Shown here: piece after piece, positions 1-37,678 of the stretch
Position numbering within the stretch: the stretch's first letter is position 1
Layout: each line of letters starts with the position of its first letter
Virus record (IMG/VR): IMGVR_UViG_3300046747_000386
Span: 1-37,678 of that record
Strand: one strand, 5' to 3'
DNA from: a virus
Length of the DNA stretch: 37,678 bases
Position numbers and translations under genes: made by a program
Notes under the pieces: generated by a model
What the model saw: only the letters and a program-made list of their open reading frames with translations
Told to the model about the DNA's origin: nothing
Databases searched by the model: none

Positions 1-127
1 TCGTCGAGGTCCTTGAGCAGCCCGTCCATGTCCTTGCGGATGGTGCGCGTGGCGCCCTGCTGCCCGCTCTCGAACGCGCCCTCGGCCGCGCGCGCCTTCG
101 CTAGCACGTCCTGCGAAAAGCCGCGCT
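1..127. repeat. Terminal direct repeat copy 1 (exact duplicate of 37552..37678); assembly overlap of a circular or circularly permuted genome
   Basis: Read directly: tcgtcgaggtccttgagcag...ctgcgaaaagccgcgct at 1-127 recurs base for base at 37552-37678. Confidence 0.95.
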
Positions 128-1193
128 CTGGGGCAGTCAGCTCAGTGCTGCGCAAGGGGCCCGCAACCGACTGCGCCTCGATCGGATCCATGCCCACAAC
201 GCTGGGCGTCACGTCGTTCGCCACCGGCCCGCCTCCGACTGCCTCGCCCACGTCGTCCGCGAGCGACGTCGGGAGCGCGTCGGCCGCAGCTCCTGGGAGC
301 GCCTTCTTGCCGCCTATGCCGACGGCGTCGCCCACTGCGCCCGCGGCCCTCTTCGCCCCGCGGCCGACCGCCCGCCCAGCCGCCCCGAGCGCCCCGAGCC
401 CGAGCTCGAGCCCCACACCCGCGCCGCCGCCCTTCCAGACGCTGTCGAGCATGCGCTCAGCAGTCACGTCCACGTCGCCGTTGGCCGCGTCGTCGAGCAC
501 CGTGCGTATCGCTTGGTCGGCTGCGCCCTCGAGGCCCGTGGCCAGCGCGCGCGCGCCGACCTGCCCAGCACGCGACGCGGTCCACGCGGCGGCCTTGCTG
601 CCGAGGTGCGTCGCGAGCTTCGCGCCGAGGTTCGCCTCGACGCCAGCCGGCAGAAGCCGCGCGACCGCTCCGCCTGCGCCTGCGCCGCCTGAGAGAAGCG
701 CGGGAGCGACTGCGCCGACCACGTTGGTCGCCACCGACGTGACGGGGTTGTACTCCTCGCGCAGGCGCCGCTCGCGGTCGTAGTCGTCGCCCGCGAGCAG
801 GCTCGCGCCCGCACCGTAGAGGCCGACCGTCGCGCCCTGGGCAAGGCCCTCTGCGCCGGCTGCGACCTGCGAGCCGACGTCGCCGTACTCCTCGGCATCG
901 CGCTGTTGCGCCATCTCCTTGACGGAGGCGACGCGGTAGCCGTCAGCGAGCAGGCTGTCGACGTCGGCCGCGTCGGCGTTCACCGCGGTGCCGTCGGGCG
1001 CGTACAGGTTCACGATGTCGCCGAGACCTTGCGGCGCGGGCGAGTCCGGCATCGGCTGTGGAGCGGCATCGACGGGTGGCGCGGACGAGGGCGCCGGACC
1101 CGCGAGCTTGTAGCCCTCGGAGAGCAAACTCTCGACGTGCTCCGGGTCCGTGTTCACGGCGGAGCCGTCGGGCGCGAGAAGGTTCACGCTCAT
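1..1193 (-). CDS. 5' part of a 959-aa virion internal/ejection-type protein that wraps the linearisation point (continues 37678 down to 35865; 1-127 is the duplicated overlap)
   Basis: ATG at 1193-1191 overlaps the stop of the 572-aa gene (ATGA). I translated the minus frame by hand from 1193 to 1 with no stop (MSVNLLAPDGSAVNTDPEHVESLLSEGYKLAGPAPSS...GFSQDVLAKARAAEGAFESGQ). It runs in frame into the ORF listed as 35865..37658. This part is absent from the ORF track because it has no stop inside it. Confidence 0.8.
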   Translation of the reverse strand, partial: MSVNLLAPDGSAVNTDPEHVESLLSEGYKLAGPAPSSAPPVDAAPQPMPDSPAPQGLGDIVNLYAPDGTAVNADAADVDSLLADGYRVASVKEMAQQRDAEEYGDVGSQVAAGAEGLAQGATVGLYGAGASLLAGDDYDRERRLREEYNPVTSVATNVVGAVAPALLSGGAGAGGAVARLLPAGVEANLGAKLATHLGSKAAAWTASRAGQVGARALATGLEGAADQAIRTVLDDAANGDVDVTAERMLDSVWKGGGAGVGLELGLGALGAAGRAVGRGAKRAAGAVGDAVGIGGKKALPGAAADALPTSLADDVGEAVGGGPVANDVTPSVVGMDPIEAQSVAGPLRSTELTAPERGFSQDVLAKARAAEGAFESGQQGATRTIRKDMDGLLKDLD

Positions 1194-2908
1194 TTGCGCA
1201 TCCATGCAGCGAGCTGCGCTTGGGCTGCGTCTGAGACGGCGTCCTCGCTGTCCTGCTTCTGGGCAACGGCGCGCACGTCGTCCAGGCTCACGCTGGATTG
1301 CGGGAGACCAGCAGACACGCCGCGGCTGGCTGCGCTGGGCGCGGCAAAGCCCTTGCGCACGCGCGGGTCGTTCTCGCGCTTCGGCGGCGCTCCGCTTCTG
1401 CCAGCGAGCCCCGAGGCCTTCGCGAGGCTGTCCGCGTCGCGCTGCGTGGTCTCTTTGATGGAGCGGATCTTCTCGTCTGGTGTGTTGATGAGCCACGCCG
1501 TCGGGTCGCCGACCATCTCCTCGAGAAACTCCACCGAGCCCTTGTCGAGCGTGCCAAGCTCCTTCGCGTCCTTGACTGCCAGCTTGATCGATGCGCCGAT
1601 CGCGTTGGCGCGCTTGTTCGCATTGGTGCCAGGAAGGCCGACGGCCACATAGTGTTCGTCGCGCAGCGCGAGCAGCTCGTCGATGCCGGCTGACAAGTCG
1701 CGCGCCACCCTGTCGGTGTCGGCCAAAGTCTTGCGCTCGGCCGTCGACAGCTGGTTGTAAACGTCCGGGTCTGCGACCGTGCGCCCCGTCGGCGTCTTGG
1801 CTCCCGCCTGCAACGGGGCCTCTTTGCCATCGCCCTTGGGCGCGAGCTGGTTCGCAATGCCGAGGTCGCCGCTGACGCCCGCCTGGCGCAGTTTCGTCTT
1901 CTCAGCGAGCACCTTCTGGCCGACCTCGCCGAGATCGGCGTCCGACATGGCAGCGAGCTCCGGCTCGCTCTTCGCCCAGAAGCGCTCGCGCAGCTGCCTC
2001 TCGCGCAGGCTGCCCGCTCCGGCTGCCGCCTTCTGCTGCGCTGCCTGCTTGGCCTGCTCGAGCTTCACCAGGCGATCGCGCGTCTGCTGATACACGTCGA
2101 GCTTGAGCTGCTCGGCCGCGAGCTTTCCCTGCTCGCCCATGCCCTGCTCGGTCGCGACGTCGATCGCCGCGTTGATTTCGTGCGCTCTGAGCGCGACCAT
2201 CTTCGCGCCGACGTCGATCACGTGCGACTCGGTCGCGTTGTTCATGTCCACGCCGCGTGTGAGCGCCTGGTAGAGGTTGCTGTTCGCCTGCTGCTCAGCT
2301 GCCCACTGCTCACGGTCGGGCGCCAGCATCTTGCCGATCATGGCCGCGCCTTGGGCTGCGCCGCCGTTGCCGCCGAGCGCCAGGATGCTGCCGATGACGC
2401 CCATCACGGTCTCGGACGTCGAGCGATCGGGCGGGCGCTTGTGCGCCTCCATCTCATCGAGGACCTTCCTCGCGCGCGCCTCGTCGAGCTTGCGCTGCTT
2501 TCTGCTCTCCTGCGCGTCGGCGTCTGCCCTCTCGTACTCGCTCTTCGCGTGCGCTTGCTGGTCCTGGCGAATCTCCGCCTTCTTCGCATGCTCAGCGACG
2601 GTCTTCTGCCCGCTCTCGTCGACCAGCGCGGCACGCTTGTTCGCGTCTGCAAGGTCCTGGTCCTGGTACTCGCGGATAGCCTGCGCTGGACGCGCAGCCG
2701 TCGAGCGCTGAATCTCCGGCATCTGCTCGGGACCAGGCGGTGGCGGCGCGGTCGGCATCGGCGCAGGAGCGGGCACAGGCGCTGCCTGCTGCACGGGCAG
2801 AGGCTCGTAGCGCCCGCCCGTGTCGACGGCCGCGAGTGCGCGCTGCATCTCGTCGGGCGAGAGGCCCGCGAGCTGCTGAGAAGAGCCGCCTAGGTCGTAT
2901 CCCGCCAC
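1190..2908 (-). CDS. Coiled-coil virion internal/ejection-type protein, 572 aa
   Basis: ORF track; GTG start. Long charged helical stretches (AEHAKKAEIRQDQQAHAKSEYERADADAQESRKQRKLDEARARK). Lies in the run of genes between the large tail protein and the fibre genes. Function inferred from position only. Confidence 0.6.
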   Translation of the reverse strand: MAGYDLGGSSQQLAGLSPDEMQRALAAVDTGGRYEPLPVQQAAPVPAPAPMPTAPPPPGPEQMPEIQRSTAARPAQAIREYQDQDLADANKRAALVDESGQKTVAEHAKKAEIRQDQQAHAKSEYERADADAQESRKQRKLDEARARKVLDEMEAHKRPPDRSTSETVMGVIGSILALGGNGGAAQGAAMIGKMLAPDREQWAAEQQANSNLYQALTRGVDMNNATESHVIDVGAKMVALRAHEINAAIDVATEQGMGEQGKLAAEQLKLDVYQQTRDRLVKLEQAKQAAQQKAAAGAGSLRERQLRERFWAKSEPELAAMSDADLGEVGQKVLAEKTKLRQAGVSGDLGIANQLAPKGDGKEAPLQAGAKTPTGRTVADPDVYNQLSTAERKTLADTDRVARDLSAGIDELLALRDEHYVAVGLPGTNANKRANAIGASIKLAVKDAKELGTLDKGSVEFLEEMVGDPTAWLINTPDEKIRSIKETTQRDADSLAKASGLAGRSGAPPKRENDPRVRKGFAAPSAASRGVSAGLPQSSVSLDDVRAVAQKQDSEDAVSDAAQAQLAAWMRK

Positions 2909-2911
2909 GTG

Positions 2912-3232
2912 TTAGCTCCCGCCAAAGCTGTAGATCTTGCTGACGATGCCGAGCGCCCTATCGAGGCCGTTCTTCTCGCCCTCCTGCGCCGTCAGGCCCT
3001 GCGTCGCGCCGACGTACTTCTGCGCCTGTTGCCAGCCGTCCTGCTGCTGCGTCTGCGTCTGCGGCTGGCTGGTCTGCGGCTGCGAGCCCCAGCCTGCGCC
3101 GGAAATGTCTGTCGTCGCGGTGGTGGTCGGCACGCGGTAGTCGCTGCCCACGTTCGCGAGCGCGCCGTTCTGCTCTTCCGTCGTGAGGTCCGAGGTGAGC
3201 CCGCTTGCGTAGTTGCCGAGGTTAAATGCCAT
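2912..3232 (-). CDS. Hypothetical virion protein, 106 aa, Thr/Gln-rich middle (QPQTSQPQTQTQQQ)
   Basis: ORF track; GAGG-type SD 8 nt upstream; sits in the structural block. Confidence 0.6.
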   Translation of the reverse strand: MAFNLGNYASGLTSDLTTEEQNGALANVGSDYRVPTTTATTDISGAGWGSQPQTSQPQTQTQQQDGWQQAQKYVGATQGLTAQEGEKNGLDRALGIVSKIYSFGGS

Positions 3233-3240
3233 GGCCTACC

Positions 3241-4245
3241 TCACTTTCCGCTTCCGCCGAGGATGCCGAGCGTGCCCATGTTGATGCCCTTCATCGTGTT
3301 CGCGTATGCAGAGTTTTCCTTCGCCGCCTGCGCGCGCCCCGCCTCGGTCTGTATGTCGCCACCGAGCTGCCCCGTGTACTGCTGGCCGAGGTTCTGGTTG
3401 AACATGCCCGCGCGCTGCGCGCCCGCGCTACCGACAGCGCTGCCCTCGGCCATGCCCGTCTGCGTGTTCTGCCCGCTGAGCGACTGCTGCTGGCCCACTG
3501 AGGCGAGGCCGTGCTGCGCGTTCGCCTGCTCGAGCGCCGCACGTTGGCCAAGGAGGCTCAGGCCCGTGCCCGTCGCGCCTTGCTGCCGCGCCGCTTGGAG
3601 CTGCGCCGCGCCCGAGCGAATGTCCGCCGCCTGCGCGACTGCTTGGTTACGCATCGCGTTGAGCTGGTTCGCCTCCTGCGCGCGGATTGCCTGCTGGTCG
3701 AGCGCCGCCTGCTGGTTGCCCGCGCCCGACGTCGCCAGCGCCGTGCGCAGCGAGCCACCACCGCGACCTGCTGCGAGCGCGAGTGCGTTCGTCTGGTTTC
3801 TGTTCTGCGCTGCATTGAACGCGGAGTCCGCCGCAGACTGGTACTCGCCCGCTGCGTTCTTGGCGTAGCCCTCGAGCTGGTCTGCGCTGCCGAGAGCGCC
3901 GCCGAGCGCTTGGTCCGCGCCCGCGCCGTATTGCGTGGCCTTGCCCAGCTCTGCACCGCGCTGCTCTTCGCCGAGGCCGCGCGTCTTCTCGACGTCCTCG
4001 CCGTAGCTCTGCCGCTCTGCGCCGACCTGGCCCGTGAGCCGGTCCTTGTCGCGCTGCTGCTGCATGCGCTCTTGGGACAGCTGCGCAAGCCCAGTGTCCT
4101 CCAGCTCCTGAGCTTGCCCGAGGCGCTTCTCGTTCCCGCGCTCGATCTCCTGAGCGCGGAGCCGGCTCCCGCCGCCGTAGTACTGCTTGTCCGGCGTCTC
4201 GGCCTTCTTCTTTTTTGCTCGACGATCTCGAATGCGCTCGCCCAT
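3241..4245 (-). CDS. Gln/Ala/Gly-rich low-complexity virion internal-type protein, 334 aa
   Basis: ORF track. Basic N-terminus (RRAKKKKAETPDK) followed by a long Q/A/G-rich sequence. Function from position only. Confidence 0.6.
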   Translation of the reverse strand: MGERIRDRRAKKKKAETPDKQYYGGGSRLRAQEIERGNEKRLGQAQELEDTGLAQLSQERMQQQRDKDRLTGQVGAERQSYGEDVEKTRGLGEEQRGAELGKATQYGAGADQALGGALGSADQLEGYAKNAAGEYQSAADSAFNAAQNRNQTNALALAAGRGGGSLRTALATSGAGNQQAALDQQAIRAQEANQLNAMRNQAVAQAADIRSGAAQLQAARQQGATGTGLSLLGQRAALEQANAQHGLASVGQQQSLSGQNTQTGMAEGSAVGSAGAQRAGMFNQNLGQQYTGQLGGDIQTEAGRAQAAKENSAYANTMKGINMGTLGILGGSGK

Positions 4246-4248
4246 GGC

Positions 4249-7200
4249 CTATCTCCTCGCTGCCGTGCGCATGGCCAGCATCAGCTTGCCGGGGTTCTTC
4301 CTCAGCTCGACCGTGCAGTGAATCGGCTGAAACGCCTCGCCCACCGCGCCCGTCTCCGTGAACTGCAGCTGCACCGCGCGCGCCTGCTGCACTGTCGGCT
4401 CCGCAAACAGCGCGTAGCGCTTGCTCGTCGTCGTGTCGTCGACCGCGCTCGCGATGTCCGCCGCCGAGTAGGCCTTGGTGGAGTCGAACGTGCCGCGGTA
4501 GTCGGTCGCCGTCTTCACGGCGAGACCGTGCGCGCCCGCGCGCTTCGCATGCATCAGCACATTCGCGATGACCTGGTCGTCCTGCGCGCCGCCGAAGGTG
4601 ATGAGCCCCGTCAGGATGTCGATCTGCGCGGTTTGCGAGACCGAGTCCGAGTCCATCAGCCAAAGCTCGCCCGCGTCGCCGTAGTAGAGGACTTTCCCGC
4701 TCGCAGGCACCTGCGCGACCGCCGTAATGGACGTCACACCCGTGACGGCCTGGTCCCACTCGGTGAACGCATCGACAGCCCAGTTGTAGACGTAGCAAAA
4801 ACCGTCTGCGCAGAAGAAAACGACCTCCTGCGCCTTACGAAACACTGCTGTGCCGACGATCGGACCGTGCAGCAGCGCGTCGACGTCTGAAAACTCCTTG
4901 ATCGCGCCCTGAAAGAGCACAAAACGGTCCGCCGACACGAACATCACGCCCACCGGCGTCTTCACGACGCTGTTTCGCTGCGTGCACGACGTGTCAGAGA
5001 GCTGCTGCGGCGCCGAATAGTCAGGCGGGTTCAAAAGCGCGTCAGGACCTTCGCCCGCGACCGTCCACAGCCCGTTCGAGCAGAGAAAAAGAGGCGTCTC
5101 GCGCAAGTTCGAGGTCGCGACGCCGCGTCCAGCGTTGCTGGGCACGTCCACGAACAAGTCCGGGCTCATCTCGAAGAACACGCCGATCTCACGCGGCTTG
5201 CTAAACCACCAGCGCAGCGGTCTCTCGGCATCGAGCAGCCACAGGCGGTTCGCGACCACGTCTGCATCGAGGCACGCGTTCGGCATGAACGCCGGCAGAG
5301 GCTGCGTCGCGCTCCCGTCTGTGTAGAGCGCCGGGTGAAACGCATCCACGACAGGCAGCGGAATGGTGTTGAACGTCCACGTGCGGAAGGTCTCGCCGTA
5401 GATGCCCGCCGAGCTGAGCATCGACTGCGCGTAGAGCACGACGCCGTTCGCGTAGGACGCGTAGATCGTGATCGTGAACAGCTCCTGCGTGGCGCCGTTT
5501 CGGTGCGTGATGGGCGCGGACACGATCAGCGTCGGCTGCGTGGGGTTCACGAGTGTGACGGGGTTACTCGGCGCGCTCCGGTGGATCTGCCCTTGTGCGT
5601 CCTTGTAGTGCACGACCGCCGCGAACCGGAACGTGCCGGCCGGGAACACGGGCCCTGAGCCGCCAACCAGCGTCGTGGCGACAATCGTCGGCAGCCGCAT
5701 CGGAGATAGCTCGGTCACCTGGCTGCCGTCCCAGACGGCCGGGAGCGCGCCTGCAATGACCGTCTCGCCGATGCCCGTGGGCGCGAACGAAGGCTGCACG
5801 TTGCCAAGCTCGAGCCACGCGTAGCGCGTCAGAAAGCCGTACGGCGTGAGCCCCTCCTCGATGTTCTCGCCGAGGTAGGTGACGAGCACGCGCGAGCCGT
5901 GCGCGATGACGCTGTTGCTCGAGCTGATGAACATGGCGTTCACGGCGCTCGACGGGCCCGGGTAGCGCACCACGATGTCGGTGCCGAGTCGCGCGATCGG
6001 GTAGAACAGAAGCCTGAGCGGGCCCGTCTCTTTCGCGCCGACGTGGAGGCGCAGCACCTCGATGCTCGGGTCGAACACGAACGCGCTTGAGAGTGGATTG
6101 TAGGTGTTGACGTTGCTGCTCTGGTCGTAACAAATCTGCGTCGTGATGAGCGCGTGGATGTCGGTCGGGCTGTTGGTCTGCGTGGCGATCTGGCCGACCA
6201 AGATCTGAAAAGGGATGTTCTCCGAGTAGACGAGCGCGAGCGTGCCCGGAGCGCGACACTCGACGTACGTCCCGCGAATGCCCGCGGAGAGGCCCGTCAC
6301 AGCGAGCACGCGATAGACCACGCCGGGGTTGGTCGCCTGGAAGGTCTGAAAGCCCACGCCGACAGGACCGTTGATGCCGCTCGCGAAGTTACTGACGGCC
6401 GTAAACACGAGCGCCGGCGTCAGCTCGACCAGCGTCCACGAGCCGACCGACAGACCCAAGATGACTGCGTCGCCTGCACGGTACGCGAGGCCGACGTTCG
6501 TGATCGCAAGCGCACCCACGTACGTGTACGGAGCCGCGATCGCGAGCGTGGCCGTGTCGATGCGCAAGACGACTTGATTGTTCGCGGTCACGTTGTGCTG
6601 ACACGTGAGGTACACGTTCGCGGTGTCGGCCGCGTCGTAGGCGATCTGCGTGCGCGCGTAGCCGTTCGTCGCGACCGGCCCGAAGATTCCCACCCACGCG
6701 CCGAGCGTCAGCTGCAGGCCGCCCGTGAGCGTGAGATGCGCGGCCGAGATGCCGCCACCAGCGCCGCCGAACCCACGCCACAGGATGACCGTGCTCCCGT
6801 GCGCGGAGATGCCGAGGAAGTTGTCTTTGCTGTCTGCCAAGACGCCAAGCCCGAAGGCGTCGCCCACGAACGTCTGTGCGACGACCACGCGCCCCGCGTC
6901 GTCGATGACCGTGACGACGATGGCGCACGAGGTCGATCCACGCGGCACAAGCGCCGCAAACCACGTCTGGCCCGCGCTCTCTACGTAAGCGCAGCAAGAG
7001 TTGTAGTAGCTCCGCTGCACGCCCGGCACCGTGCCTGCGTTCACGACCTGCGCAGGGTAGTAGCTGCTCTTCGGCTGCCCGAAGGCGTAGATGCCGTTCG
7101 AGACGCCCACGTCATCGTCTGCAATGCGCCGCGACGCCGTAACCGGGTCGAGCAGGAGCAGACTCGAGTCGAGCGCGCCCGACGGCACAAGCCCGCCGCA

Positions 7201-7398
7201 CGGCGCCGTGAGGCCGCTCGCGAGCTGCGTGCACCCAGGCGCCTTCGCCACCATGCCCGGCACCTTCGTGAGGCGCGTGTTACGCGAGCGCACGAGCCGC
7301 GGCCGTGCGCCCATCGGCTGCACGTTCTCCTCAGCCGACACATTGTCGATGCCGAGAGCGAGCGAGAAGGTGGCGAGGCTCGTGCGCGGGTCCGCCAT
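4249..7398 (-). CDS. Large tail structural protein, 1049 aa (candidate nozzle / tail tubular B-like)
   Basis: ORF track. Beta-rich composition with normal amino-acid usage. Start shares 1 nt with the upstream stop. It occupies the position after the adaptor-type genes, as gp12 does in the T7 order. No motif recognised. Confidence 0.6.
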   Translation of the reverse strand: MADPRTSLATFSLALGIDNVSAEENVQPMGARPRLVRSRNTRLTKVPGMVAKAPGCTQLASGLTAPCGGLVPSGALDSSLLLLDPVTASRRIADDDVGVSNGIYAFGQPKSSYYPAQVVNAGTVPGVQRSYYNSCCAYVESAGQTWFAALVPRGSTSCAIVVTVIDDAGRVVVAQTFVGDAFGLGVLADSKDNFLGISAHGSTVILWRGFGGAGGGISAAHLTLTGGLQLTLGAWVGIFGPVATNGYARTQIAYDAADTANVYLTCQHNVTANNQVVLRIDTATLAIAAPYTYVGALAITNVGLAYRAGDAVILGLSVGSWTLVELTPALVFTAVSNFASGINGPVGVGFQTFQATNPGVVYRVLAVTGLSAGIRGTYVECRAPGTLALVYSENIPFQILVGQIATQTNSPTDIHALITTQICYDQSSNVNTYNPLSSAFVFDPSIEVLRLHVGAKETGPLRLLFYPIARLGTDIVVRYPGPSSAVNAMFISSSNSVIAHGSRVLVTYLGENIEEGLTPYGFLTRYAWLELGNVQPSFAPTGIGETVIAGALPAVWDGSQVTELSPMRLPTIVATTLVGGSGPVFPAGTFRFAAVVHYKDAQGQIHRSAPSNPVTLVNPTQPTLIVSAPITHRNGATQELFTITIYASYANGVVLYAQSMLSSAGIYGETFRTWTFNTIPLPVVDAFHPALYTDGSATQPLPAFMPNACLDADVVANRLWLLDAERPLRWWFSKPREIGVFFEMSPDLFVDVPSNAGRGVATSNLRETPLFLCSNGLWTVAGEGPDALLNPPDYSAPQQLSDTSCTQRNSVVKTPVGVMFVSADRFVLFQGAIKEFSDVDALLHGPIVGTAVFRKAQEVVFFCADGFCYVYNWAVDAFTEWDQAVTGVTSITAVAQVPASGKVLYYGDAGELWLMDSDSVSQTAQIDILTGLITFGGAQDDQVIANVLMHAKRAGAHGLAVKTATDYRGTFDSTKAYSAADIASAVDDTTTSKRYALFAEPTVQQARAVQLQFTETGAVGEAFQPIHCTVELRKNPGKLMLAMRTAARR

Positions 7399-7700
7399 CA
7401 GAACACCCAGACCCTCAGCGTCACGTCCGCAGATGCGGAGAGCGCGATGTAGATCGCATCAAAAACGGCGAACGGCCCAATCGGTGCGCCCAGTGTCGCC
7501 GTGACCGTGCCGGCCTGAGTGCTGCCGACAATGGTCGCACCGCGGTATGCCCGTCCTAGACCATGCGGGAACACCTTGACCGGCCCGTCCGCGACCACGA
7601 ACGTGCAGTCGAGCAGCTTGCCGTCGACGATCGGACACGCTGTGGCGAGCTGCCGGTAGAACTCGAGCAGCGTCGTCGCTTCTGTGATCTGAGGCAGCAC
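7398..7700 (-). CDS. Hypothetical structural protein, 100 aa
   Basis: ORF track; GTG start 1 nt after the upstream stop; beta-rich. Confidence 0.55.
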   Translation of the reverse strand: MLPQITEATTLLEFYRQLATACPIVDGKLLDCTFVVADGPVKVFPHGLGRAYRGATIVGSTQAGTVTATLGAPIGPFAVFDAIYIALSASADVTLRVWVF

Positions 7701-7701
7701 G

Positions 7702-8385
7702 TCAGTAGCCCCACCAGCGATGAGGCCACGGGCCGCCGCTGTGCCTCAGGCCCGCCACATCGCGCGGCTGCTTCACGCCGTTCCTGTCGCGCCGCGCCGC
7801 CTTCACGTCGTCGAGCGCCTGCGCACGCTCCTGCGCGAACTCGGCATAGTCCTTCTCCTGGCGCTGCCGGACGATGCAACAGGCGTTGTAGATAATCCAC
7901 GTGTCCCAGCCGAGCTGCCCGACGAGCGTGTCCGCAGCGGTCGCAATGAACGCGCCCGTCGAGTAGCGCAGGCTGAGCGTGTAGGCGGCCTGAGGCGTCG
8001 GGAACAGCTCGAGCGCATCCTCGCGCAGCCGATAGCGCGGCACGCACGCGTCCCACGCAAGCGACGGGTTTGCGGGGATCTCCTCGAGGTTCGCCTGCTC
8101 GAGCGGCACGAGCGTGTTCGCGTCGCGCACCCAGTGCACGCGATAGAGGCTCGAGAAGTTTGGGGGCAACGCGACACTCGCGACGTTCGCGACCGTGGGC
8201 ACGTTCGTGGTCGTCACGAAGTACCAGCTGTCGTCGTCGAGCAGGAGCGAGAGCTTGCGCGCGCTCTCCTGCAAGAACGACAGGATGGCGGCGCTCGTGA
8301 TGAGCGTCTCGGTGGTGTAGACGGGGAGGGCGCAGCGGAGCCTGACCGCTTCCTGCAAGCTTGCTACGGGAAATGGCACGCTCAC
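7702..8385 (-). CDS. Putative head-tail adaptor / head completion protein, 227 aa
   Basis: ORF track; GTG start preceded by GGGGGA. Position between the capsid genes and the large tail protein. Function is positional inference. Confidence 0.5.
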   Translation of the reverse strand: MSVPFPVASLQEAVRLRCALPVYTTETLITSAAILSFLQESARKLSLLLDDDSWYFVTTTNVPTVANVASVALPPNFSSLYRVHWVRDANTLVPLEQANLEEIPANPSLAWDACVPRYRLREDALELFPTPQAAYTLSLRYSTGAFIATAADTLVGQLGWDTWIIYNACCIVRQRQEKDYAEFAQERAQALDDVKAARRDRNGVKQPRDVAGLRHSGGPWPHRWWGY

Positions 8386-8394
8386 GCTGTCCCC

Positions 8395-8643
8395 CTACTC
8401 GTCGTCTTCTTCGGCTTCGTCCTCGTAGTCGTCGTCGCAGCACTCCATCATCTGCGTGAACGCGTCGGCCAAAGCCGCCTCATCGTCGCGTCGAATGGCC
8501 TTGAGCATCGCTCGTGCCGCGAGCGTCTTCGCGTCGTCCTCGCCGCTCTCTTCTTCGTCGTCTTCGCCCAAGGCGGCCCCTTTGCCCTTCGGCTTGTCGC
8601 CGATGAGCAGGAGGCCGCCGAGCTCGTCGCTTGGCTTCTTCAT
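8395..8643 (-). CDS. Hyper-acidic small protein, 82 aa (C-terminus CCDDDYEDEAEEDDE)
   Basis: ORF track; start shares 1 nt with the upstream stop. Confidence 0.6.
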   Translation of the reverse strand: MKKPSDELGGLLLIGDKPKGKGAALGEDDEEESGEDDAKTLAARAMLKAIRRDDEAALADAFTQMMECCDDDYEDEAEEDDE

Positions 8644-9017
8644 CAGTGCGACGTCCCGATGATGACGACGGTGATGGCCTTGCCCGTGCTGTCGGCCGGC
8701 GTAGAGCCGCCCGCGGTCACGGTCGTGATGATGACGATGTTAGAGCCCTCGAGCATGTCGCCCGCGCTCATCTGTCCCGTCGTGCCGCCCGCGTCCGCGG
8801 TCAACACGATGGCGTTGCGTAGCGCCATGGGCAGCGTGATCACAGTCACGCCCGTGGCAGTGCGCTCGATCTTGGTCGGGCCGCGCGTCTTGTTGACGTC
8901 GACGACGGGCTGGCCCGCGCCCGCGGTGGTGAACCGCGCCGTGAACATGACCGTCTCGCCGCTGACAGCGCGACGCTTGACGAGCGAGAAAACGTTCGGG
9001 TCTCCATAGAGCGCCAT
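8643..9017 (-). CDS. Small beta-rich head-associated protein, 124 aa (possible decoration protein)
   Basis: ORF track; AAGGGAG SD upstream; immediately downstream of the capsid gene. Confidence 0.6.
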   Translation of the reverse strand: MALYGDPNVFSLVKRRAVSGETVMFTARFTTAGAGQPVVDVNKTRGPTKIERTATGVTVITLPMALRNAIVLTADAGGTTGQMSAGDMLEGSNIVIITTVTAGGSTPADSTGKAITVVIIGTSH

Positions 9018-9029
9018 AATCAGCTCCCT

Positions 9030-10301
9030 TCAGATCGCCGGTAGGGCGACGTCCATGAGCTGGTTGACGTGCCAGGCGCCGAAGTTGCCGTAGTTGCACA
9101 TCAGCCCCTTCACGACGCCGTTGTCGCGGTCGAGCCAGAACTGGTCCGACTTCGACATGCCCGCCCAGTCAGGCTGGTCGCCGCAGCTCGCACGCACAAA
9201 GGCGCCGTCTGCGACCATCTTGCTGCGCCCGTACGGGCAGAGCGCCGCCTCGATGAAGGTGATGTTGTCGACCTTGAACGCGTCGACGCCCATGTCGTAG
9301 GTCGTCGCCTTTTCGAAGTCGACGATGCGCTTGGCCTCGTACTCACTGCGGAGCGCGGCGCCGTAGAGAGGATGGATGTAGAACGTGCCCTTCTTGAAGC
9401 CCGGTCCCACCTCGGTGCGCGCCTGCGCGAGCGCGCGGATGAACACCGTCTGCAGACTGTCGGTCGTGCCGTCGTAGCGCACACCCGCCAAGCGAGACGG
9501 GTACACGCTGCGATCGACGCCGCAGAACAGCGTCGCTGTGGGGTCGGTCGAGGGGTTCCAGTCGGCAAGGCCAAAGCCCACCTTGGCCGCGCCTGCGTTC
9601 TGCGCGTCGCCCTCGCGGAAGATGAAGTCGCCTGTCGCCGCCGTGCCGAACAGGGTCGTGAAGTTCTGGCCGGTGAAGGTCAAGAGGCCCGTCTTGGTGT
9701 TGACGGCCGTGACCATGGCCTTGTTGGTGGTGCCGCCCGAGCGAATCGCGCCCGTCGCCGTGGTGGCGAGCACGACCCACATATTGACCTCGAACAGCAC
9801 GGCGTCGGTGATGGTCTGGAGCAGGATGGTCGTGTTCGCGCCGATGGTGACCGTGCCGATCACGCCGCGGTAGCCCGCGCCCGTGCCGAAGATCTGCTTT
9901 TCCATTTCGACGCCGATGGTTTCCTCGACGCCGTCCGTCTCGTACTTCATCTGGTCGACGAACGCGGCTGCCGAGACGCCGCTGGTCGTCGCCTCCATCG
10001 CGTTCTTGACCAGCTGATGGTCGAGCCGCATCTGCGCGAAGTACGTCGTCTGCGGCACGGTGAAGCTCGAGCCCTTGCTCGGGCTCGCGTTCGCCGCGGC
10101 GGTGGCGATCGCAGCAGACGCGCCCTGGGGAGTCGCGTATGGGGCGGGGATTTCGTACCCCTTGCCTGACGCGAAGTCCTTCTTGTGCGGCGTGTTGAGC
10201 ATCGCCGGCTTGTCGCGCACGAGCGCGTCGCCGGGTTTCGTGCCGTCTGCGTAGATGATTTTTTGGAGGAACGCGAAGTCTTGGTTTGTACCAGCAGCCA
10301 T
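9030..10301 (-). CDS. Major capsid protein, 423 aa
   Basis: ORF track. Size and position directly after the scaffold gene. Composition typical of capsid proteins. Family not identified by eye. Confidence 0.75.
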   Translation of the reverse strand: MAAGTNQDFAFLQKIIYADGTKPGDALVRDKPAMLNTPHKKDFASGKGYEIPAPYATPQGASAAIATAAANASPSKGSSFTVPQTTYFAQMRLDHQLVKNAMEATTSGVSAAAFVDQMKYETDGVEETIGVEMEKQIFGTGAGYRGVIGTVTIGANTTILLQTITDAVLFEVNMWVVLATTATGAIRSGGTTNKAMVTAVNTKTGLLTFTGQNFTTLFGTAATGDFIFREGDAQNAGAAKVGFGLADWNPSTDPTATLFCGVDRSVYPSRLAGVRYDGTTDSLQTVFIRALAQARTEVGPGFKKGTFYIHPLYGAALRSEYEAKRIVDFEKATTYDMGVDAFKVDNITFIEAALCPYGRSKMVADGAFVRASCGDQPDWAGMSKSDQFWLDRDNGVVKGLMCNYGNFGAWHVNQLMDVALPAI

Positions 10302-10324
10302 GGTGGCCTCGGAAAGTGACTAGG

Positions 10325-11296
10325 TCACCCCGATTGCCAGGCCTTCCGTGCTTCCTCGAAGGCAGCGAGCCTCAAGAGGCGTGCTTCCTCGTCGGTCAGT
10401 TTCTTGGAGGACTGCGCAGGGGGCGGGGACGTCTCGGCATCATTGCCGAGCGGATTTCCCTGTGCGTCACTCTTCGGGTTTCCCGCTCCCACCTTGTGCC
10501 CCAGAAGGGCTTTCAGCTCCGGCTTCAGCCGGACCAGAAATGAGCGAGTTCGGTCAGACTGTAGCGCCTCGACAATCGTACTCGCAAGCGTGCCGTGCAA
10601 TTCGCTCGCCACCTCCCCAAGGTCCGGCCGCCGCGGGTCCCCTGGCGGAGGCCGCCCCGCCGACTCCCAGCGGTCGCGCCAGACGTCGTAGACCTGCTCC
10701 TGGAGCTTCGCGTTGTCGACGCCCGCGAACATCGGCAGCTCGTCCGCCGCCTTGTTGATGTAGTCCGCGACGATGCCCACATCGCGGCTGCGCACCTCGC
10801 CGCTCCTGGCTGCGTGGTCGCGCTCGTCCGCCTCCTTGAGCCGCGCCTCGAGCCGCTCCAAGCGCTCGCGCACCGCGGGCGACAGCTCCATCGCGTCGTC
10901 CTCGAGCAGCTCGCGCACCTTCGACGGGTCCTGAGACAGCGACTTCGTGAGCTCGACGTACTCCTTGCGCGTCATGCGCTTCTGCTTCGCCTTCTCGAGC
11001 TCGGCGCGCAGGAGCCCGAGCTCTTTGTCCTTCGGCTCGAGCTGCGACTTGAGCCGCACCGCCTCCTCGCGGGCCAAGCGCGCCTCGCGGGTGAGCTTCG
11101 ACAGGCGTAGCTCGTAGTTCTTGTCGCTCTCGTTCCGCTTCTGCTCCGGAACGTCCCCGCCAGCGGCTTCCAGCTGCGCCTTGACGCCGTCGACGTCCGA
11201 AGAAGGGGGGTTGATGGCTCCGCCGGCTGCGCCAGGCGCCTCCGTGGCCGCTGGCGGGTTCGTAGCTTGTGGGGCGGCTGGTGCGGGCTCTGCCAT
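10325..11296 (-). CDS. Scaffolding protein, 323 aa
   Basis: ORF track. Ala/Pro-rich N-terminus, then a highly charged helical sequence (LRAELEKAKQKRMTRKEYVELTK, RERLERLEARLKEADERD). Lies between portal and capsid genes; AAGGAGG SD 9 nt upstream. Confidence 0.7.
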   Translation of the reverse strand: MAEPAPAAPQATNPPAATEAPGAAGGAINPPSSDVDGVKAQLEAAGGDVPEQKRNESDKNYELRLSKLTREARLAREEAVRLKSQLEPKDKELGLLRAELEKAKQKRMTRKEYVELTKSLSQDPSKVRELLEDDAMELSPAVRERLERLEARLKEADERDHAARSGEVRSRDVGIVADYINKAADELPMFAGVDNAKLQEQVYDVWRDRWESAGRPPPGDPRRPDLGEVASELHGTLASTIVEALQSDRTRSFLVRLKPELKALLGHKVGAGNPKSDAQGNPLGNDAETSPPPAQSSKKLTDEEARLLRLAAFEEARKAWQSG

Positions 11297-11305
11297 GGGC
11301 CTCCT

Positions 11306-13210
11306 TTAGGCCGCCTGCCCCATCGGAGCAGGCATCATCTGCGGGGGAGGCGCGCCCGCCTGCGCCAGTTGCGCCGCCGCGAGCGCCTCATCGCCAAGCG
11401 CTGCCGGCGCGGGCGCAGCTTGTGGGGGTGGCTGCTGGGCCTCGAGCGCCTTGTTCTGCAGGTCCTGCACGTACCCGAGGTAGGCGTCGAAGCGGCCTAT
11501 CACGTCGTCGGGCGCTCCGAGCCGCCAGCTGACGAGCCGCGCGTTCGTCACGGTGTACGCGGCAAGCTCGAGGTCCTGCTCGGGGATGGGAAGCAGCATG
11601 TCCTCGCGCGCACCCTCGAGGTCGATGATGTTGTCGATCTGCTCGTGGATGAGGTCGTAGTTCGCGTTCTCGAGCGCCTCGAACGCCTCGGTGTCGGGAA
11701 ACTCCATCAGGTCCATCGCCTGAGGCTTGCTAACGAACCCGCGTGCAATCCAGTTGTCGACCCGCTCCCACTTGCTCGCCGCCGTCGTCGCCTGCGCGGA
11801 GATCGGGAACATCTGCACGCTGGCGTCGCTCTCGTCGAGCTGCAGATCCTTCCACTTCGACGTCTTGATCCACGTCCGCCGTCCTGAACGTGCGCGCGCC
11901 TTCACCTCGTACTCCGAGTCGAGCTCACAGCACGCGTCGTTCAGGTCCTCGAGCAGGCGCGTGATGTCGAGGTACGTGCGCTCGAGCAAGCGCGCCGCGT
12001 TGAGAAAGCGGCGCACCTTCACGTCGTCCGCGCGCTGCACCGCTTCGCCCGACGCGAGGCCCTTGTTGACGTCGCCCGTGACGGTGTTGTCGCCAAAGCC
12101 CTGCGCGTCGTACGCGTCCTGCTTGATCTCGCGGCGCTGCTCGGCAAGGTCAGGCGGCGTCGCGCTCGACGTCACGAGCACAGGCGGCGAGCTGCCCTCG
12201 CGTACCTCGTGATGCTGGCACGCCGCGTTCGTGAGCATGTCGCCGTCGACGCCGCTGTTCGAGAACGTGAACCACTTCGCGACTGAGCCGAGGCGCTGGC
12301 TTGCCGCGATGTAGTCGTCAATCTCGGTCAGGCGTAGCTGCGACTGCAGCATGCGCTCGGTGAGCGACTGGCCGCCGAAGCCCTGGTCGCGCTCGGCAAA
12401 GAGCACGCGCACGATGCGGTGGCGGCGCCTCGTGTACTTCTTGTCGAGCAGCGTGCAGTTCGAGATGGTCTTGACGTGTGCGCCGTCCGAGCCGCCGTCG
12501 ACCGTGGGCAAGGTCCACGCCTCGACCACGCGTACGCGGTTGGCTTGGTTGGGCCGCTGCAGAAAAAAGTCGGCGTAGTCCTGCGTGGTCGGGCCTGCTG
12601 CCGCGAGGATCTTGTCCTCGTCCTTCTTGTGCTGCGCAATCAGCTCGTCGCGGTCCACGAAGTAGACGCGTGCGAGCCTCAGCGGCGTGCCGTAGCGCCC
12701 GTCCTCGGGGTCCCACACGACCTCGTTGTGGAGGCACCGCCCCATGCGCGGCAGGCCATCGGGCCCGACCTCGCCGTAGACCCAGCCCGTACCGCCCTCG
12801 CATGCCCCTGCGAAGGCCTTGGGCACGTGGTCGAACACCTTCAGGTCATAGAACTGCGACTGCAGCACTCTCGAGCGCTGCTCAGCCTTGCGCGACGTCT
12901 GCCACTCCGCGGCGGTCGTGAGGTACTGCGGCGCCGTGCGGGCGAGCGCGATCATGCTCACGGCGGTGTCGCGGCCGGCTTGCAGGATGTTGTCGCGAAT
13001 CTTGAACGGGAAGGCCGAGCGGATGGCGTAGTCCATCTCGTCGTTCCCACTCGGATTGAAGTTGTTCACCGCCGACACGAAGATGCGCGTGTCCATGCGT
13101 TGCACTGACAATTGGCGCTGGCAGTAGCTCACCCAGCGCCAGAGGACGTCGTGCCGCTCGTTCTTCTTCGCACGCCACCAGGCGATGCTGTCTTGCTGGT
13201 GAGTCGTCAT
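11306..13210 (-). CDS. Portal protein, 634 aa
   Basis: ORF track. Size and position between the terminase and scaffold genes. ATGA-coupled to the upstream gene. Confidence 0.75.
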   Translation of the reverse strand: MTTHQQDSIAWWRAKKNERHDVLWRWVSYCQRQLSVQRMDTRIFVSAVNNFNPSGNDEMDYAIRSAFPFKIRDNILQAGRDTAVSMIALARTAPQYLTTAAEWQTSRKAEQRSRVLQSQFYDLKVFDHVPKAFAGACEGGTGWVYGEVGPDGLPRMGRCLHNEVVWDPEDGRYGTPLRLARVYFVDRDELIAQHKKDEDKILAAAGPTTQDYADFFLQRPNQANRVRVVEAWTLPTVDGGSDGAHVKTISNCTLLDKKYTRRRHRIVRVLFAERDQGFGGQSLTERMLQSQLRLTEIDDYIAASQRLGSVAKWFTFSNSGVDGDMLTNAACQHHEVREGSSPPVLVTSSATPPDLAEQRREIKQDAYDAQGFGDNTVTGDVNKGLASGEAVQRADDVKVRRFLNAARLLERTYLDITRLLEDLNDACCELDSEYEVKARARSGRRTWIKTSKWKDLQLDESDASVQMFPISAQATTAASKWERVDNWIARGFVSKPQAMDLMEFPDTEAFEALENANYDLIHEQIDNIIDLEGAREDMLLPIPEQDLELAAYTVTNARLVSWRLGAPDDVIGRFDAYLGYVQDLQNKALEAQQPPPQAAPAPAALGDEALAAAQLAQAGAPPPQMMPAPMGQAA

Positions 13211-13404
13211 GACCAGGTCTCCGGTAAGCGGATGGAGAGCAGGTAGTTCCGGTCAGGCCGATACTCGAAGAAGTGAATCTCGTCCTCGGGCTTGAAACCA
13301 CAGGCCCACCAGGGCGCGCGAGGCACGCAGAACTGCTCGTCCTTCGGCGGCAGCTCAGGCAGCGCGAAGCGCCCGTCGTTCCACCAGCGGCGATCGCACT
13401 TCAT
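13207..13404 (-). CDS. Hypothetical protein, 65 aa, Trp-rich
   Basis: ORF track; ATGA overlaps at both ends. Confidence 0.6.
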   Translation of the reverse strand: MKCDRRWWNDGRFALPELPPKDEQFCVPRAPWWACGFKPEDEIHFFEYRPDRNYLLSIRLPETWS

Positions 13405-13628
13405 CTGCCCACTCCCGCGAGCCTGACCGCCCGCTGACGCAGCTCCTCGGCCTCGGGCGAGAGCTTGCGCGGGTCCTCGCTGCGCGGCTCAGCCTTCGGC
13501 AGCTCGACCACGGGCGCCGTGAAGTGCACCTCGCAGCCGAACGCCTTCACGCTGACTGCGCCGAGGTCGCGCAGGCGCTTGCACGTCTCGACGAGCAGGT
13601 CGGCAGTCTGCGGAGCGGGCACAGCCAT
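13401..13628 (-). CDS. Hypothetical protein, 75 aa (MAVPAPQTADLLVETCKRLRDLGAV...)
   Basis: C-terminal part of track ORF 13401..13976, trimmed to the ATG at 13628. The upstream part of that ORF overlaps terL out of frame. Confidence 0.5.
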   Translation of the reverse strand: MAVPAPQTADLLVETCKRLRDLGAVSVKAFGCEVHFTAPVVELPKAEPRSEDPRKLSPEAEELRQRAVRLAGVGR

Positions 13629-13696
13629 CAGCAGCTCCCCTTGCCGCGCTTGCCCTTCTTGGGCTTGCGAATCCACTTCGGGTATTGCTTGGCCAT
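13628..13696 (-). CDS. Candidate 22-aa highly basic micro-protein MAKQYPKWIRKPKKGKRGKGSC
   Basis: Hand translation. The ATG shares 1 nt with the terL stop, and its TGA shares 1 nt with the next ATG. Below the ORF-track size cutoff. Confidence 0.35.
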   Translation of the reverse strand: MAKQYPKWIRKPKKGKRGKGSC

Positions 13697-15132
13697 CAGC
13701 CCCACCGTCCCTTCGTGCGCTCCTGCTGCGACATGCGCGCTTTGGCATCGAGTTGGCGACGGACCTCGGCTTCAAGCTTCTCTGCCTCAGCCAAAATACT
13801 GGGCGGCTCCTTGGCTGTCCATGTAATCGTTTCAGTGAGGGCGTATCGCGCCGCGTCGTGCATGTGGTTGGCGTACCCAGGATGGGGCTCCTGCCTGAAC
13901 TCGTCCTTCCACGGCAACGTCTGCCACTCGGCCGCAAGCCCCTGCGCGTCTGGCAAGAGCACCTTGAGCCGCTCACAGCGCAGCTCCGTGTTCAGCCAGC
14001 GCACGCTCTCTACGACGCTGCCCGCGACCTTCTGGGCGCCGCGTACGTTCACGCCAAGCTCAGCCGCGTACCGGCGGCTGAACGTCTCGTAGAACTGCTT
14101 TCCGCCGCCGCCAGGGTCGCACACCACGCTCGACACGCGGTAGCGCCTGACCAGGCGCGTGAGCATCGCCGCCATGTCGTCGTTCGTGAGGCGCGAGGCG
14201 TGCTCGGCCGCGAGGATGTAGCGCCGCTCGGGCTGATGCGGGCTCATGGTCAGCACCACCACCGCGAAGTCGTCCTCGTAGCCCACGTCCACGCCCGCGA
14301 CGTGCGGCCAGTCGAGGCTGTAGCCCTTGGGCAGCTCACGCACGGCGTCGCGGCTGTGCTTGTACTCGACCACCATGCGGTCAGGGTCGTCGACGAACTT
14401 GCCGAGGTACTCACGCTGGAAGGTCGGGTGCTCCCAGGTCCAGTTGTTACGCTCGAGCACGCTCGAGAGCCACGCCTCGCCGCCTCCGTGGGCTGGGCGG
14501 AAGTGTGGGTTTTGGCGCACGTCCCAGTGGTGGTGCGACCACTTCGCGCACTCGTCGCCCTCCGCGATGTCAAACCAGGGCCCGGCGCGCGTCACGCTCG
14601 GCGTGCCGTAGAGCGTCGCCTGGCCGCCTAGGTCGCCCAGGGCCGGCTCGAGCACGCTCTCGATGAGGCGCGGCAAGTGCGTGGCGACAGTGGCGCTCTC
14701 GTCGAGCCTGAACGCACGAATCTTGAAGCCGCGGATCTCCTCGACCTTGGCCGAGTCGTTCAGGCCGAGGAACACGATCGAGCCGCCCTGGGGGTTGGTC
14801 CACGTTAGCGCCTGGCCGTTCGGCGTGAAAGGCAGCTGATGGCGGCGCACCACGGCATGCAAGTTCGCCCAGTGCAGCGCGTGCGCTTTCTTCAGCGTCT
14901 CGGCGGCGATGATGACGACCTCGTTCAAGCCGGCGTCGAGCGCGTCCATGGCCGACGACTTCGGCATGCCGTCCGACTTCCCGCCTCGACGGGCCGCGTG
15001 ACACTCCTTGAACTGCGCCGGGTCGTCGTAGAGCGCGAGCTGCTCGGGGAACATGCTCGCGCGGATGCGGGCCTTGAGCCGCCACTGCGGGCCGAGCACA
15101 TAGTCCGCGTACGCGACGAGCGGGTCGGTCAT
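13696..15132 (-). CDS. terL: Terminase large subunit, 478 aa
   Basis: ORF track. Walker A-like HAARRGGKSDG, Walker B-like IRAFRLDES, and a C-terminal nuclease-type segment AGVDVGYEDDFAVVVL. Directly follows terS. Confidence 0.85.
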   Translation of the reverse strand: MTDPLVAYADYVLGPQWRLKARIRASMFPEQLALYDDPAQFKECHAARRGGKSDGMPKSSAMDALDAGLNEVVIIAAETLKKAHALHWANLHAVVRRHQLPFTPNGQALTWTNPQGGSIVFLGLNDSAKVEEIRGFKIRAFRLDESATVATHLPRLIESVLEPALGDLGGQATLYGTPSVTRAGPWFDIAEGDECAKWSHHHWDVRQNPHFRPAHGGGEAWLSSVLERNNWTWEHPTFQREYLGKFVDDPDRMVVEYKHSRDAVRELPKGYSLDWPHVAGVDVGYEDDFAVVVLTMSPHQPERRYILAAEHASRLTNDDMAAMLTRLVRRYRVSSVVCDPGGGGKQFYETFSRRYAAELGVNVRGAQKVAGSVVESVRWLNTELRCERLKVLLPDAQGLAAEWQTLPWKDEFRQEPHPGYANHMHDAARYALTETITWTAKEPPSILAEAEKLEAEVRRQLDAKARMSQQERTKGRWG

Positions 15133-15597
15133 CTACCCGCTCCCCAGCTTCTTGAGCTGCGCCGCCAGTGCCGGGTCCTTCTTCGCATGCGCCTCGAGCG
15201 CCTCGAGTGCTTGCTCGTTCGTCGCAGGCACGCTCTGCAGCTGGATGGGCGTGCCGTCAGGGCCCGTGTGCTCGAGCCTCTTCGGCGCCTCCCAGCTCTG
15301 CATCTTCGACACCTGCGCAATCGCAGCGATGACACTGCGCGAGTCGTCGTCAGTGCGGATGATGCGAGACGCGACCAGAAGCGCCTCATCGCGCTCAATG
15401 ATGTTCGCGCTCGTCGTCTTCACTTGAGCCGCTTTGATGGCGGCGGCTACCGCACCCTGTTTTACCAACACTGCCCCGAGCTTGTTCGGCTGCGCATATC
15501 CAGCCTCTTTTGCAGCACGCGTCGCGTTGCCGTGCACGAGGTAGCGCTGCACGAAGCGGCGCTGTCTCTCGGTCAGCGGTGTGCGCGTGCGGGGCAT
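15133..15597 (-). CDS. terS: Terminase small subunit (Terminase_2-like), 154 aa
   Basis: ORF track. N-terminal LTERQRRFVQRYLVHGNATRAAKEAGYA matches the conserved HTH signature of this family. Confidence 0.8.
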   Translation of the reverse strand: MPRTRTPLTERQRRFVQRYLVHGNATRAAKEAGYAQPNKLGAVLVKQGAVAAAIKAAQVKTTSANIIERDEALLVASRIIRTDDDSRSVIAAIAQVSKMQSWEAPKRLEHTGPDGTPIQLQSVPATNEQALEALEAHAKKDPALAAQLKKLGSG

Positions 15598-15845
15598 CAG
15601 GGCTTGTGCTCGATGAACTGCGGCTCGCCTGTCGCGACGCAGCGGAACATCGCCCTCATGCGCTTGGCCGTGAGCCGGTCCCTGCGACTGCGCGGCCGCA
15701 TGCGCCCGACGTACATCATGAGCGCGACCACTGCGCGCGGCAGCTCGGGCAGCGCCAGGAAGAGCGTGTTCGCCTCGGCCTGGCTCGTCGCGTTGCCGAG
15801 CGCCTGCAATCGCTTGATGAGCCGCTTTCGGTACAGCTTACGCAC
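15597..15845 (-). CDS. Hypothetical basic protein, about 82 aa
   Basis: Track ORF 15597..15941 trimmed to the GTG at 15845 (alternative start 15878). The stop shares 1 nt with the terS ATG. Confidence 0.45.
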   Translation of the reverse strand: MRKLYRKRLIKRLQALGNATSQAEANTLFLALPELPRAVVALMMYVGRMRPRSRRDRLTAKRMRAMFRCVATGEPQFIEHKP

Positions 15846-16125
15846 TGGTCGGCTCCTCCTCGTCGGGCGGCGGCGCATCTCCCGCAATGCTGCGCGCCGC
15901 GGCAGCGAGCCACGTCGCCAGCTCGAGCGCCTGCTGCGCACTCAGCGCCCAGCCTGCGTAGCCGTCAGGAGGCGCGCGCAAGAGGAGGTAAGTCGGCAGC
16001 TCGCCCGGCTTCTGCTCGGGGCCTGGGCAGACCGTGACGAGCTGCTCTGTGTGGTCGGGCAGCATCACGCGCGCCTTGGGCGCACGCTTGTCGCGAGCCT
16101 TGTGGATGTCGGTGACCTTGGGCAT
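15838..16125 (-). CDS. Hypothetical protein, 95 aa (MPKVTDIHKARDKRAPKARV...)
   Basis: Track ORF 15838..16413 trimmed to the ATG at 16125, which shares 1 nt with the upstream stop. Confidence 0.55.
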   Translation of the reverse strand: MPKVTDIHKARDKRAPKARVMLPDHTEQLVTVCPGPEQKPGELPTYLLLRAPPDGYAGWALSAQQALELATWLAAAARSIAGDAPPPDEEEPTSA

Positions 16126-16577
16126 CACTTGCTCCCCTTCGCAATCGAGCGATCGAAGTACAGCTCGCACAGGCTCGCGCGCCGACGACACTCCTCGTAG
16201 TCGCGGCACATCTTCTGCTCCATGAACTGCTGCGCGAGCGTGAAGCGAACCTCTGCCTCGAGCGCCTTGAGCGTGGGCGCCTTGGCCCAGACCTGGCCCG
16301 CGCCGATCTCCGTCACGCTCGTGGCTTTGTAGCCCGCGATGACCTTCGCGCGGATGCGCTTGGTGAACGCCTCGACGATGAACGTGAAGCTCTCGCGCGT
16401 CTCGTACTTCCACTGCGCATCTTGCTCGCGCATGCGCTTCTCACCTGCTTCAGCGCGCTCGAGGATGCTCTTGGCGCAGCGCTCGATGACCTTGTTCATG
16501 TCGACGCCGACCACGCCGTGGCCGGGCGTTGCGCGCAGCGGACGACGGTACTCGGGCTTGATGTCGCGCGGAGCCAT
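16125..16577 (-). CDS. Hypothetical protein, 150 aa
   Basis: Track ORF 16125..16670 trimmed to the ATG at 16577, which overlaps the upstream stop. Confidence 0.6.
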   Translation of the reverse strand: MAPRDIKPEYRRPLRATPGHGVVGVDMNKVIERCAKSILERAEAGEKRMREQDAQWKYETRESFTFIVEAFTKRIRAKVIAGYKATSVTEIGAGQVWAKAPTLKALEAEVRFTLAQQFMEQKMCRDYEECRRRASLCELYFDRSIAKGSK

Positions 16578-16846
16578 CACCGCTTCCCTTTCGTCTGCGG
16601 CAGTGGCGCAGGCTTGGGAGGCTCCACCACGAGCACAGCTGCGCGCACGTTCGCGACAGGCACCTCGCACTGCTCGCCGCTCTCCTTGTGCGTCACGAGG
16701 TAGCTCGGCTCGCCGCTCTCGCGTGTGATCGTGTACTCGGGCGACTCGTACGCGTGCATGTACGGCGTGCGCATCTCGTTGTTCACGCGCCAGCCTGGTA
16801 GCCAGCGTGCGGTCTGTCGCAGGTGAATGCGGCTGTAGCTCTTCAC
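16577..16846 (-). CDS. Hypothetical protein, 89 aa
   Basis: Track ORF 16577..17068 trimmed to the GTG at 16846 (GTGA overlap with the GNAT stop). Confidence 0.5.
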   Translation of the reverse strand: MKSYSRIHLRQTARWLPGWRVNNEMRTPYMHAYESPEYTITRESGEPSYLVTHKESGEQCEVPVANVRAAVLVVEPPKPAPLPQTKGKR

Positions 16847-17307
16847 GCGCTCCTCTTTCCTTCGCTTGCCAAGTACCGCATGCCGAGCGCCGCAGCCCTC
16901 GCGTTGTGCTTGGATTTCAGTGTGTACCAGCTCGCGCCCCGTGGAAAGGCCGCCTGCAGCAGCAGCGACGCGAGCCCCATGCGGCGGAAGTCGCGCTTCA
17001 CGGAGACCCAGTGCACCGCGTCTAGCTCCTCGTTGAACATGACCCATCCGAACGCTCGGGCCGGACACTCGTCGTCGCGCGCCACGATCACGTCTGCTCC
17101 GCTCTCGAGCAGCCGGTCCGCGTCCTTGCCAAAGCTCACGAGGTACGCGTTCCGATGCGTCGACTCCGACTTCGGCCCATGCCCCAGTGCGAACACATAG
17201 CCCTCGACAAAGCTGTGGAGCACGAGCGCGCGCTCGCTCTCGAGCATCGGGCCGAACTGCACGCGGCCGAGCTCGGGGAGCGTGGCGTAGCGGAGGTCGC
17301 TACGCAT
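16843..17307 (-). CDS. GNAT-family N-acetyltransferase, 154 aa
   Basis: ORF track. Acetyl-CoA motif A region VHWVSVKRDFRRMGLASLLLQAAF (R-x-x-G-x-A). Confidence 0.7.
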   Translation of the reverse strand: MRSDLRYATLPELGRVQFGPMLESERALVLHSFVEGYVFALGHGPKSESTHRNAYLVSFGKDADRLLESGADVIVARDDECPARAFGWVMFNEELDAVHWVSVKRDFRRMGLASLLLQAAFPRGASWYTLKSKHNARAAALGMRYLASEGKRSA

Positions 17308-17386
17308 GGCACAGCCACCACAGGGCCGCGAGCTCGTCGTAGGCGAGCAGCACGAGCGACACGAGCCAGCCGAGCAGCTCCCCCAT
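17300..17386 (-). CDS. Candidate 28-aa hydrophobic peptide MGELLGWLVSLVLLAYDELAALWWLCHA
   Basis: Hand translation. The ATG shares 1 nt with the endolysin stop, and there is an 8-nt overlap with the GNAT start. Confidence 0.3.
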   Translation of the reverse strand: MGELLGWLVSLVLLAYDELAALWWLCHA

Positions 17387-17871
17387 CACGCAGCTCCTTT
17401 CCACACGCGCTCACGCAGGCGCATGGCAAACCGCGCACGCGGCCCTGCGACGCAGCGCCCGCTGCGATACCAGCCCACGCCCTCGAGCTCCCCGCCGCAG
17501 CCCTGAATGCCGCGAGCGAGCGCGCGCGCCGACCACACCACGCTCATCTGCTCGCACGTCGACGGCGAGCGCGCGCAGCCGCCCTGTAGCGCCCGCGCCC
17601 AGACGCTCCGAGGGTGCAGCGCCCCGAGGCCGTACGCGCCCGTCTCAGGGTGCACAGCGTGCGCGCGAAAGCTGCTCTCGAGGTAGAGCAGCACGGTCAG
17701 CAAAGCCGCGTCCACGCCTGCGTCACGTGCTGCCGCGTGCACGTACGCCGCGAGCTGCTCAGCGCGCTCTACGGCGCCGAGAGCGTGCTCGCGCAGGGCC
17801 TTGCTGTGCACAGGTCCATGCGCGCCCACGAAGATCGTGGAGAGAGCCAGGATGGCGGCTGTGATGCTCAT
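17386..17871 (-). CDS. Endolysin, SLT-type lytic transglycosylase with N-terminal signal or SAR-like segment, 161 aa
   Basis: ORF track. N-terminus MSITAAILALSTIFVGAHG, catalytic-type LYLESSF, and GAYGLGALHP resembling the SLT G-L-M-Q region. ATGA-coupled to the holin-like gene. Confidence 0.7.
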   Translation of the reverse strand: MSITAAILALSTIFVGAHGPVHSKALREHALGAVERAEQLAAYVHAAARDAGVDAALLTVLLYLESSFRAHAVHPETGAYGLGALHPRSVWARALQGGCARSPSTCEQMSVVWSARALARGIQGCGGELEGVGWYRSGRCVAGPRARFAMRLRERVWKGAA

Positions 17872-18008
17872 CGGAAAAGCACCAGCAGCAGCAGAATGAG
17901 AATCACGATGCCGAGAGGCCCTGAGAAGAGCAGCGGCACGTGGTGTGGAAACAGGTAGCTGATGAGCACCAGCACGAGCAGCACGACCAGCACATCACGC
18001 AGACTCAT
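17868..18008 (-). CDS. Holin-like two-TMD protein, 46 aa (MSLRDVLVVLLVLVLISYLFPHHVPLLFSGPLGIVILILLLLVLFR)
   Basis: Track ORF 17868..18131 trimmed to the ATG at 18008 (ATGA with the resolvase stop). Immediately upstream of the endolysin. Confidence 0.6.
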   Translation of the reverse strand: MSLRDVLVVLLVLVLISYLFPHHVPLLFSGPLGIVILILLLLVLFR

Positions 18009-18622
18009 GTTCCCCCCATCAGCGGCAACTGCCTGGCCGCTGCTCTCTTCACGCTGCCTTTGAGGCGCACGAGCTTGCGCCCGTGCTCGAGCATCGCCAC
18101 GCCGTCGATCGCGCCCCACGCTGCGATGCACACGGCCTCCGCCTCGTTGTGGTCGGTGAGGTTTTCCCCCACGTGCTGCGAGGCCCAGAGCAGCGCGCGT
18201 GCCTTGAGTGCGTCTGCGCCGATCGACTGGCCTGTGCCGAGCACGCGTGCACGCCAGTCACGCGGCGTCACCTTGAGCCGCAGGGCCTCGGGGTGGCCGA
18301 TGCCGTCCAGCAGCTCGTCCCAGCGCCCTCGCGCAGCGCCCAGGCCAAGAAGCATCGCTGCATTGCGCGTCGGCGCTTGGTCGCTGCCATCTGCGTTCTT
18401 GCGGCCGCCGTAGCTCAGGCTGATGCCGCTGTGGTCCTCGAACACCACGAGCAGATTGGCCGCTTGATGCGCATGCTCGTACACGCGGTCGAGCGCGTAC
18501 AGGCGACCATTGCGGCCCTTCGCGACTCCGTGCTCGAACACGCGTCCGCCGCATGGCGCGATCGCCCAACCTGACGTCGCCGCTTGGTCGATGCCGAGCA
18601 CGTGCGTGGGGGCGTACTTCAC
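18005..18622 (-). CDS. RuvC-like Holliday junction resolvase, 205 aa
   Basis: Track ORF 18005..18844 trimmed to the GTG at 18622. N-terminal VLGIDQAATSGWA (catalytic Asp strand) and C-terminal DHNEAEAVCIAAWG. Confidence 0.65.
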   Translation of the reverse strand: MKYAPTHVLGIDQAATSGWAIAPCGGRVFEHGVAKGRNGRLYALDRVYEHAHQAANLLVVFEDHSGISLSYGGRKNADGSDQAPTRNAAMLLGLGAARGRWDELLDGIGHPEALRLKVTPRDWRARVLGTGQSIGADALKARALLWASQHVGENLTDHNEAEAVCIAAWGAIDGVAMLEHGRKLVRLKGSVKRAAARQLPLMGGT

Positions 18623-18849
18623 GCTGTCCCCCTCTCGCGCATCGAGCGCCGCGTGCTCAGTGGCAGCTGCTCGTCGCAGATCGCGTCGAACACCTCCCGA
18701 GCGTGCTGCACTTCGCGCATGCGCTGCAGGCTCCACGCCGCGAGCACGAGCCCTGCGCCGTCCATGCACGCTGCGCAGAACTGTCCGCGCACGCTGCCGA
18801 CGCGGTAGCTCTGCACAAGCCGTGTGCTCTGACAGACTGCGCATTTCAT
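18619..18849 (-). CDS. Zinc-ribbon mini-protein, 76 aa (CAVC...CAAC)
   Basis: Track ORF 18619..19209 trimmed to the ATG at 18849 (ATGA overlap). MKCAVCQSTRLVQSYRVGSVRGQFCAACMDG. Confidence 0.6.
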   Translation of the reverse strand: MKCAVCQSTRLVQSYRVGSVRGQFCAACMDGAGLVLAAWSLQRMREVQHAREVFDAICDEQLPLSTRRSMRERGTA

Positions 18850-19316
18850 GCGTTCCTCCAGCCTCGCGGGAGCAAGTGCTCGCCGCGTGTTTGCTTCTCG
18901 GCCCAGCCGCGCTCGACGCTCAGCCCGTCGACGGCGTAGTGGTCGTGTGCGAAGCGCTCGAGCTGCTCGAGGCGCTTGTCGAGCGCGACATCGCGCTGGG
19001 CGTCTTCGCGCAACGTCGCCCACATCCACGCGAGCGCCGAGAGCTTGCGCGCGTTCTCTGCCTCGACCCACGTGACGTGCTCGCGGTACTTGCCGAGGCC
19101 GACCGCGGTGTCTTTCTCGCTCGCGATGTTTGCCACGAGCTGGCGCGCTGCAGCGACGTTGCCGTCGCGGCCGTGCTGCCGCGCTTGGTCGATCGCGGCC
19201 TGGAGCCACGAGGGCGGCGCTTCGAAGCGCAGCGGCGTGAACGCGACGAGGTGGTCGAGGCCATCGCGTGCAATCGCGCCGCGGTTTTCGTCGAGCGTGT
19301 CAGCGTCCGAATGCAC
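18846..19316 (-). CDS. Hypothetical protein, 156 aa
   Basis: ORF track; 17-nt overlap with the upstream gene; normal composition. Confidence 0.6.
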   Translation of the reverse strand: MHSDADTLDENRGAIARDGLDHLVAFTPLRFEAPPSWLQAAIDQARQHGRDGNVAAARQLVANIASEKDTAVGLGKYREHVTWVEAENARKLSALAWMWATLREDAQRDVALDKRLEQLERFAHDHYAVDGLSVERGWAEKQTRGEHLLPRGWRNA

Positions 19317-20220
19317 GGCGTGGCTCCCCTCCCCGACTGCCGTCGAGGTCCTTTTCGAGCTGGCGAATCTGGCTCAGAACGCGGGTCATCTCGTCGCCGA
19401 ACTCACCGCGGTCGACGAGCGTTTTGTGCTCTGCACGCAGCGCTGCGAGCTGCTGGTGGGGCGTGCTCTTCGCCACCGTCGGCGCTTCGCGCGGCTCGAA
19501 ATATTTGTGCGCATCGCGAGCCAAATGCGCGATCGGGAAGTGCTGCGAGCGGCACCACGCATCGGCGAAAAACGTGTCGAGCGTTCGGGCGAGGTTTGCC
19601 TCGAGCTCGCCCGACAGCGAGCTCAGCCATGCCGCGAGCGTCGCCACGCCTGGGTCGCTCGAGCGGGTCCACAGGCTCCCCTCGGCCGCCTCGAACCGCC
19701 GGGCGAACTCTTGCCGCACGACCCGCTCGGTCTCTCCCTGCCGGCCAGGCTCGCCCGCCTGCGCGCGCGCGCTCTCTCTCTCACGGATAGGATCGGATAG
19801 GAGAGGAGAGGAGAGGAGAGGAGAGGGAGACGCGCGCGCGGTAACCGGGTCACATGTGATGGGGTCTGACGGTGTTTCGTGACGTCCATTTGTTGTCACG
19901 CGTGACGTTCGCGATTTCCTCTGTCGTTCTGCAGCCTGTTCACGCTGCTCATCCCCCCTGACTATCTGAGGTTGCCACTCTGAGAAGTCATGAAATGCAT
20001 ACCCCTCGGGGGTCTCCAGCCACAGTCCAGCCTCGATCAGCTCCTGTACAGCTCGTTTTGTACGGCCCAAGCGCTTAAAAATGTCTCTCGGAACGCTCCC
20101 GTCTTTGCGATATCGAGCCGTCCACGAGCCCGCTTGGACCCACAAAGCGAGCGCGGCGTCACTTAATTCGGTGACTTTCTCGTGACCCCAGAAGCCATCG
20201 TCGATGCGAAACCAGGTCAT
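19300..20220 (-). CDS. Replication-organiser / initiator-like protein, 306 aa (N-terminal wHTH-type domain, SP-rich linker, C-terminal domain)
   Basis: Track ORF 19300..20388 trimmed to the ATG at 20220 (ATGA with the methyltransferase stop). The N-terminus MTWFRIDDGFWGHEKVTELSDAALALWVQAGSWTARY resembles the N-terminal domain of phage replisome-organiser proteins. This is recalled from memory and was not searched. Confidence 0.55.
   Translation of the reverse strand: MTWFRIDDGFWGHEKVTELSDAALALWVQAGSWTARYRKDGSVPRDIFKRLGRTKRAVQELIEAGLWLETPEGYAFHDFSEWQPQIVRGDEQREQAAERQRKSRTSRVTTNGRHETPSDPITCDPVTARASPSPLLSSPLLSDPIRERESARAQAGEPGRQGETERVVRQEFARRFEAAEGSLWTRSSDPGVATLAAWLSSLSGELEANLARTLDTFFADAWCRSQHFPIAHLARDAHKYFEPREAPTVAKSTPHQQLAALRAEHKTLVDRGEFGDEMTRVLSQIRQLEKDLDGSRGGEPRRAFGR
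19761..19840. repeat. Simple-repeat cluster inside the replication gene: (GC)6, (TC)5, GGATAG-GATC-GGATAG, (GGAGA)5 + GGGAGA, (CG)5
   Basis: Read directly: gcgcgcgcgcgc 19761-19772, tctctctctc 19773-19782, ggataggatcggatag 19785-19800, GGAGA x5 19800-19824, gggaga 19825-19830, cgcgcgcgcg 19831-19840. Confidence 0.9.
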
Positions 20221-20834
20221 GAAACCCACACCTCCTCGACCACGTTCGCGAGCTCGCCGTCCTGGCGCGGCTTCTGCCGGCGCTCGATCGTGAGCACGAC
20301 GCTGTCGAAGCTCGGGGACTGGTCGCCGCCGTAGTCGACGCGGCTTGGGAGACGCGCGCGACGCCGCACGACGCCCTTCCGCGCCCACAGGAGGCGGTCA
20401 CGCGAGCCTCCGTACTCGAAGCTTGTCGGGAACACGCCGACGACCACAGGGGCAATCTCGAGGGCGCGCAGCACAAAGCGCAGGTGCCCCTCGTCCTCGA
20501 AGGGCGGATTCATCACGACGACGTCGAAGGCGTCGACCCAGAGCGGCTGAAACATCGGATCGAAGAAGTCGCCCACGAACACCATCGCCTCGTAGCGAGC
20601 GATGCAGTACTCGGCCCACGCAAGGTCGAGCTCCACACCCGTGATGTTCGCGGGGGCATGTCCTGCGCGCAGAAGAGCCTCGATGAGGTTGCCGCTTCCG
20701 CACGAAGGCTCGAGCACACGCACTCCGCACGGCACCCACGCGGCGATCTTCTTCGCCAGCCACGGCGGCGTGAACCACTGCGACAGCGCAGGCTTGAGCT
20801 CAGGCTCGCCGAAGAGGGCGCGTTGCTCACCCAT
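20217..20834 (-). CDS. Small SAM-dependent N-methyltransferase, 205 aa (NPPF type; orphan N6-adenine DNA MTase most likely)
   Basis: ORF track. QWFTPPWLAKKI (motif X-like), VLEPSCGSGNL (motif I), VVVMNPPFE (motif IV). No restriction partner nearby. Confidence 0.7.
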   Translation of the reverse strand: MGEQRALFGEPELKPALSQWFTPPWLAKKIAAWVPCGVRVLEPSCGSGNLIEALLRAGHAPANITGVELDLAWAEYCIARYEAMVFVGDFFDPMFQPLWVDAFDVVVMNPPFEDEGHLRFVLRALEIAPVVVGVFPTSFEYGGSRDRLLWARKGVVRRRARLPSRVDYGGDQSPSFDSVVLTIERRQKPRQDGELANVVEEVWVS

Positions 20835-21090
20835 GGCTCGCGCTCCTCAGCCGATAGCTCGTGAAGGTGCCGCCGTGGAAGAGCGCGATCGCTTCTCCTC
20901 GCTCACGCAGCACACGCAGCCCGCAGCGCACGTCGCCCGCGTCGACGAGCTCGCCGCGCACACGCTCTCCGCCGTCGCGCAGGAGCGCGACGATGCCGTC
21001 GACGGTCGGCGCGTCACTCGCATCCGGTATCTCCACCATGGTCGTGAGCGCCAGGTGAACGAGCCCCGCGCATTGCGATTCATAGGTCAC
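20827..21090 (-). CDS. Hypothetical protein, 87 aa
   Basis: ORF track; GTGA overlap with the upstream stop. Confidence 0.55.
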   Translation of the reverse strand: MTYESQCAGLVHLALTTMVEIPDASDAPTVDGIVALLRDGGERVRGELVDAGDVRCGLRVLRERGEAIALFHGGTFTSYRLRSASHG

Positions 21091-21311
21091 GGCAGCCCGC
21101 CTCCCGTGCCCTCTGGAGGCGGCACTGTCTTACGCATGCGCATGTCCCCGCGCATGATGTCGGCGGCGCGTGTCATCGCGCCCTCGAGCGTCGAGAACTC
21201 CCACGCCGTCTCGGTGCGCTCGGCCAAGTCCACCATCACGCTGAACGTGCCGTCCTCGCGGTCGCGACAGACGTGCACCGTCGCAATCAGGTCTGCGCGG
21301 CGCAGGCTCAT
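21087..21311 (-). CDS. Hypothetical protein, 74 aa (MSLRRADLIATVHVCRDREDGTF...)
   Basis: Track ORF 21087..21428 trimmed to the ATG at 21311 (ATGA overlap). Confidence 0.5.
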   Translation of the reverse strand: MSLRRADLIATVHVCRDREDGTFSVMVDLAERTETAWEFSTLEGAMTRAADIMRGDMRMRKTVPPPEGTGGGLP

Positions 21312-21457
21312 GAGGCCCATCCGAGCGCGACCAGCACCTGGCCCATGCCGTAGACGACGAGCCAGACGACGGCCGCGGCCACGGCGACAGAGACCAGCGC
21401 GAGGAGCGCGAGGACGAGCCACTGGCACGCCGTGAGCCCGCGCAGGTCGTCGCTCAT
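21308..21457 (-). CDS. Candidate 49-aa membrane protein MSDDLRGLTACQWLVLALLALVSVAVAAAVVWLVVYGMGQVLVALGWAS
   Basis: Hand translation; ATGA overlaps at both ends; below the track cutoff. Confidence 0.45.
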   Translation of the reverse strand: MSDDLRGLTACQWLVLALLALVSVAVAAAVVWLVVYGMGQVLVALGWAS

Positions 21458-21600
21458 GGCGCTGTCCTGCGCATGCGCCGGAAGCTCTCGAGGTCGCGCA
21501 TGCGCCTCTCAGCGGCGCGGCGTTCGAGGACGGTCTCGAGCCACCAGGCGCCGAGCACAGGCGCGCAGCAGGCTGCGGTGAAGGCGAGGAGGGCGGTCAC
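21454..21600 (-). CDS. Candidate 48-aa membrane protein (VTALLAFTAACCAPVLGAWWLETVLERRAAERRMRDLESFRRMRRTAP)
   Basis: C-terminal part of track ORF 21454..21804, trimmed to the GTG at 21600 (GTGA with the Cro-like stop). Confidence 0.4.
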   Translation of the reverse strand: MTALLAFTAACCAPVLGAWWLETVLERRAAERRMRDLESFRRMRRTAP

Positions 21601-21836
21601 GACGCGCGCCGCCACTTGCTCGGCCGGCCGATGGCGACGCCCTTGATATCGCCGACCTTCACCTCGCCATGGGTGAAACTGCACAGAACGCGCGCCACCT
21701 CGAGCGAGACGAGGCGCTTCTGCGCGCCGTGCACCGTGCTGTAGGCGAGCCCCGACTTGAGCTCGATCTCGCGCATGGTTCCGCGCGGTTGCTTGCGGAC
21801 CCAACGCCCGAACGCGGTTAGACCTTCCTCGTCCAT
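21597..21836 (-). CDS. Cro-like HTH regulator, 79 aa; first gene of the leftward block
   Basis: ORF track. HTH-like TMREIELKSGLAYSTVHGA. Divergent from the CI-like gene across an AT-richer spacer. Confidence 0.65.
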   Translation of the reverse strand: MDEEGLTAFGRWVRKQPRGTMREIELKSGLAYSTVHGAQKRLVSLEVARVLCSFTHGEVKVGDIKGVAIGRPSKWRRAS

Positions 21837-21962
21837 ATAGGAACCGACTATAGTAGACGCTGGATTAAGGCAAGCAAGAATCTATTGCGAACAGCCTCAG
21901 TGTAGGATAGTCCCTATATTGCTATGCTATACGCGCATGCTTCAGTGTTGCTGCCACAAAGC
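21837..21962. promoter_or_regulatory. Divergent immunity control region with TYCCTATA boxes and sigma70-like elements
   Basis: TATAGGAA 21836-21843 (inverted TTCCTATA), palindrome ACTATAGT 21847-21854, TCCCTATATT 21911-20. Leftward TTGCTT (plus 21872-77), 16-nt spacer, TACTAT (plus 21850-55). Rightward -10-like TATATT 21915-20 with a poor -35. Local GC is clearly lower than the genome. Confidence 0.55.
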
Positions 21963-22541
21963 ATGGCAACGAATGAGGAAATCCCGGACATCCGCGTCAT
22001 CAAGGCCATGGTTGACGCCCGTCTGCTTGAGCTGAAAATGAGCAAGGTCGCGCTCGCAAAAAAGCTCGGCTACTCCGGCTACGGCGGCTACTACGACCTG
22101 TTCAGCGCCAAGCGCACGGCGATGACGCACGAGAGGCTCGGCGACATCGCGGAGGCGCTCAACTGGGGAAGGACACGCTTCACCGACCCAGAGGGAGCCA
22201 TCAAGCGCGAGGAGTTCGTGCGCCTCGAGTTCCAGAAGTACCTCGAGACCGACGTGGCGAAGGCGCGCGACCCGGAGACCAACAAGATCCTCGGCTCGAT
22301 GCAGTGGCTCGGAAAGTACCTGCCGACTGTCGACCTCTACCAGGTGGTCGCGCTCGCGATGGAGGGGAAGTACAAGGCCGAAGAGCTGCAGGAGGCCGCC
22401 GAGCTCGCGCGACGCGACCATGCAGCGGAGGAGGCGCTCCACGTCGAGCTCGCCAAGACCGAGCCTGCGTGCGAGAAGCGCCGCCAGGCAGTGGCGCCTG
22501 ACAAGCCCGCAAGCAAGCCGGCACTCAGACGCAAGAAATAG
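21963..22541 (+). CDS. CI-like XRE-family HTH repressor, 192 aa (alternative start 21924)
   Basis: ORF track 21924..22541. HTH MSKVALAKKLGYSGYGGYYDLF. Divergent from the Cro-like gene. No S24 peptidase motif seen. Confidence 0.65.
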   Translation: MATNEEIPDIRVIKAMVDARLLELKMSKVALAKKLGYSGYGGYYDLFSAKRTAMTHERLGDIAEALNWGRTRFTDPEGAIKREEFVRLEFQKYLETDVAKARDPETNKILGSMQWLGKYLPTVDLYQVVALAMEGKYKAEELQEAAELARRDHAAEEALHVELAKTEPACEKRRQAVAPDKPASKPALRRKK

Positions 22542-22573
22542 CGCAGGTCACCCAACAAGGCCGAAAAGTAACC

Positions 22574-22603
22574 TTGCTAGGGCATTCGAAGACCATGTAG
22601 CTT
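22574..22603 (+). promoter_or_regulatory. Candidate promoter TTGCTA-N18-TAGCTT for the 96-aa gene
   Basis: TTGCTA 22574-79 and TAGCTT 22598-603. The ATG at 22612 lies only 8 nt past the -10. Confidence 0.3.
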
Positions 22604-22611
22604 GTTTCCCC

Positions 22612-22902
22612 ATGCGGGGGACACTGGCGCGAAACCTGGCGCGCGACGCCGGATACTTAGTCGTTCCGGTGACGGAACACGGCGTATTGCGCGTGCGCGA
22701 TGGCGTACTGGAGGTGGGCCCCGACGCGTCCATCCACGCGATCGCCACGCTCGCCTGCTATCGCCAGTGCGAGCTACACGGCGCGCACTCCGCGCAAGAC
22801 GTGCGCGAGCTCGTCGAGTACTTCGGCTTCCGCTACGAGCCCACACGTGCGCATCTCAAGCGCGCCGGCAAGAGCGGCGTCGCGTACCGCGCGGTCTCTT
22901 AG
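22612..22902 (+). CDS. Hypothetical protein, 96 aa (moron candidate)
   Basis: Track ORF 22420..22902 trimmed to the ATG at 22612. The upstream part overlaps the repressor gene out of frame. Confidence 0.5.
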   Translation: MRGTLARNLARDAGYLVVPVTEHGVLRVRDGVLEVGPDASIHAIATLACYRQCELHGAHSAQDVRELVEYFGFRYEPTRAHLKRAGKSGVAYRAVS

Positions 22903-23363
22903 TACCGGACGATGTCGTGCGAGTCGAAATTGTCGTCGTCGTCGAAGCAGCCGAACTCCAGCTTGCCCGTGCCGCTGCCGTCGCCATCGCCGACCTTCAC
23001 GCGCGCGAACACCTGCGCGCCTGAGGCTGTGACGAGCGTCAGTCTGTCGCCTTGGACGATGACCTTTGCAGACCCCGTCTGGTCGGCGTCCTCGCACGAG
23101 CCGCTGCCCCACGTCCACGCGACACGTTCGCCCTCGACTGCGAAGGTGCCTGTGTAGATCTCCACGCCGATGCTGCCGTCGTCGAAGTCGCACGCCTCTT
23201 TCCACTCCATCGCGTCGCCCTCGAAGTTGAGAATCATCGCACACTCGTATTCGCCCGACTCGCTCACCCAGTTTCCTTGAACCTCATCCGCAAGCCCGCC
23301 ACCGCCGTCGCCTCCACACCCGATAACCAGCGACAAGCACGCAGTTTTCAATAGCTGACGCAT
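22899..23363 (-). CDS. Lipoprotein, 154 aa (MRQLLKTACLSLVIGC lipobox); independently promoted moron
   Basis: Track ORF 22899..23864 trimmed to the ATG at 23363. Signal peptide plus L-V-I-G-C, with GGGGGAGG SD 6 nt upstream. Confidence 0.7.
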   Translation of the reverse strand: MRQLLKTACLSLVIGCGGDGGGGLADEVQGNWVSESGEYECAMILNFEGDAMEWKEACDFDDGSIGVEIYTGTFAVEGERVAWTWGSGSCEDADQTGSAKVIVQGDRLTLVTASGAQVFARVKVGDGDGSGTGKLEFGCFDDDDNFDSHDIVRY

Positions 23364-23395
23364 ACAGAACCTCCCCCGCTCCCGATTATATCGAC
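23364..23395 (-). promoter_or_regulatory. SD and perfect TATAAT -10 for the lipoprotein gene
   Basis: Plus-strand attata at 23385-23390 reads TATAAT on the minus strand. cctccccc at 23369-23376 reads GGGGGAGG on the minus strand. Confidence 0.45.
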
Positions 23396-23438
23396 CGAGC
23401 CTCTCTGCCGGTCTCCTCAAGATCGTACCTCGTGAGCC

Positions 23439-23468
23439 TTGACGATTCCTATAGTTCATTCCTATAGT
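23439..23468 (+). promoter_or_regulatory. Early rightward promoter TTGACG-N18-TATAGT overlapped by two direct ATTCCTATAGT boxes
   Basis: TTGACG 23439-44 and TATAGT 23463-68. attcctatagt occurs at 23446-56 and again at 23458-68. The first ATG of the operon is at 23475. Confidence 0.55.
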
Positions 23469-23474
23469 CGTCGT

Positions 23475-23882
23475 ATGCCTGCTCCTACCCACGCAGCCCA
23501 GCTCGACAAGCTCGCCAACTACATCGCCGCCGACATGATGCGCAGCGCGCAGGCCGCGGCGCTTGCCGCCATCGACCAGCAGTTCGCACTCGCGGCCCTG
23601 ATCGGCTTCGCGAGCCGCCTCAAAGCGCGCCGCGTGACCCGCCTCGAGGCCGAGCGCGTCCGCTGGCGTGAGGACGGCGCGCATGTCGAGCTGGTCGACG
23701 GCGCGGTGCTGGTCGTCACGGTGCACGAGCGCGACAAGCAGCGCCCGCCGACCGTCGAGCTCGAGCACCTGCACCGCCTGGGCGAGGTCGTGAAGACGGG
23801 CGCGGTCGCCGAGGCCTGGCTCGAGGCGCACGAGCGCGAGCTGGTCGACAGCTGGGCCGAGCATTGCCGGAGCGAGCGATGA
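23475..23882 (+). CDS. Hypothetical early protein, 135 aa
   Basis: Track ORF 23439..23882 trimmed to the ATG at 23475, because 23439-68 reads as a promoter. Confidence 0.55.
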   Translation: MPAPTHAAQLDKLANYIAADMMRSAQAAALAAIDQQFALAALIGFASRLKARRVTRLEAERVRWREDGAHVELVDGAVLVVTVHERDKQRPPTVELEHLHRLGEVVKTGAVAEAWLEAHERELVDSWAEHCRSER

Positions 23883-24094
23883 GCCTGCAACCAGACGAAG
23901 CCGCGGCGATGGACGCCTTCCGCCAACACACCGAGCGCTGCTTTCACTGCAGCAATCGTACGGACGTGCTCGACCTCTGCGACGAGGGCCGCGAGCTCGC
24001 GCGCGTGATGTTTGCCTCTGGCGACGACGCCGCCTGGGACGACCCGAGCGACCCGCACTTCGACAGCACCGACGCGTTCGGAGAGCCCACGTGA
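23879..24094 (+). CDS. Hypothetical protein, 71 aa (contains CFHC)
   Basis: Track ORF 23864..24094; ATG at 23879 in an ATGA overlap. Confidence 0.5.
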   Translation: MSLQPDEAAAMDAFRQHTERCFHCSNRTDVLDLCDEGRELARVMFASGDDAAWDDPSDPHFDSTDAFGEPT

Positions 24095-24264
24095 ACAGCG
24101 AGCTTCCTTGTCAGCTCTGCGGCGTACTCACGCTCGAAGACTTTCTCGAGGAAGTGGGCGGGCGCCTGGTGTGTCCGGGCTGCGTGGAGAAGCTCGATGA
24201 GGAAGAGCGCGAGGAAGAGCGCGCGGACGAGTTCGACTGCAAGCAAACGGAGTATTGGCGATGA
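24091..24264 (+). CDS. Zinc-ribbon mini-protein, 57 aa (CQLC-N17-CPGC, acidic tail)
   Basis: Hand translation from the GTG at 24091 (GTGA overlap) to the TGA at 24262-64 (ATGA overlap with the nuclease gene). Below the track cutoff. Confidence 0.5.
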   Translation: MNSELPCQLCGVLTLEDFLEEVGGRLVCPGCVEKLDEEEREEERADEFDCKQTEYWR

Positions 24265-25223
24265 AGACGCACCTTCGCGTGGTCACGAACAGCGAGCGCA
24301 CCACTTTCCGCCGGTGTCAGCGTGAGCATCGCTACGCCTACGGCCTTGGCTACCGCGCGATCGAGGACGCGGAGGCGCTCCGCTTCGGCAAGCTCTGGCA
24401 CGTGGGCCTTGAAGCGTGGCACCTCGGCCTTGGTGTCGAAGCCGCCATCAGCGCGGCCACGGCGGGCGCTGTCGACGAGTACGAGGCGGCGCGCCTCCGC
24501 GTGCTCCTGCGTGGCTATGACGCGCGCTGGCGTACGCCTGAGCCGGACGTGCGCGGCGTCGAAGTCGAGTTCCGCGCACCGCTCGTGAACCCCGAGACTG
24601 GCGCACCATCGCGCACCTTCGAACACGGCGGGAAGATCGACGTGCTCCTGGCGCACGGCTTCATGGAGCACAAGACCACGAGCGAGGACATCGGCCTCGG
24701 CTCGGTGTACTGGCGTCGGCTGACGCTCGACCCCCAGGTCTCGACCTACTACGCGGGCGCGCGCGCCCTGGGCGTCGAGCCCGAGCGGTGCATCTATGAC
24801 GTCGTGCGTAAGCCCGCCCTGCGCCCACTTCGAGCCACGCCCGAAGAGAACAGGAAGTACACGAAGGACGGCCGCCTCTACGCCAACCAGCGCGCTGAGG
24901 ACGAGACCGCGGCGGAGTACGAGCTCCGGCTCGCGGAGGACATCTGCGAAAGTCCCGATCGCTACTATCAGCGCGGAGAAATCGTGCGCCTCGAGGCCGA
25001 CGAGCGCGAAGCGCAGCAGGACGCGTGGCAGCTGACGCGCGTGATGCGCGAGGGCGAGCTCGCGGAGCGCTGGCCGAGAAACCCCGACAGCTGTCAACGC
25101 TTCGGGCGCGTGTGCGCCTACTTCGACGTGTGTTGCGGCACCGCGTCCCTGGACGACCCGGCGCAGTTCACGAAGGTCGACAACGTGCACCAAGAGCTAT
25201 CCGCGGAACAAGCCGCGGAGTGA
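24261..25223 (+). CDS. PD-(D/E)XK exonuclease, Cas4/RecB-like with 4-Cys cluster, 320 aa
   Basis: ORF track 24255..25223. GKIDVLLAHGFMEHKTT (D...E-x-K), N-terminal Cys in FRRCQREH, and C-terminal CQRFGRVCAYFDVCC. Confidence 0.7.
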   Translation: MKTHLRVVTNSERTTFRRCQREHRYAYGLGYRAIEDAEALRFGKLWHVGLEAWHLGLGVEAAISAATAGAVDEYEAARLRVLLRGYDARWRTPEPDVRGVEVEFRAPLVNPETGAPSRTFEHGGKIDVLLAHGFMEHKTTSEDIGLGSVYWRRLTLDPQVSTYYAGARALGVEPERCIYDVVRKPALRPLRATPEENRKYTKDGRLYANQRAEDETAAEYELRLAEDICESPDRYYQRGEIVRLEADEREAQQDAWQLTRVMREGELAERWPRNPDSCQRFGRVCAYFDVCCGTASLDDPAQFTKVDNVHQELSAEQAAE

Positions 25224-25255
25224 ACCGACAGAAGCCCGAACGAGGTGGGCGAACC

Positions 25256-26206
25256 ATGCAACCAGTAGTAAAGCAAGCACAGCAGTCTCAACCCAACAGG
25301 CTCTTACGCGTCGTGCGCGGAAAGCTCACCGCACCTCTGCGGCTCGTCCTCTACTCCACCGACGGCCTCGGCAAGTCGACCTTCGCGTCGAACGCGCCGG
25401 CGCCGATCTTCATCGGCGCCGAAGACGGTACAGCGCAGCTCGACGTCGCGCGCATGCCGGACGTCGCAACGTGGGACGACATCCTCGAGTCGGTCGAGGA
25501 GCTCGCCACCACCGAGCACGGCTTTCAGACGCTCGTGCTCGACACGGCCGATTGGGCAGAGCCCTTGTGCTGGGCGCACGTCGCCAAGGCCGCCAAGAAA
25601 GAGAACATCGAGGACCTGGCGTACGGCAAGGGCTACGCGGCCGCGCTCGACCAGTGGCGCGTGCTCTTGTCGAAGATGGAGCGCGCCCGCGCCCGCGGCA
25701 TGCACATCATCATCCTGGCGCACAGCATCATCCGCACGTTTAAGAATCCCGTGCAGGAAGTCGGGGATTTTGACCGCTGGGAGATGAAGCTCCACACGAA
25801 AGCGTCGGGCCTTCTGCGCGAGTGGGCGGACGTCGTGCTGTTCGGCAGCTACGAGACCTTCACGGTCACCGACGACAAGAAGCGCACGCGCGGCATCAGC
25901 ACCGGCGCGCGCCTCGTGCACACCGAGCGCACGGCGGCGTACGACGCGAAGAACCGGCACGCGCTGCCGCCGACGCTGCCCCTCGACTGGGAAGCGTTCG
26001 CAGGCGCTGTCGCCGCCCACCAGCCCGCCAGCCCCGCGAAGCTCCGCGAGCGCATCGCCGCGCTCCTCGAGAACGCGCCCGAAGAACTGCGTGTACGCGT
26101 GAACGCAGCAGTGGCGAAAGCGGGCGACGACGCGGCACTACTCGCCCGCATCGAGAACAAGCTCTCAGCAGAAGCCAACATCCAAGCGCAGGAGACAGCG
26201 AAATGA
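25256..26206 (+). CDS. AAA_24 / Sak4-like RecA-family recombination ATPase, 316 aa
   Basis: Track ORF 25025..26206 trimmed to the ATG at 25256 (GGTGG SD). Walker A LVLYSTDGLGKST, Walker B-like TLVLDTADW. Confidence 0.7.
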   Translation: MQPVVKQAQQSQPNRLLRVVRGKLTAPLRLVLYSTDGLGKSTFASNAPAPIFIGAEDGTAQLDVARMPDVATWDDILESVEELATTEHGFQTLVLDTADWAEPLCWAHVAKAAKKENIEDLAYGKGYAAALDQWRVLLSKMERARARGMHIIILAHSIIRTFKNPVQEVGDFDRWEMKLHTKASGLLREWADVVLFGSYETFTVTDDKKRTRGISTGARLVHTERTAAYDAKNRHALPPTLPLDWEAFAGAVAAHQPASPAKLRERIAALLENAPEELRVRVNAAVAKAGDDAALLARIENKLSAEANIQAQETAK

Positions 26207-26718
26207 AAGTCCAGGGCAGGGCTCGTGAATGGGCACTCGGTCTCAGCAGCAAGAACACCGAGCAGATCGCAGTGCTGTTCGATTACGTCGACGTGCACGG
26301 CGAGCCGCAGACGATTACGTGGTTCGGCTACTTCTCCGAGGCCGCGTGCGACCGCACGCTCGAAGCGCTCCGCTATTGCGGCTGGGAGGGCGACGACTTC
26401 GGCCAGCTCGACGGCCTCGACCGGAACGAGGTCGAGCTCGAGCTCGAGCACGAGACCTACGAGGGCAAGGAGCGCCTCAAGGTGAGGTGGGTCAACCGGC
26501 TCTCGAGCCTTGCGCTCAAGGCGCCGATGGACGCCGGCCAGATTGCATCCTTCGCCGCGCGCATGCGCGGCAAGGCCATCGCCAGCAAGCAGAAGATGGC
26601 CGCCGCGACGCCTCGTACGCAGCAGCCGGCACGCGCGCCAGCGAGCGCCACGCGCCCGGCCGGCGGCTTCGATCCCGGTCCTAGCGCGCCCTACAGCGAC
26701 GAGGACTCGCCGTACTGA
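26203..26718 (+). CDS. SSB-like protein (DUF669-like by context), 171 aa with acidic C-terminal tip DEDSPY
   Basis: Track ORF 25822..26718 trimmed to the ATG at 26203 (ATGA overlap). Position after a Sak4-type ATPase, and an SSB-style tail. Confidence 0.45.
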   Translation: MKVQGRAREWALGLSSKNTEQIAVLFDYVDVHGEPQTITWFGYFSEAACDRTLEALRYCGWEGDDFGQLDGLDRNEVELELEHETYEGKERLKVRWVNRLSSLALKAPMDAGQIASFAARMRGKAIASKQKMAAATPRTQQPARAPASATRPAGGFDPGPSAPYSDEDSPY

Positions 26719-26801
26719 CGAGCACTCCCAGCGCACGCAAGAGCTTCGCGCGGGGTCGAGCCCGCGGTGCGCGCCAAGCGACAACGAACAAGGAGAGCGA
26801 G

Positions 26802-27401
26802 ATGCCGACCGGATACACGCACGACATCCCCAAGGGGATCAGCTTCAAGACGTTCGCCCTCAACTGCGCGCGACATTTCGGTGCGTGCATCACGCTGCGC
26901 GACGAGCCGGGCGGCGGAGAGCACATCCCCGAGCGCTTCGAGCCGAGCGACTACAACGCGAAGGCGTTGGAGAAAGCTCGCGCCGAGTTCGAGCGCGTCT
27001 CCGCCATGACCGACGACGAATGCTTGCTCGCGCACGTGGCCGAGTGGGACGAAGCAGAGCACCACCGTCTCGAGCGGCTGGAGAAGACTCTCGCGACGCG
27101 CGAGGCGTACGGGGCGATGCTGGCGCAGGCCAAGGCGTGGGAGCCGCCAAGCGCTGGGCACGCGGGGCTCAAGGCGTTCATGATCCAACAGATCGAGGAG
27201 AGCGCCCGCTTCGACTGCGACACCAGTTACTACGACAACCCGGAGCCGAAGCTGAGCGGCACCGAGTGGCGAGATAAGACCGTAACGCGGGTGCTGCGCG
27301 ATATCGCCTACCACGAGCGTGAGCACGCGGCCGAGGTCGAGCGCACGAACGGGCGCACAGCCTGGGTGCAGGCGTTGCGCGCGGCATTGCCAGCGGATTG
27401 A
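26802..27401 (+). CDS. Hypothetical protein, 199 aa
   Basis: ORF track; AAGGAGAG SD upstream. Confidence 0.6.
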   Translation: MPTGYTHDIPKGISFKTFALNCARHFGACITLRDEPGGGEHIPERFEPSDYNAKALEKARAEFERVSAMTDDECLLAHVAEWDEAEHHRLERLEKTLATREAYGAMLAQAKAWEPPSAGHAGLKAFMIQQIEESARFDCDTSYYDNPEPKLSGTEWRDKTVTRVLRDIAYHEREHAAEVERTNGRTAWVQALRAALPAD

Positions 27402-27428
27402 AGCGCGCCAAGCGAAAGGACGAGGACG

Positions 27429-27797
27429 ATGGACGGGCTGACGCGAGACGAGCTGCGAAGACTCGAGGTGCTGTGCATGTTCGGCGAGATTGCTGACGAA
27501 CAGCGCTCGCGTGTGTCGATCGCCATCTACGGTCGCCACTTGAAGGAGCAGGAGCAGGCCCGCCAGCTCTATGGGCTGACGAAGCAGCAAGACCCGGCGA
27601 GGCACCGGGCGATGCTGCAGCGCACGAAGCGCAACACACTCGCTCGCTACTACTCGATGAGCCCCGAGCAGCGCTCAGCGTTCAATCGCGAGAACTACCT
27701 CAAGGCAAAGGCGAGCCCCGCTCGTAGCGCGAAGCGACGCAAGACTGCTCGCCGTGCACAAGCGGCCTATCGGGCCCGGCAGACGGGGAAGGAGTAG
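27429..27797 (+). CDS. Hypothetical basic protein, 122 aa
   Basis: ORF track. Confidence 0.55.
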   Translation: MDGLTRDELRRLEVLCMFGEIADEQRSRVSIAIYGRHLKEQEQARQLYGLTKQQDPARHRAMLQRTKRNTLARYYSMSPEQRSAFNRENYLKAKASPARSAKRRKTARRAQAAYRARQTGKE

Positions 27798-27799
27798 CT

Positions 27800-28069
27800 A
27801 TGGGAGCTGCAGAAAAGTTCGTGGTCCTGAGCGCAGACGAGCTGGAGGCGCTGCTCGAGCGTGCTGCGCGGCGAGCCATCTCGGCACGCGCCGCTGACGT
27901 CAACGAGCCCGAGTTTCTCACCACTGCGCAGGTCGCCAAGCTGCTGCAGACGACGCCGCGAAACGTCCGCTACTTGGCCACTGGAGACGGGCTCCCCTCG
28001 ATGCGCGTGGGCACGGACTACCGGTTCAAGCGCTCGGCCGTGCTCGCTTACATGGAACGAAAGAAGTAG
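27800..28069 (+). CDS. xis: Excisionase-family HTH (HTH_17/MerR-like) protein, 89 aa
   Basis: ORF track. FLTTAQVAKLLQTTPRNVRYLATGDGLPSMRVGTDYRFKRSAV. Directly upstream of int. Confidence 0.7.
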   Translation: MGAAEKFVVLSADELEALLERAARRAISARAADVNEPEFLTTAQVAKLLQTTPRNVRYLATGDGLPSMRVGTDYRFKRSAVLAYMERKK

Positions 28070-28071
28070 CT

Positions 28072-29289
28072 GTGGGCATCTACAATCGCGCCCCGCTTGG
28101 CAGCCCGCCCAACTGGTGGATCTCCTACACGCTGCCGAAAGAGCTCGCCAAGCGCTTCTCGGTGAAGCGCCTGCAGCGCGATCCCGCGGGCAGCGACCGG
28201 CGCGAAGCCGAGCGTCTGCACTCGCGTCGCCGCAAGCAGGCCAAAGACGGCACGTGGCGCCCCTCGAGCAAAGCGTCGGCAAGCTCGACGCTGGAGGCCT
28301 ACGGGGAGCGCTGGATCGCGGGGCGAGAGAAGAGCGGCGTCCGAGGCGTGCGCGACGAGGCCCAGCGGCTCCGCGACTTCGTCTACCCCGTGCTCGGCAA
28401 TAGGCCGATGGAGGACGTGTCCCAGTCGCGCGCGGACATCAAGGCGCTCGTGAGCGGCCTTGGTGATGTGGTCTCGGAGCGCACGAAGCGGCCGCTGGCC
28501 CCTCGCACGCAGCGGCACGTCTACAACACGCTGCGCGCCATGTTCGCGGACGCGGTGGCTGACGGGGTCGTGCTCGTGAACCCGTGCACCCTGCGCGCGA
28601 AGCGTGGCGAGCTGCCGAAGAAGAAAGACGCAAACCCGCGCTGGCGCTCGGGCGCGGTGTTCACGCGCGAAGAGATCGAGGGCCTCATCAGCGATCTGCG
28701 CATCCCCGAGCTCCGGCGCGTCCTGTACGCGCTCACGTTCTTGGGCGGCATGCGCATCGGCGAAGCCGTCGCGCGTCAGTGGCGTGACTACGACCCGGTT
28801 TGCGAGCCGCTCGGCCGGCTGGTGATCGCCACGCAGCACGACGAAGACGAGCTCAAGACCGAGCAGCCCCGCGAGATGCCCGTGCACCCCACCCTCGCCC
28901 GCGTCCTGGCCGAATGGAAGCTGCGCTACCCGGTGGTGTGCGCGCAGACGCCCTCGCCCGATGCGCACATAGTTCCGAACCGCGCCAAGACGCGCGCTGC
29001 GCACCTTCCGATCTGCGGCAAGTTCGCGTGGAGGAACCTTCAGAGCGACCTGACGACGCTCGGCCTCCGGCGAAGGCGCGTGCACGACATTCGCCGCACG
29101 TTCATCTCGCTGGCGCTGGCGGACGGGGCCGACAAGTACCTGCTCAAGTTCACCACGCATGGGCGCCCGAAAGAGGACGCCTTCGACGACTACGCCACCC
29201 CGCCGTGGGAGACGCTCTGCGCGCAGGTGGCCAAGCTCAAGATTCGGGTTCGGCGGGGCACTGTGACCTCGCTAAGGAGAGAGGCGTGA
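28072..29289 (+). CDS. int: Tyrosine integrase, 405 aa
   Basis: ORF track; GTG start. LTFLGGMRIGEAVARQWRDYD (catalytic Arg box), VHDIRRTFISLA (H-x-x-R), and a C-terminal HG...Y region. Confidence 0.85.
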   Translation: MGIYNRAPLGSPPNWWISYTLPKELAKRFSVKRLQRDPAGSDRREAERLHSRRRKQAKDGTWRPSSKASASSTLEAYGERWIAGREKSGVRGVRDEAQRLRDFVYPVLGNRPMEDVSQSRADIKALVSGLGDVVSERTKRPLAPRTQRHVYNTLRAMFADAVADGVVLVNPCTLRAKRGELPKKKDANPRWRSGAVFTREEIEGLISDLRIPELRRVLYALTFLGGMRIGEAVARQWRDYDPVCEPLGRLVIATQHDEDELKTEQPREMPVHPTLARVLAEWKLRYPVVCAQTPSPDAHIVPNRAKTRAAHLPICGKFAWRNLQSDLTTLGLRRRRVHDIRRTFISLALADGADKYLLKFTTHGRPKEDAFDDYATPPWETLCAQVAKLKIRVRRGTVTSLRREA

Positions 29290-29558
29290 CCTTCCCCTAC
29301 TGCCAGGCTTGCAACGAGGAGAACTACGACGGCTGTGAGTCTCGTGGCGACGACCCCTGCCCGAAGTGCGGCAGGGTCAACCGGCACGCTTGCCCGACGT
29401 GGCACAGCGGACAGCACGACTACTGCAGCGGCTGCGCCGGCTACCCGTTCTGCGGGTGCCCTACCGGGCACACTGGCGAGTGCTCGCGCGCCGGCACTGC
29501 ACACGGCGCTACACAGGTCGCGGAAACGTCTTCTAAAAGACCACAAAACAAGGGGTGA
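29286..29558 (+). CDS. Candidate Cys-rich metal-binding protein, 90 aa (12 Cys; CQAC, CPKC, CSGC)
   Basis: GTG at 29286 in a GTGA overlap with the int stop. Third codon positions are GC-rich over the first ~65 codons. It is the tail of track ORF 28800..29558, whose upstream part overlaps int out of frame. Confidence 0.45.
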   Translation: MTFPYCQACNEENYDGCESRGDDPCPKCGRVNRHACPTWHSGQHDYCSGCAGYPFCGCPTGHTGECSRAGTAHGATQVAETSSKRPQNKG

Positions 29559-29829
29559 GCGCTGTGCGAGGAACAGGACTTGAAGCCGTACACCATGCAG
29601 GTATTTACGGGAAATACGCAACATCCGAGGGAAGACTGACGCGCCTACTGGGGCGTGCTTTTCCCGCGAAATCTGCGCTCTCGGCCCGACGCTTCACGCG
29701 CTGTGAAGCGGCGTCGCCCTACGTACGCCGAAGGCCTAGGTCGCTAGCCGCAACCACGCGCAACCACGCCGCAAATCGGTTTGCTCGCGCGCGGAAGCTG
29801 CATCGATCCACCTTTGTGGGGGTGCTGTC
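29559..29829. other. Largest non-coding gap; candidate attP / post-int regulatory region
   Basis: No credible ORF. AT-rich hairpin GTATTTacgggAAATAC 29601-17, interrupted 13-bp hairpin 29687-29716, and tandem GCAACCACGC x2 at 29750-69. Lies downstream of int. Confidence 0.4.
29750..29769. repeat. Tandem 10-bp direct repeat GCAACCACGC x2 (plus partial CGCAA)
   Basis: Read directly. Confidence 0.85.
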
Positions 29830-30183
29830 GTGACCCGCTGGTTCCGAAGGCTGCTCCTACGCATCGCGTTGGGCGAGGGGCAGTACCAGTACATGGTGCG
29901 CACGCTCAACCAAGACGCGCGCACTCCCGTTGCCCGCGACGTCGACGTGGTGGTGCGCAAGGACGGCATCGAGCGGCGCGTCGAGGCCGACTGGCTGAAG
30001 CCGATCGCGAAGCTCGTCAAGGGGCTGAGTGGGCCGCTCGAATCGCGCAACGCCTGGGAGCGCCTGCTGCGGCGCGTCCTGAGGTGGGACCGCAACTGGC
30101 GACTGGTGTGGTTCAACCTGCGGCATCGCTCGCTGCCACGCAGTCAGGCCTCGACCAAGTCCAACGAGGCGCCTCGTGCCTGA
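29830..30183 (+). CDS. Hypothetical protein, 117 aa
   Basis: ORF track; GTG start after GGGGG. Confidence 0.5.
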   Translation: MTRWFRRLLLRIALGEGQYQYMVRTLNQDARTPVARDVDVVVRKDGIERRVEADWLKPIAKLVKGLSGPLESRNAWERLLRRVLRWDRNWRLVWFNLRHRSLPRSQASTKSNEAPRA

Positions 30184-30403
30184 CGCAACCCGCGACGAAG
30201 CCATCGCCTGGTCCCGCGCGCACGCTCGCGACGGCTTCTGGCACAAGGCACTGATGAAGTTCCCGCCGCCCGACGGCTGGGCATGGTGCGGCGACCGCGC
30301 GCCGTATCACCTCGCGTGGATCGCGTTCTGCGATCCGACCGACTACGCCGACATCAACGAGAGCGACATCGCCGCCCACCCCACCCCCGAGGCAAAGCCA
30401 TGA
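30176..30403 (+). CDS. Hypothetical Trp-rich protein, 75 aa
   Basis: ORF track; GTG start with an 8-nt overlap. Confidence 0.5.
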   Translation: MPDATRDEAIAWSRAHARDGFWHKALMKFPPPDGWAWCGDRAPYHLAWIAFCDPTDYADINESDIAAHPTPEAKP

Positions 30404-30549
30404 GCAGGTACAAGCTGCGAGTCGAGTACATCACCGAAGTCGAAGCCGACGACCTAGCCGAGGCTTGCTGCATGGCGGAGGACGAGTTGCCTGCGGATGC
30501 GGACGAGATCTGCGTGCAGCTCGAGCGGAAGGTCGAGGTGTCGCCATGA
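30400..30549 (+). CDS. Candidate acidic protein, 49 aa (MSRYKLRVEYITEVEADDLAEACCMAEDELPADADEICVQLERKVEVSP)
   Basis: Tail of track ORF 30283..30549; ATGA overlaps at both ends. Confidence 0.45.
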   Translation: MSRYKLRVEYITEVEADDLAEACCMAEDELPADADEICVQLERKVEVSP

Positions 30550-31058
30550 CCACGCCCAAACCGCGTCTCACGCCCGAGCGTGAAGCAACCGTGCGCCGCT
30601 GCCTCGACCTGCACACAGCGAAGATGCCCGAACGCCACCAAATCGCTGCGATGCTGCTGGCTGAGCTCGACGCGGTGCGAGCCGAACGCGATCAACTCCT
30701 GCGCGAATGGGAAGACGGCATCGCAGACAACGACGACTGTATGGAAGAGTCGATGACCGGAGAGCTGCGCAAGCCCCATAGACAGCTCATCGCGGAAGCG
30801 AAGGAGCGTGCCATCGCCGCAGCCGAGGCGCGCGCCACTGAGCGGGAGCGGGCGGCTGTTATTGCGCACGCGCGCGCTTGCTCAGCGAGCGTAGAGCAGC
30901 TCTTGAAAGAACTGGGCAACGTGGCCAGCGAGTCGACGCGTGAGGCGTGCCGCGTGCAAATCGAACAACTCGAGCTTTTCGCCTGCGAAGTCGAGCGCGC
31001 CGAGCACGTCAACGCCAGCGACGACGTGCCCACGAGCGGGCTGAAGGGTGGTGGGTGA
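30546..31058 (+). CDS. Ea22-like coiled-coil protein, 170 aa
   Basis: Track ORF 30465..31058 trimmed to the ATG at 30546. It shares an N-terminal EREA-N22-LLAE[LI]D..RAE module with the 361-aa protein. Confidence 0.55.
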   Translation: MTTPKPRLTPEREATVRRCLDLHTAKMPERHQIAAMLLAELDAVRAERDQLLREWEDGIADNDDCMEESMTGELRKPHRQLIAEAKERAIAAAEARATERERAAVIAHARACSASVEQLLKELGNVASESTREACRVQIEQLELFACEVERAEHVNASDDVPTSGLKGGG

Positions 31059-31059
31059 C

Positions 31060-31284
31060 ATGGCTTGGTGGAACCCCACTACAGACGAGGACCTAGCCGA
31101 GGAGGCTCGAGTCATGGCGGACATCGAAGCGCTCGCGGCGCTGCGTTCACACCCAAACTTCCAAGACGTAGTCGACTGGATCGACCGCGCGGCTGGGATG
31201 TGGGTCGGCCATCCACGCTACCAGGGCGCAACAGAGGCCGGTGAGATGCTGCTCAAGCTACTGCGCGGAGGCGACCATGGATGA
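31060..31284 (+). CDS. Hypothetical protein, 74 aa
   Basis: Track ORF 31048..31284; ATG at 31060 just after the upstream stop. Confidence 0.5.
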   Translation: MAWWNPTTDEDLAEEARVMADIEALAALRSHPNFQDVVDWIDRAAGMWVGHPRYQGATEAGEMLLKLLRGGDHG

Positions 31285-32362
31285 GGCGAAGGTGCTCAGT
31301 GCTGAGCGTGAGGCGGAGATCCGCATGGCAGACGCGTGCGCTGGCGGCACTCCGCTGGCCGCGAACAAGGACCGACGCGTGCTACTCGCCGAGATCGACC
31401 GCTTGCGCGCCGAGCAGCCCGCCACGCAGGCGCCGGTGCCGACGAGGGAGGAGCTGATGGACGATTTGTCCGCGTTCTGCGAGACGTACCCGAACCCCAG
31501 CCGAGACGACCTCGTGGAATGGGCCCGCGCCCTCCTCGCCAAGCGCAGCCCCGAGTCCGCGCAGGCGGTGGACGCGCTAGAGCGCAAGGCGCAGAACATA
31601 CGAGAGATCCTGAACGAGCAGATTGACGAGCTTCGCAAGCAACTCGATGCCGCGAACAGGGAGCGCTCCGACGCGGTCAGGTACCTCGCCACGGCGCAGG
31701 AGCGGATTCGCGAGCTGGAGGCGGAGCTGTGCGCCTGGGTCCGCGAGACAGGCTGCGAGTCGTACGCGGCAGCTGGTGACTGCGTGCGCTCTCAAGAGCA
31801 GCGCGTGCGCGACCTCGAGACAGCCAACCGCAGCTTGGCAGATTCGCAGGCAATCTACTCGCGAGACCTGGCAGCGGAGCGCGAGGCGCACGAGAATACG
31901 CAAGCCGGCTTGAATCAGGCCCGGCTCGGATTCGACGCTGAGTGCTCGGCACGACAACGTGCCGAGGCCCAGCTCCAGCAGCTCCGGGAGGCGTGCGAGC
32001 GCGTCAATCGTGATGACCAGGTGTCGACACTGCCGGGCCAAGGCGGCGGCAGCCTGTTCCTTCACGGGCAAGGCTCGCTCGCCCGTCAGCTGCTGGCAAT
32101 GCTCGACAGCGCCCCACCCCAGCAGCCGGCCGAGGTCGACGTGACCGCGTGGGCCGCAAAGCTCGCAGCCGACTCAGTCGCGCTGGGGGACATCGAAACG
32201 CAGGCCATGGCGCAGCAGCCGGCCGAGGTGGCGAAGCCTGAAGCGCCAGCATCGCAGCGGGAGCTGGCGGCGAGGGTGGAGCGCATCGAGAGGGCGTTGC
32301 GCGTCATGCTGCGTGAACGGTGGACTGTCGAGCTGCGCGGCCTAATGGGCGACTCGCCCTAG
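31277..32362 (+). CDS. Ea22-like long coiled-coil protein, 361 aa
   Basis: Track ORF 31241..32362 trimmed to the ATG at 31277. Heptad-like charged sequence. Confidence 0.6.
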   Translation: MDEAKVLSAEREAEIRMADACAGGTPLAANKDRRVLLAEIDRLRAEQPATQAPVPTREELMDDLSAFCETYPNPSRDDLVEWARALLAKRSPESAQAVDALERKAQNIREILNEQIDELRKQLDAANRERSDAVRYLATAQERIRELEAELCAWVRETGCESYAAAGDCVRSQEQRVRDLETANRSLADSQAIYSRDLAAEREAHENTQAGLNQARLGFDAECSARQRAEAQLQQLREACERVNRDDQVSTLPGQGGGSLFLHGQGSLARQLLAMLDSAPPQQPAEVDVTAWAAKLAADSVALGDIETQAMAQQPAEVAKPEAPASQRELAARVERIERALRVMLRERWTVELRGLMGDSP

Positions 32363-32487
32363 TCCCGCTCGCCCACCCCAGCGTCAGTGCAGGTCTGCAC
32401 GTGCACAGCCTGCTGCGAGCCCGGCAGCGCGATCGCCGTCGTGCAGCCCGCCAGCATGACCAGCACAAGCGCGGCGAGCCTTGCCAT
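32359..32487 (-). CDS. Candidate 42-aa lipoprotein MARLAALVLVMLAGC|TTAIALPGSQQAVHVQTCTDAGVGERD
   Basis: Tail of track ORF 32359..32697. The ATG at 32487 shares 1 nt with the tailspike stop. Canonical L-A-G-C lipobox. Confidence 0.5.
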   Translation of the reverse strand: MARLAALVLVMLAGCTTAIALPGSQQAVHVQTCTDAGVGERD

Positions 32488-34124
32488 CACGCGGCCGCAG
32501 CTGCTTCCACGCTCGCCTGCGCATAGGCCAAGGCGGCGTCCATCTTCGGACACTGCCTGGGCGAGGCGTCGAGCTCGTCGTCCAGGTCCTCCATCCAGCC
32601 CCAGCAGCCGAAGTGGCTGTACTCGCTTACGAGCGTGTAGAGGCAGAGCGGCCCATCGAAGTGCGCTCCGTTGCCGAACAGGTAAGCGAGCATGCAAGCG
32701 AACATGCCCTTGTGGCGGTTCACGGCCTTGATCTTGGCCTGCACCGCCGTGTTCCCGCTGTCCCAGTAGTAGAGGTGCTGACCGCCCTCGTACATCGCGA
32801 AGCCGAGGTTACGCGCCTTCGCCTGCTGCTTGTTGCGCTGCACTTCAGCCAGCACAGCCGGGATGTCCACGCGAAGCATCGCCGTCAGAATGTCGGTCTC
32901 GCTCTTGCTGGCGAAGCCAGGATCGTCCGCGCGCTCGCCTGAGATGTACGGCGCCGTGGCGAGGTAGTCAGCGTGCTCATAAGCCGCGTCGCCGTCTGTG
33001 TAGAGGCCGATCGTGGATGGGTAGTCGAGCAGGATGTCGATGCGCGCGTCGAAGCCAGTCTGGCTCGCCAGCACATGCTTGACGCGCGCATCGCTGCCGC
33101 CGAAGGCCTCGACAAACTTTTCGCGCGCGTACCTGCCCATCATGGCCTGGAAGCCAAAGCGCGAGTCGTACGTGTCGGGGAAGCCTGCGTCGATCGCGCG
33201 CGCGAGCACATTGCGGCCGTTGCTGAACGCATCGTTCCACAGCTCGTTACCGAACTCGAGATAGGCCTTGAGCGGCGCGTCGAGCTTCTCCGCGACGAGC
33301 TCGGCCGCGCCGTCGATCCAGCTCGTCTCGGCCTGCTCAGGGATGTTGAGCCAGAGATCAGACTTGTTCAGGTTGCACACTGCGATGATGTGCTCGAGCG
33401 CAGGCCCCTTGGCGCCGCCCTGGATGGCGTAGTCCGGCTTGACGCGGTCCGTCCAGGTCGAGGTCGTGTTGTAGGGCGAGCCGACGTCGTTGATGCGGAA
33501 CGTGTCCATGAAGCGCAGCGCCTGGAACGGCTTCAGCGCCTTCGCCAGCGCGGCGTGAATGAGCACGGTCGCGTGGTCTTGCTCGTGTGCAATGGGCACG
33601 ATCACCAGGTTCGTGACTGGGTCGCTGCGCTCGGAGCGCACGATGACGAGGCCCACGCGGTCCTCGTCGCTGCCCTCGAGGTCGAGCAGGTAGCGATTGC
33701 GCGTGTGGCTGACGATGCGCCCGCCGAAGTCGACCGCGAGCTCGCCGTCGCCCTCGAACGTCGCGACGTACTCGCCCTTCGCCGGGATGCGCGCCTGAAA
33801 GCCTGCGTACGTGCCGCTGCCCGCCTCGACCTCGACCGGATAGCCGTCCGGGCGCAGGGGGATGCGGTCGCCGCCTCCGTAGCCCCAGTCGCCCACCTGC
33901 ATGCGCAGGTCGAGGAAGATGCCGCAGATCGGGTCGAAGTAGTTCAGCTGGGGAATGTTGACCGAGAGTCCAGACTGCCCACGCTCGGCGGGAGGCTCGG
34001 GCTCTGGCTCTGGCTCGGGTGGCGGCTCTTCGTCGACTGGCTCGTACTCGCCTGCGAAGGCGAGTTTGTTCGCGTCGTCGTCGACCGAGAGTACGCCTGT
34101 CACGTTCCACTTTGTGTCAGCCAT
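32487..34124 (-). CDS. Tail spike/fibre with C-terminal clan GH-A-like (TIM-barrel) glycosidase domain, 545 aa
   Basis: ORF track. N-terminal ~45 aa followed by an EEPPPEPEPEPEPPAE linker. LEFGNELWN (acid/base N-E motif) and FAMYEGGQH (candidate nucleophile Glu). Confidence 0.6.
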   Translation of the reverse strand: MADTKWNVTGVLSVDDDANKLAFAGEYEPVDEEPPPEPEPEPEPPAERGQSGLSVNIPQLNYFDPICGIFLDLRMQVGDWGYGGGDRIPLRPDGYPVEVEAGSGTYAGFQARIPAKGEYVATFEGDGELAVDFGGRIVSHTRNRYLLDLEGSDEDRVGLVIVRSERSDPVTNLVIVPIAHEQDHATVLIHAALAKALKPFQALRFMDTFRINDVGSPYNTTSTWTDRVKPDYAIQGGAKGPALEHIIAVCNLNKSDLWLNIPEQAETSWIDGAAELVAEKLDAPLKAYLEFGNELWNDAFSNGRNVLARAIDAGFPDTYDSRFGFQAMMGRYAREKFVEAFGGSDARVKHVLASQTGFDARIDILLDYPSTIGLYTDGDAAYEHADYLATAPYISGERADDPGFASKSETDILTAMLRVDIPAVLAEVQRNKQQAKARNLGFAMYEGGQHLYYWDSGNTAVQAKIKAVNRHKGMFACMLAYLFGNGAHFDGPLCLYTLVSEYSHFGCWGWMEDLDDELDASPRQCPKMDAALAYAQASVEAAAAA

Positions 34125-34136
34125 GGTCTTACCCCT

Positions 34137-34652
34137 CTAAGGTGTTGTGCGGTCCCGGTAGCGCCGAATCGCTTGCCGGGCGCGCGGCAGCGGCGTCAGC
34201 TCGGCAATGACAGCGGCCACTGAGTCGGGGTCGTTCGCGGGCTTGCCGTCGTACACGCCATCGACCCAGCGATCGTCGAGGTAGTCGCGCAGCGGCGTGG
34301 GCAAGAGGTTGTCTTCGCGCGGTCGCGTGATGTGGATCAGCGCCGAGTCCGCGGGGATGGCCACGCCGTGCACGGTCGTGCCGAGCAGCGCGTCGAGCTG
34401 GGGCGTGAGCGGGATCAGGAGCAGCGCCACGAGCCCGACCACGACAGCCGGCTCGCACACCACGGACGGCGGCAGCCCCAGCTGCGCGCAGTACACGTCA
34501 CTCGGGATCGTGCCGAGCAGCACGCCGTTCTGCCAAAGCTCGTAAGGCACCACCACGGGGTTGCCGGCCGCGTCGAAGTAACCCGTGCCCTGGTTGAGCG
34601 CGACCCACACGCTCGTGAGGTTCGTTGGTGTGCCGACTGCGTATCGCCTCAT
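34137..34652 (-). CDS. Hypothetical tail-module protein, 171 aa with a central hydrophobic segment (PAVVVGLVALLLIPL)
   Basis: Track ORF 34137..34871 trimmed to the ATG at 34652 (ATGA overlap). Confidence 0.55.
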   Translation of the reverse strand: MRRYAVGTPTNLTSVWVALNQGTGYFDAAGNPVVVPYELWQNGVLLGTIPSDVYCAQLGLPPSVVCEPAVVVGLVALLLIPLTPQLDALLGTTVHGVAIPADSALIHITRPREDNLLPTPLRDYLDDRWVDGVYDGKPANDPDSVAAVIAELTPLPRARQAIRRYRDRTTP

Positions 34653-35443
34653 GGCGCGATCCCCGTGTCTTGCTGGATCCACTGTTGAAGGGTCGCGAGT
34701 TGCCCGGCCGTCAGGATCGGCCCGACCCACAGTGAGCGCGCGCGCATCGGCGCCCCGAACGTGCCCGCGATCGACGCGCCCCACGTGAACGTTCCTTGAG
34801 GCGCGCCGGGGTCGGGCGGCGCAAGGCTGTCGCCGCTGGCAACGAGCGCGCCCTTCTGCCGGTACGTCCATTCAGGCGTGCCCGCGCCTTCGACGTACGC
34901 ATACCCGAGGTACGTCGGCACGTTGATCGCGATCACGGCCGTGGTCGGGTTCAGCAGCGTCGCGGCGCCGTTGCCTGCGAGCCAGCGCCCGCTTGCCGCC
35001 GACGAATAGTAGAGCACGCCGCGCACCGTGCCCGTCGTGCCGTCGGTCGTGGCCGCCTGCACGAGAGAGCCCGTCACGCCTAGCGGCGTGTGCGTGTGCA
35101 CGAGCGTGCTGCCGGCGCCGCTGTGCAGATACGCCCACGCAGTCGAGACTCGATTGCTTTGATACCGCTCGACGCCCGTGAAGGTAAAGCAACGCGCGCC
35201 GCCAAAGTCCGCGTGTGGCGCAGGCACGGCGACTTGGTTCGCGCCGACCGACTGATCGAGCACGTGCGTCGCGTCGTTCCAGTCGACGATCGATCGCACC
35301 TTGCCGCTCACGCCGTCCACCACGTAGAGGTCGGCCGTGAACACGGGCCGCCCTGCGGCGAGCGCGAGCACGCTCTGAAACGGCGAGCGCGCAGAGCGGC
35401 CCATCCCGCGCCTGCCCGCACGCGCTCCGCCACGCCTCATCAT
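34649..35443 (-). CDS. Putative LamG/ConA-like jelly-roll tail protein, 264 aa
   Basis: Track ORF 34649..35965 trimmed to the ATG at 35443 (ATGATGA overlap). Beta-rich, with the C-terminal pattern FGAPMRARSLWVGPILTAGQLATLQQWI typical of LamG-type domains. This is recalled from memory and was not searched. Confidence 0.5.
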   Translation of the reverse strand: MMRRGGARAGRRGMGRSARSPFQSVLALAAGRPVFTADLYVVDGVSGKVRSIVDWNDATHVLDQSVGANQVAVPAPHADFGGARCFTFTGVERYQSNRVSTAWAYLHSGAGSTLVHTHTPLGVTGSLVQAATTDGTTGTVRGVLYYSSAASGRWLAGNGAATLLNPTTAVIAINVPTYLGYAYVEGAGTPEWTYRQKGALVASGDSLAPPDPGAPQGTFTWGASIAGTFGAPMRARSLWVGPILTAGQLATLQQWIQQDTGIAP

Positions 35444-35862
35444 TTCACTAGCACCCCTTCGCTCACGTAGAACGCGATCGTCCCGCCGGTCCCGATCCAA
35501 TTCACATGCGTCGCAGTCGGCGGCACGACCACGCTCTTCGTCTCGCCCGGCCCAAGCCGCCAGCCCGCCGCGACGCTGCCCGCCGTGAACGTGCCCTGCT
35601 GCCCGAACACGAGCGTCTGCGGTCCCGCGCTGAACGCGAAGTCGAGCGAGTTCGTGCCGTCCTCGTTCTTGACGTCGACGTACTTGCCCGCCCAGTCGAC
35701 GCGCGTGACGCCGTCCTGCATCAGACTCGTGTCGAGCGCTTCTGATGTGTTTCCCGCAGCAACGGGCCGGCGAATCACGTTGTTGCGGACGCTGCCGTCT
35801 GTGCCCTGGGCGGCGGCCATCGGCGCGAAGTACGAGCATGCTTTGGCTTGCGATACGGACAT
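35440..35862 (-). CDS. Hypothetical beta-rich virion protein, 140 aa
   Basis: ORF track. Confidence 0.6.
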   Translation of the reverse strand: MSVSQAKACSYFAPMAAAQGTDGSVRNNVIRRPVAAGNTSEALDTSLMQDGVTRVDWAGKYVDVKNEDGTNSLDFAFSAGPQTLVFGQQGTFTAGSVAAGWRLGPGETKSVVVPPTATHVNWIGTGGTIAFYVSEGVLVK

Positions 35863-35864
35863 GT

Positions 35865-37678
35865 CTATCCTCCCATCGCGCGATCTGCGCGTGTTGCGTA
35901 CTTCTGCCCTGCGCCGCTACTGCCTGACGGAGGCGAGGGTTGTTGCGCAGGCTGCACCGGCGCAAGATTCGGGTTCTGGCTCTCGGCGTTCTGCGGCTTC
36001 GGCGGGGCCTTGCGCTGCTGATACCAGTTGAGCGTCTCGGGCGTGTGCGCGCGGTCCATCGCGAGGCCCGTCGAGTACGACAGGCGCATACGCTCGCGCA
36101 CTGTGGGCGGGCGCTTCTGCTGCTTCACGCGCTGCTCGACCGCGCGCACGTACGACTCGTAGAGCCGCGGCGTGAGCGCGCGCAGCGTCTCGACGTCCTC
36201 GCGTGTGCCTGCGCCTGACGCGAGCCGCTGGAGTGCCGCCTGCGGGTTGATGGCGGCCTCGACGTAGCGCTGCGACTTCTTCTGCGTCGCCGAGTCCATG
36301 CGCCCAGGGCGCAGGCCCAGCGGGTCGCCGGGGTCGGTCGGTGGCGGCATCTTCGACGCGAGGAAGCTCGCGCGCGCCTGCACCTTCTGTTGCAGAGCTT
36401 GGGCGAGCGCGGGGTCTTCGCGGCCGAGCGTCTCGATGCTCGCGGCGAGCGCCTTCGACGGGCCGCTCTCGGGGTCCTGGAGCGCGACCGCCTGCTCCAT
36501 CGCGCGCTTGATGGCGCCTGAGCTTGCGATAGCCACGGCCGCGCGAGCCGCCTGCTTCGTGCCGCTCTGAAACACGCTGCGCACGGTGTCGTCGGCAGCC
36601 TTCTCGAGCTGCATCTGCGTGTTCGCGGCGTCGTTGGCGAGCTTTCCGAGCGGCGTCATCGGGGCTTCTCGTGCGCCGCGCCCTGCGAGCATGCCGAGCG
36701 CGTCTGCTTTCCTCACGGCGCCGGCGCCGAGGCCCATCGCGGCTTCTGCAAAGGGCACGCCCTTGAGCGCTTCTTTGGCCGACCTCCACGACTCGCTGTC
36801 GCGCTTCATCAGCGCCACGGCGTTCATGCTGCTCTCTATCTTCTCCGTGGCCTGTTTGATGCGCTGCGCGCTCTCCATCAGTTCCGGGGTGCCCCACGCG
36901 GCCGCGCGCGTCTCCGCATCGATGGACGCCGAGCGCAGGTAGCGACGCAGCGCTTCCTCCGCGCCCTCCGACTCCGCCTTGCCGAGCTGGTTCAAGAGCG
37001 AGCCGATCGCGCCGTCGTTCGAGCGCCTGAGCGCCTCGAACGGGTCCTCGGCCGCCTCACCGGAGCGCTTGAAAAACCCGCCCACGTCGCCGTCTTGCTG
37101 CCTTCGGATGCGCTCGGCCCACGCGGGGTTCACGAGCTTCTGCTTCTGCGCGAGCTCCCCGAACAGACCCTCGTCCTCCATGAAGACGCGCCAGTCTTCG
37201 TACATGTCCCGGAGCTTGCCCTTGGCCGTCGAGTTCTTGGTGCCCTGAGCCTTGCCGATCGCACGCTTCACGTCGTCCGCGACCATGTACGCCGAGCCGA
37301 GATCACCGTTCTTGAGGTGCTCAACGATCTTCTTCTCGCCTCCATTCAAGATCGACTTCGTCTGCTTGAGCACGCTCAGACCACCGCCAGACGCCAGCGC
37401 GATCTCCCCCTGCTCGCCGATGATGTCGTCGATCGCCGCCCGAGAGCGGCCCAGCATGTTGACGAACTCGGCGGGGTTTACCGGAGCGCCCTGGCCGTCG
37501 AACACCTCGGCCGCGCGCCGCTTGGCGCCGATGCTCGCGAGCGTGTCGACCTCGTCGAGGTCCTTGAGCAGCCCGTCCATGTCCTTGCGGATGGTGCGCG
37601 TGGCGCCCTGCTGCCCGCTCTCGAACGCGCCCTCGGCCGCGCGCGCCTTCGCTAGCACGTCCTGCGAAAAGCCGCGCT
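35865..37678 (-). CDS. 3' part of the wrap-around 959-aa internal/ejection-type protein (5' part at 1193..128)
   Basis: Track ORF 35865..37658. The frame stays open to the window end and joins 1..1193 through the 127-bp overlap. Helical, Ala-rich. Confidence 0.8.
   Translation of the reverse strand, partial: RGFSQDVLAKARAAEGAFESGQQGATRTIRKDMDGLLKDLDEVDTLASIGAKRRAAEVFDGQGAPVNPAEFVNMLGRSRAAIDDIIGEQGEIALASGGGLSVLKQTKSILNGGEKKIVEHLKNGDLGSAYMVADDVKRAIGKAQGTKNSTAKGKLRDMYEDWRVFMEDEGLFGELAQKQKLVNPAWAERIRRQQDGDVGGFFKRSGEAAEDPFEALRRSNDGAIGSLLNQLGKAESEGAEEALRRYLRSASIDAETRAAAWGTPELMESAQRIKQATEKIESSMNAVALMKRDSESWRSAKEALKGVPFAEAAMGLGAGAVRKADALGMLAGRGAREAPMTPLGKLANDAANTQMQLEKAADDTVRSVFQSGTKQAARAAVAIASSGAIKRAMEQAVALQDPESGPSKALAASIETLGREDPALAQALQQKVQARASFLASKMPPPTDPGDPLGLRPGRMDSATQKKSQRYVEAAINPQAALQRLASGAGTREDVETLRALTPRLYESYVRAVEQRVKQQKRPPTVRERMRLSYSTGLAMDRAHTPETLNWYQQRKAPPKPQNAESQNPNLAPVQPAQQPSPPSGSSGAGQKYATRADRAMGG
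37552..37678. repeat. Terminal direct repeat copy 2 (identical to 1..127)
   Basis: Read directly. Confidence 0.95.

Follow-up and report, generated by a model that had tools for sequence, protein, structure and literature searches.

The segment at positions 19,750-19,910 of the window (the entire 37,678-nucleotide stretch of viral DNA analyzed here) probably is a cis-acting replication origin that lies inside the part of the replication initiator gene coding for a disordered linker; we assign this reading a probability of roughly 0.6. The window holds a complete temperate phage genome of ~37.55 kb, and the host is probably a bacterium of the Myxococcota. Every repeat and palindrome that a first-pass annotation of the DNA had listed in this segment reads as claimed; these features are collected in Table 1 together with the domains of the initiator and the flanking genes.

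Table 1. Candidate origin, initiator domains and adjacent genes (window position = 20221 - gene nt)
Feature	Position	Strand	Gene nt	Basis or remark
156-aa ORF downstream of the initiator gene	18846..19316	-		no family match; context only
Replication initiator gene, 306 aa	19300..20220	-		ORF list and reading
C-terminal helical domain coding, aa 159-306	19300..19746	-		AlphaFold2
Disordered linker coding, aa 111-156	19753..19890	-		pLDDT <50 over aa 111-156
Right arm, (GC)6(TC)5; coding strand GTG(AG)4...(CG)n	19761..19782
(GC)6	19761-72			read from sequence
(TC)5	19773-82			read from sequence
5-nt-periodic tract, 9 units, 46 bp	19785..19830		391-436	proposed unwinding or ssDNA-engagement element
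GGATAGGATCGGATAG	19785-800			read from sequence
32-nt all-purine run	19799-19830			read from sequence
(GGAGA)5	19800-24			read from sequence
GGGAGA	19825-30			read from sequence
Left arm (coding strand), (CG)5 + GTAACCGG spacer	19831..19848			inverted repeats I10, I17, I18
(CG)5	19831-40			read from sequence
Palindrome B, GTCACATGTGAT	19849..19860		362-373	read as I-T-C-D
Single half-site GTGAC, coding strand CGTCACGAAA	19879..19883		338-342
GACGTC	19881-86			read from sequence
N-terminal domain coding, aa 1-110	19891..20220	-		AlphaFold2
Palindrome A, GTCACGCGTGAC	19895..19906		315-326	read as S-R-V-T; candidate initiator-dimer site
DNA methyltransferase gene, translationally coupled to the initiator gene	20217..20834	-		Pfam MetW/Methyltransf; PHROG 799 'DNA methyltransferase'

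The initiator and its domains

Profile searches identify the product of the 306-aa gene as a phage replication initiator, in agreement with the first-pass annotation: the N-terminal 115 residues match PHROG 2447 (aa 1-115, E 2e-35), and further matches are to PHROG 3926 (aa 1-126, E 6.9e-23) and PHROG 9474 (aa 1-109, E 5.9e-12), all three described as 'replication initiation protein' and all confined to the N-terminal domain. Full-length homologues share 52-56% identity with this protein, and a tblastn search finds matches in ~600 cultured actinophage records. Searches of Pfam and NCBIfam with the whole protein, and of Pfam with each domain, detect no family even at E-values up to 10, and the C-terminal domain has no match in Pfam or PHROG.

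In the AlphaFold2 model, the protein is predicted to consist of two folded domains with a disordered linker between them (aa 111-156). The N-terminal domain appears to comprise a winged-helix-like part (aa 10-82) and, after it, a long basic helix (aa 84-109); the C-terminal domain, with pLDDT >90 for most of aa 160-297, is presumed to be a replisome-recruitment module. A Foldseek search of the model against the PDB yields nothing with E <1 (best E 1.5), and the weak matches include many winged-helix domains. The iteron-plasmid Rep family (WH1-WH2, Pfam Rep_3) was considered and rejected, given that there is no Pfam or NCBIfam match and that the model has one winged-helix-like domain joined to an all-helical C-terminal domain. 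The linker DNA (19753-19890) holds all the repeats of Table 1 except palindrome A, which is located just upstream (aa 105-109).

Candidate initiator-binding sites

The four GTCAC/GTGAC half-sites within 70 nt represent the highest density of this motif in the window; palindromes A and B are 46 bp apart, centre to centre. Palindrome B, with the core TCACATGTGA (19850-59), is a one-mismatch match. Genome-wide, GTCACNNGTGAC with at most one mismatch is not enriched (3 found vs 1.8 expected), and its significance rests on clustering and on conservation in relatives.

Palindrome A is perfect or near-perfect at the same gene position in the window and in the relatives L003, L005, L203 and L204, and has one mismatch in L205; in L148 this position holds GTCCGATCGGAC instead. 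The single half-site is kept at gene nt 337-340 in seven relatives and is absent from L150; the conserved unit is GTGAC at 19879-83 and not the GACGTC that overlaps it. At the position of palindrome B, L203 and L204 carry GTCACGCGTGAC and L005 carries GTCACATGTGAC. The GTCAC half-sites of the relatives occupy fixed gene positions but differ in reading frame: at nt 315 the 12-mer encodes S-R-V-T, and at nt 361 the identical sequence gives V-T-R-D, palindrome B being in a frame different from that of palindrome A.

The sites also change in concert. In L148, GTCCG/CGGAC is found at nt 315, 322, 338 and 368, the exact places of GTCAC/GTGAC in the window, whereas no change is seen in the two GTCAC copies that conserved amino acids impose at nt 35 and 46. 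For this reason, the cluster of GTCAC/GTGAC at the 5' end of the gene (nt 35, 46 and 59; ~20158-20186), encoded by conserved G-H, K-V-T and S-D codons, was rejected as a set of binding sites. In L001, which has a different N-terminal domain, the sites are GTAGAC palindromes; L207 contains 10 half-sites, mostly ~10 nt apart, and L206 contains ACGCGT triplets with a spacing of 11 nt.

The pattern extends to the family at large. In 77 of 95 dereplicated genes, the 130 nt that precede the tract contain the most frequent 5-mer at least four times, and among these 77 genes this 5-mer occurs in both orientations in 72 and in at least two reading frames in 70; a 6-mer is repeated at least four times in 43% of the genes vs 2.5% of control windows. 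Taken together, these comparisons of where the half-sites lie, how well they are conserved, how they change in concert and how little they depend on reading frame show that the GTCAC palindromes behave like protein-binding sites rather than peptide-coding repeats, in support of the first-pass annotation, which had likened them to iterons.

The 5-nt-periodic tract

On the coding strand, the tract reads TCTCCC, (TCTCC)5, TATCC, GATCC, TATCC; it is pyrimidine-rich (GC 0.565), and all nine units have the in-phase CC (9/9). Tandem Repeats Finder places an array of period 5 at 19785-19826, GGAGAGGAGAGGAGA with at most two mismatches has 4 matches in the window, all at this element, vs 0.13 expected, and apart from the 32-nt purine run, no purine or pyrimidine run in the 37.7-kb window reaches 15 nt. 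GATC is not enriched genome-wide (132 found vs 152 expected).

A point missed in the first reading is that (GGAGA)5 is the local form of a family-wide 5-nt-periodic C-run tract. A tract score of at least 7/9 is attained by 62 of 192 homologues vs 8 of 6003 control windows, and the strand bias of the G-run motif across the family is 131:2. Conversely, of 85 dereplicated (CCCGA)5 sites in viral contigs, 47 have this N-terminal domain directly upstream. These comparisons indicate that the presence of the tract and its strand bias are properties of the family. The tract is absent in some members, e.g., Cjw1 gp80, and is also seen elsewhere, e.g., at the primase/helicase junction in L281. In most actinophage relatives, the homologous tract has ~80% GC and hence cannot be a simple AT-rich melting element there.

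It could be argued that the region is only a low-complexity, proline/serine-rich flexible linker, with the repeats being by-products of replication slippage and the palindromes incidental. The region does encode a linker predicted to be disordered, unit numbers vary among relatives, (CCCGA)n also occurs at inter-domain and inter-gene junctions of other proteins, and some family members lack the tract; furthermore, synonymous-site conservation among seven close relatives is uniformly high (0.45-0.79), without a peak at the palindromes compared to the rest of the N-terminal domain, which makes it a measure of no discriminating power here. We nevertheless consider this explanation improbable. Because the period is 5 nt, neither codon nor peptide selection can account for the tract, and the encoded peptides vary (SPLLS, PDPTR, PIPSH, PSQPV) while the in-phase C-run persists. 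Among the strong tracts, 43 of 51 contain at least three distinct units and are therefore not fresh microsatellites. Further points against it are that the half-sites change in concert and are found in either orientation and in more than one frame, and that the tract has a strand bias and a strong tie to the initiator family.

The first-pass annotation had also proposed an on/off switch, in which slippage of (GGAGA)5 by one unit would shift the reading frame and decide whether full-length initiator is made; the tract would then be a contingency locus. In favour of this, the repeat lies within an ORF, is perfect over five copies and has a unit length not divisible by 3, L203 and L003 have four TCTCC units fewer than the window, an alternative frame runs through the tract without a stop as far as 19623, and in L281 a (CCCGA)6 tract lies between primase and helicase ORFs that are in different frames. 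However, none of the 47 complete strong-tract homologues is truncated, all of them continuing in frame for at least 239 nt past the tract, and independent assemblies of two relatives have identical tracts (L001 = L002 = L006; L003 = L004). Comparison of repeat copy number across relatives, which had been suggested as a check, shows that unit numbers do vary, always with compensating changes. Most tracts are imperfect and so poorly slippery, and turning off an essential replication gene would be of no obvious benefit to the phage. Such a switch is therefore very improbable.

Of 175 relatives, 131 have a canonical G-quadruplex motif (at least four G-runs of at least three, loops of 1-7 nt) on the template strand. 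The tract of the window has GG runs only, and no G-quadruplex is predicted in it by ViennaRNA with G-quadruplex folding. A hairpin with a stem of at least 7 bp directly follows the tract in 9.5% of cases vs 2.6% of controls, an enrichment too modest for the hairpin to be accepted as a third conserved element. Rfam and tRNA scans of the window detect nothing, and a promoter/terminator scan of 19000-22100 yields nothing above chance.

Flanking arms and modular exchange

The (GC)n(TC)n and (GA)n(CG)n arms, which had been described as an imperfect inverted repeat, indeed fold as a hairpin with a predicted dG of -25.5 kcal/mol (z-score -2.6 for one strand and -1.8 for the other). The designation of the (CG)n arms as Z-DNA-type elements fares less well: the sequence is there, with alternating CG of at least five units at 19761-72 and 19831-40, but such arms are found only in the closest relatives, L001, L003 and L005, and on one side in L203, and the GC-rich window contains 29 (CG)n runs of at least four units. 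Specifically, L003 and L005 also carry CCGGTTAC(CG)n, and behind the tract lies GTG(AG)n(CG)n in L001, in another reading frame, and a degenerate AGAGCGAGAGA(CG)n in L207.

The last two loci share the C-terminal domain with the window, which raises the possibility that the linker DNA mainly serves as a recombination joint for swapping the N-terminal domain with its sites against C-terminal modules that interact with the host. The N-terminal domain of the window (75-86% identity) is found fused to at least three unrelated C-terminal domains, and its C-terminal domain (59-76% identity) to three other types of N-terminal domain. Thus, the N-terminal domain together with the sites (specificity) and the C-terminal domain (host coupling) appear to be swapped as modules, with the joint itself being a DNA element. 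As the principal role of the region this is quite doubtful, given that the half-site arrays, their helical spacing and their concerted change are left unexplained; moreover, exchange at the joint is compatible with an origin at this place and is more likely to be its consequence.

Base composition and duplex stability

The hand-counted GC content of ~56% for 19861-20220 against 70% for 20221-20280 is confirmed by computation (0.564 and 0.70, respectively); for the first 300 nt of the gene (19921-20220), the values are GC 0.567 and GC3 0.60. The 360-nt value is in the lowest 0.5% of windows, and there are only three such regions. The tract itself (19785-19830) has 56% GC, compared with 67% genome-wide, and ranks 9th among the least stable 40-bp segments; together with two segments of the N-terminal domain, it belongs to the 12 duplex segments of 40 bp with the lowest stability in the genome. 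The low duplex stability of the tract in the window counts among the established results. The proposal that the 56% GC stretch coding for the N-terminal domain acts as a melting tract holds in part, in that two of its segments are unstable here, but it does not generalize: across 154 homologous loci, the GC content of this domain is just 2.3 points below that of its own locus. Both the (CG)n arms and the strongly low-GC N-terminal domain are lineage-specific.

The other two low-GC regions were examined as rival origins and rejected: 21.6-22.2 kb is a divergent switch region and 23.1-23.5 kb comprises a lipoprotein gene and a short direct repeat, and neither contains repeat arrays. Cumulative GC skew, also named as a check in the first-pass annotation, has no turning point at 19.8 kb; it is uninformative here because the phage is small and the skew tracks gene orientation.

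These data bear on another reading, namely that the half-sites are an operator or roadblock bound by the initiator that throttles transcription or translation of its own operon (autoregulation), with the origin located elsewhere. The comparative signs of binding sites fit this equally, the half-sites are inside a transcribed early operon, and the template-strand G-quadruplex motif in most relatives could impede RNA polymerase. Nonetheless, an operator with a distant origin seems unlikely: the window contains no second half-site cluster or iteron-like repeats elsewhere, the two low-GC regions just described have other assignments (promoter/switch region and lipoprotein gene), and in known cases iterons beside a special tract within the initiator's own gene are origins (PMC7466680, PMC6022878, lambda annotation).

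Proposed mode of origin function

Under the origin reading, dimers of the N-terminal domain would bind the two GTCAC-N2-GTGAC palindromes and the half-site between them; the sites are ~23 bp apart and so would lie on one face of the helix. The DNA would then open, or one strand would be engaged, in the adjacent strand-asymmetric 46-bp tract, and in this lineage the flanking inverted repeat of (CG)5-6 and (TC/GA)n may help through hairpin extrusion under negative supercoiling. Finally, the C-terminal domain would recruit the host helicase. Binding, unwinding, helicase recruitment and origin activity itself are all inferred; a literature search found no experimental origin evidence or origin mapping for any member of this initiator family.

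A bolder and tentative suggestion is that phage replicons of high-GC bacteria may have in the C-run tract an obligatory cis-acting origin element not described before, which would stand in for the AT-rich unwinding element or for DnaA-trios. Conceivably, one strand is engaged with a 5-nt register, either by the initiator or by a loader recruited by it; alternatively, a G-quadruplex or i-motif structure might keep the origin open. If so, the 'PDPTRPDPTRP' or 'SPLLSSPLLS' peptides would be mere translations of a DNA element.

Comparison with known origins

The layout resembles that of phage lambda, as had been proposed in the first reading. In gene O, the origin likewise lies in the middle of the gene for a ~300-aa initiator, between the N-terminal DNA-binding part and the C-terminal recruitment part, and inverted-repeat sites are followed by a strand-asymmetric tract of ~40 bp; the lambda iterons are at gene nt 349-433 (lambda annotation), whereas in the window the palindromes are at nt 315-373 and the tract follows. 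The ori-lambda iterons adjoin a 39-bp AT-rich tract (PMC6022878), and the lambda-type layout has a further precedent in PMC7466680. In lambdoid phages, including Stx phages, repeat number varies among relatives and alters protein length, as it does in the family of the window, and the lambda initiator gene is a few genes downstream of the immunity switch, a placement shared by the window if its switch is correctly recognized from ORF translations. There are also clear differences: the window has two 12-bp palindromes and a half-site instead of four 18-bp iterons, and its tract is 5-nt periodic, pyrimidine-rich on the coding strand and 56% GC (~80% in actinophage relatives), whereas that of lambda is AT-rich. 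An origin of lambda-like arrangement inside the initiator gene is well supported by the comparison of relatives; homology to lambda O is not. An hhalign comparison of the family alignment A2 with lambda O gives a probability of 0.2 (E 0.35), and the lambda O family (Pfam Phage_rep_O), likewise without a Pfam match at E up to 10, was rejected. The likeness would accordingly be one of layout, with no ancestry demonstrated.

The closest counterparts are the 'RepA-like replication initiators' of actinophages, e.g., Microbacterium phage Blett gp42 and Gordonia phage Yvonnetastic gp115, which have a homologous N-terminal domain (35-49% identity over ~105 aa). As in the window, a cluster of half-sites (GTCACG in Blett) is followed by a C-run pentamer tract in the linker. 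The C-terminal domain of these proteins is unrelated to that of the window, and the units are CCCGA/CCCGT instead of TCTCC/TATCC; with CC runs in place of CCC runs, the window lacks the canonical G-quadruplex motif. In the mycobacteriophage RepA proteins described by Wetzel et al. 2020, the HTH is placed differently, and the authors reported that they found no repeats (PMC7157519).

Other phages also have initiator repeats and an easily opened tract inside the initiator coding sequence, as in oriL of SPP1 gene 38 and the rep genes of lactococcal and streptococcal P335/TP901-1-type phages; these initiators belong to other protein families and their unwinding regions are AT-rich, and we know of no 5-nt-periodic C-run tract reported for these origins. 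Short strand-specific periodic motifs adjoining double-strand sites are known from the DnaA-trios of bacterial oriC and from the 13-mers of iteron plasmids, which bind single-stranded DNA. The DnaA-trios have a period of 3 nt and the tract of the window one of 5 nt with C-runs (G-runs on the template strand), and unlike the protein of the DnaA-trio system, the initiator of the window has no AAA+ domain. A periodic strand-specific motif beside double-strand sites is the arrangement to expect where one strand is engaged by an oligomer of the initiator.

Implications

If correct, the origin reading provides base-level predictions of origins for a very large initiator family for which no experimentally mapped origin was found in the literature searched. 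The family takes in ~600 records of cultured actinobacteriophages and, in Actinomycetota and Myxococcota, numerous prophages and phages known from metagenomes. Shuttle vectors for high-GC bacteria that are hard to engineer could be built on such origins. In the relatives compared, the 5-base-periodic tract beside the putative binding sites is a family-wide feature, and a literature search that extended to the PDPTRPDP peptide, G-quadruplex phage origins and RepA-like initiators yielded no description of these elements. Its location next to the initiator sites suggests that high-GC replicons may open their origins in a manner unlike that of textbook AT-rich elements.

Genomic context

The initiator gene is located ~1.6 kb downstream of a divergent cro/cI-like region, which from its ORF translations we infer to be the repressor switch. 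No helicase, primase or polymerase match was obtained among the larger ORFs of the window that were scanned. Actinophages encode a helicase loader and DnaB downstream of the initiator, whereas the downstream genes in the window are the 156-aa ORF and one for a RuvC-like resolvase; the 156-aa ORF occupies the place of the helicase loader in cultured relatives. The gene order initiator, small protein, DnaB is found in Blett (gp42-43-44) and Cjw1 (gp80-81-82), with the loader annotation in Blett only, and the order initiator, helicase loader, DnaB-type helicase is also present in L203. On the upstream side, the ATG of the initiator gene at 20220 shares ATGA with the stop codon of the methyltransferase gene. 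The order methyltransferase, initiator is also found in L001, and in L203 a methyltransferase gene is upstream of the initiator gene with three genes between them.

Repeat elements within the initiator gene

The interval 19500-20600 was read directly, and each of the repeats listed in the table was re-verified by script. All the repeats that the first-pass annotation combined into an ori-like element are present where it placed them, and its estimates of base composition hold as well (GC content of 0.564 for 19861-20220 and 0.70 for 20221-20280).

Repeat elements, initiator gene features and other predicted genes (window positions, except where gene nucleotides, nt, are indicated; window position = 20221 minus gene nt)
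Feature	Position	Strand	Sequence or reading
(GC)6	19761-72
(TC)5	19773-82
GGATAGGATCGGATAG	19785-800
(GGAGA)5	19800-24
GGGAGA	19825-30
All-purine run, 32 nt	19799-19830
(CG)5	19831-40
TCACATGTGA	19850-59
GACGTC	19881-86
GTCACGCGTGAC	19895-906
Palindrome A	gene nt 315-326		(T)GTCACGCGTGAC(A), read S-R-V-T
Half-site	gene nt 338		CGTCACGAAA
Palindrome B	gene nt 361-372		GTCACGCGTGAC in L203 and L204, TCACATGTGA in the window; V-T-R-D, frame differs from A
Spacer	after palindrome B		CCGGTT, with or without (CG)n
Pentamer tract	gene nt 391-436 in the window		8-11 units NNNCC
Large terminase	13696-15132	-
RuvC-like resolvase	18005-18844	-
Exonuclease	24255-25223
Sak4-like annealing protein	25313-26206
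Integrase	28072-29289

The window contains no other purine or pyrimidine run of at least 15 nt, and Tandem Repeats Finder calls a period-5 array at the pentamer tract. The 15-mer GGAGAGGAGAGGAGA, with up to two mismatches, is found four times, always at the repeat region, against 0.13 matches expected; the count of GTCAC/GTGAC per 70 nt also reaches its window maximum there, and the sites are spaced by about 23 bp, i.e., two helical turns. The GC content of 19861-20220 is within the lowest 0.5% among 360-nt windows. The hairpin formed by the (GC)n(TC)n and (GA)n(CG)n arms has a dG of -25.5 kcal/mol (z of -2.6 and -1.8 for the two strands). In terms of nearest-neighbour duplex stability, the tract (40 bp from 19785) is the 9th least stable segment of the genome, those at 19961 (4th) and 20074 (10th) are also among the ten least stable, and the top three are all intergenic. 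We consider it fairly probable (about 0.6) that this repeat element is the replication origin.

The initiator protein

Residues 1-115 of the initiator match PHROG 2447, 3926 and 9474 (“replication initiation protein”) with E-values down to 2e-35; no Pfam or NCBIfam match is detected for this protein. By tblastn, about 600 records of cultured actinobacteriophages contain the N-domain, in some cases under the annotation “RepA-like replication initiator”. Microbacterium phage Blett encodes the initiator (gp42), a helicase loader (gp43) and a DnaB-like helicase (gp44) in this order; gp80-81-82 of Cjw1 are analogous, with gp81 carrying no functional annotation. In the AlphaFold2 model (mean pLDDT 75.5), the N-domain comprises a winged-helix-like part (aa 10-82) and, after it, a long basic helix (aa 84-109). 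Residues 111-156 (window 19753-19890) are predicted to be disordered, and aa 160-297 form a confident all-helical C-domain. A Foldseek search with this model yields nothing significant, and many of the weak matches are winged-helix domains. The disordered stretch contains every repeat except for palindrome A, which is located just upstream, at aa 105-109.

Half-sites in close relatives

Codon-by-codon comparison of the linker DNA of twelve relatives reveals a common architecture in the close relatives, with the elements at matching gene positions; one palindrome is translated in two frames within a single gene. In the locus L148, with an N-domain 77% identical to that of the window, GTCCG/CGGAC occupies gene nt 315, 322, 338 and 368, exactly the positions of GTCAC/GTGAC in the window, with one extra copy at nt 348. 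L148 retains, however, the GTCAC copies at gene nt 35 and 46, where conserved G-H and K-V-T codons dictate the sequence; these copies provide an internal control for the concerted change of the half-sites. Other N-domains come with other sites. In the locus L001, with a different N-domain, GTAGAC/GTCTAC occurs four times, with a 16-bp palindrome among the copies; in L207, ten half-sites of the GTCAC/GTGAC type lie at gene nt 344-446, mostly spaced by about 10 nt; and L206 has two arrays (gene nt 198-220 and 379-401) of three ACGCGT at 11-nt spacing. Judging from these sequence comparisons, the two frames, the concerted change in L148 and the pairing of other N-domains with other sites argue that the half-sites act as DNA rather than as codons. 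That the sites serve autoregulation instead of initiation appears unlikely, although this is the least improbable of the alternatives that we considered.

L206 and L207 combine a C-domain of the window type with unrelated N-domains and site arrays of their own. In both, the linker array is followed by a distinct 5-nt-periodic tract, (GGGAA)n in L206 and of the TTTGC type in L207.

Half-sites and the pentamer tract in the wider family

About 200 N-domain loci were collected from viral contigs, genomes and metagenomes, with the genes placed by tblastn. In the 130 nt ahead of the tract, a 6-mer is repeated at least four times in 43% of 95 dereplicated genes, compared to 2.5% of the 3823 control windows. 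In 77 of the 95 genes, the most frequent 5-mer is present four or more times; it is found in both orientations in 72 of these, in at least two frames in 70, and in all three frames in 34. The repeated word varies by clade (GTCAC, GTTCGC, GGGAC, GGTGAC, GTAAC and others).

The tract was scored as the number of 5-nt units with an in-phase CC among nine consecutive units, with 6003 windows from the same loci, both strands, as controls. Scores of at least 7 are found in 62 of 192 linkers (32%) vs 8 controls (0.13%), and scores of at least 5 in 148 linkers (77%) vs 430 controls (7%). The unit is TCTCC, TATCC or GATCC in the window clade and CCCGA, CCCGT or CCCAT in actinophages, where the translation gives PDPTR-like peptides. 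In each of the 12 close relatives, the segment with the highest lag-5 autocorrelation lies within the linker, also in L206 and L207 with their unrelated N-domains and (GGGAA)n and TTTGC-type units. A canonical G-quadruplex motif is present at the tract on the template strand in 131 of 175 genes and on the coding strand in 2 (control density, 0.018 per 300 nt); the window tract has GG runs only, and no quadruplex is predicted there. Among 85 dereplicated sites with exact (CCCGA)5 in viral contigs, 47 have the N-domain directly upstream on the same strand, and others fall in a related HNH-fused initiator or at a primase/helicase junction. The tract does not occur throughout the family: it is missing from Cjw1 gp80, and that of Blett gp42 consists of four units only.

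Most tracts are imperfect: at least three distinct units are found in 43 of 51, with the C-run phase still kept, which speaks for maintenance and against fresh slippage. A pure linker shaped by slippage is a poor explanation, being contradicted by the 5-nt period, the strand bias, the palindromy, the frame-independence and the concerted change.

Several additional occurrences of the tract are of note. In the contig L281 (around 5550-5700, reverse strand), (CCCGA)6 marks the exact junction of two ORFs, one for a prim-pol primase (553 aa) and one with a helicase domain and a Walker A motif; the latter ORF is in another frame and has its ATG right after the repeat. The two parts form one protein in the PHROG profile, and the arrangement is either naturally split or due to a frameshift caused by the tract length. 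In L210 and L292, a related initiator with an HNH nuclease domain (PHROG 15463; N-terminus vs PHROG 2447 at 4.7e-8) carries the tract reversed, so that the coding strand is G-rich and encodes GSGRVGSGR near the C-terminus. Some viral contigs (L243, L248, L266 and L287) contain (CCCGA)5 two or three times about 1 kb apart, one of these tracts being just upstream of a conserved gene (PHROG 2554); none of these occurrences is linked to the N-domain family.

Lineage-specific features and domain shuffling

The window tract consists of TCTCCC, five TCTCC, and TATCC GATCC TATCC, whereas L203 and L003 have TCTCCC, one TCTCC and then similar units. The window thus has four additional TCTCC units (20 nt), and the reading frame is restored by other 5-nt differences, e.g., an extra TTACC in L003. 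The proposal of the first-pass annotation that (GGAGA)5 is a possible frameshift on/off switch is not borne out: no truncated allele was found among 47 complete homologs with a strong tract, the tracts are identical between independent assemblies of two relatives, and we regard such a switch as very improbable. In the window and L001, the tract is followed by the right arm GTG(AG)n(CG)n; the two arms differ by one AG unit, (AG)4 vs (AG)5, and in reading frame (RERESARA vs VRERARAP). The (CG)n arms are seen in L001, L003 and L005 and, on a single side, in L203, but not in more distant relatives. The N-domain coding region of the window has a GC content of 0.567 vs 0.673 for the locus, with a GC3 of 0.60, and low values are also seen in L001, L003 and L005; across 154 loci, N-domain GC is only 2.3 points below that of the respective locus.

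The window N-domain shares 75-86% identity with its counterparts in L003, L203, L204, L205 and L148, the C-terminal parts of which are unrelated to that of the window; conversely, the window C-domain shares 59-76% identity with its counterparts in L001, L206 and L207, in which the N-domains differ. In the window and these loci, the initiator gene is mosaic: the two domains recombine independently, with the linker as the joint. A single type of N-domain is joined to at least four types of C-domain, and a single type of C-domain to four types of N-domain. It is plausible that the N-domain moves between phages as a module together with its sites, the C-domain staying with the host lineage. The repeats might instead mark a recombination joint as such, but this is an unlikely alternative; the joint more probably results from the origin.

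Comparison with phage lambda

The layout of the initiator gene is that of ori-lambda within gene O, which encodes a 299 aa protein and, by annotation, contains four inverted-repeat iterons at gene nt 349-433. A 39-bp AT-rich tract adjoins these iterons, and its in-frame deletions abolish the origin, with the protein still functional (PMC6022878); in Stx phages, the iterons number six and O is 13 residues longer, and O binds the AT-rich DNA in single-stranded form (PMC7466680). The likeness to lambda suggested in the first-pass annotation is backed, as far as the layout is concerned, by the comparison of sites and tract; homology to lambda O is not detectable, so the design is shared but the protein family is another one. 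By analogy, we infer binding, opening and origin activity: N-domain dimers would bind the palindromes, the adjoining pentamer tract would open or have one strand held, and the C-domain would recruit the host helicase; early-operon transcription across the site may contribute.

An origin within the initiator gene is a known design. In the searchable literature, we found no description of clade-specific half-site arrays in this large initiator family or of the 5-nt-periodic C-run tract in its linker. Wetzel et al. (2020) sought repeats around mycobacteriophage repA and found none, and an origin within the repA gene was merely speculated (PMC7157519).

Genome and gene neighborhood

An exact 127-nt direct repeat at both ends (1-127 and 37552-37678) indicates a complete phage genome, assembled as a circle or terminally redundant, of 37,551 bp with a GC content of 67%. 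The phage is temperate. No match to a helicase, primase or polymerase was found among the larger ORFs scanned in the window, and the window contains no tRNA or Rfam families. The closest named full-length homolog of the initiator comes from a Polyangiales genome bin, so the host is probably a member of Myxococcota.

The initiator gene (19300-20220, minus strand) encodes 306 aa and belongs to an early leftward operon, about 1.6 kb downstream of divergent small HTH-like genes (21597-21836, minus strand, and 21924-22541, plus strand) that, in our reading of the ORF translations, would be the immunity switch. The initiator ATG overlaps the stop codon of the upstream DNA methyltransferase gene (20217-20834, minus strand) in a shared ATGA, and the two genes are translationally coupled. 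The same gene order is seen in L001, with a Dam-family enzyme; in L203, the methyltransferase is further upstream, three genes away. The pentamer tract contains a GATC in the window (19791-19794) as well as in four relatives, of which L148 has three copies; genome-wide, it is not enriched (132 observed vs 152 expected). Methylation control of the candidate origin, similar to that of P1 oriR, is conceivable.

A 154-aa ORF among the early genes (22899-23363, minus strand) encodes a lipoprotein-type signal (MRQLLKTACLSLVIGC...) and is located in an island of low GC content and strong GC skew; a role in lysogenic conversion or exclusion is possible. Shortly after this ORF, on its downstream side, TTCCTATAGT occurs twice in tandem (23449-23472), ahead of the gene at 23475-23882.
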